Source of the DNA: Candidatus Woesearchaeota archaeon
GTDB taxonomy: Archaea > Nanobdellota > Nanobdellia > Pacearchaeales > GW2011-AR1
Assembly (NCBI GenBank): GCA_964430085.1
Contig: CAYSES010000002.1
Coordinates: 1 to 41,703, forward strand
Length of the DNA: 41,703 nt
Reading direction: 5' to 3'
In this document: positions 1-41,703 of the stretch, in pieces
How the letters are laid out: the number at the start of each line of letters is the position of its first letter
How positions within the stretch are numbered: the first letter of the stretch is position 1
Position numbers and translations under genes: made by a program
Notes under the pieces: generated by a model
Told to the model about the DNA's origin: nothing
The model's input: only the letters and a program-made list of their open reading frames with translations
Database searches by the model: none

Positions 1-47
1 AAATCAATAAGATTTTTCCTGCTTGAGCCTCTTTTTTTATCAACCAT
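1..47 (-). CDS. 5' end of a gene running off the left edge (MVDKKRGSSRKNLID...)
   Basis: ATG at 47 on the minus strand, open to the window edge. It is divergent from ndk across an AT-rich spacer. Too short to assign a function. Confidence 0.3.
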   Translation of the reverse strand, partial: MVDKKRGSSRKNLID

Positions 48-176
48 ATTTTTATATATTACTACTATATATTAATGCTACTTAAGAAAAAGAGATTTAT
101 AAATCTTTTTTTTGGATTTTTAAGAATCTTAAGCAAGAAACAATAACTTTTTAAATAAAAAATTCGGCGAGGATTA

Positions 177-656
177 ATGGAAGAAAGAACTTTAGTTTTA
201 ATAAAACCCGATGGATTAATAAAAAGTTTAACTGGGAATGTAATAACAACATTATCAGAGACAAAATTAAAAATTGTCGCTGCAAAAATTGTTAAAGTAA
301 AAAGAGATTTAGCAGAAAAACATTATTTTGATTTAAAGAAAAGGCTTATTGAAAAATTCGGCAAAGAAAGAGGAGAAGAAGTTTTTGAGAATAATCTTAG
401 ATATATTCAAGGGCAATTTCATACAGATAGGGTTCTTGCACTGGTATATATGGGGGAGAATGCAGTCAAAAAGATACGGCAACTTGCAGGAGAAACAAAT
501 CCTGAGAAAGCGAATCCAATTTCAATTCGTGGGAAATATGGGAGAGTTCATTCAGAAACAAAAGTTTTTGAGAATGTAATCCATTGTTCGGATAGCATTG
601 AAAATGCAAAAAGAGAAATTGAATTATGGTTTAATCCAGAAGAGATTGTTGAATAA
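177..656 (+). CDS. ndk: nucleoside diphosphate kinase
   Basis: RTLVLIKPDG N-terminus, IRGKYG, and active-site NVIHCSDS (N-x-x-H-x-SD). ATG start confirmed in the sequence. Confidence 0.9.
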   Translation: MEERTLVLIKPDGLIKSLTGNVITTLSETKLKIVAAKIVKVKRDLAEKHYFDLKKRLIEKFGKERGEEVFENNLRYIQGQFHTDRVLALVYMGENAVKKIRQLAGETNPEKANPISIRGKYGRVHSETKVFENVIHCSDSIENAKREIELWFNPEEIVE

Positions 657-664
657 AGTTTAGT

Positions 665-1126
665 TTAAAAAGTTCTTATCCATTTAATTTCTTTTAACAT
701 ATGATTCGCATACTCTTCCCATGACTTATAAGCTTTGTAAGAGGATATTGCATCCAAAAGCTGTTTTTCAATTTCATAGAATATATCCTTGGGATGAAAC
801 GGCTTAATATTATCATAATAATCAATAGAATTTTTTAAGACACAATTTTCTAGCTTTTTCCTCTTTTTTCTAATTAGAGCAAATGCTTTTTTTAACTCAG
901 AATCTTTTATTTTTTGTATATCTGTCTCAGAGGGAAAAGGAAAAAAATCAAAAAATTCTTTTAATTTATCCACAGCCTTAAAAAGTTGGATCATATAATT
1001 ATCTTTTTCACTTGAAGGATTTTTATAGAATAATTCGTTTGGATACAGAAGGTCCAATTGAGAATTAAAATTGCATGCGTAACCAATTACCCGTTTCCTC
1101 AATATTTCTTCAATATCTTCATTCAT
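665..1126 (-). CDS. hypothetical protein, translationally coupled to radA
   Basis: ORF 665..1204. The ATG at 1126 (MNEDIEE...) overlaps the radA stop (1119-1121) by 8 nt. The longer form would overlap radA by 86 nt. No recognisable motif. Confidence 0.45.
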   Translation of the reverse strand: MNEDIEEILRKRVIGYACNFNSQLDLLYPNELFYKNPSSEKDNYMIQLFKAVDKLKEFFDFFPFPSETDIQKIKDSELKKAFALIRKKRKKLENCVLKNSIDYYDNIKPFHPKDIFYEIEKQLLDAISSYKAYKSWEEYANHMLKEIKWIRTF

Positions 1127-2099
1127 CAATAACCCCTTTATTTGAAACAAAGAATATTGCTTCATTATCAGGCAAATCTGGGCTGTCAATAAGCTTTGCA
1201 ACACGAGAATCTTTCTTTCCTCTTCTTAGATAAATTCTATAAGTAGAAGCATGTCCAACAATATGACCACCAATAGCAGTTGTTGGATCCCCAAACATCA
1301 TTGCGGGATTTGCCATAACTTGATTAGTGATATAAACCGCTAAGTTATGTTGTTCTGATAATTTCATTAAGGTATGAAGATATTTATTCAGTTTTTGTTG
1401 TCTGTCAGCTAATTGTCCTCTCCCCGCAAACTCTGCTCTAAAGTGTGCGGTTAACGAATCAATAATTAAGAGTTTAATAGGCTCTCCGTTTTTAATCATT
1501 TCTGAAACTTTATCAAGAAGTAAAATTTGATGATCAGAATTAAAAGCTCGTGCAACAAAGATATTTTTCAAAACTTTTTCTGGATTTGCACCAAGTCCTT
1601 CTGCAATTTGTTTTATTCTGTTTGGTCTAAACGTTCCTTCTGTATCAATGAAAACGCATTTCCCATTAGTCCCTCCATCCTCAACAGGAAGTTGTGTTCT
1701 TACGGCCAAAGTTAAACCAAGTTGTGTTTTTCCACTTCCAAAAGCTCCAAATGCTTCTGTAACTGCTCTGCTTTGAATCCCCTTTCCCCCCAAGAGCTCA
1801 TCTAAGTTTTTGCTTCCTGTTGTAATATAAGAAATATTTGCTCTTCTTTCTGCGAATTCTATTCCATCGATAAACCCAAGATCGAGCATTTGTCTTGCTG
1901 CCTGGATTGCTTTTCGTGCAACAGCAGCTCCAACACCAGCAATCTCGCCTAATGTGGTAGGACTCATTACAGCAAGTCCCATTAAATCATAAATTCCTGC
2001 AGCTTCTAATTTTGCTGCAACAGCCGGGCCTATTCCAGGCAAATCAGTTAATTGAGGCTCTCCTTTTTTCTCTTCTTCATCTTCTTTCTTTGCAGCCAT
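1119..2099 (-). CDS. radA: DNA repair/recombination protein RadA
   Basis: N-terminal HhH (LTDLPGIGPAVAAKLEAAG), Walker A GAFGSGKTQ, Walker B LLIIDSL. The 326-aa length is typical of archaeal RadA. Confidence 0.95.
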   Translation of the reverse strand: MAAKKEDEEEKKGEPQLTDLPGIGPAVAAKLEAAGIYDLMGLAVMSPTTLGEIAGVGAAVARKAIQAARQMLDLGFIDGIEFAERRANISYITTGSKNLDELLGGKGIQSRAVTEAFGAFGSGKTQLGLTLAVRTQLPVEDGGTNGKCVFIDTEGTFRPNRIKQIAEGLGANPEKVLKNIFVARAFNSDHQILLLDKVSEMIKNGEPIKLLIIDSLTAHFRAEFAGRGQLADRQQKLNKYLHTLMKLSEQHNLAVYITNQVMANPAMMFGDPTTAIGGHIVGHASTYRIYLRRGKKDSRVAKLIDSPDLPDNEAIFFVSNKGVIDE

Positions 2100-2152
2100 A
2101 TAAAAAGAATCTATAGATAGTTTATAAAGATTATTTGACTATTAGCTATATC

Positions 2153-2608
2153 TTAGAGAATACTAAACTTAGTAAGGAAGATAAATAAATCTACAAATAA
2201 AAAGATTACAAAAATAGACGTTTCTATTAATCCGCCTGTTTTAATTTTTCCTTTTATCCTTTTTTTAACAGGATAAAAAGGTTTAATCCCTTTAATTGTA
2301 AAGCTATCTAAAATTAAATGCAATGAATAACCAAAAACAAAAGGGAGTAGAATCTCTTTAAAAAACAATAGAATAAAAAAGGAAACTAAAAAAAGAAAGG
2401 TAAAACTATGGATTATTCCGCGATGTTTCATAAAAAAATTAAAAATTCTAAACAATTTTATTTTTCCTATTTTTGAAAATTTTGTATCAATATCGGGGAT
2501 TAGTGTAGAAAGCAAAGAAACTGGTAAAAAAAGAAAGGGATTATGGATATACGAAAAAAATAACAGAATAAAAAACAGGCCTATTATCAGGTGTGTCCTA
2601 AAAAGCAT
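2153..2608 (-). CDS. membrane-bound metal-dependent hydrolase, YdjM/DUF457-like
   Basis: Polytopic 151-aa protein with the family pattern: N-terminal TH, IPDID, HRGIIHS and HLILDSFT. Confidence 0.6.
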   Translation of the reverse strand: MLFRTHLIIGLFFILLFFSYIHNPFLFLPVSLLSTLIPDIDTKFSKIGKIKLFRIFNFFMKHRGIIHSFTFLFLVSFFILLFFKEILLPFVFGYSLHLILDSFTIKGIKPFYPVKKRIKGKIKTGGLIETSIFVIFLFVDLFIFLTKFSIL

Positions 2609-2609
2609 G

Positions 2610-3554
2610 CTATTTCTCTAATTCTTTAATTAATAGATCCGGATTTACTTCTTCAATATTTTCTATTATAAATTCAGGTGTATTAAACAAACGGTTATTC
2701 CTAACTGTTCCTGAAAAAAACATTTCCTTACCCAATAAATTTGCTCTTTGATTTGCTAATTCTTCCAAATTTTCAAGTTCAGTCAATCCAAGAGCTGAAA
2801 CATTCTTATGAAATGCTACTGTTCTTATTGTTTCTGTTCCATCATCAATAACTACATTTATTAAAGATCTTTTTTCTTCTACAATTTTCCCATGATCCGG
2901 GCATATGTAACCATTATCTTCAGGATTAACTTTCTTCCCGCAAGTAGGGCAAACATAAAAAAATCTTGGCTCAAATGACTGGACAATAAATGCTCTTATT
3001 TTTACATTATCAGAATTTTTAAGTTCAGAAATATTTTTTTCTCTGAAAACTTTTTCTGTTTTAATTTCATCCATCTTTTCATTTGTAGGTTTTATTTGAG
3101 AAAAACTTCCAAGATGCAATTCATTATCCCTCATACTCCCGTTTGAGATTTCCACAACAACTCCTGGAGCAATCTTTCCTTCTTCAATGAGGCCTATATG
3201 ATTTGTATCCCATAAAACGACTCTTACATTTGAAGTTTCATCCGCTATAAATAAATTTACAACTTTTCCTTCATCTCCTTTCTTAGTTTTAAAAGTTCTT
3301 ACCGGAGAAACATTTATTATTTTCCCAGAAACATTAACTTTCCTCATCCCAGGAAGTAATTCTTCTATCTTTAATTTTTCATTATCAAAAGAAATTCCAA
3401 GTTCCGCAGCGATTACTTGTGCTGCACCTTCTTTACTGATTAAACCAGAAAGTTTTGCACGTTTAGCTTCTACTCTTCTCTCGATTTCTTCTTTTTCTAA
3501 TCCAGATATTTTAGAAATCTTTGTAATTATCCTATCATAATTTTCTTCAGGCAT
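2610..3554 (-). CDS. rpa: replication protein A (ssDNA-binding; OB folds plus Zn ribbon)
   Basis: N-terminal helical ISKISGLEKEEIERRVEAK...GAAQVIAAELGI, OB-fold-like repeats, and a C4-type ribbon CPTCGKKV...CPDHG. Confidence 0.8.
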   Translation of the reverse strand: MPEENYDRIITKISKISGLEKEEIERRVEAKRAKLSGLISKEGAAQVIAAELGISFDNEKLKIEELLPGMRKVNVSGKIINVSPVRTFKTKKGDEGKVVNLFIADETSNVRVVLWDTNHIGLIEEGKIAPGVVVEISNGSMRDNELHLGSFSQIKPTNEKMDEIKTEKVFREKNISELKNSDNVKIRAFIVQSFEPRFFYVCPTCGKKVNPEDNGYICPDHGKIVEEKRSLINVVIDDGTETIRTVAFHKNVSALGLTELENLEELANQRANLLGKEMFFSGTVRNNRLFNTPEFIIENIEEVNPDLLIKELEK

Positions 3555-3643
3555 TTATCGAAAAACAAACAGGTATTTTTAAGTATTTTTATTCAAAAAA
3601 TCTAAAACAGAAACCTTATAAACAATATATATTCAATTAAAAT

Positions 3644-3916
3644 ATGGGTATTGCAGCAGTAAAAATAAAAATTTTGCCTACTTCGCCAGAAGTAGATCTT
3701 GAAAAACTTAAGGAACAAGCAAAAACAATTATAGAAAAAACAGGGGGGAAGAATTGTAATTTTGAAGAAGAGCCTATTGCATTTGGGTTAAAAGCATTAA
3801 TTGCATTTTTTGCTTGGCCTGAAGAATTGGAACTTGAAAGTTTGGAAAATTCTCTTAATAAGATAGAAGAAGTAAGTTCAGTACAGGTTATCGATATGAG
3901 ACGGGCTTTTGGATAA
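3644..3916 (+). CDS. translation elongation factor aEF-1 beta
   Basis: 90 aa starting MGIAAVKIKILPTSPEVDLEKL, the typical archaeal EF-1beta size and N-terminus. A TATA-like cttataaa lies about 22 nt upstream of the ATG. Confidence 0.85.
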   Translation: MGIAAVKIKILPTSPEVDLEKLKEQAKTIIEKTGGKNCNFEEEPIAFGLKALIAFFAWPEELELESLENSLNKIEEVSSVQVIDMRRAFG

Positions 3917-3976
3917 AAAACAGCGATATGTCAAAAAAGCAATAATTTTATTAATTCTTTTACAATTTAGATATTA

Positions 3977-4585
3977 ATGTTATCACAAGAAGAAACAGAT
4001 GAAATAAAACAGAAGATTATTTCTCATATAGAATCTACATTTCCTGAAGAACAAAAAAGTTCAGCGATTAATCAAATTAAATCAATGAATCATGAAGAAT
4101 TTGAAAATTTTTTAAAAAGAAATAATCTCATAAAAAATGAGAATCCAGAACAACCTGAAACTGAGTGTGTCTTTTGTTCTATTGCATCTAACAAAATCAA
4201 TACTTGCATACTAGAAGAAAATAAAGATGCTGTTGCCGTCCTGGATATAAATCCTGTCTCAAAAGGACATACTTTAGTAATTTCAAAAAAGCATACAGAC
4301 ACAGTGGGTAAAGATATACTTGCCTTTGCAAATGATGTTGCTCAGAAGATAAAGAAAAAATTAAACCCAACCAAAATAGAAATTACAAGATCAAAATTAT
4401 TCGGGCATGAGGTTATCAATCTAATTCCAGTTTATAAAAATGAAAATATTAACTCAGAAAGGCACCACGCAAGTATGGAAGAGCTTGAACAAGTAAAAAA
4501 AGAATTAAAAGAAATTAAAAAAATTCTAAAACCGAAAACAGAAAAACTAAAAGATCACGTTTGGTTACCAAAAAGGATTCCATAA
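3977..4585 (+). CDS. HIT-family protein with N- and C-terminal extensions and a divergent histidine triad
   Basis: HIT core CVFCSIASNK...AVAVLDINPVSKGHTLVISKKH. The H-x-H-x-H-x-x position reads GHEVINLIP. Confidence 0.7.
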   Translation: MLSQEETDEIKQKIISHIESTFPEEQKSSAINQIKSMNHEEFENFLKRNNLIKNENPEQPETECVFCSIASNKINTCILEENKDAVAVLDINPVSKGHTLVISKKHTDTVGKDILAFANDVAQKIKKKLNPTKIEITRSKLFGHEVINLIPVYKNENINSERHHASMEELEQVKKELKEIKKILKPKTEKLKDHVWLPKRIP

Positions 4586-5410
4586 ACTTATATTAAAGAA
4601 AATTAAAAAGGCAAAAATAATCAAGCTGATAAGAAAAACTGGTGAAAAAGGAACTCCATTCCTTATCCTTACCTCTCTATATTTTTTGGATAGTTCTTTT
4701 ATTTCTTTTTTTGTGACTCCATCCCATTTAGCTTTTATTATTTTTTTCCCTATCTTAACATCTGAATAAAGCCAATCTCCTTCCCTTAAATATTTGGTTT
4801 TTATCTTTTTAACCATACATGCTTCATCAATCGCTTTGGATGCTATGTACAAGTAAGAAACAAAAAAGACAAACAATCCAAAAATGAAAAAAGTTTTTTC
4901 TAAAAACCCCAAAGATAAAAAGATTACACTGAAAAATAAGATAAAGCACATGAATCTCTTTTTTCTTTTTAATTGATTTGAAAGTTGTTTTCTAAAGGCT
5001 TTAAAATTTCTTATGCAAAGAATAAAACTTGTTGTAATTAAATAAACGAATCCTATAATTAAAAAAAGAAACAAGAAATTAAAAAAAAGTTTTACATTTA
5101 AAGATAAACTGGAATATATCGGAAGGATTGCTCCAAGCGAGATCATCAATTTAGCATCTCCCCCTGCAAAAATTCTTCCATAATAGAATAAATTTCCTAT
5201 GATGAAAAAAATTCCAAAACCGATTATACCACTGTAGAAAAAAGAAAATCCTCCCCCATTAAACAAAGAATAAAAAAATCTAAAACCTAAAGCGAATATT
5301 ACCAAAGAAAAATTTAGCCAATTAGCAATTTCCCTTGTTCTTATATCCTGTATTACAGCAAAGGTTATGTACACTAAAGCTAATATCCATAAAAAGATTA
5401 CCTCATACAT
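4565..5410 (-). CDS. archaeal prepilin/preflagellin peptidase (A24 family, PibD/FlaK-like)
   Basis: Polytopic protein with both catalytic Asp motifs (VIQDIRTREI and FAGGDAKLM). It is the last gene of the pilus operon. Confidence 0.8.
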   Translation of the reverse strand: MYEVIFLWILALVYITFAVIQDIRTREIANWLNFSLVIFALGFRFFYSLFNGGGFSFFYSGIIGFGIFFIIGNLFYYGRIFAGGDAKLMISLGAILPIYSSLSLNVKLFFNFLFLFLIIGFVYLITTSFILCIRNFKAFRKQLSNQLKRKKRFMCFILFFSVIFLSLGFLEKTFFIFGLFVFFVSYLYIASKAIDEACMVKKIKTKYLREGDWLYSDVKIGKKIIKAKWDGVTKKEIKELSKKYREVRIRNGVPFSPVFLISLIIFAFLIFFNISLWNPFW

Positions 5411-5440
5411 AAAAGGTAATACAAATTTAAATTTATAAAA

Positions 5441-5563
5441 CTATTTTGTTTTTTTAGGAAGATTCATTGTTCTCTGAATTCCACCTATTTTATATGGATG
5501 TTTTTTCTTCTCTCTTTTTTTATCTTTTTTCTTTTTCCTATTCTGAGAACAAGCATAATCCAT
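5441..5563 (-). CDS. 40-aa highly basic micro-ORF (MDYACSQNRKKKKDKKREKKKHPYKIGGIQRTMNLPKKTK)
   Basis: Hand-translated and absent from the ORF track. The ATG lies 1 nt after the stop of the upstream pilin-like gene, and TAG is at 5441-5443. No homology recognised. Confidence 0.3.
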   Translation of the reverse strand: MDYACSQNRKKKKDKKREKKKHPYKIGGIQRTMNLPKKTK

Positions 5564-5564
5564 T

Positions 5565-6017
5565 TTAAGAATTAATAATACATTTTTGGCCTTCTTCTAA
5601 ATCATTAGCCAATATGCTAACATCATATTTTCCAGATTCCAGATTCTTAACTCCAGTCTTACTATTAATTATTATATCCCCACAAGCTAGATTGCATTTA
5701 ATAGAAGGACATTCTGGAATGTTATATTTGTCAAATGCTGATATACTTGCCATAACAATACAACTAGTTTTTACTTCAAGATTATCTTCATTAGATCTCA
5801 AGGTTCTTTCTGCAGAGCAAAAACTATATTCTTGCCCCAAACCACATGTAGTCTGACAATCCTCTTTGATAGAATCAACATTAGAAGGACTGATTAATTT
5901 CTTAAGAGGATTCCACCCAAGAGCAAATCCTAAAATTAAAACAACCAAGATAATAACTCCTAAAATAAGAAGAATAAGTGTATTTGTACTTAATCCCTGC
6001 CCCCTTTTATTTAACAT
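5565..6017 (-). CDS. pilin-like protein with class III signal peptide, Cys-rich
   Basis: MLNKRGQG followed by the hydrophobic helix LSTNTLILLILGVIILVVLILGF. 9 Cys in the roughly 110-aa extracellular part. Confidence 0.65.
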   Translation of the reverse strand: MLNKRGQGLSTNTLILLILGVIILVVLILGFALGWNPLKKLISPSNVDSIKEDCQTTCGLGQEYSFCSAERTLRSNEDNLEVKTSCIVMASISAFDKYNIPECPSIKCNLACGDIIINSKTGVKNLESGKYDVSILANDLEEGQKCIINS

Positions 6018-6060
6018 ATTTAATATATGATTATTTTCTTTAAAAATGTTTTTATCTAGT

Positions 6061-6552
6061 TTAAGAATTTAGAAGTTTATACTCTCCCTTACTTTCTCTG
6101 TCGGGGCTATATTTATCAAACCATTTATTTATTTTTTTGATTATCTTTGGTTTTAGGTTTTGTATTTTATAAAATTCGCTTGGGGAGATAATCCTTAATC
6201 CTCTTTCCTTATAAAAATTATAATCTTCTTTATCTCCAAATCTAAGATATACATTTTTCCCCATTAAGATATCATCAATAGGATCAAACCTTATTCCCAT
6301 ATCAATGCAAGTTTCTTTTTTGAAAAAATTAAATTTGTTTACTTCTGTTGGGAAACTTCCGTCTAACCATACCCATTTAGAACATTCACAAACTTGCATT
6401 AAGGTATCATAAGCCATCTGTGACTTAGGATTAATAACATTATATTTTAGAGGAGTTAATTTTAATGTTGGTTTTTGTGTAAATTTTTTATTTAATGTAT
6501 TCATTAAATACCAACAAAAAAACTTTTTAAAAAGATTATGGTTCTCCTTCAT
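6061..6552 (-). CDS. hypothetical soluble protein inside the pilus operon
   Basis: 163-aa ORF with no TM segment or signal. The ATG at 6552 overlaps the upstream gene by 17 nt. An alternative ATG lies at 6504 (MNTLNKK). Confidence 0.5.
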   Translation of the reverse strand: MKENHNLFKKFFCWYLMNTLNKKFTQKPTLKLTPLKYNVINPKSQMAYDTLMQVCECSKWVWLDGSFPTEVNKFNFFKKETCIDMGIRFDPIDDILMGKNVYLRFGDKEDYNFYKERGLRIISPSEFYKIQNLKPKIIKKINKWFDKYSPDRESKGEYKLLNS

Positions 6553-7354
6553 ATTCAGCAGAAAAAGAAATTACTTCTTCAGTCCAAAATAAGAACCCTT
6601 GTGTATCTCTCTTTTCAAAATAATTTCCGCTAATTTGTTTTAGAGCGTTGTATCTTTGACTTATCTCTTCAACAAAATTATCTTGTGCAAAAAGAACATT
6701 ATCACAGCCCCATCCGTTATATCCCCTTAAAGCAGCTTCCCATTCAGAGTAAAGAATATTTTTATTTGAACATCCCTGAAAAACTTTTCCATTTTTGTAC
6801 ATATTATAATCTTCTTTTAAGATTTGAGCACCGATTTCAATATTAAGGTGGGGGTTATTAATTAATTCAGTCTTGCATTTATCTTTATCAGAGGGTAATC
6901 CATAATTTCCGCAATGGATCAGATTTATTTGCATCAGCCCAATAGAACTACTGCTGGCAGCATTAGCCTTGCAGGCTGATTCTTGCATCATTAACGCAGC
7001 TAACAACAGAGGATCATATATCCCATTTTTTGATGCTGATTCAACTATAAAATTGGCATAAGAATCACATTCATCCCCACAATAACAATTCCGGTTGATT
7101 ATGGAAGTTTTTTTTGCATAAGCAAGAGCATTCTTAACCATTACCAAAGGATCTCTAGCATTAATTCCTGTTTGTTTCTCATAAAAATAATTTTCTTCTA
7201 CTTGGGAGTTTAATTTTTTTATGATATTCACGCCAACAAAAGAATCTCTGGCTCTAAGAGTAGATAAAAAAAAACTAATTAGAGCTAATGTACAAACCAA
7301 GATAATACCAATTACCAAGATTGTTATAGAAATGTCTCCTTTTTTATTTTTCAT
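6536..7354 (-). CDS. class III signal peptide fused to a GH23 (SLT) lytic transglycosylase domain
   Basis: N-terminus MKNKKG + DISITILVIGIILVCTLALISFFL. SLT motifs occur in order: MMQESACKANA (catalytic E-S), SSIGLMQIN, AALRGYNGWG. Confidence 0.8.
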   Translation of the reverse strand: MKNKKGDISITILVIGIILVCTLALISFFLSTLRARDSFVGVNIIKKLNSQVEENYFYEKQTGINARDPLVMVKNALAYAKKTSIINRNCYCGDECDSYANFIVESASKNGIYDPLLLAALMMQESACKANAASSSSIGLMQINLIHCGNYGLPSDKDKCKTELINNPHLNIEIGAQILKEDYNMYKNGKVFQGCSNKNILYSEWEAALRGYNGWGCDNVLFAQDNFVEEISQRYNALKQISGNYFEKRDTQGFLFWTEEVISFSAEYEGEP

Positions 7355-7616
7355 CTTCTTTTAAGATGTTGTCAATTATCTCTTTACCCCTGTTATCATC
7401 CAGTTGATGTGCAAATGAAGTTTTTTCTGCTAATAAATCTACATTCTGTTCAGAATTAGGCAAGGGTAAATTCTCAACATTTATTGATTTAACTTTTGAC
7501 ATTAAAAATGTAATATAAATAAAAATCATCAATATCCCAATTATAACAATAGTTGCAACTACCCAAGAGATTGTTTCTCCAACTTGCGCTTTTTTATTTA
7601 ATTTATAATTGTACAT
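7344..7616 (-). CDS. small pilin-like protein (class III signal peptide-like)
   Basis: MYNYKLNKKA + QVGETISWVVATIVIIGILMIFIYITFLM. 11-nt overlap with the downstream gene. Confidence 0.55.
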   Translation of the reverse strand: MYNYKLNKKAQVGETISWVVATIVIIGILMIFIYITFLMSKVKSINVENLPLPNSEQNVDLLAEKTSFAHQLDDNRGKEIIDNILKEDEK

Positions 7617-8133
7617 TTTTCTCAGTCTTCCTTACAACCGCCAAAATTTTGATTATATATTGATTATTTACATCATCAAGAGAATAAAATTTCTTTTCAT
7701 TACATTTTGATAGTCTCTCTTCTTCCTTATTTTCTTGTAATGCACAACTGGTAACCCACCGGTTATCCCCGGCATCAATTTCAAGCAATGTATTTTCTAA
7801 ATCTTCTGGTTTATAAAAATCAACCTTAATATAATACTGTTCATCTTTCCATTCGCTTGAATTAAAGATTAAATGGCATTCTTCCAAAAATTCCTTTCCT
7901 GTTTTATCAATACCTTCACCATTAGAAATTATATCTGTGTTTATCCTCCCTCCGTAAGAAATGCAATTTGCAATTTGGTTAATTAACAAGTCACTTTCTG
8001 TTTCCCTAATATCATACGGAGTTCCATAAAAAATATAGACCATAGCAAAAATAGCCCCCGCTACAATAATTAAGATTGCAAACCAATATACAGATATAAC
8101 TTTGTCGCCCCTCTTATTTGGTATGTATTTCAT
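7603..8133 (-). CDS. pilin-like protein (class III signal peptide)
   Basis: MKYIPNKRG + DKVISVYWFAILIIVAGAIFAMVYIFYG. 14-nt and 4-nt overlaps with its neighbours. Confidence 0.6.
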   Translation of the reverse strand: MKYIPNKRGDKVISVYWFAILIIVAGAIFAMVYIFYGTPYDIRETESDLLINQIANCISYGGRINTDIISNGEGIDKTGKEFLEECHLIFNSSEWKDEQYYIKVDFYKPEDLENTLLEIDAGDNRWVTSCALQENKEEERLSKCNEKKFYSLDDVNNQYIIKILAVVRKTEKNVQL

Positions 8134-8519
8134 TTGTAATTGTTTATTTTGATAATATAATTTTTCTCAGGGTAAATATCAGGATAAGCAGTAACATCAA
8201 CGTCATTAAAAAAAGAATATGTATACCCGCTTTTATCGCTCAGGCGCACAGTGACTGAGTTTCCTTCTATTTTTATTATTTCATCTCTTTTTAATCCGTT
8301 TTTCTCAGCCAAATCCATTGCATCAGCCATGTTCAATTTAAGTTCCATTACTGGACGCGCTGCATCAACTAATAATGCAATGTTTTTTGCATAACTTTGT
8401 TCAAGTAAAACAGCACCGTTGCCTTGTCTAAATAAAAATAAAACAAGTATTGAAATAAAAACTATATTCAATACGATAAAAACTACATTCTCAAGCAAAA
8501 TCGCTCCCTTTTTATTCAT
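8130..8519 (-). CDS. pilin-like protein (class III signal peptide)
   Basis: The ATG at 8519 gives MNKKG + AILLENVVFIVLNIVFISILVLFLF, matching the sibling genes. A longer ATG at 8540 is also possible. Confidence 0.65.
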   Translation of the reverse strand: MNKKGAILLENVVFIVLNIVFISILVLFLFRQGNGAVLLEQSYAKNIALLVDAARPVMELKLNMADAMDLAEKNGLKRDEIIKIEGNSVTVRLSDKSGYTYSFFNDVDVTAYPDIYPEKNYIIKINNYK

Positions 8520-8553
8520 CTTAATAAAAAAGAATACCATCTACAAAACCAAT

Positions 8554-9411
8554 TTATGCAAGAGTTTTAATTGACCCGCATTTTAATTTATCAAAGTCAG
8601 CAGAATTTGCTTCAATTATCGCTGGTGAAAGGTAATCCTGTCCAGATTCCCCTTTCACAGTTGTTCCAATTACAGGACCTCCAGTTCCTCCGATAATTGC
8701 TCCTGCAATCAAACCTGCAGGACCTGCAACGAGACCTCCAAGTATCCCTCCTGCTATAGCCCACTCTTGGGAACCTACATCACTGAAAATCCCCATAATA
8801 ACATAATACTGTTTTTCAAAATTTATTTTTTCAAATTCAGCCGTGCCAGATGTCAAAGAGTCTTCTATTGATTGTACATCTTGTATACCTGAAATATAAT
8901 TTAAATAAGTTGTATCTTCATCTGGTATTTTTGTATTAGAAAGATATTCATAAAGATTCTTTTGATCTATTTGTCCATCATCAAAAATTTTGGTCATACT
9001 ATCATCAAAAGCTATCTGGGAGCAGATTGAACAATAAAGATTTGAAAAAAATTCAGTTCCAATATAATTTATTTTTCCTTCTCCAAATATCCACCAGCAA
9101 TCAGCCATCTCATCAGCTAAGATTTTATATGTGTCATCTTTTGTTTTAACTTTTTTGATTTCGGCATTTGTTACTTTTTCGCAACTCCCATCTTCAGTAA
9201 TACAAAGATAAGTTGTTTTACAATTCAACGGAGTAGCCTCTTTGGGTAAAACAACAGATCCCCTAGTAACAACGGAATTATGGCATATTTCTTTAGCACT
9301 GGTTTTTCCAAGATTAAGTCTAACTATAAAAAATAAAATAATAGCAAAACTCGCTATGAGAATAATTAAAAGAACTATCTGTTGAGTTGTGATCTCCCCT
9401 TTCTTTTTCAT
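8554..9411 (-). CDS. large pilin-like protein with Cys-rich domain and C-terminal glycine-zipper segment
   Basis: MKKKG + EITTQQIVLLIILIASFAIILFFIV. C-terminal segment WAIAGGILGGLVAGPAGLIAGAIIGGTGGPVIG. Confidence 0.65.
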   Translation of the reverse strand: MKKKGEITTQQIVLLIILIASFAIILFFIVRLNLGKTSAKEICHNSVVTRGSVVLPKEATPLNCKTTYLCITEDGSCEKVTNAEIKKVKTKDDTYKILADEMADCWWIFGEGKINYIGTEFFSNLYCSICSQIAFDDSMTKIFDDGQIDQKNLYEYLSNTKIPDEDTTYLNYISGIQDVQSIEDSLTSGTAEFEKINFEKQYYVIMGIFSDVGSQEWAIAGGILGGLVAGPAGLIAGAIIGGTGGPVIGTTVKGESGQDYLSPAIIEANSADFDKLKCGSIKTLA

Positions 9412-9458
9412 ATAATTAATTGTTTTTTATTGTTAATAAAATTAACTATAAAAAGAAA

Positions 9459-9545
9459 TCATAAAATTCCTATTTGTTTAAGCATAAAATATAATCCTAC
9501 CGCTGCTAATGCAAAAAAAACAATCCATATAATATATTTAATCAT
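9459..9545 (-). CDS. 28-aa single-TM micro-ORF (MIKYIIWIVFFALAAVGLYFMLKQIGIL)
   Basis: Hand-translated and absent from the ORF track. The ATG lies 4 nt after the stop of the upstream pilin-like gene, and TGA is at 9459-9461. Confidence 0.3.
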   Translation of the reverse strand: MIKYIIWIVFFALAAVGLYFMLKQIGIL

Positions 9546-9549
9546 TTCA

Positions 9550-10041
9550 TCAAGATCCATTTTTTTTGATTTCGATAGAACCATCGACATTTTTAATTGA
9601 AATATCAATCCCGTTCTTTTCTATTTTTATCTTTTCAAATTCCTTAAGAGTGGGGAGAACATTACACGAACCTTTTTCGTCACATCTTTTTATTTGCCAA
9701 TCAAACCAATCAGGAAAGACTTCTTCACAAATACATATACAATTTTGCCCAGTACAAAGATTAGGCTTTTTTTTATCTCCAACAAAACTAAAAATAAACC
9801 AATCAGAAGGGTTAGGCACATGAATTCCCTGTTCATTGTACTCCCCCCCATCCGCTATACGATTAATCTCCTTCATAACAATATCTTTTAAACTTGATTC
9901 AGCCTGTTTTATTTTTTCTTCGCCTGTAAACGAGTAATATAACGCAACTAAGAGGTATACTAAAAAAACAATACATATAACTGCAACTATAATCTTAAGA
10001 GTTTCAGAGCTGAGCAAAAATCCTTTTTTATCCTTATTCAT
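9550..10041 (-). CDS. pilin-like protein (class III signal peptide), Cys-rich
   Basis: MNKDKKG + FLLSSETLKIIVAVICIVFLVYLLVALYY. Cys cluster CTGQNCICICEE...RCDEKGSC. Confidence 0.65.
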   Translation of the reverse strand: MNKDKKGFLLSSETLKIIVAVICIVFLVYLLVALYYSFTGEEKIKQAESSLKDIVMKEINRIADGGEYNEQGIHVPNPSDWFIFSFVGDKKKPNLCTGQNCICICEEVFPDWFDWQIKRCDEKGSCNVLPTLKEFEKIKIEKNGIDISIKNVDGSIEIKKNGS

Positions 10042-10093
10042 TCAATTCCCCCCTAATAGGCTTCTCCGTCCTCAAATAACATATTTATCTTCC

Positions 10094-10255
10094 TCATTTT
10101 ATTAATACAACAAAAATTTGTGTAATATCCTCTGGCGAAAGACTTTTAAAAAACTCAATTACTCTATCCTTAAATACAAAAAAAACTCCTGCAACCACAG
10201 CAACAACTACAATAATCCCCAAAATTATTTTAATTAATTGTTCTGTTTCTAACAT
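10094..10255 (-). CDS. 53-aa single-TM membrane protein
   Basis: Hand-translated: MLETEQLIKIILGIIVVVAVVAGVFFVFKDRVIEFFKSLSPEDITQIFVVLIK. Its ATG shares one nucleotide with the upstream stop (TGATG). Confidence 0.4.
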   Translation of the reverse strand: MLETEQLIKIILGIIVVVAVVAGVFFVFKDRVIEFFKSLSPEDITQIFVVLIK

Positions 10256-10407
10256 CATCCCCTCCCAAAAAGACTTTTAATTTTAGCTATGAATCCTTCT
10301 CCAGTTCCCTTAAGGAAAAAAATACTAATCATTATTATTGCTAGGACAGCTAGCCCGATTAATAACCAAGGTAAATATTCTGTAACAATCCCTTTTTTAT
10401 TTTCCAT
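10255..10407 (-). CDS. 50-aa minimal pilin-like protein (class III signal peptide)
   Basis: Hand-translated: MENKKG + IVTEYLPWLLIGLAVLAIIMISIFFLKGTGEGFIAKIKSLFGRG. Same KKG motif as the larger pilin-like genes. Confidence 0.5.
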   Translation of the reverse strand: MENKKGIVTEYLPWLLIGLAVLAIIMISIFFLKGTGEGFIAKIKSLFGRG

Positions 10408-10448
10408 TAAATAAAAAAGATAAAAAGAATTAATAAATCTTTACAAAT

Positions 10449-12626
10449 TTATCCGGTTAAATTTCCCAATACAATTGATGTTAAAAGGAATAATGCAAGA
10501 GTTGCAAACAAAGCAGTTATGACATAAAGCCCGATTCCTTTCTTAAGATTAATTCCTATCTTATTTGTTTCTTCTAATTTATCTTCTCCCGAATTAATTG
10601 TTACAAGGGCTCCGGTTAGGATAAAGATTATTTCTATTAGATAGATTCCAACAACTATTTGAAGAAAATAAGGGGGGATCATTTTTGTTATATCAAAAAT
10701 ATTCAATATAGAACCAAGATTACCAAGTCCTGAAATTGATTCAGTGTTCCCGCTCAATCTTGCTATATCCAATCGTGTAAGTATTGCAGTTATCATAGCT
10801 GCTAACCCCACAACAATTCCAGATAATAAAGGGGCAAGGAAAGTCATATTGCTTTTCATATCAGAGATTATCTCTGCAAGCATGTCTCTCAATCTATTTG
10901 TAATTTTGTTTATGTTTTTTACATATTCAGAAATGCTTATCAGACTAAGAGCTGCAATGTTTAATCCTTTCTTAGCAGATTCTACAAGAATCTTCATACT
11001 TGTTGATATCAAATCAGAAGGATAATATCTTAGTGCTCCTCTTTTCTCATCAAAAATTGCCTGCTCAACTCCCATTCCCATTTGCATGATGTTATAATTA
11101 ACTCTTCTGAAAAAATCTTCAGTCTTTAATCCCTTACTTGATTCTGCTACTTTCCCAAATGCAAGTTCAGGAGGAACACCATTCCCTATTCTATTTCCTA
11201 ATTGAAATAAAGAGTTATTAAATTCAACTTCAAGTTCTTTTGTTTTTTCTCTTTCTTTAATCAATCCTTTTGTTTTTTTGTTAAAAGCGATTGAAAAGAA
11301 TGTTGCAACCCCCAATGTGAAAAAAATTCCGAATATTAATGCGCCTATTCCAAAAGGGCCTATCAGTTTTCCTCCTACATCCTTAAATCCAAATACAGAC
11401 TCATCTCCAAAGACACCTATCCCTAATTCTGAAAAGGTATAATCATGTTTCAATCCAAAAAGACTTGGAATAGGAGTATATTGGAATATCAAAGGCAAAA
11501 TTCCAATTAAAAAAAGAGGAAGACAAATCAAAAAAGCATGAATATAAGGTTTTCTGCTTTTGTATTGAGGATAAAGTGGATTTTTCTCTAAAAGTGAAGT
11601 TTCTCCATATCCTCCAGGTCTCAAAAATAAAATTTTATCTGTAAGATAAAAAACAAAGAAAGGAATTATAAGATTGAATAATACAAGAACATGATACCAT
11701 TTAAGTAAATCTCCAATCATTGCAGATGCTAATGGGAGTAATGCTAATCCAAGAGTTGGCAAAACAACCCCCAACATATAAACATTTGTAAGAGGACTTC
11801 TAACATTGTGACTAAATTTCAACATCTTGTCATAGACACCATCAAGAACCACTTGAAGGGATTTTTCAAGAGTAACAATTCTCTTAGCATTATCTGGTTC
11901 AAACAAACTGCTTTCGATTAAATGGAAGGATTCTATAAACTCTACAGAATAATCTCTCCAAGTATTAAGATAATCATCCAAACTTTCTTTTATTGTAGAA
12001 AATTTTCCTACCTCTACATTATAAAAAACTTTTTTAAAATCCAAGGCAAGAGGATATTGCAAATGCTGGGATGCAAAAGATATTGCTTTTTCCAAATTAG
12101 GCGTGTGTCTCATATAAACTACTATATACAAAATAGCGGGAACCATTTGAGATGATGCTTTAAGCCTCCATTTATTTGCCAATCGCGCAGGATAACCATT
12201 CGTAAAATAAAAAAGAAATAAACCAAAAATAATCACAAGGAAAAAAAAGAAAAAAGGAAATTCTTCAAAGCCACCTTTAAACAAGGCAATCGCAACAGAT
12301 ACTAAAAGTCCAAGCATAAAAACTCCAATAAAAACCATTATACTAAGAGTGGCAGGTTGCCATGGTTCAAGGTCAAGATGGGCAATATCTAATTGTCTTT
12401 TAATTTTTGCGGCATCTTTTTCAGGTACTTTTAATTTTAATGTATTTCCAAGGGTGCGACATAATTTTTCATACCTTGTTAATTCGGGGGCAAGCTCTCC
12501 TTTAAATTTTGTATAACTTTGACTATAATTAACATTTTCTACATTAGTAGTTTTTATACTTTTTTCAATTCGGGCGGCATGTCTTTTAAGAATTTCATCT
12601 ATATTTGGTTTTTTATAGGGTTCCAT
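10449..12626 (-). CDS. type IV pilus/archaellum-type assembly platform membrane protein (FlaJ/TadC/PilC-like)
   Basis: 725-aa polytopic protein with two cytoplasmic T2SSF-like helical domains (PLALDFKKVFYNVEVGKFSTIKESLDDY and GVPPELAFGKVAE...VNYNIMQMGMGVEQAI), each followed by TM bundles. Same operon as the ATPase. Confidence 0.7.
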   Translation of the reverse strand: MEPYKKPNIDEILKRHAARIEKSIKTTNVENVNYSQSYTKFKGELAPELTRYEKLCRTLGNTLKLKVPEKDAAKIKRQLDIAHLDLEPWQPATLSIMVFIGVFMLGLLVSVAIALFKGGFEEFPFFFFFLVIIFGLFLFYFTNGYPARLANKWRLKASSQMVPAILYIVVYMRHTPNLEKAISFASQHLQYPLALDFKKVFYNVEVGKFSTIKESLDDYLNTWRDYSVEFIESFHLIESSLFEPDNAKRIVTLEKSLQVVLDGVYDKMLKFSHNVRSPLTNVYMLGVVLPTLGLALLPLASAMIGDLLKWYHVLVLFNLIIPFFVFYLTDKILFLRPGGYGETSLLEKNPLYPQYKSRKPYIHAFLICLPLFLIGILPLIFQYTPIPSLFGLKHDYTFSELGIGVFGDESVFGFKDVGGKLIGPFGIGALIFGIFFTLGVATFFSIAFNKKTKGLIKEREKTKELEVEFNNSLFQLGNRIGNGVPPELAFGKVAESSKGLKTEDFFRRVNYNIMQMGMGVEQAIFDEKRGALRYYPSDLISTSMKILVESAKKGLNIAALSLISISEYVKNINKITNRLRDMLAEIISDMKSNMTFLAPLLSGIVVGLAAMITAILTRLDIARLSGNTESISGLGNLGSILNIFDITKMIPPYFLQIVVGIYLIEIIFILTGALVTINSGEDKLEETNKIGINLKKGIGLYVITALFATLALFLLTSIVLGNLTG

Positions 12627-12699
12627 TTTCCTCTTCTTTAACTAATAAAACAAAAATAGAATTAATAAATGTTTAGAAAAAATTAAGAAATTTTATTTT

Positions 12700-13056
12700 T
12701 TAAAGAGCCTTGGAATTATTCAACGGGGTTATTTCGTTTTCTTTTTCTTTAAAATTTAATCTATCAAATAATGAATGTTTATAAGTAAATTCATTCTCTT
12801 CATAAAGGTGGTTACGATTCTTGTCCTCTTGGGTCGCCATATGTTCCCATATTATACTTCCCCTATCGTTAACACCTATTGGAAGATTAAAAAATCTTAT
12901 ATCTCCGATATTATCATTATCAGTATCATATTCAGTAACAAGAAAAGGTCCAGCAGGATATGTAAAAAGGATTCTATATTCAGTGATATTGGGTAATGTC
13001 TTACATCCAAATAAAAAAGGAAGTGCTCCAATTAATAACAAATTTCTTAATTTCAT
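12700..13056 (-). CDS. putative lipoprotein
   Basis: Signal peptide with a lipobox-like LFGC (MKLRNLLLIGALPFLFGC). Asp-rich loop YDTDNDNIGD. ATGA overlap with the upstream gene. Confidence 0.5.
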   Translation of the reverse strand: MKLRNLLLIGALPFLFGCKTLPNITEYRILFTYPAGPFLVTEYDTDNDNIGDIRFFNLPIGVNDRGSIIWEHMATQEDKNRNHLYEENEFTYKHSLFDRLNFKEKENEITPLNNSKAL

Positions 13057-13547
13057 TTTGAATTGCTCATTTGTTTTTTCTTAAGATAAAAAAATGCAAA
13101 AACTAATCCACAAACGAAAAAACATAATCCAATCCATTTAAAATTATCAGGAGTAATCCCAGCAACGGCATTTCCTGTTAAATTAAAAGACACAAAGAGC
13201 AATGCAAGAGCAAGTGTAAGTATAGAACTTGTTGCTAAAGAAAGTCTCCCATACATTCCTTTCAATGGTTTATTCGTTGCAAGTTTTGCCTCTATTGAAC
13301 TTATTTTTTTTATTAATCTATTTTTTTCAATTGCAGATTCCGCTTCTTTTACTGCGAATCTATAGTCACGTTTAGCACATCTAAGAGTATCTTCTATTGA
13401 ATAAATACTTGGTTTCTTTGTAGAAAGAAACCATTCATCTCCAGCTTCTTCATAAATCTTAAAAGCATCTTTAAACCCATGGGAACTTGCCTTTCTTGCT
13501 CTTCTCTCCAATTTTAATGCATTTTCGTAATGACTAACCATATTCAA
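13053..13547 (-). CDS. membrane protein (cytoplasmic helical N-domain plus 2 C-terminal TM)
   Basis: The ORF-track start at 13547 is TTG. The first ATG is at 13541 (MVSHYE...). No recognised motif. Lies between the ATPase and the platform. Confidence 0.5.
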   Translation of the reverse strand: MNMVSHYENALKLERRARKASSHGFKDAFKIYEEAGDEWFLSTKKPSIYSIEDTLRCAKRDYRFAVKEAESAIEKNRLIKKISSIEAKLATNKPLKGMYGRLSLATSSILTLALALLFVSFNLTGNAVAGITPDNFKWIGLCFFVCGLVFAFFYLKKKQMSNSK

Positions 13548-13576
13548 ACTAAATTAATTAACTTTAAATAATTTTT

Positions 13577-15859
13577 CTAAAATTTCTTTTTCTTAATTTC
13601 ATCATTTAACCACTTCTGCCATGCAGGAAACACTCTTTCTCCAAGAGGAAGCCCTATCTCTTGTCTAATACTATCAGAGATTTCATGAAATAAATGATTA
13701 GATAATGTATTAAATGGAGCTTCTAAAATTTGATTGTAGCCTGTTTTCTGTGCAACTTCAGTAATCTCTTTTTTTATCTTACCCCTTAAAAGGATATTGT
13801 CATAAATAGCATCCCAATTTCCTGCCCACCCTTTTACATTAGAAGCTATTCCTTTTATAATCTCACTGTCTCCATTAATTAAATCATCACTGGGTTTCAG
13901 ATCATCTTTTTCTATATCATAATTAAGAAGGTCAACAAATCCCTTCTCTAATTGGGGATCATCTTTCCAATGTTTTCTTACTTCTGAAAGTTGGACCACT
14001 CTTCTCATTGAATGCAACCCATCAGCAGTCTTTATAGGATTACACACCACAATTATATCAGTGGCTTTAAAACTAGTCGCCGGAACTTCCAAATCATTTA
14101 CAACTCTATCAAAAACGCCATAAGGGCTTGCGCCATGTATTGTCCCAGCCACAACATTTGCCAAAGCACCAACCCTCATTGCTTCATAAAGCGCCTTAGC
14201 TTCAGTACTTCTTACTTCACCGATGATTAAACAACTATCTCCCAGTCTCAAACTTGTCCTGATTCCGTCATCTGCAGAAACTTCAGTCGTAGTTTTTAAT
14301 AATGCAGATCGAACTTTCATCCTAAGGATATCATATTCCAGTTTTCTCAAAGACTCAACAGGCAATTCTAAAGAATCCTCAATAACAATAATTCTGTTTT
14401 TAGGAACAATCTCAAGCATCAAGCTTCCAAGCAAAGAAGTTTTTCCTGAACTTCTTGTTCCTGCAACCAAGAGTGTTCGTGCTCCATCAATAAGAAAACT
14501 TAATAATCCTGCAGTAAAAGAATTCAACATTCCATTTTTCACAAATAAGGGCAATGTCCAGGGATCTTCTCTGTGCCTTCTAATAGCATATGCTAATCCG
14601 TCAGGCGAAAGGGGATTTTGTATTATAGCAATTCTCGCTCTCATTTTTCCGACTTCTAATTGGGTGTCTAGTATAGGATTTGCTTCGTCCAACGGTCTTC
14701 CAGAAATCATTCTGAACTTTGCTGCCCATGAATCAATATCTGCTTGACTAGGAAGAATGTTTGTAGAACACTCTCCATAATCTTGATGCCTAACAAAAAT
14801 GTTAGTCATAGGAATTGGAGCATTCAAAAAAATGTCCTGTAATTTCTTATCTTGTAAAATAACTTCAACAAGCCCAAACCCAATTGTTTGTCTGACAAGA
14901 ATCGTAGCAAGTTTATTTAAATCAAGATAATTCAATTTTATTTGTTGTGATTGAGCTAAATCTTGGAGTAGGTCTTTTGCAATGTTAAAAAAAACATTTC
15001 TTATTCTTTCAATATCAGTAAATTCCTCTGCTTTTGGTTGATGTTCAATTAAAACACCTCTCGCCAAATTCAAAAGCATATTATAATCTTCATCAAGAGA
15101 AGTTTCAGGAGGATTTAAATGATAGACAAATTTTGATTCATCTTTTCTTTTTAAAATTGTAACAATTGAGAGATCATATTTTTCGCCTATTTCATATTGG
15201 TCAATAATTTCAGCATCTTCAGGAAGGTCATAAACTAATCTTGTAAATGTAAAATTAGGGATTACATCTGGTTTGAATATTCTATGATATATTTCTCTGT
15301 CACCTTTTCTGTAATCATCAAAATAAGGAAGAATTGCCTGTATTAGTTTTGTATTTTGCAAAAGAGAAGAGATACGTTCAAGAAAATATACATAACTTTC
15401 TTGATCATTTTTATATTGCACTGAAATTTTATCAAGCAAGATTTTAGCCTGAATAATATCTTTTTTGATTTCAAAATATGCTGCAATAGGATCTTGTCTT
15501 AACAATAATAAAAAAGAAAAAATTTCATTATATCTCTGATTAAAAAATTGGGGATGTGAAGTAACAAGTTTCCCTTGAGAAAGTATTTTTTCTTGTTTAA
15601 GGAAAAAAACATAAAGTTGAGAAATTTCTAATAAAATTGCTGTCTCCTTAAAATCATAATTATAATTTTTTTGTTGAACAAAAATAATTCTTGAAACATT
15701 TGGATTTTCTATTAAGGCATCAACAGTTCTCCCCATTACTTCAGGATAATCAGATAAGTTAGGCACATAAGGCGCTCCGAGATAATCAATATAAAGAACA
15801 TCTTCTCCGCCTTCTCGTCTAACTTCATAAGAATATAATTTTCCCTCTTTATCTGGCAT
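13577..15859 (-). CDS. type II/IV secretion-family ATPase (FlaI/PilB/VirB11-like) with long N-terminal domain
   Basis: Walker A GTRSSGKTS, Asp box RIIVIEDSLEL, Walker B CLIIGEVRS, His box GTIHGAS. The ORF-track start at 15925 is GTG. The first ATG, at 15859 (MPDKEGK), leaves a plausible 99-nt divergent promoter region. Confidence 0.9.
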   Translation of the reverse strand: MPDKEGKLYSYEVRREGGEDVLYIDYLGAPYVPNLSDYPEVMGRTVDALIENPNVSRIIFVQQKNYNYDFKETAILLEISQLYVFFLKQEKILSQGKLVTSHPQFFNQRYNEIFSFLLLLRQDPIAAYFEIKKDIIQAKILLDKISVQYKNDQESYVYFLERISSLLQNTKLIQAILPYFDDYRKGDREIYHRIFKPDVIPNFTFTRLVYDLPEDAEIIDQYEIGEKYDLSIVTILKRKDESKFVYHLNPPETSLDEDYNMLLNLARGVLIEHQPKAEEFTDIERIRNVFFNIAKDLLQDLAQSQQIKLNYLDLNKLATILVRQTIGFGLVEVILQDKKLQDIFLNAPIPMTNIFVRHQDYGECSTNILPSQADIDSWAAKFRMISGRPLDEANPILDTQLEVGKMRARIAIIQNPLSPDGLAYAIRRHREDPWTLPLFVKNGMLNSFTAGLLSFLIDGARTLLVAGTRSSGKTSLLGSLMLEIVPKNRIIVIEDSLELPVESLRKLEYDILRMKVRSALLKTTTEVSADDGIRTSLRLGDSCLIIGEVRSTEAKALYEAMRVGALANVVAGTIHGASPYGVFDRVVNDLEVPATSFKATDIIVVCNPIKTADGLHSMRRVVQLSEVRKHWKDDPQLEKGFVDLLNYDIEKDDLKPSDDLINGDSEIIKGIASNVKGWAGNWDAIYDNILLRGKIKKEITEVAQKTGYNQILEAPFNTLSNHLFHEISDSIRQEIGLPLGERVFPAWQKWLNDEIKKKKF

Positions 15860-15958
15860 GAATAAAAAAGACGTATTAAGTTTAAAATATTTTGTATAAT
15901 TACTTTTATTTGTGTTTATAAACACAACAAATTTAAACTACTTTCACATCACCACTAT

Positions 15959-16306
15959 ATGGCGGAGGAACAACAGGATTATGCGGCTCAATATGGTGCT
16001 GAACTAAATACAAAAGTAAGAGATATAGAAGAAAAACAAAGATTATTGAAGGATAGACTTCTTTTAATAGGGCAAAACCTTATAGAATTAAAAGACAAAA
16101 CAAATTCTAAGATATTGGATATGAAAAAAGATTTGGATATAATGAAACAAAGTGTTGAAAGATTGTCTTCTTTTTTGGAGACAGTCTCAAGTGAATTTTC
16201 AAAATTTGCTAAAAAAGAGGACTTGGATATTTTGATAAAGCAAGCAAAAATGTTTCAGCCATTAGACCTTGTAACCAAACAAGAGTTAGCAAACTTAAGA
16301 AAATAA
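15959..16306 (+). CDS. coiled-coil protein, divergent from the pilus ATPase
   Basis: 115 aa with heptad-rich sequence. It shares the segment ILDMKKDLDIMKQSVERL with the next gene (IESIKKEMGMMQDSFSKM). Confidence 0.6.
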   Translation: MAEEQQDYAAQYGAELNTKVRDIEEKQRLLKDRLLLIGQNLIELKDKTNSKILDMKKDLDIMKQSVERLSSFLETVSSEFSKFAKKEDLDILIKQAKMFQPLDLVTKQELANLRK

Positions 16307-16347
16307 ATACCAGAAAAATTAAAAACATTTAAAGATTAATATAAAAA

Positions 16348-17046
16348 ATGGGGGTTTTAGAGCAAATAACAAAAATGAAGAAGGAAGGCGTTTCTGATAA
16401 TGATATTGTCAATCAATTATCCCAACAAGGAATTTCACCAAGAGAAATAAATGATGCATTAAATCAAGCACAGATTAAAGATGCTGTATCAAGATCTGAT
16501 CCAGAAGGAACAGCTTCAGTTATGCCTGGAGGTGAAGCCCCCGAAGCTCAAAATCAAGAATATGTTCCGGGAAACTATGGGAATACTCCGACACAGGGAT
16601 ATGCCCCCGCTGCCCAAGAAGAAAATTATGCTCCTCAATCTCAAGAACAGCAACAATATTATGCTCCAGAACAAGGATACGAACAGCAGCAATATGCTCC
16701 TTCAGGAATTGATACAGACAGTGTAATGGAAATTTCAGATCAAATTTTCTCTGAGAAAATAAAAAATGTTCAGAACCAACTTGACTCAACTTCAGATGCT
16801 GTGATTACATTAAAAACAAAAATAGATAATGTTTCAGACAGATTAAAAAAAATAGAAACAATAATAGATAAACTACAAATTGCTATTCTTGAAAAGATTG
16901 GTTCCTATGGGGACAATTTGGAAAGCATTAAAAAAGAAATGGGAATGATGCAAGATTCTTTCTCAAAAATGATTACACCAAAAAAGGAACAAGAAAAAAG
17001 AAAACCAGAATCTTATGAAGAAAAAGAGAAATTAAAGAAAAAATAA
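16348..17046 (+). CDS. three-part protein: small helical N-domain, Q/Y/P-rich disordered linker, coiled-coil C-domain
   Basis: N-domain ITKMKKEGVSDNDIVNQLSQQGISPREINDALNQA. The linker has four Y-A-P repeats. The C-terminal coiled coil is paralogous to 15959..16306. Confidence 0.65.
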   Translation: MGVLEQITKMKKEGVSDNDIVNQLSQQGISPREINDALNQAQIKDAVSRSDPEGTASVMPGGEAPEAQNQEYVPGNYGNTPTQGYAPAAQEENYAPQSQEQQQYYAPEQGYEQQQYAPSGIDTDSVMEISDQIFSEKIKNVQNQLDSTSDAVITLKTKIDNVSDRLKKIETIIDKLQIAILEKIGSYGDNLESIKKEMGMMQDSFSKMITPKKEQEKRKPESYEEKEKLKKK

Positions 17047-17628
17047 TTAATCGTTATCTTCTGCCCAACTACCAACAAAGGGAATAGCTTTCTGACCTTT
17101 ATTTTTACCTGAACCGGCAATTATAACTGAAATTAAAATGAACAAGAAGATTGCTCCTACAACCATTTGCCAATTATCCTCCCACCATTGTCCAGACTGC
17201 CACCCCAACGCTCCTGCAGATTGTATTATAATCAAACCTATGATTATAACTCCAACTCCAAGAAGAACATAATTAACTGCAGCACTTTTCTTTGGTGCGA
17301 AAAGTCCAACTATTATTAAGAGTCCTAGAATAATTGCCAATCCAACTCCAATCCTAGGAAAAATTTGGGAAAAAAATTCGGGAACAAAACCAAACTGCAA
17401 GGACATTAACGCAACAGCTAATGCAATAATACCATTAACCATTTTATTATCCTTGAAAACATTAACTTTAGTTAAAATTCCGAATACTAAAGCAAAGATA
17501 AGAAGAAAAGGAAGAAGGTAACTAAAAAAACCAGCTGATTCCCATTTAGAAAGTAACTCCCCAACAACCCCACTCGGAAAAGCACTTACAGTAGATGCAA
17601 CATCAAAGAACATCACCCAATTCAACAT
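17047..17628 (-). CDS. polytopic membrane protein (paralog of 17672..18175)
   Basis: Shared motif LLPFLLIFALVFGILTKVNVF versus ILPFLLIFFIVFAILEKTKLF in the neighbouring gene. Confidence 0.6.
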   Translation of the reverse strand: MLNWVMFFDVASTVSAFPSGVVGELLSKWESAGFFSYLLPFLLIFALVFGILTKVNVFKDNKMVNGIIALAVALMSLQFGFVPEFFSQIFPRIGVGLAIILGLLIIVGLFAPKKSAAVNYVLLGVGVIIIGLIIIQSAGALGWQSGQWWEDNWQMVVGAIFLFILISVIIAGSGKNKGQKAIPFVGSWAEDND

Positions 17629-17671
17629 ACAGAGAAATATGAAAATATGTTTAAATATGTTTCGTTAAAAA

Positions 17672-18175
17672 TTAAGGTTTTCGCTTCTGAACTAAAACTA
17701 ATGCCAAAGCTACTGCAATAACAATAAGAAAAACAGCGTTAGTAACTATAGCATCTCCAAGAGTTCCATTTGAGCTAGAAAAAAATTGTTCCAATTGAAC
17801 ATTTATTCCAGTAGCAAAGATTATAGCAACTATAAAAGCAATCGCTGCCACAATACCCAAGATCCATTTCAGTTTATTATTTAATTTAAATTCTTCTTTA
17901 TCTCCAAAAATAAATCCCCATATGAGTAATATAACAAAAACACATACAATTGTAACTGTAAGGAATAGAATCATATTTGAAACAACAAGTTTTGGGAAAA
18001 CTGCCCCGACAAAAATTAAACCTATAACAAAGGCGGTAAGAGCGTTAAGTTGTTTTTTCCCTTCCCCAAAAAGCTTCGTTTTTTCAAGTATTGCGAATAC
18101 TATAAAAAAGATTAATAAGAAAGGAAGGATAAAATCTGTAAAAAGGGTTTGTAAAAAGATAGGTTGATCTGCCAT
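17672..18175 (-). CDS. polytopic membrane protein (paralog of 17047..17628)
   Basis: See the paralog entry. 167 aa with about 5 TM segments. Confidence 0.6.
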   Translation of the reverse strand: MADQPIFLQTLFTDFILPFLLIFFIVFAILEKTKLFGEGKKQLNALTAFVIGLIFVGAVFPKLVVSNMILFLTVTIVCVFVILLIWGFIFGDKEEFKLNNKLKWILGIVAAIAFIVAIIFATGINVQLEQFFSSSNGTLGDAIVTNAVFLIVIAVALALVLVQKRKP

Positions 18176-18177
18176 TT

Positions 18178-18456
18178 TTATATCAAGTCTTCAGGAATTT
18201 CTTCTATATCTGAATCTGGATTTGGAAGAGCAGCACGATTAATTAAAAAAACATCACCAATAGCCCTAACAAATTGATGGGGGATAATCACACCCTTTGC
18301 TCCTCCGATAATAGTCATGATGTTCCCTCCGACCTTTATTCTCCAGCCATCGACTTTGTTATCAGATAAGTTAGCCTCTTCTATTTCCCCAAAAAAATCA
18401 CCTGAATCTGTATATACCTTAACTCCAATAACCTCGCTAATTTTTTTTATTCGCAT
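18178..18456 (-). CDS. PRC-barrel domain protein
   Basis: The ATG at 18456 gives MRIKKISEVIGVKVYTDSGDFFGEIEEANL...VDGWRIKV, the typical PRC-barrel pattern. 2 nt separate it from the downstream membrane gene. Confidence 0.7.
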   Translation of the reverse strand: MRIKKISEVIGVKVYTDSGDFFGEIEEANLSDNKVDGWRIKVGGNIMTIIGGAKGVIIPHQFVRAIGDVFLINRAALPNPDSDIEEIPEDLI

Positions 18457-18548
18457 AAATAGGATTATGATATCATATTTAAATAGTTTTCCATAATACA
18501 GGGAATAAATCAATAAGCTTTATAAAAAACTAAACATAAAGTAAGAAC

Positions 18549-19190
18549 ATGATAAATAAGAAAGAGATATTCCCCATAATATTAATAATTGTTATAATCA
18601 CTTTATCTATAACCCTATCATTAAGAATCACTGAATCTTGGAAAGAGATTTTATGGGTTTTTATTTCAGTTTCATTGATAATTCTTCTGAATATTTTTAC
18701 TAAAAAGATTGTTGCGTATAATCTTGATTCAGAGATAGAAATGAAAATTTGGGAAGTTGGGGGATATAGTTCAGCGGGAAAAAAACAAAAAAGACCCTTT
18801 CCTATCGGGGCCTTCTTACCTTTACTCTCAAAAATAATACTTTTCCCTTTCAAAAGCTTTGTTTGGATGGCATCTCTGGCCTTCGAAGTAAAACCAAAAA
18901 TTTATAGGGGTGCTAAAAGACATGGCCTGTATACATTCTCAGAGATAACTGAGGATCATATTGCATTAATTGCTGCATCAGGAATTGTTATAAATTTAAT
19001 AGTAGCAGTAATAAGTTATTTTCTTGGATTCCCTCTTTTTTCAAGATTAAATATTTATTATGCTTTTTTCAATATGTTACCTTTATCTGAATTAGACGGG
19101 AATAAAATCTTTTTCGGAAATTTAGTATTATGGAGTTTCCTAGGAGCCTTAGTTTTAATCGGAATGCTTTTCGCAATTTTCATAATATAA
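18549..19190 (+). CDS. site-2-protease (M50)-like membrane protein lacking HExxH
   Basis: C-terminal M50 signature FFNMLPLSELDGNKIF is present. The position of HExxH in the first TM region reads NIFTK. Confidence 0.55.
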   Translation: MINKKEIFPIILIIVIITLSITLSLRITESWKEILWVFISVSLIILLNIFTKKIVAYNLDSEIEMKIWEVGGYSSAGKKQKRPFPIGAFLPLLSKIILFPFKSFVWMASLAFEVKPKIYRGAKRHGLYTFSEITEDHIALIAASGIVINLIVAVISYFLGFPLFSRLNIYYAFFNMLPLSELDGNKIFFGNLVLWSFLGALVLIGMLFAIFII

Positions 19191-19203
19191 ATCTTATAAT
19201 AAA

Positions 19204-20763
19204 ATGGAATTTTTGAAAGGAATTATACCAAGAGAATATCAGCAGAAAATATTTGAAACATGTGTCGAAAAAAATTGCCTTGTAGTTTTACCTACAGGCT
19301 TAGGAAAAACCTTGATTGCATTAATGCTTTCAATAGACCGGATGAAAAGATTTCCTGGAAAAAAAGTTCTTTTTTTGGCCCCCACCAAACCACTAGTTGA
19401 ACAACATCTAGCTTATTTCAAAAAACATTTGCCAGAGTTATTTGCAGAGATAAAAATGTTTACAGGACAGGTGAATTCAAAAGAAAGAAAGAAATTATGG
19501 CAAACAACAGATATAATTTTTTCAACGCCTCAATGCGTTGCTAATGATCTGAAAAAAAATTTGTATAATTTAAATGAAGTTTGTTTGCTAGTGGAAGATG
19601 AGGCTCATAGGTGTATAAAAAATTATGATTATAACTATGTTGCCAGGAAATATAAAGAACAAGCTATCGATAAAAGGATTATCGGATTAACTGCCTCTCC
19701 TGGATCAGATATTAAAAAAATTAAAGACATCTGTAAAAATCTTTCAGTTGAAGAAGTTGAACTAAAAACTAGGGATAGTGAGGATGTGAAAGAATATCTA
19801 CAAGAATTAAAATTTAATAAAAAAGTTATAGATTTTCCTGAAGAATTTGAGGATATAAGAAAAATCTTAAGAAAAATTTTTAATAATTACATAGAGGAAC
19901 TAAAAAAAAGGGGATTATTTTTTGGGAATCCTTCAAAGATAGGATTGATTGAATTACAAAAAAAATTGATACATACTATCTCAATGGGAAATAAAAACTA
20001 TAACTACATGCTTGCAGTAGCTGCATGTGCACAGGCAATAAAAATTCAGCATGCAACAGAATTGTTAGAGACTCAAACGCTTCTTAGCTTCAATGAATAT
20101 CTAAAAGATTTAATCAAACAGGCAGCCGCAAAAAAAAGCAAAAGTGTTGTAAAATTAGTAAATAAACCTGAATTTAGTTTAATTTGTATAAAAACAAATG
20201 AACTGCTGACTAAAGGAATTGAACATCCCAAAATTGAAAAATTAATTGAGATAGTAAAAGAAGAACATTCTAAAAATGAAAAAATAAAAATTCTCATCTT
20301 CACACAATTTAGAAACACTGCTGCGATAATCTCAAACAAATTAAACCAAATAACAGGGATAACTTCACGAGTTTTTGTGGGACAAGCAAAAAAGAATTCA
20401 ATTCATAAGGGAAGCACAGGCTTAAGCCAAAAAGAACAAAAAAAGATGATTGAAGGGTTTTCAGAAGGGAAGATTAACATTTTATGCGCAACTTCAATTG
20501 GAGAAGAAGGATTAGATATCCCAGAAGTTAATATCGTGTTGTTTTATGAATCTGTTCCGTCAGCAATAAGAAAAATTCAGAGAAGCGGAAGAACAGCCAG
20601 ACTTATGAAAGGAAAATTGATAATATTAATAACAAAGAATACGCGTGATGAAACGTTTTATTATGTAGCCAATGCTAAAGAAAAAAAGATGCATCGTACA
20701 ATCCAGAACATAAAAGAAGAAATGTCAAGAGAAATAAAATCGGATTTTCAGAAAACCTTGTAA
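19204..20763 (+). CDS. hef: Hef/FANCM-type SF2 helicase (helicase half only)
   Basis: Motif I LPTGLGKT, motif II VEDEAH, motif III LTASPG, motif VI QRSGRTAR. It stops directly after the helicase core. Confidence 0.85.
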   Translation: MEFLKGIIPREYQQKIFETCVEKNCLVVLPTGLGKTLIALMLSIDRMKRFPGKKVLFLAPTKPLVEQHLAYFKKHLPELFAEIKMFTGQVNSKERKKLWQTTDIIFSTPQCVANDLKKNLYNLNEVCLLVEDEAHRCIKNYDYNYVARKYKEQAIDKRIIGLTASPGSDIKKIKDICKNLSVEEVELKTRDSEDVKEYLQELKFNKKVIDFPEEFEDIRKILRKIFNNYIEELKKRGLFFGNPSKIGLIELQKKLIHTISMGNKNYNYMLAVAACAQAIKIQHATELLETQTLLSFNEYLKDLIKQAAAKKSKSVVKLVNKPEFSLICIKTNELLTKGIEHPKIEKLIEIVKEEHSKNEKIKILIFTQFRNTAAIISNKLNQITGITSRVFVGQAKKNSIHKGSTGLSQKEQKKMIEGFSEGKINILCATSIGEEGLDIPEVNIVLFYESVPSAIRKIQRSGRTARLMKGKLIILITKNTRDETFYYVANAKEKKMHRTIQNIKEEMSREIKSDFQKTL

Positions 20764-20816
20764 TATATATTTTAAAAGAGAATAATTCTTTATAACTGTA
20801 AAAACAAGGAGTTTAT

Positions 20817-21365
20817 ATGAAGATAACAGTTTCGGGGATGATTGGTGCTGGAAAAAGTACAGTATCTGATTATCTTGCTGATAAATTTCATTATATAAGA
20901 TACTCGTCTGGGGGAATTATGAGGAAAATGGCATCTGATAGAAACATAACCCTGTTAGACCTATCGAAAATCGCAGAAAGAGATTCATCGATAGATAGGG
21001 AGATAGATAGAATTCAAACGGAAATAGGAAAGAAGGAAGATAATTTTGTAATTGATGGGAGAATGTCGTGGTATTGTATTCCAAATTCACTAAAAATCTA
21101 TCTCGATGTTTCAGCTGAAGAAGCAGCAAGGCGAATTTTCAATGATAAAAACGCCATAAGAAAAATTGAAAAATATTCATCTGTTGAAGAACTTACCCAA
21201 CAAATTTTAGAAAGGAAAAAAAGTGAAATAAAAAGATATAGTAAATATAATATAGATATTCATGATAAAACAAATTATGATGTTTATCTTAACACAACAA
21301 ATATGGAGATTAAGGAAGTAACTGATTATCTAACAGAGGTCATTCAAAGATATATTCCGTATTAA
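20817..21365 (+). CDS. cmk: cytidylate kinase, archaeal type
   Basis: P-loop ITVSGMIGAGKST and EIDREIDRIQ, with the family's pattern and size (182 aa). AAGGAG Shine-Dalgarno lies 5 nt upstream. Confidence 0.8.
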   Translation: MKITVSGMIGAGKSTVSDYLADKFHYIRYSSGGIMRKMASDRNITLLDLSKIAERDSSIDREIDRIQTEIGKKEDNFVIDGRMSWYCIPNSLKIYLDVSAEEAARRIFNDKNAIRKIEKYSSVEELTQQILERKKSEIKRYSKYNIDIHDKTNYDVYLNTTNMEIKEVTDYLTEVIQRYIPY

Positions 21366-22284
21366 TTTTATTCTGACAATATTTACATGAATCAAAATGT
21401 TTCTTTATTGCATTAATCACATCTTGATTCCGAATATGATTCAATTTCCAATTATTTACAAGTTCCCAATCCATATCACACTTTTTTTCTGATTCAGAAA
21501 TATCTTTAAGTATTTGGAAAGTCTTTTTTTCTAAATTTGAGTCAGTCCTATAATCTCTAGGAAGAATAAAATTAACAGATGAATTAAAAGGGTTTTCTGC
21601 TCCTAAGTAAGATACACATTTATTAAAAGAATCAATGTCTCCTTTACCAAAAAGTGCGATTGCATAACCACCTCTCTGTTTTGTATATCTAAACCAATCT
21701 TTATCAGAAAGACCATCCCCAAAAATAATTGCTTTCCTGTAATTAATATAATAATCTTCCAATGAAAAATCTTTATGAAGATCTCCCCCCTTACATATTG
21801 TTTTAAGAGATTCAACTTTTCTAAATGGTTCAATAATAGACTCAATTTTATAGATGCCCTTACCATCATCACGAAATTTGCCGCTGACAATAGAAGTTAG
21901 ATAAGGAGAGATAGCGCTACCTTCAATTAAAGCAGATATCCCAACACTAATAACATGGTGTTCTAATTCAATCCCTAAGGAAGAGGCAACGTTTCCAACT
22001 CGTTCAAACCAAGTTGATAAACCTGGTGCAAGTTTAGTTTTAGGTGCAAATTCTTGTTTCATTTGCTCATTAGTAAGATTATTAAAAATTTCTTTAGAAT
22101 CTTTTAAAAATTGCCCCATCCAACCTGCACCAATGTCCCCCCCATTACATAAATTCCGATATTCATTAATATTTTTTATTCCATATTTCTTTTTTAATTC
22201 AGGAAAAAATTTCCTGAAGATAGGGAATTGTTGACATTCTTCTGTTAGTGTCATATCATAATCATAAAAAAATCCAACTCTCAT
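21340..22284 (-). CDS. HAD-superfamily hydrolase-like protein with Cys-containing C-terminal tail
   Basis: The ATG at 22284 gives MRVGFFYDYDMTL (HAD motif I DxDxT). Motif IV is FGDGLSD. The longer ORF to 22737 runs antisense into the IMPDH-like gene. Confidence 0.55.
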   Translation of the reverse strand: MRVGFFYDYDMTLTEECQQFPIFRKFFPELKKKYGIKNINEYRNLCNGGDIGAGWMGQFLKDSKEIFNNLTNEQMKQEFAPKTKLAPGLSTWFERVGNVASSLGIELEHHVISVGISALIEGSAISPYLTSIVSGKFRDDGKGIYKIESIIEPFRKVESLKTICKGGDLHKDFSLEDYYINYRKAIIFGDGLSDKDWFRYTKQRGGYAIALFGKGDIDSFNKCVSYLGAENPFNSSVNFILPRDYRTDSNLEKKTFQILKDISESEKKCDMDWELVNNWKLNHIRNQDVINAIKKHFDSCKYCQNKINTEYIFE

Positions 22285-22372
22285 AAAAAAGGGCAGATTA
22301 GTAGATTTAAAGGTTTTATTATTCTTGATATCATATAAATCTTTATAAAAAATATTCATTAGATTAAGAAAT

Positions 22373-23425
22373 ATGGCAAGGATTATAGGGAGGGGGCTTT
22401 CTTTTGATGACGTCTTGATTATACCAAAATATAACAAGATTCTTTCTAGAAAAGAGGTTGTTCTAAAAACAAGGGTAACGAAAAAACATAGTATAGACAT
22501 CCCAATAATTGCTGCAAATATGGATACAATTTGCGAAAAAGAAATGGCAATTGCTCTTGGAAAACTAGGAGGATTGGGGGTGATACATAGATTTATGAGA
22601 ATAGAAGAACAGGCAAACCAAGTTAGAGAAATAAAAAAACATGGATTATTAGCAGCAGCAGCAATTGGCGTAAAAGATGCTGAGGAAAGAGCAGGATTTC
22701 TAATAATGGCAGGTGTAGATATATTAGTAATAGACATTGCACACGGACACTCAAAATATGCGGGGAAAACTCTTGATTATCTCAAAAGAGAATACCCCCA
22801 TATAGACATAATGGTAGGGAATATCGCAACAAAAGATGCAGCAGAATACTTTTTATCAAAAGGGGCAGATGCAGTTAAGGTAGGTATTGGCCCAGGATCT
22901 ATGTGTACAACAAGAATGAAAACAGGGGCAGGAGTTCCACAAATAACAGCAATAATGGATGTTTATGAAGCAATAAAAGATGAAATTCCAATCTGTGCAG
23001 ATGGGGGGATAAAAAAACCTGCGGATGTAGTTAAAGCCTTGGGAGCAGGAGCAAGTACAATAATGTCAGGATATATCTTTGCCGGAGCAGATGAAACCCC
23101 TGGAAGTCTAATTGAAAAAAATGAACAAAAATTCAAGATTTACAGAGGTTCTGCAAGTTATGATGTTGTTTTAAAAAAAGCTGAGCTTGATGGAGAAAAT
23201 GAACAAAGAATAATAAGTGTAGAAGGAGAAAAAACATTAATTCCTTACAAGGGTTCAATAAAAAAGACAATTGAAGAGTATAAAGGGTCTTTAGCTTCTG
23301 GGATGACTTACATGGGTGCAAGAGATATGAAAGGATTAATAGGCAAAGCAGATTTTATAGAAATAACAAACTCAGGGATAGAAGAGGGAAAGGCAAATGG
23401 ATGCTGTCTAAAAAAAGATTCTTAG
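22373..23425 (+). CDS. IMP dehydrogenase/GMP reductase family protein (no CBS subdomain)
   Basis: FDDVLIIP, IPIIAANMDT, catalytic loop GIGPGSMCTTR, and CADGGI...GAGASTIM. The 350-aa length fits a CBS-less form. Confidence 0.85.
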   Translation: MARIIGRGLSFDDVLIIPKYNKILSRKEVVLKTRVTKKHSIDIPIIAANMDTICEKEMAIALGKLGGLGVIHRFMRIEEQANQVREIKKHGLLAAAAIGVKDAEERAGFLIMAGVDILVIDIAHGHSKYAGKTLDYLKREYPHIDIMVGNIATKDAAEYFLSKGADAVKVGIGPGSMCTTRMKTGAGVPQITAIMDVYEAIKDEIPICADGGIKKPADVVKALGAGASTIMSGYIFAGADETPGSLIEKNEQKFKIYRGSASYDVVLKKAELDGENEQRIISVEGEKTLIPYKGSIKKTIEEYKGSLASGMTYMGARDMKGLIGKADFIEITNSGIEEGKANGCCLKKDS

Positions 23426-23460
23426 AGAAATTTATTAAACAAGAAAAGATTCCAAAAATT

Positions 23461-24144
23461 ATGAAAATAATCCATTCAAAACCAATTTTTAAATTTTTTT
23501 CAAAAAAGACTGGAAAAGAAGAAAAACAAAAGGTAATAATAGATTATCGTGAAAAAAATTCACTAGTAATTCGGGAATTAGAAAGATTGGGCCTTGAAAC
23601 AGAGATTAAGACATTGAAAGTTGCAGATTATTTAGTAAATAACATCGCGATAGAAAGAAAAACAATTTCTGATTTTATTTCATCTATGATAAATAAAAGA
23701 CTTAGAAGACAATTAGAGGAATTAAATCAATATAAGAATAGATTGTTAATAATTGAGGGGATAGAAGAACAAGACCTTTACCCTGAAGGGATAAGTATTC
23801 ATCCAAATGCAATAAGGGGATTTTTGCTTTCAATAATATTAAAATATAAAATTCCAATAATTTTTTCTAAGAATTATGAAGATACTGCAAAATTTATTTA
23901 TCTTCTTGCAAGAAGAAAAGAAAAAGAATCTTCTTTGAACGTAACCAAAAAAAGTTTAACCCAAAAAGAGAGATTACAATTCATTTTAGAAGGCTTTCCC
24001 GGAATTGGACCCAAAATCGCAAAAAAACTTTTGGAAAAATTCAAAACATTAGGAAATATAATGAATGCCTCAGAAGGAGAATTAAAGGAAATTTTAGGAA
24101 AAAAGGCAGAGATTGTAAAAAAAATTATCGATTACAAATATTAG
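23461..24144 (+). CDS. xpf: XPF/Hef-type ERCC4 nuclease with C-terminal (HhH)2
   Basis: VIIDYREKNS, ADYLV...IAIERKTISDFISS (GDx(n)ERKxxxD) and GFPGIGPKIAKKLLEKF. The ATG at 23461 avoids overlapping the upstream gene. Confidence 0.85.
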   Translation: MKIIHSKPIFKFFSKKTGKEEKQKVIIDYREKNSLVIRELERLGLETEIKTLKVADYLVNNIAIERKTISDFISSMINKRLRRQLEELNQYKNRLLIIEGIEEQDLYPEGISIHPNAIRGFLLSIILKYKIPIIFSKNYEDTAKFIYLLARRKEKESSLNVTKKSLTQKERLQFILEGFPGIGPKIAKKLLEKFKTLGNIMNASEGELKEILGKKAEIVKKIIDYKY

Positions 24145-24376
24145 AACTTATCTCCTTAAGGATTTCTTTTTCAAGTAAATTTGTAATAGACCATATACGT
24201 GTAGAAGGCCTTTGGTTTTTCTTGCAGATGTAATCATAGAAAAGATTTGCGATAGGATATTCCTCTTTTCCCTCAAATTGATCTTTCCATTTTTCTAAAG
24301 GTTTAATAGTATCACAGCATGAATTATAAATATTGCTTCCTTGAGAAATTAGATATTCAATTCGTGACTTATCCAT
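24125..24376 (-). CDS. hypothetical 83-aa protein
   Basis: ORF with an ATG start, convergent with xpf (20-nt overlap). No recognised motif. Confidence 0.4.
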   Translation of the reverse strand: MDKSRIEYLISQGSNIYNSCCDTIKPLEKWKDQFEGKEEYPIANLFYDYICKKNQRPSTRIWSITNLLEKEILKEISSNICNR

Positions 24377-24403
24377 TAAAATAAAAAAAGGAATTTAGGC
24401 TTT

Positions 24404-24955
24404 TTAAAATGTTTTATTCAATAAAGGATATTTTTCAATAACAGAATATTTAGGACCTTCTTCTTGCAAATCAGATTTCATTAGATAGAACTTATCAACA
24501 TAAAATTTTATTGAAGGGATCGCCCTTTTTTTTATGTTTTCTAAGAATTCTTTTTTGTCTTTTAGATATTTAATTCTTGCAATTGTTAAGTGTGCCATAA
24601 ATCTTTTTTCTTTTTTAAACAAATCACTAAGGGATATATCAATCTTTTTTTGAAGTCCGCCACAATTGGTCATGTGCATCCAAAGGATTATTTTTTTACC
24701 ATTAATCTTTGGAGTTCTGTTATCAAAAAAACCTAATGAATTAATTTCAGTTTCAAAGGAAGGGTAGGTAATTTCTTTTAAGTTTGCCCTAACTCTCTCA
24801 AGGTTTTCTTTATCAATGTCCCCCAAAAATTTTAAGGTCAAATGTAAATTTTCTGGTTCTGTTAATTTTCCTTTAAAATAAGGTAAGGATTTCTGTATTT
24901 CATTTATTTTTGTTCTTACATTTTTAGGGATTTCTACTGAAATAAAAGTTCTCAT
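24404..24955 (-). CDS. ligT: RNA 2',3'-cyclic phosphodiesterase / 2'-5' RNA ligase (2H family)
   Basis: Two H-x-T motifs: HLTLKFLG and HLTIARI. 183 aa. Confidence 0.85.
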   Translation of the reverse strand: MRTFISVEIPKNVRTKINEIQKSLPYFKGKLTEPENLHLTLKFLGDIDKENLERVRANLKEITYPSFETEINSLGFFDNRTPKINGKKIILWMHMTNCGGLQKKIDISLSDLFKKEKRFMAHLTIARIKYLKDKKEFLENIKKRAIPSIKFYVDKFYLMKSDLQEEGPKYSVIEKYPLLNKTF

Positions 24956-25759
24956 TTATATTAACTCCGTTAAAATCTTGACGCCTAACTTTGTTGTTAA
25001 GTTGTTAAAATTTTTATCTTTTTCAGAATTTATATTTGTTATATCTACTCCTCTTAAAGTTTTAATTTTTTTTATGCGTTGGATTAAATAAAGGAATTGT
25101 CTGCTTGTTAAACCACCAATCTCTGGATAACATGTCGCAGGGGCAAAAACAGGATCAATAATATCAATTCCTATTGAAATATAAAGTTCCCTCCCATTAG
25201 AAAATTCCATAATTGTATCACATATGTCATTAATATCTTCAATAAGGGAATTCATTGAAATTCTTTTTATTTTATTTCGACCTATAAAAACCATCTCTTC
25301 TTTTCCAACTTTTCGCACTCCAACAAGAAGGACATTGTCTTTAGGAAATCCTTTTTCAATTAACATTCTAAGCCAATTTCTATCTGTTGCAAATTCCTCT
25401 GAGTCAGAACAATCAGCATAAGAACTAAACAAGATAAGACAGGGTTTTTTTTGTTCCTTATTGCAATGATCCATAAAAGCCTTTCCTATAGAATACGTTA
25501 TAGAATGATCTCCCCCTAAAAAGATTGTTCTTGGTTTCATATCAAATGCTTCTAGTGAATTTTTATATATCAGCTCATTAGTTAGATTAAGATTTGAGTT
25601 ATCTAAATGAATTTCCTCTAGATCTAAAATAGAAGAATCAATCACAGAGCCCTGTTCATTGCTGCTAAATTCTTTTAACAAAGTAAGTAAAACATTTCCT
25701 GTTCTTTCGCATCCTTTTGAATTTTTTCCATTAATTGCAGGAACCTTCACAATAAACAT
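24956..25759 (-). CDS. arginase/agmatinase-fold protein with incomplete Mn-ligand set
   Basis: GGDHSITY and IDIIDP are present. The DAHxD position reads SSYAD, and the first Asp of S-x-D-x-D reads Gly (SIGID). Confidence 0.65.
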   Translation of the reverse strand: MFIVKVPAINGKNSKGCERTGNVLLTLLKEFSSNEQGSVIDSSILDLEEIHLDNSNLNLTNELIYKNSLEAFDMKPRTIFLGGDHSITYSIGKAFMDHCNKEQKKPCLILFSSYADCSDSEEFATDRNWLRMLIEKGFPKDNVLLVGVRKVGKEEMVFIGRNKIKRISMNSLIEDINDICDTIMEFSNGRELYISIGIDIIDPVFAPATCYPEIGGLTSRQFLYLIQRIKKIKTLRGVDITNINSEKDKNFNNLTTKLGVKILTELI

Positions 25760-25789
25760 TAAAAGAATTAATAAACATAATTTAAAAAG

Positions 25790-27001
25790 TTAATTTTCTG
25801 GGACCAAGGCCAAAAAACTGTAATTTTTCCCTTTAATATTTGAAGCTAATTTCTTTACATCTTTTAATTTTACAGAACTAATATTCTTTGCAAAATCATA
25901 AAATTCTAAAGCATTTCCACTAATTTCATATAAAAGCAAATTAACTAGTTGGGATTGAGAACTTTCCATAGAGATATTATAATTTCCGATTAATTGTTCC
26001 TTAACTTGGTTTAATTCATCTTCAGAAAGGCCCCTAGCAACTTTTTTAAATTCCTCTAAAATTAGTTGTTTAACAAGTTTCACATTTTCTTTTGTTGTTC
26101 CAACATAAATAAGATTATATGCAAAAAATTTATTTATATTAGATTCGCCTTTAACAGAATAAGCTAGATTTCTCTTTTCTCTTATCTCACTAAAAAGCCT
26201 GGAAGACATGCCTCCAGCCATTAATGTCCCCAATACTTCCGCAGCATAACTTTTTTTATTATTAGAAAGAGGAACATGATAAGCAAAAATAAGATTTGCC
26301 TGGTCTATTCCTTTTCTTTTTTCTATAGTTGAATTATTTTTTGTTCCAAAGTTTATTTTAGGAACCTTGCCTTTTAGATTTCCGAAATTTTTCTTGGCGA
26401 ATTCAACAATCTGTTCAAAATTTGCATCTCCCACAACCCCCAGAATCATATTATTTGGTTCATAAATAGTCTTGAATTTTTTTATTATTTTATTTCTGTC
26501 AATTTTTTTCATTGTTTCATAGGTTCCTATTAAATTTTCCCCCAATGTTCCATTATACAGTTCTCTTTGAATGTTGTCAAGAACATAAATTTGAGGATTA
26601 TCTTTTCTCATTTTAATTTCTTCAAAAATAACTTTTCGTTCTTTCTCTAATTCATTCTTATCAAACAAAGGATTTTTGATCATGTCCCCCAAAACTTCCA
26701 GTGCGACATTTAAGTGTTGGCTCGGCATCCTGCACCAATAAGCAGTGATAATTTCATCAGTAAATCCATTAAGTTCTCCTCCCTTTTTCTCAATTTCTTC
26801 GGCAATATCTTTTGCATTTCGTGTTGGAGTTCCCTTGTAAAGCATATGTTCGATAAAATGAGAAATTCCTTTTTCAGGTATACTTTCGTTGATTCCACCG
26901 TTTCTTACAGCAAAAGCCACAGCAACAACTGGAATATTACGTTTTTCAAAGATTATAGTCATCCCATTAGGCAATACTTTCCTATAAAAAATTGGTTTCA
27001 T
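25790..27001 (-). CDS. M16 (pitrilysin-family) zinc peptidase
   Basis: Inverted zinc motif HFIEHMLYKGT (HxxEH). 403 aa. Confidence 0.85.
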   Translation of the reverse strand: MKPIFYRKVLPNGMTIIFEKRNIPVVAVAFAVRNGGINESIPEKGISHFIEHMLYKGTPTRNAKDIAEEIEKKGGELNGFTDEIITAYWCRMPSQHLNVALEVLGDMIKNPLFDKNELEKERKVIFEEIKMRKDNPQIYVLDNIQRELYNGTLGENLIGTYETMKKIDRNKIIKKFKTIYEPNNMILGVVGDANFEQIVEFAKKNFGNLKGKVPKINFGTKNNSTIEKRKGIDQANLIFAYHVPLSNNKKSYAAEVLGTLMAGGMSSRLFSEIREKRNLAYSVKGESNINKFFAYNLIYVGTTKENVKLVKQLILEEFKKVARGLSEDELNQVKEQLIGNYNISMESSQSQLVNLLLYEISGNALEFYDFAKNISSVKLKDVKKLASNIKGKNYSFLALVPEN

Positions 27002-27086
27002 AAACTAAAAAAATTAGTGGCATATATAAAACTATTCCAAATTACATAAAAATAATATTTATAAATCGTGTGAATTGTTCTTAATA

Positions 27087-28211
27087 ATGAAAAAAGTCAG
27101 TATTGTAAAATGTGATGATTATTCTAAAGAAAAAATAGATGATACAGTTAAAAGAGCAATTACTGAGATAAAATTTAAGATAAAGCCAAAATCAAAAGTA
27201 CTCATAAAGCCAAATTTAGTTGCTGCAAACTCCCCAGATCAGCATTCAATAACCCATTATAGTATCATTGATGCGTTATGTAAATATTTTATTGATAAAA
27301 ATTGTGAAGTTGCAATCGGTGAATCAAGCGCCTTCTATCAAAAAGGATATACTCATAAGGCATACAAAACCTCAAAAATTTATAATATCGCTAAAAAATA
27401 CCATCTAAAGTTAATTGCTTTTGAAAATGAAGATGTTGAAAGAATAGACACTAATCTTGATTTTCTCGAAGAAATCTTTTTACCAAAAAAAATAAACGAT
27501 TTTGATATTATTGTAAATGTTCCGAAACTAAAAACCCATATGCTTATGAGATTTTCTGGAGCATTAAAAAATCTTTTTGGAATTGCACCTGGAGGATATA
27601 AACAACTATTGCATCAAAAAACAAAGAACATAAATGACATGGCCGATATCCTTTTAGACTTATACCAGAATCTAAAACCACGAACTCTCAATGTAATGGA
27701 CGCGGTTATAGGATTAGATGGTGGACCTGCCGCAGTTGTTGGCAAACCGAAGAAAGTGGGATATATCTTAGCTTCTGAAGATCCAAATGCATTAGACATT
27801 ATCGCCTGCCAAATCATAGGCTATTCCCCCTTAGACCTTCCAACAATAACAAGGGCTGTAAAAAGAAAAATGATTCGGATTGATGATGTGAAGATTATTG
27901 GAAAATTCAAGCAAGTTAAATTTGAAAAACTTCAAAAGGGAGAAATCAAAGAATTTGAAAAAGACAGTGTTTTAATAAGGGAGACTCATACATGGCCAAC
28001 TATAAAAAACAAATGTAATAATTGCAAGATATGCATAGAATACTGCCCTGCGAAAGCTATATCAGAAAAAAACGGAAAAGCTTTCATTGATAAAAGTAAA
28101 TGTCTTTTTTGTTACACGTGCATTCCAAAATGCCCCCTAAAAGCAATATATCACAAAACAACACTAAAAAATAAATTAATAAGGTTAGTTAGGTTTATTG
28201 CAAGAACATGA
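27087..28211 (+). CDS. DUF362 domain protein with C-terminal 2x[4Fe-4S] ferredoxin domain
   Basis: The ORF-track start at 27075 is TTG; the ATG is at 27087 (MKKVSIVKCDDY). Cys clusters CNNCKICIEYCP and CLFCYTCIPKCP. Confidence 0.75.
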   Translation: MKKVSIVKCDDYSKEKIDDTVKRAITEIKFKIKPKSKVLIKPNLVAANSPDQHSITHYSIIDALCKYFIDKNCEVAIGESSAFYQKGYTHKAYKTSKIYNIAKKYHLKLIAFENEDVERIDTNLDFLEEIFLPKKINDFDIIVNVPKLKTHMLMRFSGALKNLFGIAPGGYKQLLHQKTKNINDMADILLDLYQNLKPRTLNVMDAVIGLDGGPAAVVGKPKKVGYILASEDPNALDIIACQIIGYSPLDLPTITRAVKRKMIRIDDVKIIGKFKQVKFEKLQKGEIKEFEKDSVLIRETHTWPTIKNKCNNCKICIEYCPAKAISEKNGKAFIDKSKCLFCYTCIPKCPLKAIYHKTTLKNKLIRLVRFIART

Positions 28212-28660
28212 AATTTTTAGAGATACTATTTTATTTTTTGTTATTTGGGGCTTTTGGTGTTGCAATGGAAGTTTTTTGGACTTCATTAATTGGGTTTATT
28301 AGAAAGAAAAACCCAGTCTTAAGAGGATACTCTTCATTATGGATGTTTCCGATTTATGGATGTGTGTTCTTTATAATCTTATTAGGACAAACCTTTTTCC
28401 CCTCTTTCAACATATTTATCAGGGGATTAATTTATACAGCATTGATACTTACCTGGGAATATTTCTCAGGTTTTTTCTTAAAAAAAGTTTTTGGCGAAGC
28501 TCCGTGGGATTATTCTAACAAAGAAATAAAAATAGGACATATAAAAAAGAAAACTAATTTTCATGGACTCATTTGTTTGAATTGGGCATGGATATGGTAT
28601 ATAGGGAGCTTAATTGCAGAATGGCTTTATGTTTTCTTAAAAAACCATATAATATTCTGA
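28208..28660 (+). CDS. small polytopic membrane protein (PF06541/CmpB-like pattern)
   Basis: FGAFGVAMEVFWT...LWMFPIYG pattern. ATGA overlap with the upstream gene. Confidence 0.5.
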   Translation: MKFLEILFYFLLFGAFGVAMEVFWTSLIGFIRKKNPVLRGYSSLWMFPIYGCVFFIILLGQTFFPSFNIFIRGLIYTALILTWEYFSGFFLKKVFGEAPWDYSNKEIKIGHIKKKTNFHGLICLNWAWIWYIGSLIAEWLYVFLKNHIIF

Positions 28661-28663
28661 AAT

Positions 28664-29431
28664 TTAATTCTTTTTAAAAACAATATATCTTTCTCCACCT
28701 TTCTCAAAATCATCTAAAACTTTAAAATTATCTTTTATAAAATTAACAATCCAGTTTCGATTTACTCTGAATTTTTGTCGATTGCCCAAGCTTCTAGTTG
28801 CGAAACTGATAACAATTTCGTCTGATATCAAAGCTATCTCTTTAATTAATTCTTTTGAGTAATCTCTTTTTAAAGTTTCAAGTGCATCAATAACCTTAAA
28901 GAGAAATATAATTCGGGGCCTTCTTGTTTTTTGTATTATTTTTTTTATTTTGGCTTTTTCAAAAAGGCTAACATGAATTGCCTTAGCATTCAATTTATTT
29001 TTTTTAAAATAAAAGTTCATAAGCTCAATAAGTTGACCAACAGATTCAACAGCAACATAATTAACATTAACCCCTATTTTCTTAAAAAAACCATAACTAA
29101 ATCCATTAATCCCTGCTCCCAAATCAATAACACTTACTTTTTTATATCTCTCAAAAATTCGCTTATAAATCTGGATATAATACGGCAAACGTTCGCGTGC
29201 CGATATATGCTTCCTTAAAATCCATTCAGGGTCTTTATTTTTCAAAGATAAAAGTTTTTTACTGATAAAAGCACTAAAAATTTCTCTTAATAATTTTTTA
29301 GTTAATTCTATTTTTTCGCTGTCACTTATTTGTTTTTTAGAAAAATGGCTAAATGCCATTTCAATATCCTTTTCAGGAAGTTGTGAAAATTCTCTTTTTT
29401 CTTGAATTTTTTCGAGAAAATTTTTATTCAT
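28664..29431 (-). CDS. SAM-dependent methyltransferase resembling the FmrO/ArmA/Rmt 16S rRNA m7G1405 methyltransferases
   Basis: KHISARERLPYY (compare H-x-S-T-x-ER) before the SAM motif VIDLGAGINGF. Later segments IFLFKVIDALE and IVISFATRSLG parallel ArmA as I remember it. Confidence 0.6.
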   Translation of the reverse strand: MNKNFLEKIQEKREFSQLPEKDIEMAFSHFSKKQISDSEKIELTKKLLREIFSAFISKKLLSLKNKDPEWILRKHISARERLPYYIQIYKRIFERYKKVSVIDLGAGINGFSYGFFKKIGVNVNYVAVESVGQLIELMNFYFKKNKLNAKAIHVSLFEKAKIKKIIQKTRRPRIIFLFKVIDALETLKRDYSKELIKEIALISDEIVISFATRSLGNRQKFRVNRNWIVNFIKDNFKVLDDFEKGGERYIVFKKN

Positions 29432-29464
29432 AAATTTTTTAATCTATTAAAGTTTAAAAGTTAT

Positions 29465-30385
29465 ATGCCTATAAATGCCCACCCGGAATATATTGCTGCA
29501 GAAAGAGAATATGACCTAGCAGAGGATTTAGAAGATAAATTAAAAGCCTTAGAAAAAATGATTTCGCTTGCACCCAAACATAAGGGTGCGGAGAATTTGA
29601 GAGCTCAATTAAAACTTCGTTATAAAAAATTAAAAGAAAAAATAAGCTCTGAAAAAAGATCTAGAAAATCTTCTGCTCGGACAGGAATAAAAAAAGAAGA
29701 TATGCAAGCAGTTATAATTGGAAAGACTAAAATAGGAAAATCTTCACTTATATCTTTATTAACAAACGCCAAACCAGAAACCTCTGATTACGGATTTGCA
29801 ACAAAAAGTCCTGTTGTTGGAATGATGAACTATAATGGAGTCCCTGTACAATTAATAGAAATACCTGCAGTTGAATCAGAGTATTATAATAAAGGGATTG
29901 TTAATAATGCAGATACTATTTTAATTTTAATAACAGATATTGAACAATTAAAACAGATAGAAAAAAAGATTGAAAAGTCTATTGGAAATAGAATAATTAT
30001 TTTTAATAAAATTGATACATTATCTGAAAATGAGAAAAGGAAGATTAGGGCAACATTAAAATCAAAATACAGGAATTATGATTTTGTTTTAATTTCAAGT
30101 AAGACAAATGAAGGGATTAAAGAAATGAAAGAAAAACTTTTTCATAGTTTTGGAAAGATAAGAATCTATACCAAACAGCCTGGAGAACATGAAAAAAGTA
30201 AAAGGCCAATAATTTTGCCTCCTGAAAGTATGGTAAAGGACGTTGCAGAAAAAATACTAAAGGGATTTACAAACAAGATAAAAGAAACAAAAATTTGGGG
30301 ACCTTCAAGCAAGTATCCTGGACAAATTGTAGGACTTAATCACAAAATGAAAGATATGGATACTATTGAATTTAAAACCAAATAA
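29465..30385 (+). CDS. Drg/Rbg-family GTPase with C-terminal TGS domain
   Basis: The ORF-track start is TTG; the ATG is at 29465. G1 GKTKIGKSS, G4 NKID, and TGS-like IRIYTKQPGE...IVGLNHKMKDMDTIEF. G3 reads EIPA instead of DxPG. Confidence 0.8.
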   Translation: MPINAHPEYIAAEREYDLAEDLEDKLKALEKMISLAPKHKGAENLRAQLKLRYKKLKEKISSEKRSRKSSARTGIKKEDMQAVIIGKTKIGKSSLISLLTNAKPETSDYGFATKSPVVGMMNYNGVPVQLIEIPAVESEYYNKGIVNNADTILILITDIEQLKQIEKKIEKSIGNRIIIFNKIDTLSENEKRKIRATLKSKYRNYDFVLISSKTNEGIKEMKEKLFHSFGKIRIYTKQPGEHEKSKRPIILPPESMVKDVAEKILKGFTNKIKETKIWGPSSKYPGQIVGLNHKMKDMDTIEFKTK

Positions 30386-31402
30386 TTAATTATAAGCTGC
30401 TTTTTCAAGTTTTTCCAAAATTTTTCTTTCTTTTTGTATTGGTTTTAATATTTTAATAATCTCCTGAGCAACGGAATTCTTCAAGTCAAGAGGGTGAAGC
30501 TTTTTCGCAACAAAATCTTTTTCAATTTGTTTGTAGGCAGTATATTCTAAATCTCCACCGTATTTTTTGTCTCTCTTAACAATAAACTTTTCCTTTCTGT
30601 CTCCTTTTATAGTCATTATTACATATTTCAAAAAAGCCATAACCCCATTATCAGGATTTCCGGCAACACACTCAGCATCATTGATTTTCTTTTTTATTGT
30701 TTCTTCATCATCAAGCAAATCAACTTTGGATTTTTCATCAGAAGAAGACATTTTCTTTCCAATTAGGCCAGGAATTAAAGGATTCATTATTTCGATTCTT
30801 GAACTGTATCCTATTTTAGGTAAATTCTCTCTTGCTAATACCATTATCTTTCTTTGGTCAGTCCCTCCAAGCTGACAATCAACGCAAAGATATTGTTCGT
30901 CAACAGCTTGCATAATCGGATAAATAATTCCAGAAAGTTTTGGGTTGTCTCCCATTTTAACAACGTCAGATGCAGCCTTAGTTGCATCGTGAATTGAAAC
31001 GTGAGAGGACATCTGTAAAACATCATACATATATTCTGGTTTAAGTTGCATCTCACTTCCCTTAACCAATTCAAGCTCTTTTGTATCTGCTCCAGTTGCA
31101 TTAATCAAAAGGGGGATTATTTTTTCATAGTAATTATATCTTTTTTCAACAACACTCCAAGGTACATTGTCGAGTGCAGCATGTAAATCTGCCAAGAGAA
31201 TTTTAACATGAAATCCCGCTTTTAATAAATCAGCAATCTTAAGGGCAGGAAACAGATAAGCAAGAGAAGGTTTTCCTGTAGTGGCAGTCCCCCAATAAAC
31301 AACAGGCGTTTTCTTTTTTTTCAATAAATCCTTAAGTTCTTTTTCTGTTATTATCTCTTCAGTATTTCTTTTTACTAATTGGAATCGTTCTTCCATATCC
31401 AT
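30386..31402 (-). CDS. tyrS: tyrosyl-tRNA synthetase (archaeal/eukaryal type)
   Basis: [26 protein letters not shown], KMSSS, and HPLDLKNSV at the C-terminus. Confidence 0.92.
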   Translation of the reverse strand: [338 protein letters not shown]

Positions 31403-31650
31403 ATCAATAGGATAAATTAATGCTTATTAAAGCTTTTTGGAATGATTGGCTTTGTAAAATAAGTACTTAATTCAGGCTACTTTTTTAACAGAAATCATTA
31501 AATTAATATTGCTTATCTCAAAAGAATAAACAGGAAGAAGATAATTTATTAATAAAAATAAAATAAAGATATATTCCAATCCCTTTTTAGTTAAATTCTC
31601 TTCGTAATTTATTTAAGATATTTACGGATATTTAATATTTAATTTTATAT

Positions 31651-34600
31651 CTAGAACCATTTTTTTATGCTTTCTTGCTTTTCTAATTCCTTACCAAAAA
31701 TACTGTCAATATTATCTTTTAATATTTGAAGGTTTTGTTTTATATAAGTGGAAAGATTATATTTATTTGCTAAGTCCAATGCAGGCTCTAAATATTTTTT
31801 AATTCCACCCTCATTAATTGTAAAGATTATTTTTCCGCCGCATTTTTGGCATACTCCTGTAAGAGGCGGTCTCCTCATAATTTCATTACAGGCAACACAT
31901 CTAAATCCCTGCATTGAAAATTTTCTTAAGTTACCTTTTAGGTCTCTAAGAAAATGCCTGTCAATAATTAATTTTGCTGTATCAGAAGTATCAACTGCTC
32001 TAAGTTTTTCTACAAGGGCCATTTGATGAGTTACCTTGTCCTGCATTGTTTCTAAAAGTTTATATGAAGAACAAAGAACGCCATCATTAAAGTTAGAAGT
32101 ATCATGGGTATACCCCATCCCGATAAAAGGATTTTTTCCTTCTTTCAAGAAAAGTTTTACATTATTCATCTTTAATTCCGATGAATGTTTTCGTTGTTCA
32201 GCTAATTGATATAATTCAATAGGATACTCATTTACCAATTCAAAATCAAGTATTTGGTCATCTACTTCCCCTGCATCTATTTTTGCATTTAAAACAAGCG
32301 GTGCATCCTGTGTTCCTCCTCTATGCCCAGGAAGGAATTTTCTTGAAAAATTTAATAGAACATCCCCCAATAACATGATAGCAGCTTCATCCCCATCACA
32401 ATCCCTCCTTATCGCGGCATGCATATATGGAGAGGCTAAAAGTCCTAGGGTACTTGAAAACCCAATAAATCTGCAGATTACTCCTGCACAATTATGGGGG
32501 GCCATACAAACCCCCATCTGCCCAACTAAATCTTCTCTTTTTTTAACATTATAAAAAGGTTTAAGTCCATAAAAATTAGTCAAAAGAAAATCAATAAATT
32601 CACAAATTCGAACAAAAACATCATCAGCTCTTTCCTCTGTTGATTCTGGGGAACATGGAAGAATTACATCATGAGGCATTAATTCTATAATCTGATTTTC
32701 ATCGACAACAGCTTTTCCATAAATATCCTTGCAATATCCTAATTCTTTTAATTTTTCTATACTTACAGAAATTTCTTTTGGTTTAAATGAAACAATAGGT
32801 AATTCAGTTGCATCATATCTTATAGTTCCATCTTTATTTACCTGAAGATTATAAATTGACCTTGCCACTCCTTTGAAAAGATTTTCTAAATCATGGTTTT
32901 GAGACGAAGTTCCCCTAACTCCTTTAATTAAAGGAGGAATTTCTAAATTTGAAAGTTTTAATTTTTCAATTGCCTTATCAAAATAATATTTTATATCCAA
33001 ATCAAAAGTATGGTAATCATGAACCTTTTTATGTTCCTTACAAAGATTTAAAGAAAGTTTATCACATTCCGGACAATAAAAAAGTTTTTTACATTTTGTT
33101 CCGCAAGTCTCACAAGCAGTATAAATTGTTTCTTTCTTACAATTATCACAAAAATAAACAGGGAAAGTGCTTCTCACTTTTCTTTCTTCACACGCAGCCT
33201 GCACACTTCTTAATCTTCCTCCTTCCTTACCAACAGGGAAAAGAATATTTGGACTTCCAATCAGCTTTCTTAATTTGGCCTTTTCCGGCCTTCCCATTCT
33301 TGCACCAATAAATTCTCCTGCTTTATCTTTTATTACAAATTCTGATAAAGAATTTATAATTTCTAAAATAGATTTATCAGAATCAAATACAGTTTCATCT
33401 TTAACTAATGAATTTTTTGAGGTTGTTGAGAAATTTAGCCCTAAATTCAAAAGCAAAGATTTGCTATTTACCTCGTTTAAAACAACATTTTCTATTGTAA
33501 CATCATGTTCTATACCTAAAAGTTCCAAAGCTCTTTTCCCTAACTTAAATTTTTCCTGTTCAGATTTATTATACGGAAATATAACCTTTCCCTCAAAACG
33601 GGCATGTTTTAACCAATTTATCAAACCAGAAAATTCTTCACGAGAAATTTGTGTCCAATAAAAAATATAAGTAGGGTGAAGAGGAATATCAAATTTCTTG
33701 CTTATCTCAATTGCTTTTTCAAAGGAAACATCTAGATAATTTATTTCTTTAGCTAATTTTTCATTTTTTTGTTTCAATTCAAGGGCCCACCATTCTTCAA
33801 CATATCCCGGTTTAATTAAAGTAGAATTCCTATTTACTACATCGCTAAAAGGGAAGAGCATATCCCCCAAATAGATTATTTCATCAACATCAGGGTATAG
33901 TTTTTTAGCTTCTTCTTTTGTTTTTAATTTTTTAACACTTCCATTAAATAATTTTACAATAGGCCCATCTATAGAATCACAAGAAGTAACAACACATCCT
34001 TTTGTAGGCTTTTCTATTTTTAATTGAGTTCCAATAGCAATAAAATTATCAGTAATAGCCATTGTTGCAGGATGGACAGAAGTAGCACTGAAACCTGAAA
34101 CTCTGCTTCTCCCATACCTGAATCTAAATGCCCCAGACATAGAGGGGTGCCCAAAAACAGGTCTTCCTGCAACTAAATCCTTAATATAAGTAGGGGAATC
34201 TTCTGTTTTTCCAACTTCACGTTTCTCATGAATTTTAACATAATCATCAAGAAAATCCCATCCTGTAGAATTAAATCCTTTAGATTTAACTTCTTTCAAA
34301 AGACGCAGCCCTTTTTTGGCTTTTTGTGCAAGGCCTTCTGAAAAAATCAAACACATTCCCCCCCTAATAAAATTTGTATCTACCCTTGACAAATTTTTAT
34401 AATTTGAAACCTCTTTTTTTTCAGTAGGATCTCCTGCAATTTGAAAAGGAAGATTCCTTGCAAGGAATTCGGCCTCTTCTTCAGTAGGAAGATATTGTAA
34501 ATTGGTGATATATTCATGATAGTCATAATTTTCTGTGACATATCTTTTAATTTCTTCTTCAGAGGGGTCAAACTTTGCATAACCAAAAAGTTCCCTAAGA

Positions 34601-35100
34601 TAATCAATTAACATCAAAACAACACAGCTAGCAGTTGTTCCAGCACTTCTTATAGGCCCTGAAAAGCTGGCAATAAAATATTCTTTATTATCCCTTGTCC
34701 TACCAATTTTAAGCCCTGTAAATCCTTCAATTGGACTTGAAACAACGCCTAAAGTGGTATATGCAAACCCAATTCTAATTCCCGCATCAATTGCTTCTAA
34801 TAAACTTGCAAATTTACAAAATTTTTGTTTAGCAACTTCTTCAGCGATTCTGAATGAAACTGCCATATTTAACTTTCCAAATTCTTTTTCTAATTCTAAA
34901 ATTCTCTTATCAATCCCTGAACTTTCCATCTGAGGATAGATAGTAGAGATTAATCCAACAACTTTTTCTGCCAAACTTCGTGCAAGAGGAATTTCAACTT
35001 TTTCTACCGGGTCAAGATTCTTTGCTCTTGCTTCATTTGCAATCTTATATATTATTTTAACATCTTTTTCCAAATCAGCAAAATATTTTGGGGTGTTCAT
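31651..35100 (-). CDS. dp2: DNA polymerase D (Pol II) large subunit DP2
   Basis: 1149 aa. The N-terminus, internal Zn clusters (CDNCKKE...CETCG...CPECD) and C-terminal CVACN...CQKCGG are all typical. 4-nt overlap with dp1. Confidence 0.95.
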   Translation of the reverse strand: MNTPKYFADLEKDVKIIYKIANEARAKNLDPVEKVEIPLARSLAEKVVGLISTIYPQMESSGIDKRILELEKEFGKLNMAVSFRIAEEVAKQKFCKFASLLEAIDAGIRIGFAYTTLGVVSSPIEGFTGLKIGRTRDNKEYFIASFSGPIRSAGTTASCVVLMLIDYLRELFGYAKFDPSEEEIKRYVTENYDYHEYITNLQYLPTEEEAEFLARNLPFQIAGDPTEKKEVSNYKNLSRVDTNFIRGGMCLIFSEGLAQKAKKGLRLLKEVKSKGFNSTGWDFLDDYVKIHEKREVGKTEDSPTYIKDLVAGRPVFGHPSMSGAFRFRYGRSRVSGFSATSVHPATMAITDNFIAIGTQLKIEKPTKGCVVTSCDSIDGPIVKLFNGSVKKLKTKEEAKKLYPDVDEIIYLGDMLFPFSDVVNRNSTLIKPGYVEEWWALELKQKNEKLAKEINYLDVSFEKAIEISKKFDIPLHPTYIFYWTQISREEFSGLINWLKHARFEGKVIFPYNKSEQEKFKLGKRALELLGIEHDVTIENVVLNEVNSKSLLLNLGLNFSTTSKNSLVKDETVFDSDKSILEIINSLSEFVIKDKAGEFIGARMGRPEKAKLRKLIGSPNILFPVGKEGGRLRSVQAACEERKVRSTFPVYFCDNCKKETIYTACETCGTKCKKLFYCPECDKLSLNLCKEHKKVHDYHTFDLDIKYYFDKAIEKLKLSNLEIPPLIKGVRGTSSQNHDLENLFKGVARSIYNLQVNKDGTIRYDATELPIVSFKPKEISVSIEKLKELGYCKDIYGKAVVDENQIIELMPHDVILPCSPESTEERADDVFVRICEFIDFLLTNFYGLKPFYNVKKREDLVGQMGVCMAPHNCAGVICRFIGFSSTLGLLASPYMHAAIRRDCDGDEAAIMLLGDVLLNFSRKFLPGHRGGTQDAPLVLNAKIDAGEVDDQILDFELVNEYPIELYQLAEQRKHSSELKMNNVKLFLKEGKNPFIGMGYTHDTSNFNDGVLCSSYKLLETMQDKVTHQMALVEKLRAVDTSDTAKLIIDRHFLRDLKGNLRKFSMQGFRCVACNEIMRRPPLTGVCQKCGGKIIFTINEGGIKKYLEPALDLANKYNLSTYIKQNLQILKDNIDSIFGKELEKQESIKKWF

Positions 35101-36671
35101 TCATCCTCCTTTTCTTCAAAATCTAAAATTTTAATTGCTCTTGTTTTAAGATTAAACATAGGAATTTTACAAAAATCAGGCTCATTGCCCATTTTTTCCT
35201 GATAAGGAGTTTTGCTTTCCCAAGATGATGAAGAGATTGTCAAAATATTATTATAATAAGAGACGGCACTTTTGTGAGTATGAGCAGAAACAAAAATATC
35301 AGGAATCTTTTTTATGATTAATAAATCTTCTTCTGAAGGAAAATATTGTATTGAAGAATGAGTCGGAGCAAGATGTCTGTTTTTTAAAAGATATGCCATT
35401 ATTTTATCGGGGGATTCTAACGCATCGGCTTTAATTAATTTAGGAATATTATTTGCATAATAATGAAAAGAAACCCCATGATAAGTCAAAACATCAAACC
35501 CAGAAAAATTTCCAGTTGCTCCAATATTAACATAGGAAGGATTTCCGGTAAAAATAGCATTTTTCAGATCATAAAGGCTCCAAGCATATCTGTCATTTAA
35601 CAAAGGTTGGGGTTCCATTAATCTAACACCATCATGATTTCCCGGAGAAATAATTATCTTAATATCCTTCCTTATTTTTTTAAGAATTTCTGAAAGTCCG
35701 ATAAATTGTTCTTCAATATCTTTTATTTCTAAATCTCTTTCTTGATTTGGATAATTTCCTACTCCTGCAATTACATCTCCTACAAGAAAAAGATATTTTA
35801 TTTTTTTAGATTCTGGAGTATTAGGAAGATTTCCATTAATATAATTTATAAATTTCAAAAAATTCTGCTTCAAAAATAATTTACTTCCAAAATGTAAATC
35901 CCCTAAGAATAAAGCATATTCATCAATTGGAGATCTTTTTCTTTCATATAGCCTAGCTTCAGGAAAGATAATATTATTTGCAAATATGATTTCCCTATCT
36001 CCAAATCCGCTAAAACCTAATACAGAATCTAAACTAATATCCTCAGCCTTTTCGTATAATTCTGAATTGTTTTGGTTTATCAAAACCCTTATTTTACCTG
36101 TTAAATCTTCTACCTCAAGTAACATATTTCTATTTTTAGTTATATATCTTTTTGAAACAATTCCGATTATAGAAATAGCCTGTCGATTTGATGAAAGTTT
36201 ATTTATAGAAATAAGGTTTCTTAAAGAAGAATTATTTTGTAAGATTCCTTTCATTTCAAAAAGACGATTTCTAAAATATTTTATGAAATCAGATACTTCT
36301 AATTTTTTAGTAGTGGGGGTAATAAAAGGGGACAAAACCTTTACATTATCTTTATAATTTATTATTTGTAAAGATTTTTCTTCTTTAGAAAATTCCTTAG
36401 AAATTTCAATACTCAAACCTAATTTAATTTTTAAGCCTTCTAATTGTTGTTGATTTTCTTTTGGTAGATCAGAAAAAATTTGAAAAACCTTATCTTTGTT
36501 TTTATTAAAAAGAGTTTTAGTAATAATCCTTTGGTTAGTTGAATCTCTTATTTTTTCAATTATTAATTTAGCAGATTCTATATCTGTTGTTTCATTAAGT
36601 ATATTTAAAACTTCGTTATCTAATAAAAAACCTTTTTCCAAGCAAAATTTTAGAATCTCTTGAGTATCCAT
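35097..36671 (-). CDS. dp1: DNA polymerase D small subunit DP1 (Mre11-like phosphoesterase)
   Basis: Calcineurin-like motifs LGDLHFGS, GDV, GNHD and HTH. It lies between orc1 and dp2. Confidence 0.9.
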   Translation of the reverse strand: MDTQEILKFCLEKGFLLDNEVLNILNETTDIESAKLIIEKIRDSTNQRIITKTLFNKNKDKVFQIFSDLPKENQQQLEGLKIKLGLSIEISKEFSKEEKSLQIINYKDNVKVLSPFITPTTKKLEVSDFIKYFRNRLFEMKGILQNNSSLRNLISINKLSSNRQAISIIGIVSKRYITKNRNMLLEVEDLTGKIRVLINQNNSELYEKAEDISLDSVLGFSGFGDREIIFANNIIFPEARLYERKRSPIDEYALFLGDLHFGSKLFLKQNFLKFINYINGNLPNTPESKKIKYLFLVGDVIAGVGNYPNQERDLEIKDIEEQFIGLSEILKKIRKDIKIIISPGNHDGVRLMEPQPLLNDRYAWSLYDLKNAIFTGNPSYVNIGATGNFSGFDVLTYHGVSFHYYANNIPKLIKADALESPDKIMAYLLKNRHLAPTHSSIQYFPSEEDLLIIKKIPDIFVSAHTHKSAVSYYNNILTISSSSWESKTPYQEKMGNEPDFCKIPMFNLKTRAIKILDFEEKEDE

Positions 36672-36672
36672 T

Positions 36673-37887
36673 TTAATAAGATAGGGAATTTAAGATAATT
36701 TCTTTTACTTTATCAGTAATATCTTTGGTAATCGCTAATTTAATTTCCCTCATTCTTCCACCTCTCCCTTTTGAAATAACATTAACAGTAATAATTCCAA
36801 GCATGTCAAATTCCTGTATAATATCACTTACCCTTCTTTGAGTTAATGTTTCTAATTTATTTTTTATACATAAATCTCTGTAAAAATTATAAACTTCTCC
36901 TGTAAAAAGATGATGAGATGGAGTTTTTTCTGATAATTGTATAATTGAATTTAAAACAATCTGAAATTGTTTAGGCTCTGATTTAATAACATCCAAAATT
37001 TTGTCTCTTTCTATTTTATCATTAGCTTCATCAATATATTTTAAATAAATCTTTTTTGAACTGTCTCTTTCAGCAAGCTCTCCCGCTATTCTTAATAAAT
37101 CTAAAGCTCGCCTAGCATCTCCATGTTCTCTCGCTGCAAGAGCAGAACATTTGGCAATAACACCTTCTTGTACAATTCCTTCCTTAAACGCTTCTTTAGC
37201 CCTTCTATTTAATATATCTTGTAATTGAAGGGCATTATAAGGTGGAAAAACAATTTCTTCCTCTGAAAGAGAACTTTTGACTCTTGGATCTATTTGGTCT
37301 AAAAAAGTCAGGTTGTTACTAATACCTACAAGACAAATTTGAGATTTTGAGAGTTCAGAATTAATTCTAGTAAGATTATAAAGAAAATCATCTGAAATTT
37401 TTTTGGTTGTTTGATCTATTTCATCTAAAATTAAAACAATTAACTGTTTAGAAGAATCAATAACATCAATAAATTTATCATATACAGATTGGGTAGGAAG
37501 TCCTGTAGCAGGAACTTCATCTCCAAATTTTTTGATTAACTCTGCTAATATCCTATATTCTGTATCAGAAACCTTTTTTAATTTACAATTTAAATATTCT
37601 ATTTTTAATTTGAAATCTGCATCTTTTTTAGTTCTTTTTAATAATTCATCCTTAATATATTGAATAGAAAGAGTTTTGCCAGTCCCTGTTTTTCCATATA
37701 AAAAAAGATTACTGGCTCTTTCTCCCCTAAGAATAGGCGCAAGAATAGAAGCTATTTGTTTAATTTGTTTGCTTCTATGAGGAATTTCTTCTGGCTGATA
37801 ATTATTTTGCAGCATAGATTTATCTTTAAAAATTCCATTATTATCAAAAGCTTCAAAAATTTTATCAAGTTCATTATTCATAACCAT
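36673..37887 (-). CDS. cdc6: Orc1/Cdc6 replication initiator
   Basis: Walker A YGKTGTGKT, Walker B LILDEID, and a C-terminal winged helix (RRVSDIIQEFDMLGII...GRGGRMREI). Confidence 0.95.
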   Translation of the reverse strand: MVMNNELDKIFEAFDNNGIFKDKSMLQNNYQPEEIPHRSKQIKQIASILAPILRGERASNLFLYGKTGTGKTLSIQYIKDELLKRTKKDADFKLKIEYLNCKLKKVSDTEYRILAELIKKFGDEVPATGLPTQSVYDKFIDVIDSSKQLIVLILDEIDQTTKKISDDFLYNLTRINSELSKSQICLVGISNNLTFLDQIDPRVKSSLSEEEIVFPPYNALQLQDILNRRAKEAFKEGIVQEGVIAKCSALAAREHGDARRALDLLRIAGELAERDSSKKIYLKYIDEANDKIERDKILDVIKSEPKQFQIVLNSIIQLSEKTPSHHLFTGEVYNFYRDLCIKNKLETLTQRRVSDIIQEFDMLGIITVNVISKGRGGRMREIKLAITKDITDKVKEIILNSLSY

Positions 37888-37888
37888 C

Positions 37889-37917
37889 TCTCCCCCACTT
37901 TAATTTCCTATGGAAAT
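37889..37917 (-). repeat. ORB-like box 1
   Basis: The minus strand reads ATTTCCATAGGAAAT-TAAA-GTGGGGGAGA. It ends 1 nt from the orc1 ATG. Confidence 0.7.
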
Positions 37918-37989
37918 AAAAATAATTTGGAAATACCTCAACGATAATTATTTGAATAAATTATATAAATGATTATAACTACTAAGAAA

Positions 37990-38017
37990 GAAAAACACCT
38001 TTATTTCTTATGGAAAT
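37990..38017 (-). repeat. ORB-like box 2
   Basis: The minus strand reads ATTTCCATAAGAAAT-AAA-GGTGTTTTTC. Its core is exactly 100 nt from box 1. Confidence 0.65.
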
Positions 38018-38125
38018 TTATTTTTTTAATAAAATATTTTATTAATTATATATTATATATTATATATTATATAAATTTTTATAATAATAATAAGAATAAA
38101 TAAAACAAAAAATTCTTTTATAAAT
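38018..38125. other. candidate duplex unwinding element containing (TTATATA)4 at 38046..38073
   Basis: 108 nt with 3 G/C by direct count. Bracketed by inverted ORB-like boxes 2 and 3. Confidence 0.65.
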
Positions 38126-38153
38126 ATTTCCATTAGAAACTGAGGAGTGAGTG
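38126..38153 (+). repeat. ORB-like box 3 (inverted relative to boxes 1 and 2)
   Basis: The plus strand reads ATTTCCATTAGAAAC-TGA-GGAGTGAGTG. Confidence 0.65.
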
Positions 38154-38237
38154 TATAATAACTTTGCCTTTAATATCCTTCCAAAATCTATTTAATTTTA
38201 CAGAAAAGTTTATAAATTATTTTCTTTTAAGTTGGAT

Positions 38238-38498
38238 ATGCAGGGAACTAAAAACACATATAATTCTATAACTGGAAAAATGATTGTTACCAAAGAAGGT
38301 AAAAGATTAGGTTTTGTTAAAGATATAACTTTTGAGACTAAATCAGGTGAATTGATCAATATAGTGGTTAAAGATTCAACACCATACACAAAAAACCTTA
38401 ATTTAGAAAGAACAAATACTAATGATTTATTAATACCTTACAATGCTATAATAGCTATAGGTGATTTTGTAATTGTTTCAGAAGAAGATTTAATTTAA
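38238..38498 (+). CDS. PRC-barrel domain protein
   Basis: The ORF-track start at 38232 is TTG; the ATG is at 38238. GKMIVTKEGKRLGFVKDITFETKSGELINIVV...IIAIGDFVIV is the typical PRC-barrel pattern. Confidence 0.7.
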   Translation: MQGTKNTYNSITGKMIVTKEGKRLGFVKDITFETKSGELINIVVKDSTPYTKNLNLERTNTNDLLIPYNAIIAIGDFVIVSEEDLI

Positions 38499-38552
38499 TA
38501 TTCTTTTTTGAAATATAAATATTTAAAAATAATGTTTTGATTTAAAATAAAA

Positions 38553-38981
38553 ATGAAATTTATTGGGTTCAATTTTACAAAAATAAGCAGCGAACGACTT
38601 TCTCAAGATGGAAGACCTGGAAATATAAAATTTAACACTAAAATTGATATTTTATCTGTAGAATCAATAAAATCTGATTTTTTAAAAACAAAGGAAGAAA
38701 TTCTTAAAGTAGATTTTCTTTATTCTGTTTTATATGAACCTAATTTTGCTAAATTAGAACTTGCAGGAAATATATTAATCTCAGTTGAGCCTAAAATCGC
38801 TCGAGAAGTTCTAAAAAAATGGAAGGATAAAAATACCCCTGATGACTTTAGGATATTTATTTTTAATATAATTTTAAGAAAATCTAATGTTAAAGCTTTG
38901 GAATTAGAGGACGCTCTTAATATCCCCTTCCATTTACCTTTCCCTGTTTTGAATAAAGATAATCTTAAAAAAAAGGATTAA
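38553..38981 (+). CDS. hypothetical 142-aa protein
   Basis: Clean ATG ORF with no recognisable motif. Confidence 0.5.
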   Translation: MKFIGFNFTKISSERLSQDGRPGNIKFNTKIDILSVESIKSDFLKTKEEILKVDFLYSVLYEPNFAKLELAGNILISVEPKIAREVLKKWKDKNTPDDFRIFIFNIILRKSNVKALELEDALNIPFHLPFPVLNKDNLKKKD

Positions 38982-39020
38982 ATTAGCTAAATTTAAAAAA
39001 ACAGTTCTATTCTTCTTTTT

Positions 39021-39290
39021 ATGAGAATTTCTGAAGAAAAAAAAGAAAAAATTTCTGAACAAATATTAAATTTACTTTATTCATCTTCTCCAAAACCCTT
39101 ATTTACTTTAAATATAGCTAAAGAAATAGCTAGGGATGAAGAATTCATTAAATCTTTATTACTCAATCTGAAAAAAAAGGATTTAATAATAGAAATTAAA
39201 AAGAATCCTAAAGGAAAACCTTATCTTAAAAGATCTAGATGGAAATTAAGTGACAAAGTTTATCAATTCTATAAAAGCCGCCAAACTTAA
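39021..39290 (+). CDS. small winged-helix-like DNA-binding protein
   Basis: 89 aa. ISEQILNLLYSS...FTLNIAKEIARDEEFIKSLLLNLKKKDLI followed by a basic wing (KGKPYLKRSRWKL). Confidence 0.5.
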   Translation: MRISEEKKEKISEQILNLLYSSSPKPLFTLNIAKEIARDEEFIKSLLLNLKKKDLIIEIKKNPKGKPYLKRSRWKLSDKVYQFYKSRQT

Positions 39291-39328
39291 ATATAAATCC
39301 TTAAATATTATTATTTAATAAAAAAAGA

Positions 39329-39988
<660 letters not shown>

Positions 39989-40107
39989 TTATACTTTTCC
40001 TCTTCACCGAATAACTTAAAATCTCTTTTTCTGATTATTTCTCTCTTTTTTTAAATTTCTCTATCCTTCCTCCTATTTAATTCTCCCTTTGTCTGTTTTA
40101 CCTTATT

Positions 40108-40722
40108 TTATTTAGTTTTTTCCCTATTTTTCTTTCTACTAACTCTCACTTTTGTCTTTTTTAGCATCTTTTCTTTCATTTCTTCAGGTATAAACACTCT
40201 TTTTTTACCATTCTTCTCAATATCTTCCTCTATTAAACCCTCACTTTTCTGTTTTATAGCATTAATTTGCCCCCTAATTGTAGACCTCTCTTTTCCCAGC
40301 ATAGCAGCGAGATCATCATAACTCAACTTTAAATCACTATTCAATAAAATCCATAATATAGCTCTTTCAGTTACTGAAAAAACCTCTAAATTTGGTGTTT
40401 GAACACCTGTTTGAACACCTGTTTGAACAGTATAAACAGCTGTTTGTTTCTTAAACGCCCGTTTGGGTGTTTTAAACAGCGTGTTTGTTTTCAAATCATT
40501 CATTACAGAAATTACATTTTTTAATCCTTCAACATCATCTTTTATCGTCGACAAAATTTCCTTTATATCATCAATCTCTTTTTTTTGTAAATTTTTCTCG
40601 GAATCAAGGTGTTTAATCCATCCACTTACTGAAATTATGTCTTTTTTAACAGAATCAAATCCTTTTTTTGTTTCTTCTTTTATATCATCAATCTCTTTTT
40701 TTCTTCTAAACAATCCGAACAT
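40108..40722 (-). CDS. coiled-coil / VQTG-repeat linker / C-terminal HTH protein (architectural paralog of 39329..39988)
   Basis: KKEIDDIKE occurs twice in the coiled coil. Linker TAVYTVQTGVQTGVQTP. HTH VTERAILWILLNS...LAAMLGKERSTIRGQINAIKQK. Confidence 0.65.
   Translation of the reverse strand: MFGLFRRKKEIDDIKEETKKGFDSVKKDIISVSGWIKHLDSEKNLQKKEIDDIKEILSTIKDDVEGLKNVISVMNDLKTNTLFKTPKRAFKKQTAVYTVQTGVQTGVQTPNLEVFSVTERAILWILLNSDLKLSYDDLAAMLGKERSTIRGQINAIKQKSEGLIEEDIEKNGKKRVFIPEEMKEKMLKKTKVRVSRKKNREKTK
40396..40431. repeat. three tandem 12-mers TGTTTGAACACC/TGTTTGAACACC/TGTTTGAACAGT inside the CDS
   Basis: Direct reading. They encode (GVQT)n on the minus strand and create two RAACACCTGTTT sites (40401, 40413), adjacent to a perfect palindrome AAACAGCTGTTT (40434..40445). 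Confidence 0.9.
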
Positions 40723-40856
40723 ATAACTTATTATAAAAATATCTTTAAAAATGTTTGGTTTTTCGACGTTGTTACCCTAAAAAAAGATTAAAAAAATTAG
40801 CCTTTTTTCTCTTAAAATTTTTTAATTTTATGAAAAAAATAAAAAAAAAGACAGGC

Positions 40857-40910
40857 AAACACCTGTTTTAAACAGCCTTAAACAGCTGTTTGTTTTTCAA
40901 ACACCTGTTT
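40857..40910. promoter_or_regulatory. array of three 12-bp (near-)palindromes AAACASCTGTTT plus a half-site
   Basis: AAACACCTGTTT at 40857..40868, half-site AAACAGCC at 40870..40877, AAACAGCTGTTT at 40880..40891, AAACACCTGTTT at 40899..40910. They lie in the 346-nt spacer between the HTH gene and cdd. Confidence 0.6.
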
Positions 40911-41068
40911 ATTAAAAGAACTAACCTAACCTTAGTGCACGCCCCCCGATTTATGTTTTTATAAAAATAAACAAACAAACGAATTTTTTTAAAAGAAATT
41001 ATAATTAAGATAAAAAGAATATAATAAATATCAACAATCTTTTTATATTCTAATAATTAAAAATTTTA

Positions 41069-41569
41069 ATGATTGAAGTGAAATATGATGATTTAGATGA
41101 TATTGAAAAGAAAATTCTTGAAGAAGCAGACATAGTGAAGGAAACAGCCTATAACCCGTATTCTCATTTTTATGTAGGGGCTGCACTTTTATCTTTAGAC
41201 AGTCAAATAATTTCTGGTTCCAATGTTGAAAATTCTGCATATGGTTCAACTCTTTGTGCAGAAAGATCTGCAATTTTAAGGGCAAATGCTATGGGAATAA
41301 GAACTTTTTCTAAACTAGCAATAATTGCGCGAGGAGAGACATTTAATACTAACGAAGTAACTGCTCCATGTGGTGCTTGTAGACAAATGTTATATGAAGC
41401 TTCTCAAATTTCTGAAGTAAATCTAGAAATAATTCTTTCTACTACAAAAAAAGATAAGATCATCAAAACAACAATTAATGAACTTTTACCTTTAGGATTT
41501 GGTCCGAAAGACTTAAGTATTGATATTGAAAAGTATAAAAAACTAAGATCACCTAAGTTCACAAAATAG
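41069..41569 (+). CDS. cdd: cytidine deaminase
   Basis: Zinc motifs CAERSAI and PCGACRQ. 166 aa. Confidence 0.9.
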   Translation: MIEVKYDDLDDIEKKILEEADIVKETAYNPYSHFYVGAALLSLDSQIISGSNVENSAYGSTLCAERSAILRANAMGIRTFSKLAIIARGETFNTNEVTAPCGACRQMLYEASQISEVNLEIILSTTKKDKIIKTTINELLPLGFGPKDLSIDIEKYKKLRSPKFTK

Positions 41570-41620
41570 AAATTAATAGGATATAAATCTATAAAAAGAA
41601 TAAATAACTTAAACTATAAG

Positions 41621-41703
41621 ATGGAAAACAGATATAGAAAAGAGAGAAGTATTAAATTTATGAATTTAGATGGAAAAGAAGAAGAATATCAACTTCTAAA
41701 AGA
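41621..41703 (+). CDS. 5' end of a gene running off the right edge (MENRYRKERSIKFMNLDGKEEEYQLLK...)
   Basis: ATG at 41621, open to the window end. Too short to assign a function. Confidence 0.3.
   Translation, partial: MENRYRKERSIKFMNLDGKEEEYQLLK

What the first reader, a model, noticed from the sequence alone, without database searches (positions are those of the whole stretch)
4565..15859. 11-kb single-strand type IV pilus-like super-operon with at least eight unrelated class-III-signal-peptide proteins
Seen: every ORF from 15859 down to 4565 is on the minus strand, with gaps of 75 nt or less or overlaps of 1-17 nt. The core machinery is a secretion ATPase (GTRSSGKTS, IIVIEDSLE, CLIIGEVR, GTIHGAS), a 725-aa platform protein with two T2SSF-like domains, and an A24 peptidase (QDIRT / GGDAKL). 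Eight ORFs begin with a short charged stretch ending [KR][KR]-G/A followed by about 20 hydrophobic residues. These are MLNKRGQG, MKNKKG, ...NKKA, ...NKRG, MNKKG, MKKKG, MNKDKKG and MENKKG. Their mature domains share no obvious similarity with each other and range from about 45 to 280 aa. I saw no archaellin-like FlaB and no FlaF/G/H, so this is not an archaellum. Extra components are a lipoprotein, a 2-TM protein, a soluble 163-aa protein and the SLT fusion. Inference: this is a surface filament or adhesion apparatus with an unusually large and heterogeneous subunit set. That would fit an episymbiotic lifestyle in which attachment is the key function.
Basis: partly seen in the sequence, partly recalled or inferred. 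Interest (0 to 1): 0.7.

Follow-up and report, generated by a model that had tools for sequence, protein, structure and literature searches.

The report
Pacearchaeal pilus operon with wall-cutting pilin
This is a complete type IV pilus-like assembly operon of a tiny DPANN archaeon (Pacearchaeota); one pilus subunit carries an enzyme domain that cuts bacterial cell wall, which hints that these uncultured archaea use the pilus to engage bacteria.

Summary
Window 4565-15859 is one minus-strand cluster. It encodes a GspE/CpaF/FlaI-family ATPase, a 725-aa platform protein, an A24 prepilin peptidase and eight proteins with class-III-type signal peptides. No other genuine gene in the 41.7-kb window has such a signal.

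The platform gives no direct Pfam, NCBIfam or PDB hit. Its T2SSF nature was shown through distant family members and through an AlphaFold model that matches the EpsF, OutF and PilC cytoplasmic domains.

Gene order is collinear in about 30 of 32 related genomes. About 490 species-level genomes carry the platform.

Two "extra" genes (the 163-aa soluble protein and the 118-aa lipoprotein) are window-specific inserts. Two divergent coiled-coil genes (15959-17046) belong to the system.

The core (coiled-coil proteins, ATPase, platform) was already reported for DPANN by Hamm et al. 2024.

I found no report of the following. The SLT lytic-transglycosylase domain has been grafted onto at least four different pilin scaffolds of this operon in different relatives, by C-terminal fusion or internal insertion.

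Best reading: a pilus with a Flp-like 44-aa major subunit and modular minor pilins, one of which presents a peptidoglycan-cleaving enzyme. The system is a new variant of a known kind, of moderate interest.

The parts
13577..15859 (-). Assembly ATPase, 760 aa, of the GspE/CpaF/FlaI secretion-ATPase family. It has about 215 extra N-terminal residues.
   Evidence: Pfam T2SSE 3.7e-15. NCBIfam FlaI 5.6e-38 and TadA 5.8e-36, both below cut-off. PDB afGspE 2oap 1.8e-29 and CpaF 4.8e-22. Orthologs have a median identity of 77%.
13053..13547 (-). 164-aa protein with a helical N-terminal part and two C-terminal TM segments. It is an accessory protein of unknown role.
   Evidence: No family hit. An ortholog is detected in 12 of 32 full-flank loci, between the ATPase and the platform.
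12700..13056 (-). 118-aa protein with a lipobox-like N-terminus (LFGC). It is a window-specific insert and probably not part of the conserved machine.
   Evidence: 0 of 80 related loci have an ortholog. No family hit.
10449..12626 (-). Platform protein, 725 aa, with two divergent T2SSF-like domains (residues about 165-298 and 472-602, i.e. nt 11733-12134 and 10821-11213).
   Evidence: No direct Pfam, NCBIfam or PDB hit. 18 of 54 diverse family members hit PF00482, best 3.2e-10, in both halves. The AF2 model has pLDDT 86. Foldseek gives EpsF and OutF cytoplasmic domains at prob 1.00, TM 0.71-0.75, rmsd about 3 A, and PilC at prob 0.97.
10255..10407 (-). 50-aa mini-pilin (44 aa mature) with a Flp-like G|IVTEY motif. 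It is the candidate major filament subunit.
   Evidence: Class-III motif. It is the most conserved pilin, at 60% median identity, with G|xxx(E/D)YLPW conserved. In two of the more distant relatives (L081, L086) a tiny ORF with a short charged leader and hydrophobic helix also sits just downstream of the platform gene.
10094..10258 (-). 54-aa single-TM protein without a class-III motif.
   Evidence: Conserved in 27 loci, never with the motif.
9550..10041 (-). Pilin-like protein, 163 aa (MNKDKKG|FLL..), with a Cys-rich mature domain.
   Evidence: 57 of 63 orthologs keep the motif.
9459..9608 (-). Small 49-aa (or shorter) TM ORF. It is of uncertain reality.
   Evidence: Only 7 loci have a BLAST match.
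8554..9411 (-). Pilin-like protein, 285 aa (MKKKG|EITTQQ..), Cys-rich, with a C-terminal Gly-rich hydrophobic segment and a conserved tail motif.
   Evidence: (52 of 60 orthologs keep the motif).
8130..8519 (-). Pilin-like protein, 129 aa (MNKKG|AILLEN..), with Glu at +5.
   Evidence: 53 of 56 orthologs keep the motif. In other species this scaffold carries a C-terminal SLT domain.
7603..8133 (-). Pilin-like protein, 176 aa (..NKRG|DKVISVYWF..).
   Evidence: 46 of 51 orthologs keep the motif. In other species the SLT domain is inserted into this scaffold.
7344..7616 (-). Pilin-like protein, 90 aa (..NKKA|QVGET..).
   Evidence: 24 of 26 orthologs keep the motif.
6536..7354 (-). Modular pilin, 272 aa: a class-III signal and hydrophobic helix (MKNKKG|DISITILVIG..) followed by an SLT lytic-transglycosylase domain (Pfam residues 106-214, nt 6713-7039; catalytic Glu125 in QES).
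   Evidence: Pfam SLT 8.1e-15, above cut-off. The ES, GLMQ and YNG motifs are conserved. 100 of 112 database homologues have a class-III-like N-terminus. In most relatives the orthologous pilin is 90-117 aa and has no SLT.
6061..6552 (-). 163-aa soluble protein that overlaps the SLT gene's stop by 17 nt. It is a window-specific insert of unknown role.
   Evidence: 0 of 80 loci have an ortholog. No family hit.
5565..6017 (-). Pilin-like protein, 150 aa (MLNKRG|QGLSTN..), Cys-rich.
   Evidence: 38 of 40 orthologs keep the motif.
4565..5410 (-). A24 prepilin (class III signal) peptidase, 281 aa. It is preceded by a 154-nt AT-rich spacer with a TATA-like box, so it may have its own promoter.
   Evidence: Pfam A24 4.7e-10. 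FlaK model 1.3e-11, below cut-off. Both Asp motifs are conserved. Spacer sequence.
15959..16306 (+). 115-aa coiled-coil protein, transcribed divergently from the ATPase. It is part of the system.
   Evidence: Present in 30 of 32 loci. Its homologue lies directly downstream of the platform in the distant locus L087, E 2.1e-11. It matches the 'CCP' genes of Hamm et al. 2024.
16348..17046 (+). 232-aa protein with a small N-terminal helical domain, a low-complexity Q/P/Y linker and a C-terminal coiled coil. It is part of the system.
   Evidence: Present in 30 of 32 loci. Homologues lie next to the ATPase in L082 (E 1.9e-5) and after the platform in L087 (E 3.3e-7). 646 database homologues; every one of the 120 listed that carries a name is unnamed or has only a generic automatic label.
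17047..17628 (-). 193-aa polytopic membrane protein. It is a possible accessory component, on weak evidence.
   Evidence: It is a neighbour in 28 of 32 loci, where the whole region is syntenic. A similar protein lies near the ATPase in L082, E 1.5e-4.

Best explanation
The cluster is the Pacearchaeota version of the conserved DPANN type IV filament (T4P-like) system.

Shown:
- It encodes a secretion ATPase, a two-domain GspF/TadBC-type platform, a dedicated A24 signal peptidase and eight distinct, individually conserved class-III-signal proteins in a fixed order.
- It also has two coiled-coil partner genes.

Inferred mechanism:
- The prepilins insert into the membrane.
- The peptidase removes the short K/R-rich leader after the G or A.
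- The ATPase hexamer turns or pushes the platform to extract the subunits and stack their hydrophobic N-terminal helices into a filament.
- The 44-aa mature Flp-like subunit (10255-10407) is the likely bulk subunit.
- The seven larger, mutually unrelated, Cys-rich pilins form a priming or tip complex.
- In this lineage one of them is a modular pilin that carries an apparently active SLT lytic transglycosylase.
- The filament would then present a peptidoglycan-cleaving enzyme to bacterial cell wall, for contact or penetration or for harvesting murein.
For: Machine parts:
- ATPase.
- Platform: transitive Pfam hits in both halves, plus a pLDDT-86 model that matches the EpsF, OutF and PilC domains.
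- Peptidase with conserved Asp pair.
- Class-III motifs, unique to these eight genes in the window and conserved in orthologs.

Organisation:
- Strict collinearity in about 30 of 32 full-flank loci.
- The platform family has about 490 species-level genomes and 1149 clusters at 50% identity.
- The coiled-coil pair is linked to the ATPase and platform in three different gene arrangements. This agrees with Hamm et al. 2024.

SLT module:
- The catalytic motifs are conserved.
- The SLT domain is found on at least four different pilin scaffolds of the same operon. Among the database homologues, 91 proteins have the window's own DIPITILV-type scaffold, 8 have pil129 with a C-terminal SLT, 5-6 have pil176 with an internal SLT and 1 has pil163 with a C-terminal SLT. 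A further scaffold occurs in locus L026.

Major-subunit candidate: the mini-pilin is the most conserved pilin and always sits directly after the platform gene.
Against: - No expression, processing or filament data exist. Cleavage by the peptidase is inferred from motif rules only.
- Only 12 of 80 related loci carry an SLT ORF within 10 kb. The enzyme is therefore an accessory, not a core feature.
- Assigning the 50-aa protein as major subunit rests on position, size and conservation alone. It has no Pfam Flp hit.
- In at least one more distant lineage (L083) the platform gene stands alone.
- Pacearchaeota have no cultured member, so neither host nor envelope is known.
Confidence: 0.7

Rival explanations
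1. It is a bindosome-like or pseudopilus system. The class-III proteins are processed but stay as a short envelope-anchored assembly. This assembly positions enzymes and binding modules (including SLT) for scavenging murein debris and other nutrients, rather than forming a long adhesive pilus.
For: - The ATPase also matches the bindosome ATPase BasE, 2.8e-22.
- The 2026 TFF census proposes that class-III-signal substrate-binding proteins 'functionalise' TFF machines for scavenging.
- Pacearchaeota are reported to carry murein-peptide carboxypeptidases.
Against: - None of the eight proteins hits a substrate-binding family.
- A tiny Flp-like subunit lacking a globular domain is typical of true filaments (Epd/Tad).
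- BasE scores lower than FlaI or TadA.
Confidence: 0.17
2. The SLT pilin clears a path through the archaeon's own wall for pilus assembly. This is what dedicated transglycosylases do in bacterial T4bP, T3SS and T4SS operons (BfpH, IagB, VirB1).
For: The best NCBIfam hit of the SLT part is the T3SS-associated IagB, at 1.5e-4. From general knowledge, bacterial T4b pilus operons contain SLT genes.
Against: - Archaea normally lack murein, and SLT is reported as normally absent from Archaea.
- Most relatives build the same operon without any SLT, so it is not needed for assembly.
- The enzyme is grafted onto the subunits themselves rather than encoded as a separate periplasmic protein.
Confidence: 0.05
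3. It is a DNA-uptake (competence-type) filament that supplies nucleotides to a metabolically reduced cell.
For: There are weak ComGA and ComGE-like matches (2.3e-11 for the ATPase, 0.032 for one pilin). Pacearchaeota are thought to live on scavenged nucleotides.
Against: No DNA-binding, ComEC-like channel or nuclease gene lies in the cluster. The ComG matches are much weaker than the FlaI, TadA or GspE matches.
Confidence: 0.06
4. It is an archaellum (motility).
For: FlaI is the top NCBIfam model for the ATPase. There is a weak FlaC_arch match in the 232-aa coiled-coil protein, at 1.3e-3.
Against: - FlaI scores 131 bits against a 550-bit cut-off.
- There are no archaellin, FlaH, FlaF or FlaG hits.
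- The platform is not FlaJ-like in length or sequence.
Confidence: 0.02

Closest known systems
Conserved T4P-like loci of cluster-2 DPANN archaea (coiled-coil proteins + CpaF-like ATPase + TadC-like platform; Hamm et al. 2024, PMC11291902)
   Same: The core is the same: two coiled-coil genes next to the ATPase and platform. It was reported for Pacearchaeota among other lineages and is seen here in three arrangements.
   Different: The main text of that paper does not describe this locus's eight-pilin block, its dedicated peptidase or the SLT pilin, and a search of the five held supplementary files found nothing. Which of its two loci this one corresponds to was not determined.
Epd pilus of Methanococcus maripaludis / bacterial Tad (Flp) pilus (archaeal TFF 'system 1')
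   Same: It is a multi-gene single-unit cluster with many pilins. The main subunit lacks a globular domain, the signal peptidase is dedicated and the ATPase is CpaF/TadA-like. The mini-pilin has a Flp-like G|xxxEY motif.
   Different: There is one fused 725-aa platform instead of two platform genes. The ATPase has a long N-terminal extension. No Pfam or NCBIfam pilin or Flp model is matched. The E-Y motif is offset by one residue relative to Flp.
Modular type IV pilins of bacteria (e.g. PilB and PilC of Streptococcus sanguinis; Raynaud et al. 2021, PMC8179133)
   Same: [quoted passage not shown] That survey includes enzyme (peptidase) modules.
   Different: Here the host is an archaeon, the signal is the archaeal class-III type, the module is a lytic transglycosylase, and the same module has been grafted repeatedly onto different pilins of one operon.
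[quoted passage not shown] 2021, PMC8204110; Vigneron et al. 2022, PMC9723730)
   Same: The same enzyme domain occurs in the same archaeal groups. It is interpreted there as acting on bacterial cell walls.
   Different: Those are proteins of up to 3,000 aa with no link to pili. Here the protein is 272 aa, pilin-anchored and encoded inside the pilus operon.

Membership tests
Type IV filament (TFF/T4P-like) assembly system | Hexameric secretion ATPase of the GspE/PilB/CpaF/FlaI family with a Walker A box and the other conserved ATPase boxes | tested here: met
   Pfam T2SSE 3.7e-15, above cut-off. PDB afGspE 1.8e-29, CpaF 4.8e-22 and FlaI 4e-17. The motifs GTRSSGKTS, IIVIEDSLE, LIIGEVR and GTIHGAS are in the translation.
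Type IV filament (TFF/T4P-like) assembly system | Polytopic platform protein with GspF/PilC/TadBC/FlaJ (T2SSF) domains | tested here: met
   Direct searches fail. 18 of 54 diverse family members hit PF00482 (best 3.2e-10, one above the gathering score), in both halves. The AF2 model (pLDDT 86) aligns to EpsF and OutF at TM 0.71-0.75 and to PilC at prob 0.97.
Type IV filament (TFF/T4P-like) assembly system | A24 aspartic prepilin peptidase with two catalytic Asp residues | tested here: met
   PF01478 4.7e-10, above cut-off. D22 and the GGD84 motif are conserved in 44 aligned sequences (the window protein and its orthologs).
Type IV filament (TFF/T4P-like) assembly system | Subunits with a class III signal peptide: a short basic leader, G or A at -1, then a hydrophobic helix of about 20 residues | tested here: met
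   Eight genes pass the rule and no other genuine gene in the window does. The motif is conserved in about 85-95% of orthologs. No dedicated predictor (FlaFind or PilFind) was available.
Type IV filament (TFF/T4P-like) assembly system | Leader actually cleaved and subunits polymerised into a filament | not testable with these tools
   This needs proteomics, a cleavage assay or cryo-EM.
Archaellum | Archaellin (FlaA/B), FlaF/G, the KaiC-like FlaH and a FlaI equivalog | tested here: not met
   No archaellin or FlaF/G/H hits in any cluster protein. FlaI scores 131 bits against a 550-bit cut-off.
Tad/Flp - Epd type (archaeal TFF system 1) | Two separate platform genes (TadB and TadC, or EpdJ and EpdK) | tested here: not met
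   There is a single 725-aa gene with two T2SSF-like domains.
Tad/Flp - Epd type (archaeal TFF system 1) | Small major pilin without a globular domain, with the Flp G/xxxxEY motif | tested here: inconclusive
   The 44-aa mature subunit has a conserved G|xxx(E/D)Y, with E-Y one position earlier than in Flp. No Pfam or NCBIfam Flp hit.
Family-1 (SLT, GH23) lytic transglycosylases | SLT domain with the catalytic Glu in an E-S motif, plus GLMQ and (A)YNxG motifs | tested here: met
   PF01464 54.9 bits against a 21.3-bit cut-off. QES(125-126), GLMQI and GYNGWG are conserved in orthologs. Enzymatic activity was not testable.
Modular pilins | An N-terminal pilin module fused to an independently recognisable functional domain | tested here: met
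   Class-III N-terminus plus SLT domain. The orthologous pilin lacks the domain in most relatives. The same domain is found on other pilin scaffolds. The bacterial N-methylation signature IPR012902 was not tested.
DPANN cluster-2 CCP/T4P locus (Hamm et al. 2024) | Coiled-coil protein genes adjacent to a CpaF-like ATPase and a TadC-like platform | tested here: met
   The reported structural resemblance of the coiled-coil proteins to reovirus sigma-1 was not tested.

The most novel reading that the evidence does not exclude
The operon builds a cross-domain attack or attachment organelle. This would be an archaeal type IV pilus whose tip complex of minor pilins carries a lytic transglycosylase that locally opens the peptidoglycan of a bacterial host. 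That would make these Pacearchaeota episymbionts or parasites of bacteria rather than of archaea. The repeated, independent grafting of SLT onto different pilins of the operon would be the evolutionary trace of selection for this function.
Probability: 0.3. Interest if true: 0.8.

Novelty: new variant of a known kind. Interest (0 to 1): 0.55.

Why it matters
Pacearchaeota and Woesearchaeota are abundant, have never been cultured, and have unknown hosts.

One groundwater study stated that type IV pilus components are missing from DPANN genomes, and it used pili to tell CPR bacteria from DPANN cells in cryo-TEM images. This operon is present in about 490 species-level genomes. It shows a complete pilus machine whose platform protein escapes the standard domain models searched here (Pfam, NCBIfam).

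The pilin-borne murein hydrolase gives a concrete, testable molecular link between the pilus and bacterial cell walls. It is a way to address whether these archaea live on bacteria. It also extends the 'modular pilin' principle to archaea and to a wall-degrading enzyme.

Tried and rejected
- Direct Pfam, NCBIfam and PDB sequence searches with the 725-aa protein, and with a close-homologue profile, found nothing.
- AlphaFold on the shallow alignment A1 gave pLDDT 48 and was unusable. The diverse alignment A2 solved this.
- The diverse profile against PDB sequences gave only a marginal EpsF hit, E 0.39.
- hhalign of the N-half against the C-half of the platform was weak but in register (P 0.002, probability 13%).
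- phmmer of the SLT pilin against PDB found nothing. tblastn of its SLT domain against plasmids and phages found nothing.
- tRNA and Rfam scans of the window were empty.
- Look-ups of distant platform relatives were mostly uninformative. One was not on record and two were short contigs.
- In L083 the platform stands alone. Co-localisation is therefore not universal in distant lineages.
- A homology search with the 232-aa coiled-coil protein returned only unnamed proteins or ones with generic automatic labels.
- The supplements of Hamm et al. held nothing on Pacearchaeota, TadC or transglycosylase.
- The apparent pil129-versus-SLT-pilin profile similarity is an artefact of pil129+SLT fusion proteins in that alignment.
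- A strict glycine-zipper pattern in the 285-aa pilin was found in only 11 of 60 sequences of its family (the window protein included).
- An archaellum reading was rejected. See the membership test.

Full report
**Organism and setting.** The window has about 30% G+C. It carries archaeal housekeeping genes: RadA, RPA, aEF-1beta, PolD DP1 and DP2, and Cdc6/Orc1. Close homologues of its proteins come from Candidatus Pacearchaeota / Nanoarchaeota MAGs. The 41,703-bp contig is itself in public collections. The cluster sits in the conserved core chromosome and is not on an island.

**Check of the observation.**
- The ATPase (13577-15859) matches Pfam T2SSE at 3.7e-15. In the PDB it matches Archaeoglobus GspE (1.8e-29), CpaF (4.8e-22) and FlaI (4e-17). 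It has about 215 residues N-terminal to the part that aligns.
- The peptidase (4565-5410) matches A24 at 4.7e-10. Both Asp motifs are conserved in 44 aligned sequences, i.e. the window protein and its orthologs.
- The 272-aa protein has an SLT domain at 8.1e-15.
- I scanned all six frames and all start codons. The pattern was [KR][GA] within 20 residues of the start, followed by a hydrophobic stretch (best 18-residue window, mean Kyte-Doolittle at least 2.0). It returns the eight named genes. The only other returns are internal-start artefacts in the platform, a YdjM-like protein and the 2-TM protein.
- All eight have G or A at -1 and K or R at -2 and -3.

Three small corrections apply.
- Two spacers exceed 75 nt (154 nt at 5411-5564 and 138 nt at 9412-9549), unless very small doubtful ORFs are counted.
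- The likely start of the 136-aa ORF is the internal MNKKG (8519).
- The mature domains are mutually unrelated by profile-profile comparison. Similarity stops after the N-terminal 30-45 residues.

**The platform protein.** The 725-aa protein has no hit in Pfam or NCBIfam at the lenient E-value limits used (0.1 and 1), and only chance-level matches (E above 0.9) to PDB sequences, even with a profile of close homologues.
- An exhaustive profile search found a large family. There are 1149 clusters at 50% identity with E below 1e-3, and 456 below 1e-30.
- Of 54 diverse full-length members (23-66% identical to the query), 18 hit PF00482 T2SSF, with a best E of 3.2e-10.
- The hits fall in both halves and map to query residues about 165-298 and 472-602. 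One member scores above the gathering threshold.
- AlphaFold with this diverse alignment gave pLDDT 86 and pTM 0.84.
- Foldseek against the PDB gave weak whole-query E-values (none at or below 0.001, best 0.09) but placed the cytoplasmic domains of EpsF and OutF at probability 1.00, TM 0.71-0.75 and about 3 A rmsd over roughly 120 columns. The PilC N-domain came at probability 0.97. The PilC chain of the T4aP machine model ranked first.
- The protein is therefore a fused two-domain GspF/TadBC-type platform that standard models miss.

**Conservation and boundaries.** A scan of one genome per species found about 490 genomes with this platform.
- In the 32 loci with full 10-kb flanks, the order is strictly collinear in about 30. 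The order is ATPase, (2-TM protein), platform, mini-pilin, small TM protein, then the pilins of 163, 285, 129, 176, 90, ~100/272 and 150 aa, and finally the peptidase.
- ATPase and platform are 77% and 72% identical at the median. The pilins are 40-60% identical.
- Each pilin family has its own conserved mature N-terminus and keeps the cleavage motif in about 85-95% of orthologs. The eight are distinct, individually maintained subunits.
- The 163-aa soluble protein and the 118-aa lipobox protein have no ortholog in any of the 80 loci. They are inserts private to this genome.
- The two divergently transcribed coiled-coil genes (15959-16306 and 16348-17046) belong to the system. They flank the ATPase in the close relatives. 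They also do so in L082, whose ATPase is 45% identical and whose platform is 29% identical. In L087 they lie directly downstream of the platform on the same strand, at E 2e-11 and 3e-7.
- This matches the published description of conserved T4P-like loci in cluster-2 DPANN, including Pacearchaeota. Those loci have coiled-coil proteins, a CpaF-like ATPase and a TadC-like platform (Hamm et al. 2024).
- In at least one more distant lineage the platform stands alone (L083).

**The SLT pilin.**
- The catalytic E-S (E125), GLMQ and YNG motifs are conserved.
- In most relatives the orthologous pilin (KRG|DIPITILVIGV...) is only 90-117 aa and has no enzyme domain.
- Only 12 of the 80 loci have an SLT ORF.
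- Among 112 database homologues, 100 have a class-III-like N-terminus. The rest are mostly truncated.
- The SLT domain is attached to different scaffolds of this same operon:

| Scaffold | Number of proteins | Mode of attachment |
|---|---|---|
| the window's own DIPITILV-type pilin | 91 | C-terminal |
| pil129 orthologue | 8 | C-terminal |
| pil176 orthologue | 5-6 | inserted inside the globular part, with pil176 sequence on both sides |
| pil163-like scaffold | 1 | C-terminal |
| a further pilin directly after the platform (locus L026) | 1 | C-terminal |

- Repeated grafting of one enzyme onto different subunits of one machine argues for selection to display that enzyme on the assembled structure.

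**Mechanism.**
- Shown: the gene content of a complete type IV filament system, and the architecture of the subunits.
- Inferred from established T4P biology: leader removal by the A24 enzyme, ATPase-driven extraction and polymerisation via the N-terminal helices, and a tip or priming complex of minor pilins.
- The 50-aa protein is my candidate for the bulk subunit. It is 44 aa when mature, has a conserved G|xxx(E/D)YLPW motif and is the most conserved pilin. It always lies directly after the platform gene. In two of the more distant relatives, too, a tiny ORF with a short charged leader and hydrophobic helix lies just downstream of the platform gene. It is analogous to Flp/EpdE-type pilins, which lack a globular domain.
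- Murein is bacterial, and SLT domains are reported as normally absent from Archaea. The displayed enzyme therefore most plausibly acts on bacterial wall. That action could be at a cell-cell contact or on murein debris.

**Rival readings.** The rivals are a bindosome-like short assembly for scavenging, remodelling of the archaeon's own wall, DNA uptake and an archaellum. The last is excluded by the absence of archaellin and FlaF/G/H and by the sub-threshold FlaI score.

**Comparison with the literature.**
- The core locus is known for DPANN.
- Murein transglycosylases in Pacearchaeota and Woesearchaeota are known as large extracellular proteins and have been read as a sign of bacterial hosts.
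- Modular pilins are known in bacteria.
- A 2026 census of archaeal TFF systems discusses class-III-signal substrate-binding proteins, but not transglycosylases or peptidoglycan.
- One groundwater preprint stated that T4P components are missing in DPANN.
- In the searchable literature I found no description of the eight-pilin block with its dedicated peptidase in Pacearchaeota. I also found none of pilin-borne SLT domains.

**Verdict.** The finding is real and correctly interpreted as a T4P-like system. As a system it is a lineage-specific variant of a known kind. Its added value is the recurrent transglycosylase-pilin graft and the recognition of a platform protein that standard annotation misses.

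Noticed in passing
window 36673-41000: G+C drops to 24-27% just beyond the Cdc6/Orc1 gene (36673-37887), which follows PolD DP1 and DP2 (31651-36671). This could be a replication origin region.
   Followed up: no
window 6061-6552 and 12700-13056: Two genes inside the operon have no ortholog in any of 80 related loci and no family hit. One is a 163-aa soluble protein that overlaps the SLT gene's stop by 17 nt. The other is a 118-aa protein with a lipobox-like LFGC. They are private insertions of unknown origin and role.
   Followed up: partly
window 8554-9411 (C-terminal third of the 285-aa pilin): A Gly-rich hydrophobic segment (GGILGGLVAGPAGLIAGAIIGGTGG) is followed by the motif GESGxxYLSPxIIEANSxDFxxLKC. 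This recurs in many orthologs, although the Gly-rich part is variable. A strict glycine-zipper pattern was found in 11 of 60 sequences of the family (window protein included). It may be a membrane-active or anchoring element.
   Followed up: partly
window 21340-22737 (-) and 22373-23425 (+): A 465-aa ORF with no Pfam hit overlaps the start of the IMPDH/GMP-reductase gene on the other strand by about 365 nt. One of the two ORFs is probably shorter or spurious.
   Followed up: no
window 5411-5564 and 15860-15958: Two AT-rich spacers contain TATA-like boxes. TTTTATAAAT lies about 25 nt before the peptidase ATG. Several such boxes lie in the 99-nt spacer between the ATPase and the divergent coiled-coil gene. 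This suggests a separate promoter for the peptidase and a bidirectional promoter region.
   Followed up: partly
protein P0352: A pil129-type pilin with SLT is labelled 'Patescibacteria group bacterium' in NCBI, yet it has the archaeal operon's scaffold. It is probably a mis-binned Pacearchaeota contig.
   Followed up: no
locus L082 5427-8294: In a distant relative the ATPase and platform genes are separated by two DUF6015 genes and a small gene on the opposite strand. Its pilin block includes very large class-III-like proteins (770 aa with a CARDB domain, 446 aa and 607 aa). The subunit repertoire is therefore highly plastic between lineages.
   Followed up: partly
window 2153-2608: The YdjM-family membrane protein has an internal MKHRG + hydrophobic stretch that mimics a class-III signal when read from internal start codons. 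It is a false positive of motif-only scans.
   Followed up: yes

Follow-up and report, generated by a model that had tools for sequence, protein, structure and literature searches.

SLT domains in DPANN archaea were reportedly first noted by Rinke in 2013 and by Castelle in 2015. VirB1, BfpH, IagB/EtgA and FlgJ are free periplasmic enzymes that carry ordinary Sec signals and open the producer's own sacculus, and phage virion SLT domains (e.g., T7 gp16) are GH23 enzymes carried on the penetration apparatus, where murein is breached from outside. Giant DPANN SLT proteins (fam00969; up to ~3000 aa) were described with the hypothesis that they act on bacterial walls (Castelle et al., 2021; PMC8204110), and such proteins were also reported by Vigneron et al. 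(2022; PMC9723730). In bacteria, modular pilins show many architectures (Raynaud et al., 2021; PMC8179133); in Streptococcus sanguinis, PilB bears a vWA module and PilC a lectin module, and a peptidase module is also on record. The main text of that study mentions neither archaea nor transglycosylases, and a search of 32 kb of its supplementary text for SLT, lysozyme or amidase architectures among bacterial modular pilins returned nothing, an amount of text too small for the absence to be informative. In the Sulfolobus bindosome, functional non-structural proteins bear class III signals and are served by a dedicated PilB/PilC pair and PibD (PMC4371748).

The window analyzed here (41,703 nt; positions 1 to 41,703 of contig CAYSES010000002.1, Candidatus Woesearchaeota archaeon) encodes a 272-aa protein with the same SLT subfamily as the giant proteins, found in the same organisms and open to the same bacterial-wall hypothesis. 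SLT domains of giant proteins of 1000 – 3200 aa (GTDB DPANN) were often 40 – 58% identical to that of the window, with those of 1900 – 3000 aa reaching up to 58%, and giant-borne and pilin-borne domains interleaved in a neighbor-joining tree computed without support values. The giants are multi-domain proteins for which pilin-type signals were not described, whereas the window protein consists, outside its SLT domain, of just the two halves of a mini-pilin-like carrier and is encoded mid-operon in a filament locus. Among the loci retrieved, no giant SLT protein was encoded less than 10 kb from the pilus locus, and no published mention of the pilin-carrier SLT form in a DPANN pilus locus was found. 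With modular bacterial pilins the protein has a common design, a small pilin module bearing a grafted functional module. Those pilins carry the IPR012902 motif and usually a C-terminal extra module; the window protein, in contrast, is archaeal, has no IPR012902 motif, is accompanied by a FlaK/PibD-type A24 peptidase and holds a predicted murein hydrolase inserted in its head. It works like a modular pilin and lies outside the bacterial family as defined. We consider it probable (roughly 0.6) that the gene encodes a modular minor-pilin-like subunit of a type IV pilus-like filament, and that this subunit presents a murein hydrolase, on the filament itself or at its base, against bacterial walls.

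A catalytic domain inserted in a small carrier

The gene occupies 6536..7354 on the minus strand (272 aa, ATG start); the plus-strand translation of this interval was riddled with stops. Its product starts MKNKKGDISITILVIGIILVCTLALISFFL and contains LLAALMMQESACKANA, SSIGLMQIN and AALRGYNGWG, exactly the motifs quoted in the initial annotation, which had identified the protein as a GH23/SLT enzyme. Pfam SLT (PF01464) matched aa 106 – 214 at 54.9 bits (E = 8.1e-15; curated cut-off 21.3), and the identification was borne out by profile and structure comparisons. Homologues of the 272-aa protein fell into 112 clusters, of which the named ones were Pacearchaeota/Nanoarchaeota. The family profile matched MltC, MltE and Slt70 in the PDB; the profile was required, as a single-sequence phmmer search of the 272-aa protein against the PDB returned no match. 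The inserted catalytic module spans 6629..7150 (minus strand; codons 69 – 242), as delimited by pLDDT, Foldseek and motifs, and was modeled by AF2 with pLDDT >90 over most of its length. In Foldseek searches with this model, MltF or MltE alone were returned at E ≤ 1e-3, followed by Slt, MltC, LtgA and g-type lysozyme. The modeled core thus has the lysozyme-like alpha-helical fold and resembles GH23 enzymes and goose-type lysozyme, as the proposed comparison with lytic transglycosylases had anticipated.

Conservation was read from a family alignment of 51 members. Glu125, the Glu of QES and the predicted catalytic acid (GAA codon at 6980..6982, minus strand, read directly), was invariant, with S126 in at least 90% of members, and sits in the last turn of model helix 115 – 126. 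In the profile-to-PDB alignment it fell on the Glu of E. coli MltC 'IMQTES', a residue that is Gln in PDB 4cfo, which we take to be an inactive MltC variant; the catalytic Glu had therefore been placed correctly from the outset. In the GLMQ motif G139 and Q142 were invariant and L140 and M141 reached at least 90%, and in the YNG motif (RGYNGWG) Y212 and G214 were invariant and N213 reached at least 90%. Eight Cys were conserved in the module, five without exception (C92, C96, C148, C160, C195) and three (C90, C128, C217) in at least 90% of the 51 sequences. GH23 has lysozymes and a small number of chitinases among its members, and sequence does not separate their chemistry from that of a lytic transglycosylase; cleavage of the MurNAc-beta-1,4-GlcNAc bond with formation of 1,6-anhydro-MurNAc is a prediction.

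The remainder of the protein is a carrier split by this module. Its N-terminal part (codons 7 – 57; 7184..7336, minus strand) comprises the H-domain and a long alpha-helix equivalent to pilin alpha-1, assigned on the model and on conservation; the AF2 model showed an unbroken helix over residues 6 – 57, and the segment was conserved across the 51-member alignment as DIPITILVIGV...RNSFVGIG.VE.LNSQIEEN.FY. The C-terminal part (codons 243 – 272; 6539..6628, minus strand), GNYFEK...FLFW..EEVISFSAEYEGEP, is a predicted beta-hairpin that aligned with the C-termini of stand-alone carriers (e.g., '...EGFLFWSKEVLLFSVRYQSP' in L102) and in which F264 and S265 were invariant in the same alignment. The pilin architecture of the model, helix plus hairpin, was poorly resolved at the hairpin (pLDDT ~40 – 50). 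Stand-alone proteins of 87 – 136 aa were homologous to both ends of the 272-aa protein; most carrier relatives were of this size and had no SLT, and the length distribution was bimodal for every carrier. A comparable layout, p176[9-71]-SLT-p176[79-174], was found in locus L028. The 272-aa protein is a mini-pilin-like carrier of ~95 aa with an SLT domain inserted, an architecture that is new here, and as in modular pilins a pilin module that also exists alone bears an unrelated grafted module. The SLT carrier is unusually small. For the neighboring p176 carrier an AF2 model (pLDDT 81) consisted of a long N-terminal helix and a four-stranded antiparallel sheet; compared with solved pilins, this model gave no significant structural match (best E = 0.12). 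Its topology is pilin-like, with membership of a known pilin family unsupported at the level of fold.

The positively charged leader MKNKKG (codons 1 – 6; 7337..7354, minus strand) precedes a prepilin-peptidase site predicted before D7 from family conservation and from the published rule for archaeal class III signals, by which a charged residue at -2 is followed by G/A/S at -1 and the site lies ahead of the H-domain (PMC4371748). Characterized sites include KGQV, KAIS, KGIS and RALS (PMC4371748). When these criteria were applied to the N-terminus, MKNKKG↓DISITILVIG... (arrow, predicted site) fitted them with K5 at -2, G6 at -1, D7 at +1 and an uncharged H-domain of 23 residues. A [KR][GA] site directly before the H-domain was found in 93 of 109 Met-starting homologues, and the 16 in which none was recognizable were all truncated fragments or fusions to other carriers that visibly bear KKG/KRG. 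Among the 93, position -1 was G in 80 and A in 13, position -2 was R/K in 75 and position +1 was D in 72. The pilin-type signal proposed in the initial annotation was upheld by these counts. The bacterial N-methylation motif (IPR012902, G↓F/M-T-L-x-E) was absent; the sequence reads KKG↓DISITIL and lacks a Glu at +5. The pilin motifs of Pfam and NCBIfam did not match the SLT protein. The prepilin peptidase of the locus probably cuts after Gly6.

The same data bear on whether the protein is an ordinary N-terminally anchored or Sec-secreted lytic enzyme, possibly a released antibacterial lysin, with a coincidental KKG and a meaningless operon position. Such an account draws on the fact that cleavage is a prediction and that the N-termini of some giant DPANN SLT proteins appear to be of another kind. 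It is very unlikely given that G/A at -1 and K/R at -2 are kept just before the H-domain throughout the family, that no AxA-like site follows the 23-residue H-domain, where the modeled helix instead runs on to residue 57, that the gene begins inside the pilin-like gene upstream of it, and that pilin-sized proteins standing alone in the same locus are homologues of both halves of the carrier.

The filament locus and its archaeal setting

The gene order is ATPase, membrane protein, about eight pilin-like genes, SLT gene and A24 peptidase, with the peptidase and the T2SSE ATPase in one minus-strand cluster, an arrangement kept in L001, L002 and L008. The ATPase (13577..15925, minus strand; 782 aa from the first GTG) was assigned to the type IV filament superfamily by Pfam T2SSE (E = 3.9e-15); its best NCBIfam matches were FlaI, TadA and BasE, all under equivalog cut-offs. 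A polytopic membrane protein of 725 aa (10449..12626, minus strand) follows the ATPase, directly or past 1 – 2 small genes, in all syntenic loci and is 70 – 80% identical across most relatives. Because it had no match in Pfam (E up to 0.1), NCBIfam or a PDB profile search, its putative role as the PilC/FlaJ/TadC-type platform is assigned by position. The A24-family prepilin/preflagellin peptidase (4565..5410, minus strand; FlaK/PibD-like) matched Pfam Peptidase_A24 above cut-off (E = 4.7e-10) and NCBIfam FlaK_Arch below its cut-off (E = 1.3e-11).

Seven neighboring ORFs, all on the minus strand, share the [KR][GA] plus hydrophobic-helix N-terminus. They are p50 (10255..10407; 50 aa; MENKKG↓IVTEY...), p163 (9550..10041; KKG↓FLLSSETLKIIVAV..., site KKG↓FLLS), p285 (8554..9411; KKG↓EITTQQIVLLIILI..., site KKG↓EITT), p136 (8130..8540; likely start internal, MNKKG↓AILLENVVFIVL..., site KKG↓AILL), p176 (7603..8133; KRG↓DKVISVYWFAILIIV..., site KRG↓DKVIS), p90 (7344..7616; KKA↓QVGETISWVVATIVII..., site KKA↓QVGE) and p150 (5565..6017; KRG↓QGLSTNTLILLILGV..., site KRG↓QGLS). 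For p50, 63 homologous ORFs were found in metagenome loci, 22 of them with [KR][GA]xxxEY, and p50 is a candidate major subunit. The start of the SLT gene overlaps the end of p90, the pilin-like gene just upstream, by 11 nt, and the SLT start codon overlaps the p90 stop (ATGAAAAATAA). With pilin-like genes around it, the ATPase and the A24 peptidase flanking it and the order conserved elsewhere, the SLT gene indeed sits mid-operon, as had been proposed. Scans of the whole window for tRNA and Rfam families were empty. A sigma-70 promoter and terminator scan of 4400 – 16100 gave counts at shuffle level (54 vs 55.9 and 5 vs 4.8, respectively), and since these bacterial models are unsuited to archaeal promoters, operon boundaries were not drawn from it.

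The locus is flanked by archaeal genes, RadA/RPA/EF-1beta on one side and DEAD-box helicase, PolD and Cdc6 on the other, and GC content ranged from 0.28 to 0.37 across 1 – 16000 with no step at the locus. The same gene order and housekeeping flank were found in Pacearchaeota/Woesearchaeota contigs of 319 – 652 kb from different samples. Because independent contigs repeat the order and archaeal housekeeping genes lie to either side of it, the contig and locus are not chimeric, which settles a doubt raised in the initial annotation. The context is archaeal and vertically inherited, and Pacearchaeota/Woesearchaeota (DPANN) share the predicted filament locus as a conserved feature.

One further explanation, either an assembly artefact that joined bacterial and archaeal DNA or the recent capture of a transglycosylase from a bacterial pilus locus that simply received an archaeal leader, was weighed on these data. 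A homologous contig, L006, is labeled 'Patescibacteria group bacterium' in NCBI, and a few GTDB matches bear bacterial labels (L034, L046, L054); L006, however, carries an archaeal-type locus and was probably mislabeled through a binning error. An exhaustive search of 1.84 billion representatives returned 649 relatives of the SLT subfamily in all at E ≤ 1e-3, and the best 150 of these 649 fell into small pilin-type and giant size classes. The domain belongs to a DPANN-restricted subfamily without close bacterial relatives and is seated in a native archaeal carrier, and the suggestion that it was a captured bacterial gene refitted with an archaeal signal found no support. On GC content, flanks, synteny and the relatives search, this explanation was rejected as having almost no chance of being correct. 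An IMG/VR scan for viral relatives gave one weak 27% match and no real relative, and a phage-lysin origin of the domain was dropped on this result. Mature T7 core proteins were among the weak Foldseek matches (rank 50); between the T7 gp16-type domain and that of the window there is no sequence relationship beyond the fold.

Hydrolase modules on several carriers

The SLT subfamily was found in seven carriers, SLT_N, p136, p176, p150, p163, p285 and p90, so that, besides the carrier of the window protein, six or more pilin-like carriers of this locus hold the subfamily in other lineages, which is new here. It was carried by p136 in eight loci (L006, L018, L039, L050, L051, L124, L134, L144), by p176 in five (L004, L008, L022, L026, L028), by p150 in L002, L034 and L119, by p163 in L048, L154 and P0156, by p285 in P0234 and by p90 in P0180. 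The p136-borne domain of L006 was 63% identical to that of the window, closer than members with the same architecture as the window protein, such as P0084 at 44%. In a neighbor-joining tree of SLT domains the L006 domain nested within the SLT_N clade; as this tree has no support values, it was weighed only together with the identity figures.

A second enzyme, Amidase_2 (N-acetylmuramoyl-L-alanine amidase), was found inserted in the p176 carrier (L006, L018, L098, L144) and in the p90 carrier (L013), with E values of 1e-20 to 3e-25. The Amidase_2-carrier fusion was represented by at least 39 full-length clusters, with KG-type N-termini in 35 of 39. Both enzymes occurred together in one metagenome-sample locus (L144) and in three GTDB loci (L006, L013, L018). 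The MurNAc-L-Ala bond, at which Amidase_2 cuts, is specific to murein, and by its domain assignment Amidase_2 would be a second murein-specific enzyme in two carriers, also new here.

The frequency of these modules was taken from 34 complete loci sampled through the 725-aa membrane protein. Only 10 of the 34 carried a hydrolase module, which makes the enzyme a filament accessory and not a core part, and in most loci the carrier stands alone without an enzyme. About 70% of otherwise identical loci have no hydrolase at all, so the enzyme is not required for filament assembly. These figures bear on self-envelope remodeling, in which the SLT domain would open a polymer of the archaeon's own envelope for filament assembly in the manner of VirB1, BfpH, IagB or FlgJ. 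The window enzyme is, like these, a GH23 enzyme encoded inside a filament or secretion cluster, and its best NCBIfam match was the T3SS transglycosylase IagB, below threshold (E = 1.5e-4; 21.3 bits vs a cut-off of 208). Scores for MltC (19.2 vs 375) and EmtA (18.4 vs 233) were also sub-threshold, and no equivalog-level NCBIfam match to a specialized bacterial transglycosylase reached its cut-off. It differs from the VirB1 type in being dispensable for the locus, in being fused to structural subunits and not a free periplasmic protein, and in belonging to an organism that is not expected to have murein. To our knowledge no archaeon makes murein, and the backbone of pseudomurein is different. 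The specificity of the partner module Amidase_2 for murein likewise counts against an action on the archaeon's own envelope. Murein transglycosylases have been described as normally absent in Archaea (Castelle et al., 2021; PMC8204110). Self-remodeling is on these grounds highly improbable.

Apparatus, substrate and purpose

Under the preferred reading, a subunit that presents a murein hydrolase on a filament, the precursor would enter the membrane via its N-terminal class III-type signal and be cut after Gly6 (KKG↓D) by the A24 peptidase of the locus. The protein would then be held by its long hydrophobic alpha-1 helix, either in the membrane or within the core of a filament that the neighboring ATPase and platform protein would assemble. 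The head of the ~95-aa carrier, enlarged by a disulfide-rich and catalytically intact GH23 lytic transglycosylase, would keep the enzyme outside the cell, on the filament or at its foot, where it would cut bacterial murein along its MurNAc-GlcNAc backbone, whether in a cell serving as partner, host or prey or in the debris of walls. Incorporation of the SLT protein may be at the tip, at the base or in the membrane only, and both its murein substrate and its biological purpose are inferred. The case for a filament-borne device acting on bacterial walls is strengthened because the SLT domain has been grafted onto several different pilin-like carriers, because Amidase_2 modules occupy the same carriers and because the carrier exists alone in most loci. 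Taken together, these observations suggest that these DPANN archaea display enzymes that degrade cell walls on a filament at their surface, with bacteria as the target. Against this, we know of no bacterial partner of these archaea.

Substrate and anchoring would be common to a nutritional explanation, from which the preferred reading differs in purpose alone. There, proteins would be retained at the surface in bindosome-like fashion, much as Sulfolobus retains sugar-binding proteins, either by a membrane anchor or as part of a short pseudopilus-like array, and the enzyme would digest free murein or dead sacculi for GlcNAc, anhydro-MurNAc and peptides, with no attack on a living partner. The Sulfolobus bindosome offers a precedent, with non-pilin proteins that bear pilin-type signals and a dedicated PilB/PilC pair (PMC4371748), and DPANN genomes are those of auxotrophic scavengers (PMC8204110). 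The weak match of the locus ATPase to the BasE model and the accessory distribution of the hydrolase modules point in the same direction. Bindosome and window proteins are both functional proteins with a class III-type signal, predicted in the case of the window. Bindosome subunits, however, are full-size substrate-binding proteins that gained a signal, whereas the window protein is a genuine small carrier with an inserted enzyme, and the carriers of the locus are pilin-sized and in most loci enzyme-free. Grafting onto seven carriers of one filament locus further suggests that the filament itself matters. We regard the nutritional explanation as unlikely, though deserving of some weight.

The preferred reading of a filament-presented murein hydrolase can be taken further, more tentatively. 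The minor subunits may be interchangeable 'tool holders' for GH23 and Amidase_2, on a filament that attaches to living bacteria and locally breaches their sacculus. This is a speculative extension that we would put forward as possible and do not favor outright. If true, no molecular machine for episymbiosis or predation by an archaeon on a bacterium would have been described earlier, and DPANN lineages whose hosts are bacteria and not archaea could be told by a genomic marker.

Pacearchaeota and Woesearchaeota rank among the most abundant uncultured archaea of groundwater and sediment, and SLT genes have been the main earlier hint that some of them associate with bacteria, in reports that concerned giant orphan proteins without mechanistic context. 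Here that catalytic module, together with a second murein-specific enzyme, is tied to structural subunits of a conserved filament locus, and the hint becomes a concrete, testable model with an apparatus, an enzyme location and a processing peptidase. The 'modular pilin' principle comes to include archaea as well as bacteria, and enzymes that degrade cell walls as well as adhesion modules. The distinction between hydrolase-bearing and plain pilus loci gives a simple genomic classifier for predicting bacterial association. The SLT domain is small (about 175 aa), disulfide-rich and readily expressed for direct assay.

Lytic transglycosylase domain and pilin-type N-terminus

The open reading frame placed by the initial annotation at 6536-7354 was present on the minus strand and comprised 272 codons, and both the quoted N-terminus (MKNKKGDISITILVIGIILVCTLALISFFL) and the three SLT signatures were read in its translated product. 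Pfam PF01464 scored 54.9 bits (E=8.1e-15) over residues 106-214, where its curated threshold is 21.3. As a single-sequence query the protein had no match in the PDB; a profile of 51 family members (alignment A1) matched E. coli MltC, MltE and Slt70 there. In the profile comparison Glu125, the proposed catalytic residue and invariant in A1, aligned with the Glu of MltC 'IMQTES', a position occupied by Gln in PDB entry 4cfo, which we take to be an inactive MltC variant. Across the 51 sequences the motifs ES, GLMQ and (A)YNG varied little or not at all, and eight Cys were conserved, five of them without exception and the other three in 90% or more of the sequences. An AlphaFold2 model was built on A1 and had pLDDT >90 over most of residues 69-242; it places Glu125 in the final turn of helix 115-126. 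Its significant Foldseek matches in the PDB were GH23 lytic transglycosylases only; MltF and MltE were significant and were followed by Slt, MltC, LtgA and goose-type lysozyme. On the basis of the motifs, Glu125, the modelled fold and the conserved Cys, the SLT domain looks catalytically intact and extracellular.

Archaeal class III signals carry G, A or S at -1 and a charged residue at -2, with the processing site before the H-domain, and characterised sites include KGQV, KAIS, KGIS and RALS (PMC4371748). The N-terminus, earlier read as a pilin-type signal, fits this published rule (K5-G6/D7 followed by 23 uncharged residues), and a single helix runs on to residue 57 in the model. A class III-type site was found in 93 of 109 Met-starting family matches, with G (80) or A (13) at -1, K or R at -2 in 75 and D at +1 in 72. 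All 16 exceptions without a recognised site were truncated fragments or fusions to other carriers (pilin-like proteins bearing the module), and KKG or KRG was visible in these too. The class III call is a rule-based pass with support from conservation and context rather than a predictor score. That the N-terminus is an ordinary anchor with no pilin-type role is very improbable, being contradicted by this conservation and by the synteny of the locus.

The pilus locus and its relatives

The locus runs from 15925 to 4565 with every gene on the minus strand. It begins with a T2SSE-type ATPase (13577-15925, -), for which the best NCBIfam resemblances were FlaI, TadA and BasE. With the first GTG as its start the ATPase has 782 residues; its conserved T2SSE/FlaI core begins only at about residue 300, leaving a long N-terminal extension. 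Two small ORFs separate it from a 725-aa polytopic membrane protein (10449-12626, -); within this interval a 118-aa ORF (12700-13056, -) starts with MKLRNLLLIGALPFLFGC, a lipobox-like signal, and had no homologue in the fetched loci. The membrane protein was 70-80% identical in most relatives (alignment A2), far above the conservation of the pilin-like genes, and had no match in Pfam, NCBIfam or the PDB. It may represent an unrecognised family of platform proteins in the PilC/FlaJ position.

Next come a 50-aa ORF (p50; 10255-10407, -) and a 54-aa ORF, also on the minus strand. The former, a candidate major subunit, reads MENKKG/IVTEYLPW..., and the G-xxx-EY spacing occurred in 22 of 64 homologues; it resembles the prepilin motif of bacterial Flp/Tad systems, G/xxxxEY. 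Five pilin-sized minus-strand ORFs, named by length (p163, p285, p136, p176 at 7603-8133 and p90 at 7344-7616), then lead to the SLT gene, the start of which falls inside the p90 stop region. Directly downstream, with a 17-nt overlap, lies a 163-aa ORF (6061-6552, -) for which no signal peptide, family match or homologue in 169 scanned fetched loci was found; it is either a lineage-specific operon insertion or not a real gene. It is followed by the pilin-sized p150 (-) and, at the end of the locus, by an A24 prepilin/preflagellin peptidase (4565-5410, -). Seven small ORFs of the locus open with [KR][GA] and a hydrophobic helix, and overlaps of 4-17 nt occur between several pairs of genes. The carriers of this locus had no match among curated families or solved structures.

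GC content in the window was compositionally smooth, mostly 0.28-0.33, and archaeal genes were present (RadA, an RPA-like protein, EF-1beta, both PolD subunits and Cdc6/Orc1). Those SLT-protein homologues that were named came from MAGs of Pacearchaeota and Nanoarchaeota. Homologues at 55% (L001, 652-kb contig) and 44% identity (L002, 319 kb), both from other samples, were found in the same gene order, which extended into a HIT/EF-1beta/RPA/YdjM/RadA/NDK flank; the order was likewise kept in a third locus (L008). Because order and flank recur on independent contigs, the chimera that the initial annotation had named as a possible objection was excluded, and the gene order shows a vertically inherited locus. 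Chimerism or recent capture is hardly credible, being contradicted by conservation and synteny. Some relatives of the protein also occurred on bacterial-labelled contigs (L006/L007, 'Patescibacteria group bacterium'; L034; L046; L054), of which L006 carries a full archaeal-type pilus locus (membrane protein and p50, p54, p163 and p285 homologues) and L034 carries p150- and window-type carriers with the end of a membrane-protein gene; the bacterial labels probably reflect mistakes in binning or taxonomy.

Insertion, exchange and frequency of murein hydrolase modules

In several loci, stand-alone proteins of 87-136 aa matched the N-terminal 65 residues of the window protein, and their C-terminal ~25 residues matched its last 30 (for example L102, '...KNRRGDIPITILVIGV...RNSFVGIGMVDEINMRAEEKIF...EGFLFWSKEVLLFSVRYQSP'). 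Among loci sampled independently of SLT, this window-type carrier was 87-136 aa long in 27 of 36 occurrences and SLT-bearing in 6. Since the stand-alone carriers match both ends of the window protein, the SLT module (residues ~66-242) is, on sequence comparison, an insertion into a small protein native to the locus, placed after its alpha-1 helix and before its terminal hairpin.

The SLT subfamily was surveyed in 80 GTDB loci and in the best 150 of 649 relatives from an exhaustive search of 1.84 billion representatives. Woesearchaeota, Pacearchaeota and Nanoarchaeota accounted for nearly all labels of the GTDB loci; a few read Aenigmatarchaeota or Iainarchaeum, and a handful were doubtful bacterial labels. 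Hosts comprised the window-type carrier, fusions to p136-, p150-, p163-, p285- and p90-like proteins, insertions into p176-like proteins (p176[9-71]-SLT-p176[79-174] in L028) and several unrecognised KKG-type carriers. Each carrier was bimodal in length, plain versus expanded. The best 150 relatives fell into small pilin-type and giant size classes, and in giant proteins of 1000-3200 aa the domain lay near the C-terminus. A p136-borne SLT in L006 was 63% identical to the window domain, against 44% for some members of the same architecture as the window protein, and nested in the window-type clade of a neighbour-joining tree without support values, which indicates that the module has moved within the locus. 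Two SLT-bearing pilin-like genes, on window-type and p150-type carriers, were present in L002 (10001-10828 and 11988-12983) and in L119.

Numbers of relatives were 649 at E<=1e-3, 224 at 1e-10 and 55 at 1e-30. Bacterial SLT clusters are expected to be far more numerous than this, and we therefore regard this subfamily as lying well apart from mainstream bacterial SLTs. No recent bacterial donor was visible in the exhaustive search, and no viral relatives of the subfamily were found.

SLT-free expanded carriers were scanned and a second enzyme, Amidase_2 (N-acetylmuramoyl-L-alanine amidase), was found. It was inserted in p176-like proteins (L006, 5948-7126; L018, 7053-8141) and in a p90-like protein directly upstream of a window-type SLT gene (L013, 2369-3358), the E values ranging from 9e-20 to 3e-25. 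Two metagenome loci (L098 and L144) likewise had the domain inserted in pilin-like carriers. The p176-amidase fusion was represented in the database by at least 39 full-length clusters, some named Nanoarchaeia, with KG-type N-termini in 35 of 39; in the window itself p176 and p90 are plain. Since both SLT and Amidase_2 occur on carriers of the locus, two enzymes with bonds specific to bacterial murein are, by annotation, grafted onto subunits of one filament system.

For frequency estimates the membrane protein was used as bait in metagenome contigs, groundwater and sediment samples among them. In fetched loci, ORFs were called naively and retrieval was pattern-based, biased toward close relatives. 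Of the 34 loci in which the downstream region was complete, SLT was found in 9, amidase in 2, either in 10 and both in 1. One contig (Ga0208641_1000003; L004/L132) carried an SLT-bearing pilin cluster ~30 kb from its membrane-protein gene; pilin clusters can therefore be detached from assembly genes, and 10/34 is a lower bound per genome. In these loci the hydrolases accompany a conserved filament as accessories and are not required for its construction.

Proposed role of the SLT subunit and a putative replication origin

The reading we prefer, at a probability of roughly 0.6, is that of a class III-processed, anchored SLT subunit cutting the murein of a bacterial partner or prey. The precursor would be inserted via Sec and cut after Gly6 by the A24 peptidase of the locus, the alpha-1 helix would anchor it in the membrane or filament core, and the exposed SLT head would cut the foreign wall. 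Bacterial modular pilins are thought to sit at the filament tip (PMC8179133), and by analogy placement at the tip or in a priming complex would be an appealing possibility. In the chief alternative the enzyme and its anchoring are as above, but the subunits form a bindosome-like array at the surface and salvage debris of walls; we regard it as possible, at rather low probability. A role on the cell's own wall is very improbable, as murein is generally absent in archaea and the module is dispensable and fused to structural subunits.

Earlier publications describe large murein-like SLT proteins from Pacearchaeota and Woesearchaeota and put forward an action of such DPANN proteins on bacterial walls (PMC8204110, PMC9723730, PMC10936187); these papers mention no pilin-type signal, pilin-like carrier or filament operon for SLT. 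Pilin-borne SLT is not mentioned in a census of archaeal T4P (PMC4858521) or in a 2026 survey of 208 complete Nanobdellota genomes (bioRxiv 10.64898/2026.05.13.725050), and full-text searches of the open-access literature returned no account of such a signal, carrier or operon for DPANN SLT. The window protein is akin to DPANN SLT enzymes on the one hand and to modular pilins on the other, both already known.

Elsewhere in the window, an AT-rich gap upstream of cdc6 (36673-37887; GC 0.22 in 38001-39000) contains two direct copies of CACTTTAATTTCCTATGGAAAT, one at 37896 and one at 37996, and part of it again in inverted orientation at 38118-38139. The repeats look like ORB-type origin-recognition boxes and, given their position beside Cdc6/Orc1, 37896-38139 is probably a replication origin.

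Follow-up and report, generated by a model that had tools for sequence, protein, structure and literature searches.

An array of short inverted repeats lies inside the coding sequence of a predicted coiled-coil and winged-helix (wHTH) protein encoded near oriC in the genome of a tiny DPANN archaeon (Woesearchaeota), and selection on this array acts at the nucleotide level. The same motif forms a second, noncoding array upstream of the gene, and it is kept as DNA at this locus in about 140 species; the linker peptide encoded by the intragenic copies would thus seem to be a side product of DNA that acts in cis. Both patches are putative clusters of protein-binding sites. Most likely they would be bound by the gene's own product, resulting in autoregulation or bridging, a reading that we favour tentatively and rate at somewhat less than an even chance.

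Distribution of the motif and the upstream region

The window analysed here is an entire contig of 41,703 nt, whose end is reached 981 nt upstream of the HTH gene; it therefore cannot show the sites known from other genomes still further upstream. The gene (40108..40722, minus strand, ATG at 40722) is an open reading frame for a protein of 204 aa, for which an AlphaFold2 model was obtained. A pattern scan of the 41.7 kb for RAACASCTGTTT returned six sites, which are confined to 40401-40445 and 40857-40910, and no further exact copy elsewhere in the window. These six sites give eight strand-hits, compared to 0.03 expected from dinucleotide shuffles, none of which reached eight. Inside the gene, GAACACCTGTTT is found at 40401 and 40413 and AAACAGCTGTTT at 40434, followed by the degenerate unit AAACGCCCGTTT at 40453 and the 13-mer AAACAGCGTGTTT at 40474. 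The upstream array (40857..40910, minus strand), located 135-188 nt 5' of the ATG, consists of three full 12-mers, AAACACCTGTTT at 40857 and 40899 and AAACAGCTGTTT at 40880, together with a half-site AAACAG at 40870, and reads AAACAGGTGTTT-N7-AAACAGCTGTTTAAGGCTGTTTAAAACAGGTGTTT in sense orientation. The patches share a 17-nt identity (40433-40449 and 40879-40895), and over a longer stretch of 32 nt they are still 88% identical (family D7). Our position scan reproduced all site, half-site and degenerate-unit coordinates of a first-pass annotation made by eye, and its further claims regarding the absence of other copies in the window, the 17-nt identity, the start codon, a convergent paralogue at 39329-39988 and a nearby oriC with Orc1/Cdc6 held as well.

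Each unit is an inverted repeat AAACA-N2-3-TGTTT, frequently chained as ...STGTYYAAACAS..., and the spacing between units is variable (10, 12 or 13 nt). Relative to the ATG, 126 sites in 78 species loci fall at -350..-100, 119 at +200..+300 and 2 in the ~3 kb downstream. When the flanks of the loci were scanned out to 10 kb, 25 exact sites were found in 474 kb of flanking DNA, where ~0.5 are expected, which excludes a generic chance match; 24 of them lie up to ~3 kb upstream and only 1 downstream. The extra copies are themselves non-random (KQLF codons), and recombinase and HAD genes nearby contain such copies in their 3' ends.

Both patches are retained across species. Equivalent upstream arrays occur at -350..-100 in 75 of 77 close loci. 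In distant loci, a strict full-site pattern detects an upstream site in 16 of 54 and intragenic sites in 49 of 54, the intragenic array thus being more universal than the promoter-side array. The upstream units are strand-biased, with GGTGTTT outnumbering AAACACC 179 to 15. Loci with intragenic units of the TGTCCAAAC type carry the same type upstream in a mean of 47% as compared to 7%, a covariation of motif variants that corresponds to a Spearman coefficient of 0.59 (p 8e-6, uncorrected for phylogeny). At their central dinucleotides, upstream and intragenic units are correlated weakly (rho 0.21, p 0.08).

A likely promoter, recognised from the sequence, is located at 40740..40768 (minus strand). 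Its parts are TCGACG (40763-40768), an A-rich stretch resembling a BRE and the TATA box TTTTTAAAGATA (40740-40751) about 20-30 nt 5' of the ATG, where the BRE and TATA identities are those that we presume from general knowledge of archaeal promoters; the string ATCGWCGAAAAACAAAACATTTTTAAA is present in nearly all orthologues. Some distant loci have a site directly against the TATA box (TTTATAAACAGCTGTTT), which is the typical position of archaeal repressor operators. Directly 3' of the upstream array, the sense strand carries a T-run (40832..40849, minus strand) whose position is kept in most orthologues and which may serve as a spacer, as a bend or as a T tract of the terminator-like kind. 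A strand-specific inverted repeat, GTGCACTAAGGTTAGGTTAGTT (40919..40940, minus strand), is found at the distal edge of the upstream region; in upstream regions, GTGCACT occurs 36 times in sense and never in antisense orientation, and 55 copies were counted in 80 loci.

Nucleotide-level constraint on the linker-coding segment

The intragenic array (40387..40488, minus strand) covers codons 79-112 (TNTLFKTPKRAFKKQTAVYTVQTGVQTGVQTPNL) and contains 6-7 AAACA-N2-3-TGTTY units head to tail. In 80 species, synonymous sites are almost frozen over codons 83-112 and free to vary in the folded domains, where a per-codon profile indicates saturation. Codon entropy is near 0 for F83-L112 and normal in the rest of the gene, and the codon identity among synonymous pairs amounts to 0.89 in the frozen block as compared to 0.56 in the wHTH domain. 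Within VQTxVQTxVQT, Gly is encoded by GGT in 110 of 111 cases (35% elsewhere), Thr by ACA in 220 of 230 (62% elsewhere), Gln by CAA in 233 of 233 (64% elsewhere) and Ala by GCT in 34 of 35, while the Val codon GTA, used at 23% elsewhere, is found in 0 of 232. The frozen codons include non-preferred ones. The variable residue x of VQTx is G, A or P (GGT, GCT, CCT) and corresponds to the free central SS of the DNA motif; tandem units within one gene tend to change jointly, e.g. all GTC or all GCT. The same result was obtained with a control set of loci retrieved via peptide patterns outside the linker, so that a retrieval artefact is ruled out as the source of the frozen codons.

Beyond codon choice, the reading frame itself is not fixed. 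In distant subfamilies, translation of the 10-mer TGTYYAAACA gives xVQT in 140 cases, [LV][SF]K[QH] in 54 and CPN in one, i.e. two frames are common and the third is used a single time. Within the close family, the difference between 12-mer and 13-mer spacing turns PKQLFKT into TNRVFKT. Selection on the intragenic array hence is selection on nucleotides, and the linker peptide (KQTAVY-VQTG-VQTG-VQTP) would on this reading be largely a translation of the site array rather than the cause of its conservation.

A second shared element, TCGTCGATAA (40542..40553, minus strand), is read as L57-S58-S59-I60 with rare TCG codons fixed, Ser58 being TCG in 70 of 76 and Ser59 in 50 of 56 cases. In orthologues, the TTATCGWCG element also occurs in the middle of the upstream array and beside the TATA box.

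The locus provides a natural case of overlapping codes, in which ~90 nt of coding DNA have nearly frozen synonymous sites and lineages differ in the frame in which they read one and the same DNA word. Taken together, frozen codons and frame switching imply that behind a "highly conserved peptide motif" of a disordered linker there can be a DNA element, of which the motif is an artefact; this is of relevance for the annotation and interpretation of conserved motifs in uncultivated lineages.

The encoded protein, its origin-proximal setting and competing explanations

AlphaFold2 (mean pLDDT 87) predicts an N-terminal helix (residues 3-78), a disordered linker (79-111) and a wHTH domain with a C-terminal helix (112-203). 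Residues 88-104, with pLDDT <50, coincide with the codon-frozen block, and the linker segment is accordingly predicted to be disordered. The first-pass annotation had spoken of a VQTG linker open to variation; as a predicted disordered linker it stands, whereas variability does not apply, as the segment is the most conserved part of the protein. The modelled wHTH fold consists of helices 117-128, 135-142 and 146-159 and strands 165-168 and 174-177, all with pLDDT >90. Foldseek returned Lrs14-type AbfR2, MepR, MarR and SlyA as best matches of the structure model, with AbfR2 (6cmv) as best structural match of the C-terminal domain (E 2e-4). The model thus suggests an Lrs14/MarR-like wHTH domain that may bind operators. 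In Pfam, the only match is HTH_11 at 19.4 bits, below the cut-off of 25, and 120 of 120 listed homologues have no precomputed Pfam assignment.

The homologue search gave 2923 matches, of which every labelled one belongs to DPANN or Nanoarchaeia, and the protein occurs in Woese- and Pacearchaeota beside oriC (Orc1/Cdc6-PolD). In the recognition helix, residues T148, R150, G151, Q152 and N154 hardly vary, if at all, among family members down to ~25% identity, and the DNA core AAACA is constant over the same span. Relatives of the protein were absent from IMG/VR viral contigs, and 2.9 million viral contigs contain practically no paired sites, with two matches only; on these grounds a viral or mobile origin was rejected. 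The one of the two matches that we examined is an unrelated giant-virus EETPVS repeat. Among the papers searched, none links ORBs, DPANN and the protein described here, and a 2026 Nanobdellota preprint makes no mention of it.

In the mechanism that we tentatively propose, the gene's own product would be the most likely binder of both clusters. It would oligomerise via its long N-terminal helix and carry the wHTH domains on flexible tethers, so that it could span and occupy the two clusters, ~420-450 bp apart, and thereby control its own transcription by looping and/or as a roadblock. We infer protein binding, the identity of the binder and autoregulation alike from the site enrichment, the conserved positions, the frozen codons, the frame switching and the covariation of variants, together with the disordered linker, the Lrs14/MarR-type domain, the TATA-abutting sites and the conserved recognition helix. 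Several points count against self-binding. Another protein could be the binder; the half-site centres are only 7 bp apart, and typical wHTH-dimer operators have them further apart; the unit spacing varies; and the strand bias of the upstream units is not what a symmetric dimer site predicts. Moreover, the low share of distant loci with an upstream site suggests that promoter control may not be the core function, and the copies in the recombinase and HAD genes are not explained by simple autoregulation. Still, the operator reading, which the first-pass annotation had listed among several, is the best supported of them, given the conservation of both patches, the intragenic selection on nucleotides and the variant covariation, with the protein itself as presumed binder.

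The neighbourhood of the gene would also fit a different role. A convergent paralogue of 219 aa (39329..39988, plus strand), built likewise from coiled coil, linker and wHTH, occupies the same position in 74 of 80 loci. Its linker-coding DNA (39581..39646, plus strand; peptide FSTGNQGVPTDRQTDRQTDRQT) carries an ORB-like box, TTTTCCACTGGAAATCAAGGGGTTCC, followed by (ACAG)n. Here too, codons are frozen, with Ser TCC in 72 of 72 species (15% elsewhere), Gly GGG in 72 of 72, Asp GAC in 61 of 61 (36% elsewhere) and Gln CAG in 63 of 69 (35% elsewhere). The element shows the ORB pattern of a dyad TCCAnnGGAAA followed by a G-string, its consensus TTTCCAcaGGAAATgaaGGGGTT matching the oriC consensus TTTCCAtagGAAAt.aa.GtGtGgG of the same loci, and is hence a predicted Orc1/Cdc6 box. 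The (ACAG)n repeat is confined to the coding sequence of the paralogue, with no matching noncoding array. Upstream of the HTH gene itself, a pattern scan detected an ORB-like box with G-string in 7 of 80 loci, and reading the upstream regions by eye yielded 8 loci, a partly different list, with such a box between array and promoter. The canonical oriC (37888..38231, no strand assigned) has Orc1/Cdc6 (36673-37887, minus strand) on one side and a PRC-barrel gene on the other, and its inverted ORBs (37888-37917 and 38121-38147) flank an AT-rich stretch. In the 20-kb contexts of L002-L004, i.e. genomes with only 74-85% protein identity, the order [array]-HTH gene, convergent paralogue, ~96-aa protein, ~142-aa protein, PRC-barrel, oriC, Orc1/Cdc6 and PolD is conserved.

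The repeats are clustered beside the gene of the putative binder and near the origin, as expected of a centromere-type locus. The arrays might be iteron- or centromere-like landing pads of origin-proximal chromosome machinery instead of serving simple autoregulation, bound by the own protein, the paralogue, an 89-aa wH protein or jointly with Orc1/Cdc6. They would then serve to license the oriC region, to organise it or to segregate it, in the manner of the lambda ori in gene O or of oriC-near parS. We consider this unlikely, yet a serious competitor. It draws on the conserved gene order from the array to PolD, the nucleotide-frozen ORB-like box at the same linker position of the paralogue and the ORB-like boxes upstream of the HTH gene, on the greater universality of the intragenic array, on the spread of flanking sites upstream but not downstream, and on the lambda precedent of four iterons and an AT-rich stretch in gene O (PMC3349717). 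Against it, no ParA, SMC-type or SegA-type partner gene was found in the 20-kb neighbourhoods, nor any ParA, CbiA or actin-like gene in the contexts of L002-L004 or among the scanned window ORFs. The cdc6-proximal origin lacks the 12-mer motif, the intragenic array has no obvious AT-rich unwinding element next to it, and viral contigs, where iteron replicons would be expected, hold no relative of the protein. Somewhat less probable still is the joint claim that both convergent wHTH genes belong to a DPANN apparatus of chromosome replication or segregation and that their linker DNA constitutes its cis elements, where one gene would hold an iteron- or centromere-like array and the other an Orc1 box. 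If true, a lineage-specific protein would bind origin-proximal sites that form a second class, hitherto unrecognised, and the linker peptides of both genes would be mere translations of cis elements.

Constraint on RNA is improbable. Here, translation or stability would be controlled by repeated GSUGUUY/AAACAG units of the mRNA, and of a transcript that the upstream array might give rise to, either because an RNA-binding protein recognises them or because they form a structure. The sense orientation of the upstream units and the T-run, which could be an archaeal terminator, fit this notion, and the block of the window folds better than shuffles (z -2.8). Such a z-score is, however, expected of any run of palindromes, and RNAalifold on 51 orthologous blocks gave -2.8 kcal/mol with a covariation term of 0.01, leaving a conserved RNA fold of the intragenic block unsupported. 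In addition, TATA-abutting sites would fall upstream of the transcription start, and transcription of the upstream array is a hypothesis only. A known RNA family or tRNA fragment was likewise rejected, since ARAGORN found no tRNA and Rfam gave no match at the gathering threshold or, over 39200-41100, at E values up to 1. Even smaller, and strongly disfavoured, is the chance that the resemblance is purely historical, the upstream patch being a decaying duplicate of the linker, or both patches a selfish mini-repeat, with the peptide alone under selection. The alignment of the patches over 32 nt and the joint change of tandem units would suit such an origin, but the upstream arrays persist in place in 75 of 77 species with saturated synonymous sites, the intragenic codon choice is frozen down to non-preferred codons, the DNA unit is retained while the reading frame changes, and paired sites are virtually missing from viral contigs. 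We give least credit, close to none, to the idea that the upstream array is a silent cassette from which recombination varies the linker, another suggestion of the first-pass annotation. Although the patches are direct repeats ~446 bp apart that share the 17-nt identity, all of 27 homologues of 74-85% identity have QTGVQTGVQTP unchanged, the linker-coding segment is the least variable DNA in the gene, and the weak correlation of central dinucleotides between the patches speaks against exchange; the cassette is thereby refuted.

To our knowledge, there is no genetic system for DPANN archaea, and hardly any of their regulators have been characterised. The self-binding reading provides them with a concrete candidate pair of regulator and site, and with a small protein and a site known to the base, binding is testable in vitro with synthetic parts. 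The adjacency to oriC and the predicted Orc1 box in the sister gene moreover offer a route to the coupling of origin architecture and gene control in reduced genomes.

Comparison with known systems

Lrs14 autoregulates via several sites at its own promoter. The C-terminal domain modelled here resembles the Lrs14/AbfR regulators structurally (AbfR2, 6cmv), but these proteins, of ~110-130 aa, have neither the N-terminal helix of 78 residues nor the linker of 33 residues, and sequence similarity is not detectable apart from the weak HTH_11 match in Pfam. We know of no intragenic sites described for regulators of this type. Auxiliary operators in coding sequence are represented by lac O2 in lacZ and gal OI in galE, where a spacing of a few hundred bp allows a repression loop. 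As in these systems, sites are present both upstream of and inside the transcribed gene, here ~420-450 bp apart. In contrast, lac O2 and gal OI are single sites in a target gene rather than a six-unit array, lie outside the regulator's own gene and dictate no conserved peptide.

Palindromic parS sites are found near oriC, one of them inside B. subtilis spo0J, the gene of their own binder. The present sites are likewise palindromic and clustered near an origin, with one cluster in the gene of the putative binder; no ParA- or ParB-type genes occur in the neighbourhood, however, and parS has TGTT...AACA outer arms around a 6-bp core where the motif here is AAACA-NN-TGTTT. With ORBs, the linker DNA of the paralogue shares the dyad and G-string TTTCCAnnGGAAAnnnnGGGG, as do the cdc6-adjacent ORBs, but this box is inside coding sequence and ~1.5 kb from the origin. 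The 12-mer motif itself is unrelated to the ORB.

In lambda, the iterons code for a flexible segment between two domains of O. The lambda ori has four 18-bp iterons within gene O, which are bound by O (PMC3349717). The present locus differs from it in being part of an archaeal chromosome replicon and not of a phage, in encoding a coiled coil with an Lrs14/MarR-like wHTH domain and not an O-type initiator, in its second array upstream of the promoter and in that no distinct AT-rich block flanks the intragenic array. Common to both is an array of sites inside the coding sequence of a DNA-binding protein, which here is the presumed binder, and in both the array falls into an interdomain linker, here as 6-7 units in codons 79-112 that are predicted to be disordered. 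The present sites are selected as DNA, evident from frozen synonymous sites and the use of several frames. Should the arrays and the Orc1 box indeed belong to a replication or segregation apparatus, the locus would represent a cellular archaeal counterpart of lambda's ori-inside-gene-O.

Motif sites at the HTH locus and beyond

The first-pass annotation had described one palindrome family both inside an HTH gene (40108-40722, minus strand, 204 aa) and upstream of it, an observation which is borne out as a whole by direct reading and by a pattern search of the window. The window of 41,703 bases contains exactly six RAACASCTGTTT sites (40401, 40413, 40434, 40857, 40880, 40899), as compared to a chance expectation of 0.03 from dinucleotide shuffles. 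Also confirmed are two degenerate units (40453, 40474), one half-site (40870) and a stretch of 17 nt that is identical in both patches and extends to a longer match of 32 nt at 88%. The feature is genuine; it exceeds chance by far, its conservation is deep, and it is odder than had been suspected.

Orthologous loci from other species keep the sites in place. Relative to the ATG, 126 sites lie at -350 to -100 and 119 at +200 to +300, while about 30 are located further upstream and 2 downstream; the upstream site, in its full inverted-repeat pattern, is present in 75 of 77 close loci. In distant loci the strict pattern detects upstream sites in 16/54 as compared to intragenic sites in 49/54, and in some of them a site directly abuts the TATA box (TTTATAAACAGCTGTTT). 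Beyond the HTH gene and its 400-nt upstream region, 25 exact sites occur in 474 kb (about 0.5 expected), 24 of them on the upstream side. Paired sites are almost missing from 2.9 million viral contigs, and no member of the HTH protein family was detected on the viral contigs searched. The distribution of the outlying sites and the near absence of paired sites from viral contigs led us to reject a generic repeat. Outlying copies of AAACAGCTGTTT are located at about -2.2 to -2.8 kb relative to the HTH gene, within serine-recombinase 3' ends (loci L007, L010, L011, L037, L077) and HAD-hydrolase genes (L050, L053, L055 (near-variants), L063), several of them in the neighbour genes' 3' ends as the peptide KQLF. 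This peptide is encoded by exactly AAACAGCTGTTT in 12/17 occurrences, against 1% predicted from codon usage, which implies that DNA-level selection probably acts on sites beyond the HTH gene, too.

The source archaeon has a GC content of about 30%. The HTH gene converges on a paralogue (39329-39988, plus strand, 219 aa), and the neighbourhood further comprises PolD DP2 (31651-35100), PolD DP1 (35097-36671) and Orc1/Cdc6 (36673-37887). The region between the Orc1/Cdc6 and PRC-barrel genes (37888-38231) has the sequence features of a canonical oriC, with inverted origin recognition boxes (ORBs; 37888-37917, minus strand, and 38121-38147, plus strand) flanking an AT-rich (TATATTA)n stretch, and an ORB-like dyad at 38005-38019. 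Synteny extends to three other genomes, the conserved order being variable genes, array, HTH gene, convergent paralogue, genes of about 96 and 142 aa, PRC-barrel gene, oriC, Orc1/Cdc6 and PolD. The HTH protein has 2923 homologues (E up to 1e-3), the best 120 of which show 74-100% identity, and their named sources are Nanoarchaeia, Woesearchaeota or Pacearchaeota. As only 187 clusters match at 50% clustering, the family is narrow.

Nucleotide-level constraint in linker-coding DNA

The intragenic array (40387-40488) encodes the linker of the HTH protein. In eighty loci from different species, codon choice within VQTxVQTxVQT was set against codon usage in the remainder of each gene. Here, Gly is GGT in 110/111 cases (35% elsewhere), Ala GCT in 34/35 (46%), Thr ACA in 220/230 (62%) and Gln CAA in 233/233 (64%), while Val is never GTA (0/232; 23% elsewhere). 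The per-codon profile shows an entropy of about zero over F83-L112, where non-preferred codons are frozen as well (Gln88 CAG 54/55, Val89 GTG 46/49), whereas coiled-coil and wHTH codons vary as saturated synonymous sites would. Among synonymous pairs, codon identity reaches 0.89 within the block as compared to 0.56 for the wHTH (Mann-Whitney p 5e-10). The freezing was reproduced in 28 loci for which another peptide served as the query and in 63 distant genes recovered with wHTH peptides, the latter showing Val GTC in 109/177 (9% elsewhere), Gln CAA in 182/185 and Thr ACT in 2/185 (35% elsewhere). The variable residue x is G, A or P (GGT, GCT, CCT) and falls on the two S positions at the centre of the motif. 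Judged from these codon patterns, selection on the linker-coding stretch operates at the nucleotide level.

In distant subfamilies the linker DNA consists of chained STGTYYAAACAS units, and the 10-mer TGTYYAAACA has three translations there: xVQT (140 times), [LV][SF]K[QH] (54 times) and CPN (once). The first unit of the close family is either the 12-mer AAACAGCTGTTT (PKQLF) or the 13-mer AAACAGGGTGTTT (TNRVF). The perfect junction GTTTAAAC is barred from the VQT frame because a TAA stop would arise, and in this frame the HTH gene carries GTTCAAAC or GTCCAAAC instead. As one word is used in several frames, the conserved entity is the DNA (or RNA) word, from which the peptide follows.

The peptide QTGVQTGVQTP is unchanged in 27/27 homologues, which refutes the earlier proposal that the upstream array is a silent donor cassette varying the linker. 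An AlphaFold2 model built on a 44-sequence alignment (mean pLDDT 87) predicts a helix at residues 3-78, disorder at 79-111 (pLDDT <50 at 88-104) and the wHTH with a terminal helix at 112-203; structure comparison of the model finds the wHTH similar to Lrs14-type AbfR2 and the MarR family. Peptide conservation in the protein is thus highest within a segment that is predicted to be structureless.

In the paralogue, an ORB-like box TTTTCCACTGGAAATCAAGGGGTTCC followed by (ACAG)n (39581-39646, plus strand) encodes the linker STGNxGVPTDRQTDRQT. Its codons are frozen in 72 species, rare ones included (Ser TCC 72/72, Gly GGG 72/72, Asp GAC 61/61, Gln CAG 63/69), the sole variable positions are two bases mid-dyad, and the consensus agrees with the ORBs that these loci carry in their cdc6-proximal origin. 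Both genes of the pair therefore share the property of housing a cis element in the DNA that encodes their linker.

Two smaller features were observed in the HTH gene. Codons 191-194 (K191-V192-R193-V194, about 40141-40152), towards the 3' end, form a further small island of synonymous constraint, fixed as AAA GTG AGA GTT (Val192 GTG 78/78). Met74 (about 40501-40503), which shortly follows the TCGTCGATAAAA island, is kept in 64/80 species; an internal start at this codon might yield a linker-wHTH isoform that lacks the coiled coil.

Layout of the upstream region

The layout of the upstream region (array at 40857-40910) recurs across orthologous loci. Most distal is an inverted repeat, GTGCACTWAGG...CTWAGT, followed by arrays of GSTGTTT(A/G)(A/G)ACAG units, a TTATCGWCG element, the core GSTGTTTAAACAG(G)CTGTTT, a T-run and often one further AAACAGCTGTTT. 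The most proximal string, ATCGWCG-AAAAACAAAAC-ATTTTTAAA, lies about 20-30 nt 5' of the ATG and is, from general knowledge of archaeal promoters, presumably the BRE/TATA. TTATCGWCG(A) is common to the upstream region (mid-array in loci L003-L086; just 5' of BRE/TATA, 40763-40768) and the coding sequence (40542-40553), where it encodes L57-S58-S59-I60 with rare TCG codons fixed in 70/76 and 50/56.

The distal inverted repeat (GTGCACTWAGG-N3-5-CTWAGT; 40919-40940 in the window) is strand-specific, with 55 copies in L003-L086 at -200 to -690. Some copies show partial compensatory changes (ACTTAGG...CCTAAGT versus ACTAAG...CTTAGT), and the repeat may serve as a protein site or form a small hairpin. 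Much extended arrays occur in two loci, L069 and L075, whose long ORF-poor upstream regions (-600 to -3000) each contain five additional exact sites. A pattern scan for ORB-like boxes with a G-string gave a match upstream of the HTH gene in 7/80 loci, and reading by eye placed such a box between array and promoter in 8 loci, a partly different list. The box TTTCCAnnGGAAAnnnAGGGGCTTCGACAC, which lies between array and promoter at -100 to -230 in L014, L032, L038, L043 and L074, is homologous to that within the paralogue coding sequence; weaker boxes share this placement in L017 and L042.

Loci with TGTCCAAAC-type intragenic units also carry that type upstream (mean 47% versus 7%; Spearman 0.59, p 8e-6, a statistic which ignores phylogeny), and the two patches thus evolve together. 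Their central dinucleotides are weakly correlated, so that ongoing gene conversion is not indicated.

Candidate roles of the arrays

RNAalifold detected no covariation in 51 intragenic blocks, Rfam returned no match, and sites abutting the TATA box would lie outside the transcript, which together favour a putative role of the arrays at the DNA level. Upstream units in L003-L086 are strongly oriented on the sense strand (GGTGTTT 179 versus AAACACC 15; centres GG 189, GC 206, CC 15), a bias for which a symmetric DNA site does not account.

In the most economical model, the arrays would be candidate binding sites for the HTH gene's own wHTH product, whose long helix would mediate oligomerization and whose linker would provide flexibility. 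Joint occupancy of the upstream and intragenic clusters, about 420-450 bp apart, could then bring about autoregulation by looping or roadblock. The recognition-helix residues T148, R150, G151, Q152 and N154 are conserved alongside the AAACA core, which fits self-binding and is not proof of it. The operator reading of the first-pass annotation is favoured in so far as the sites are conserved in place, selected as nucleotides and co-varying between patches; as operators they stay putative. The main rival, which covers the centromere/partition-type cluster also proposed there, is an iteron- or centromere-like element in origin-proximal chromosome biology. In line with it, synteny with oriC is conserved, the paralogue carries an ORB-like box, and the intragenic array is more universal than the upstream one.

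For looping, lac O2 and gal OI are analogies; a separate analogy is parS in spo0J. Binding sites that lie within the coding sequence of their binder, as the putative sites here would, are of a known kind; new are the archaeal chromosome, the position beside oriC and the unusually clear evidence of a DNA element dictating a peptide. The closest precedent for sites within the binder's own coding sequence is the lambda ori, which lies inside gene O (PMC3349717).
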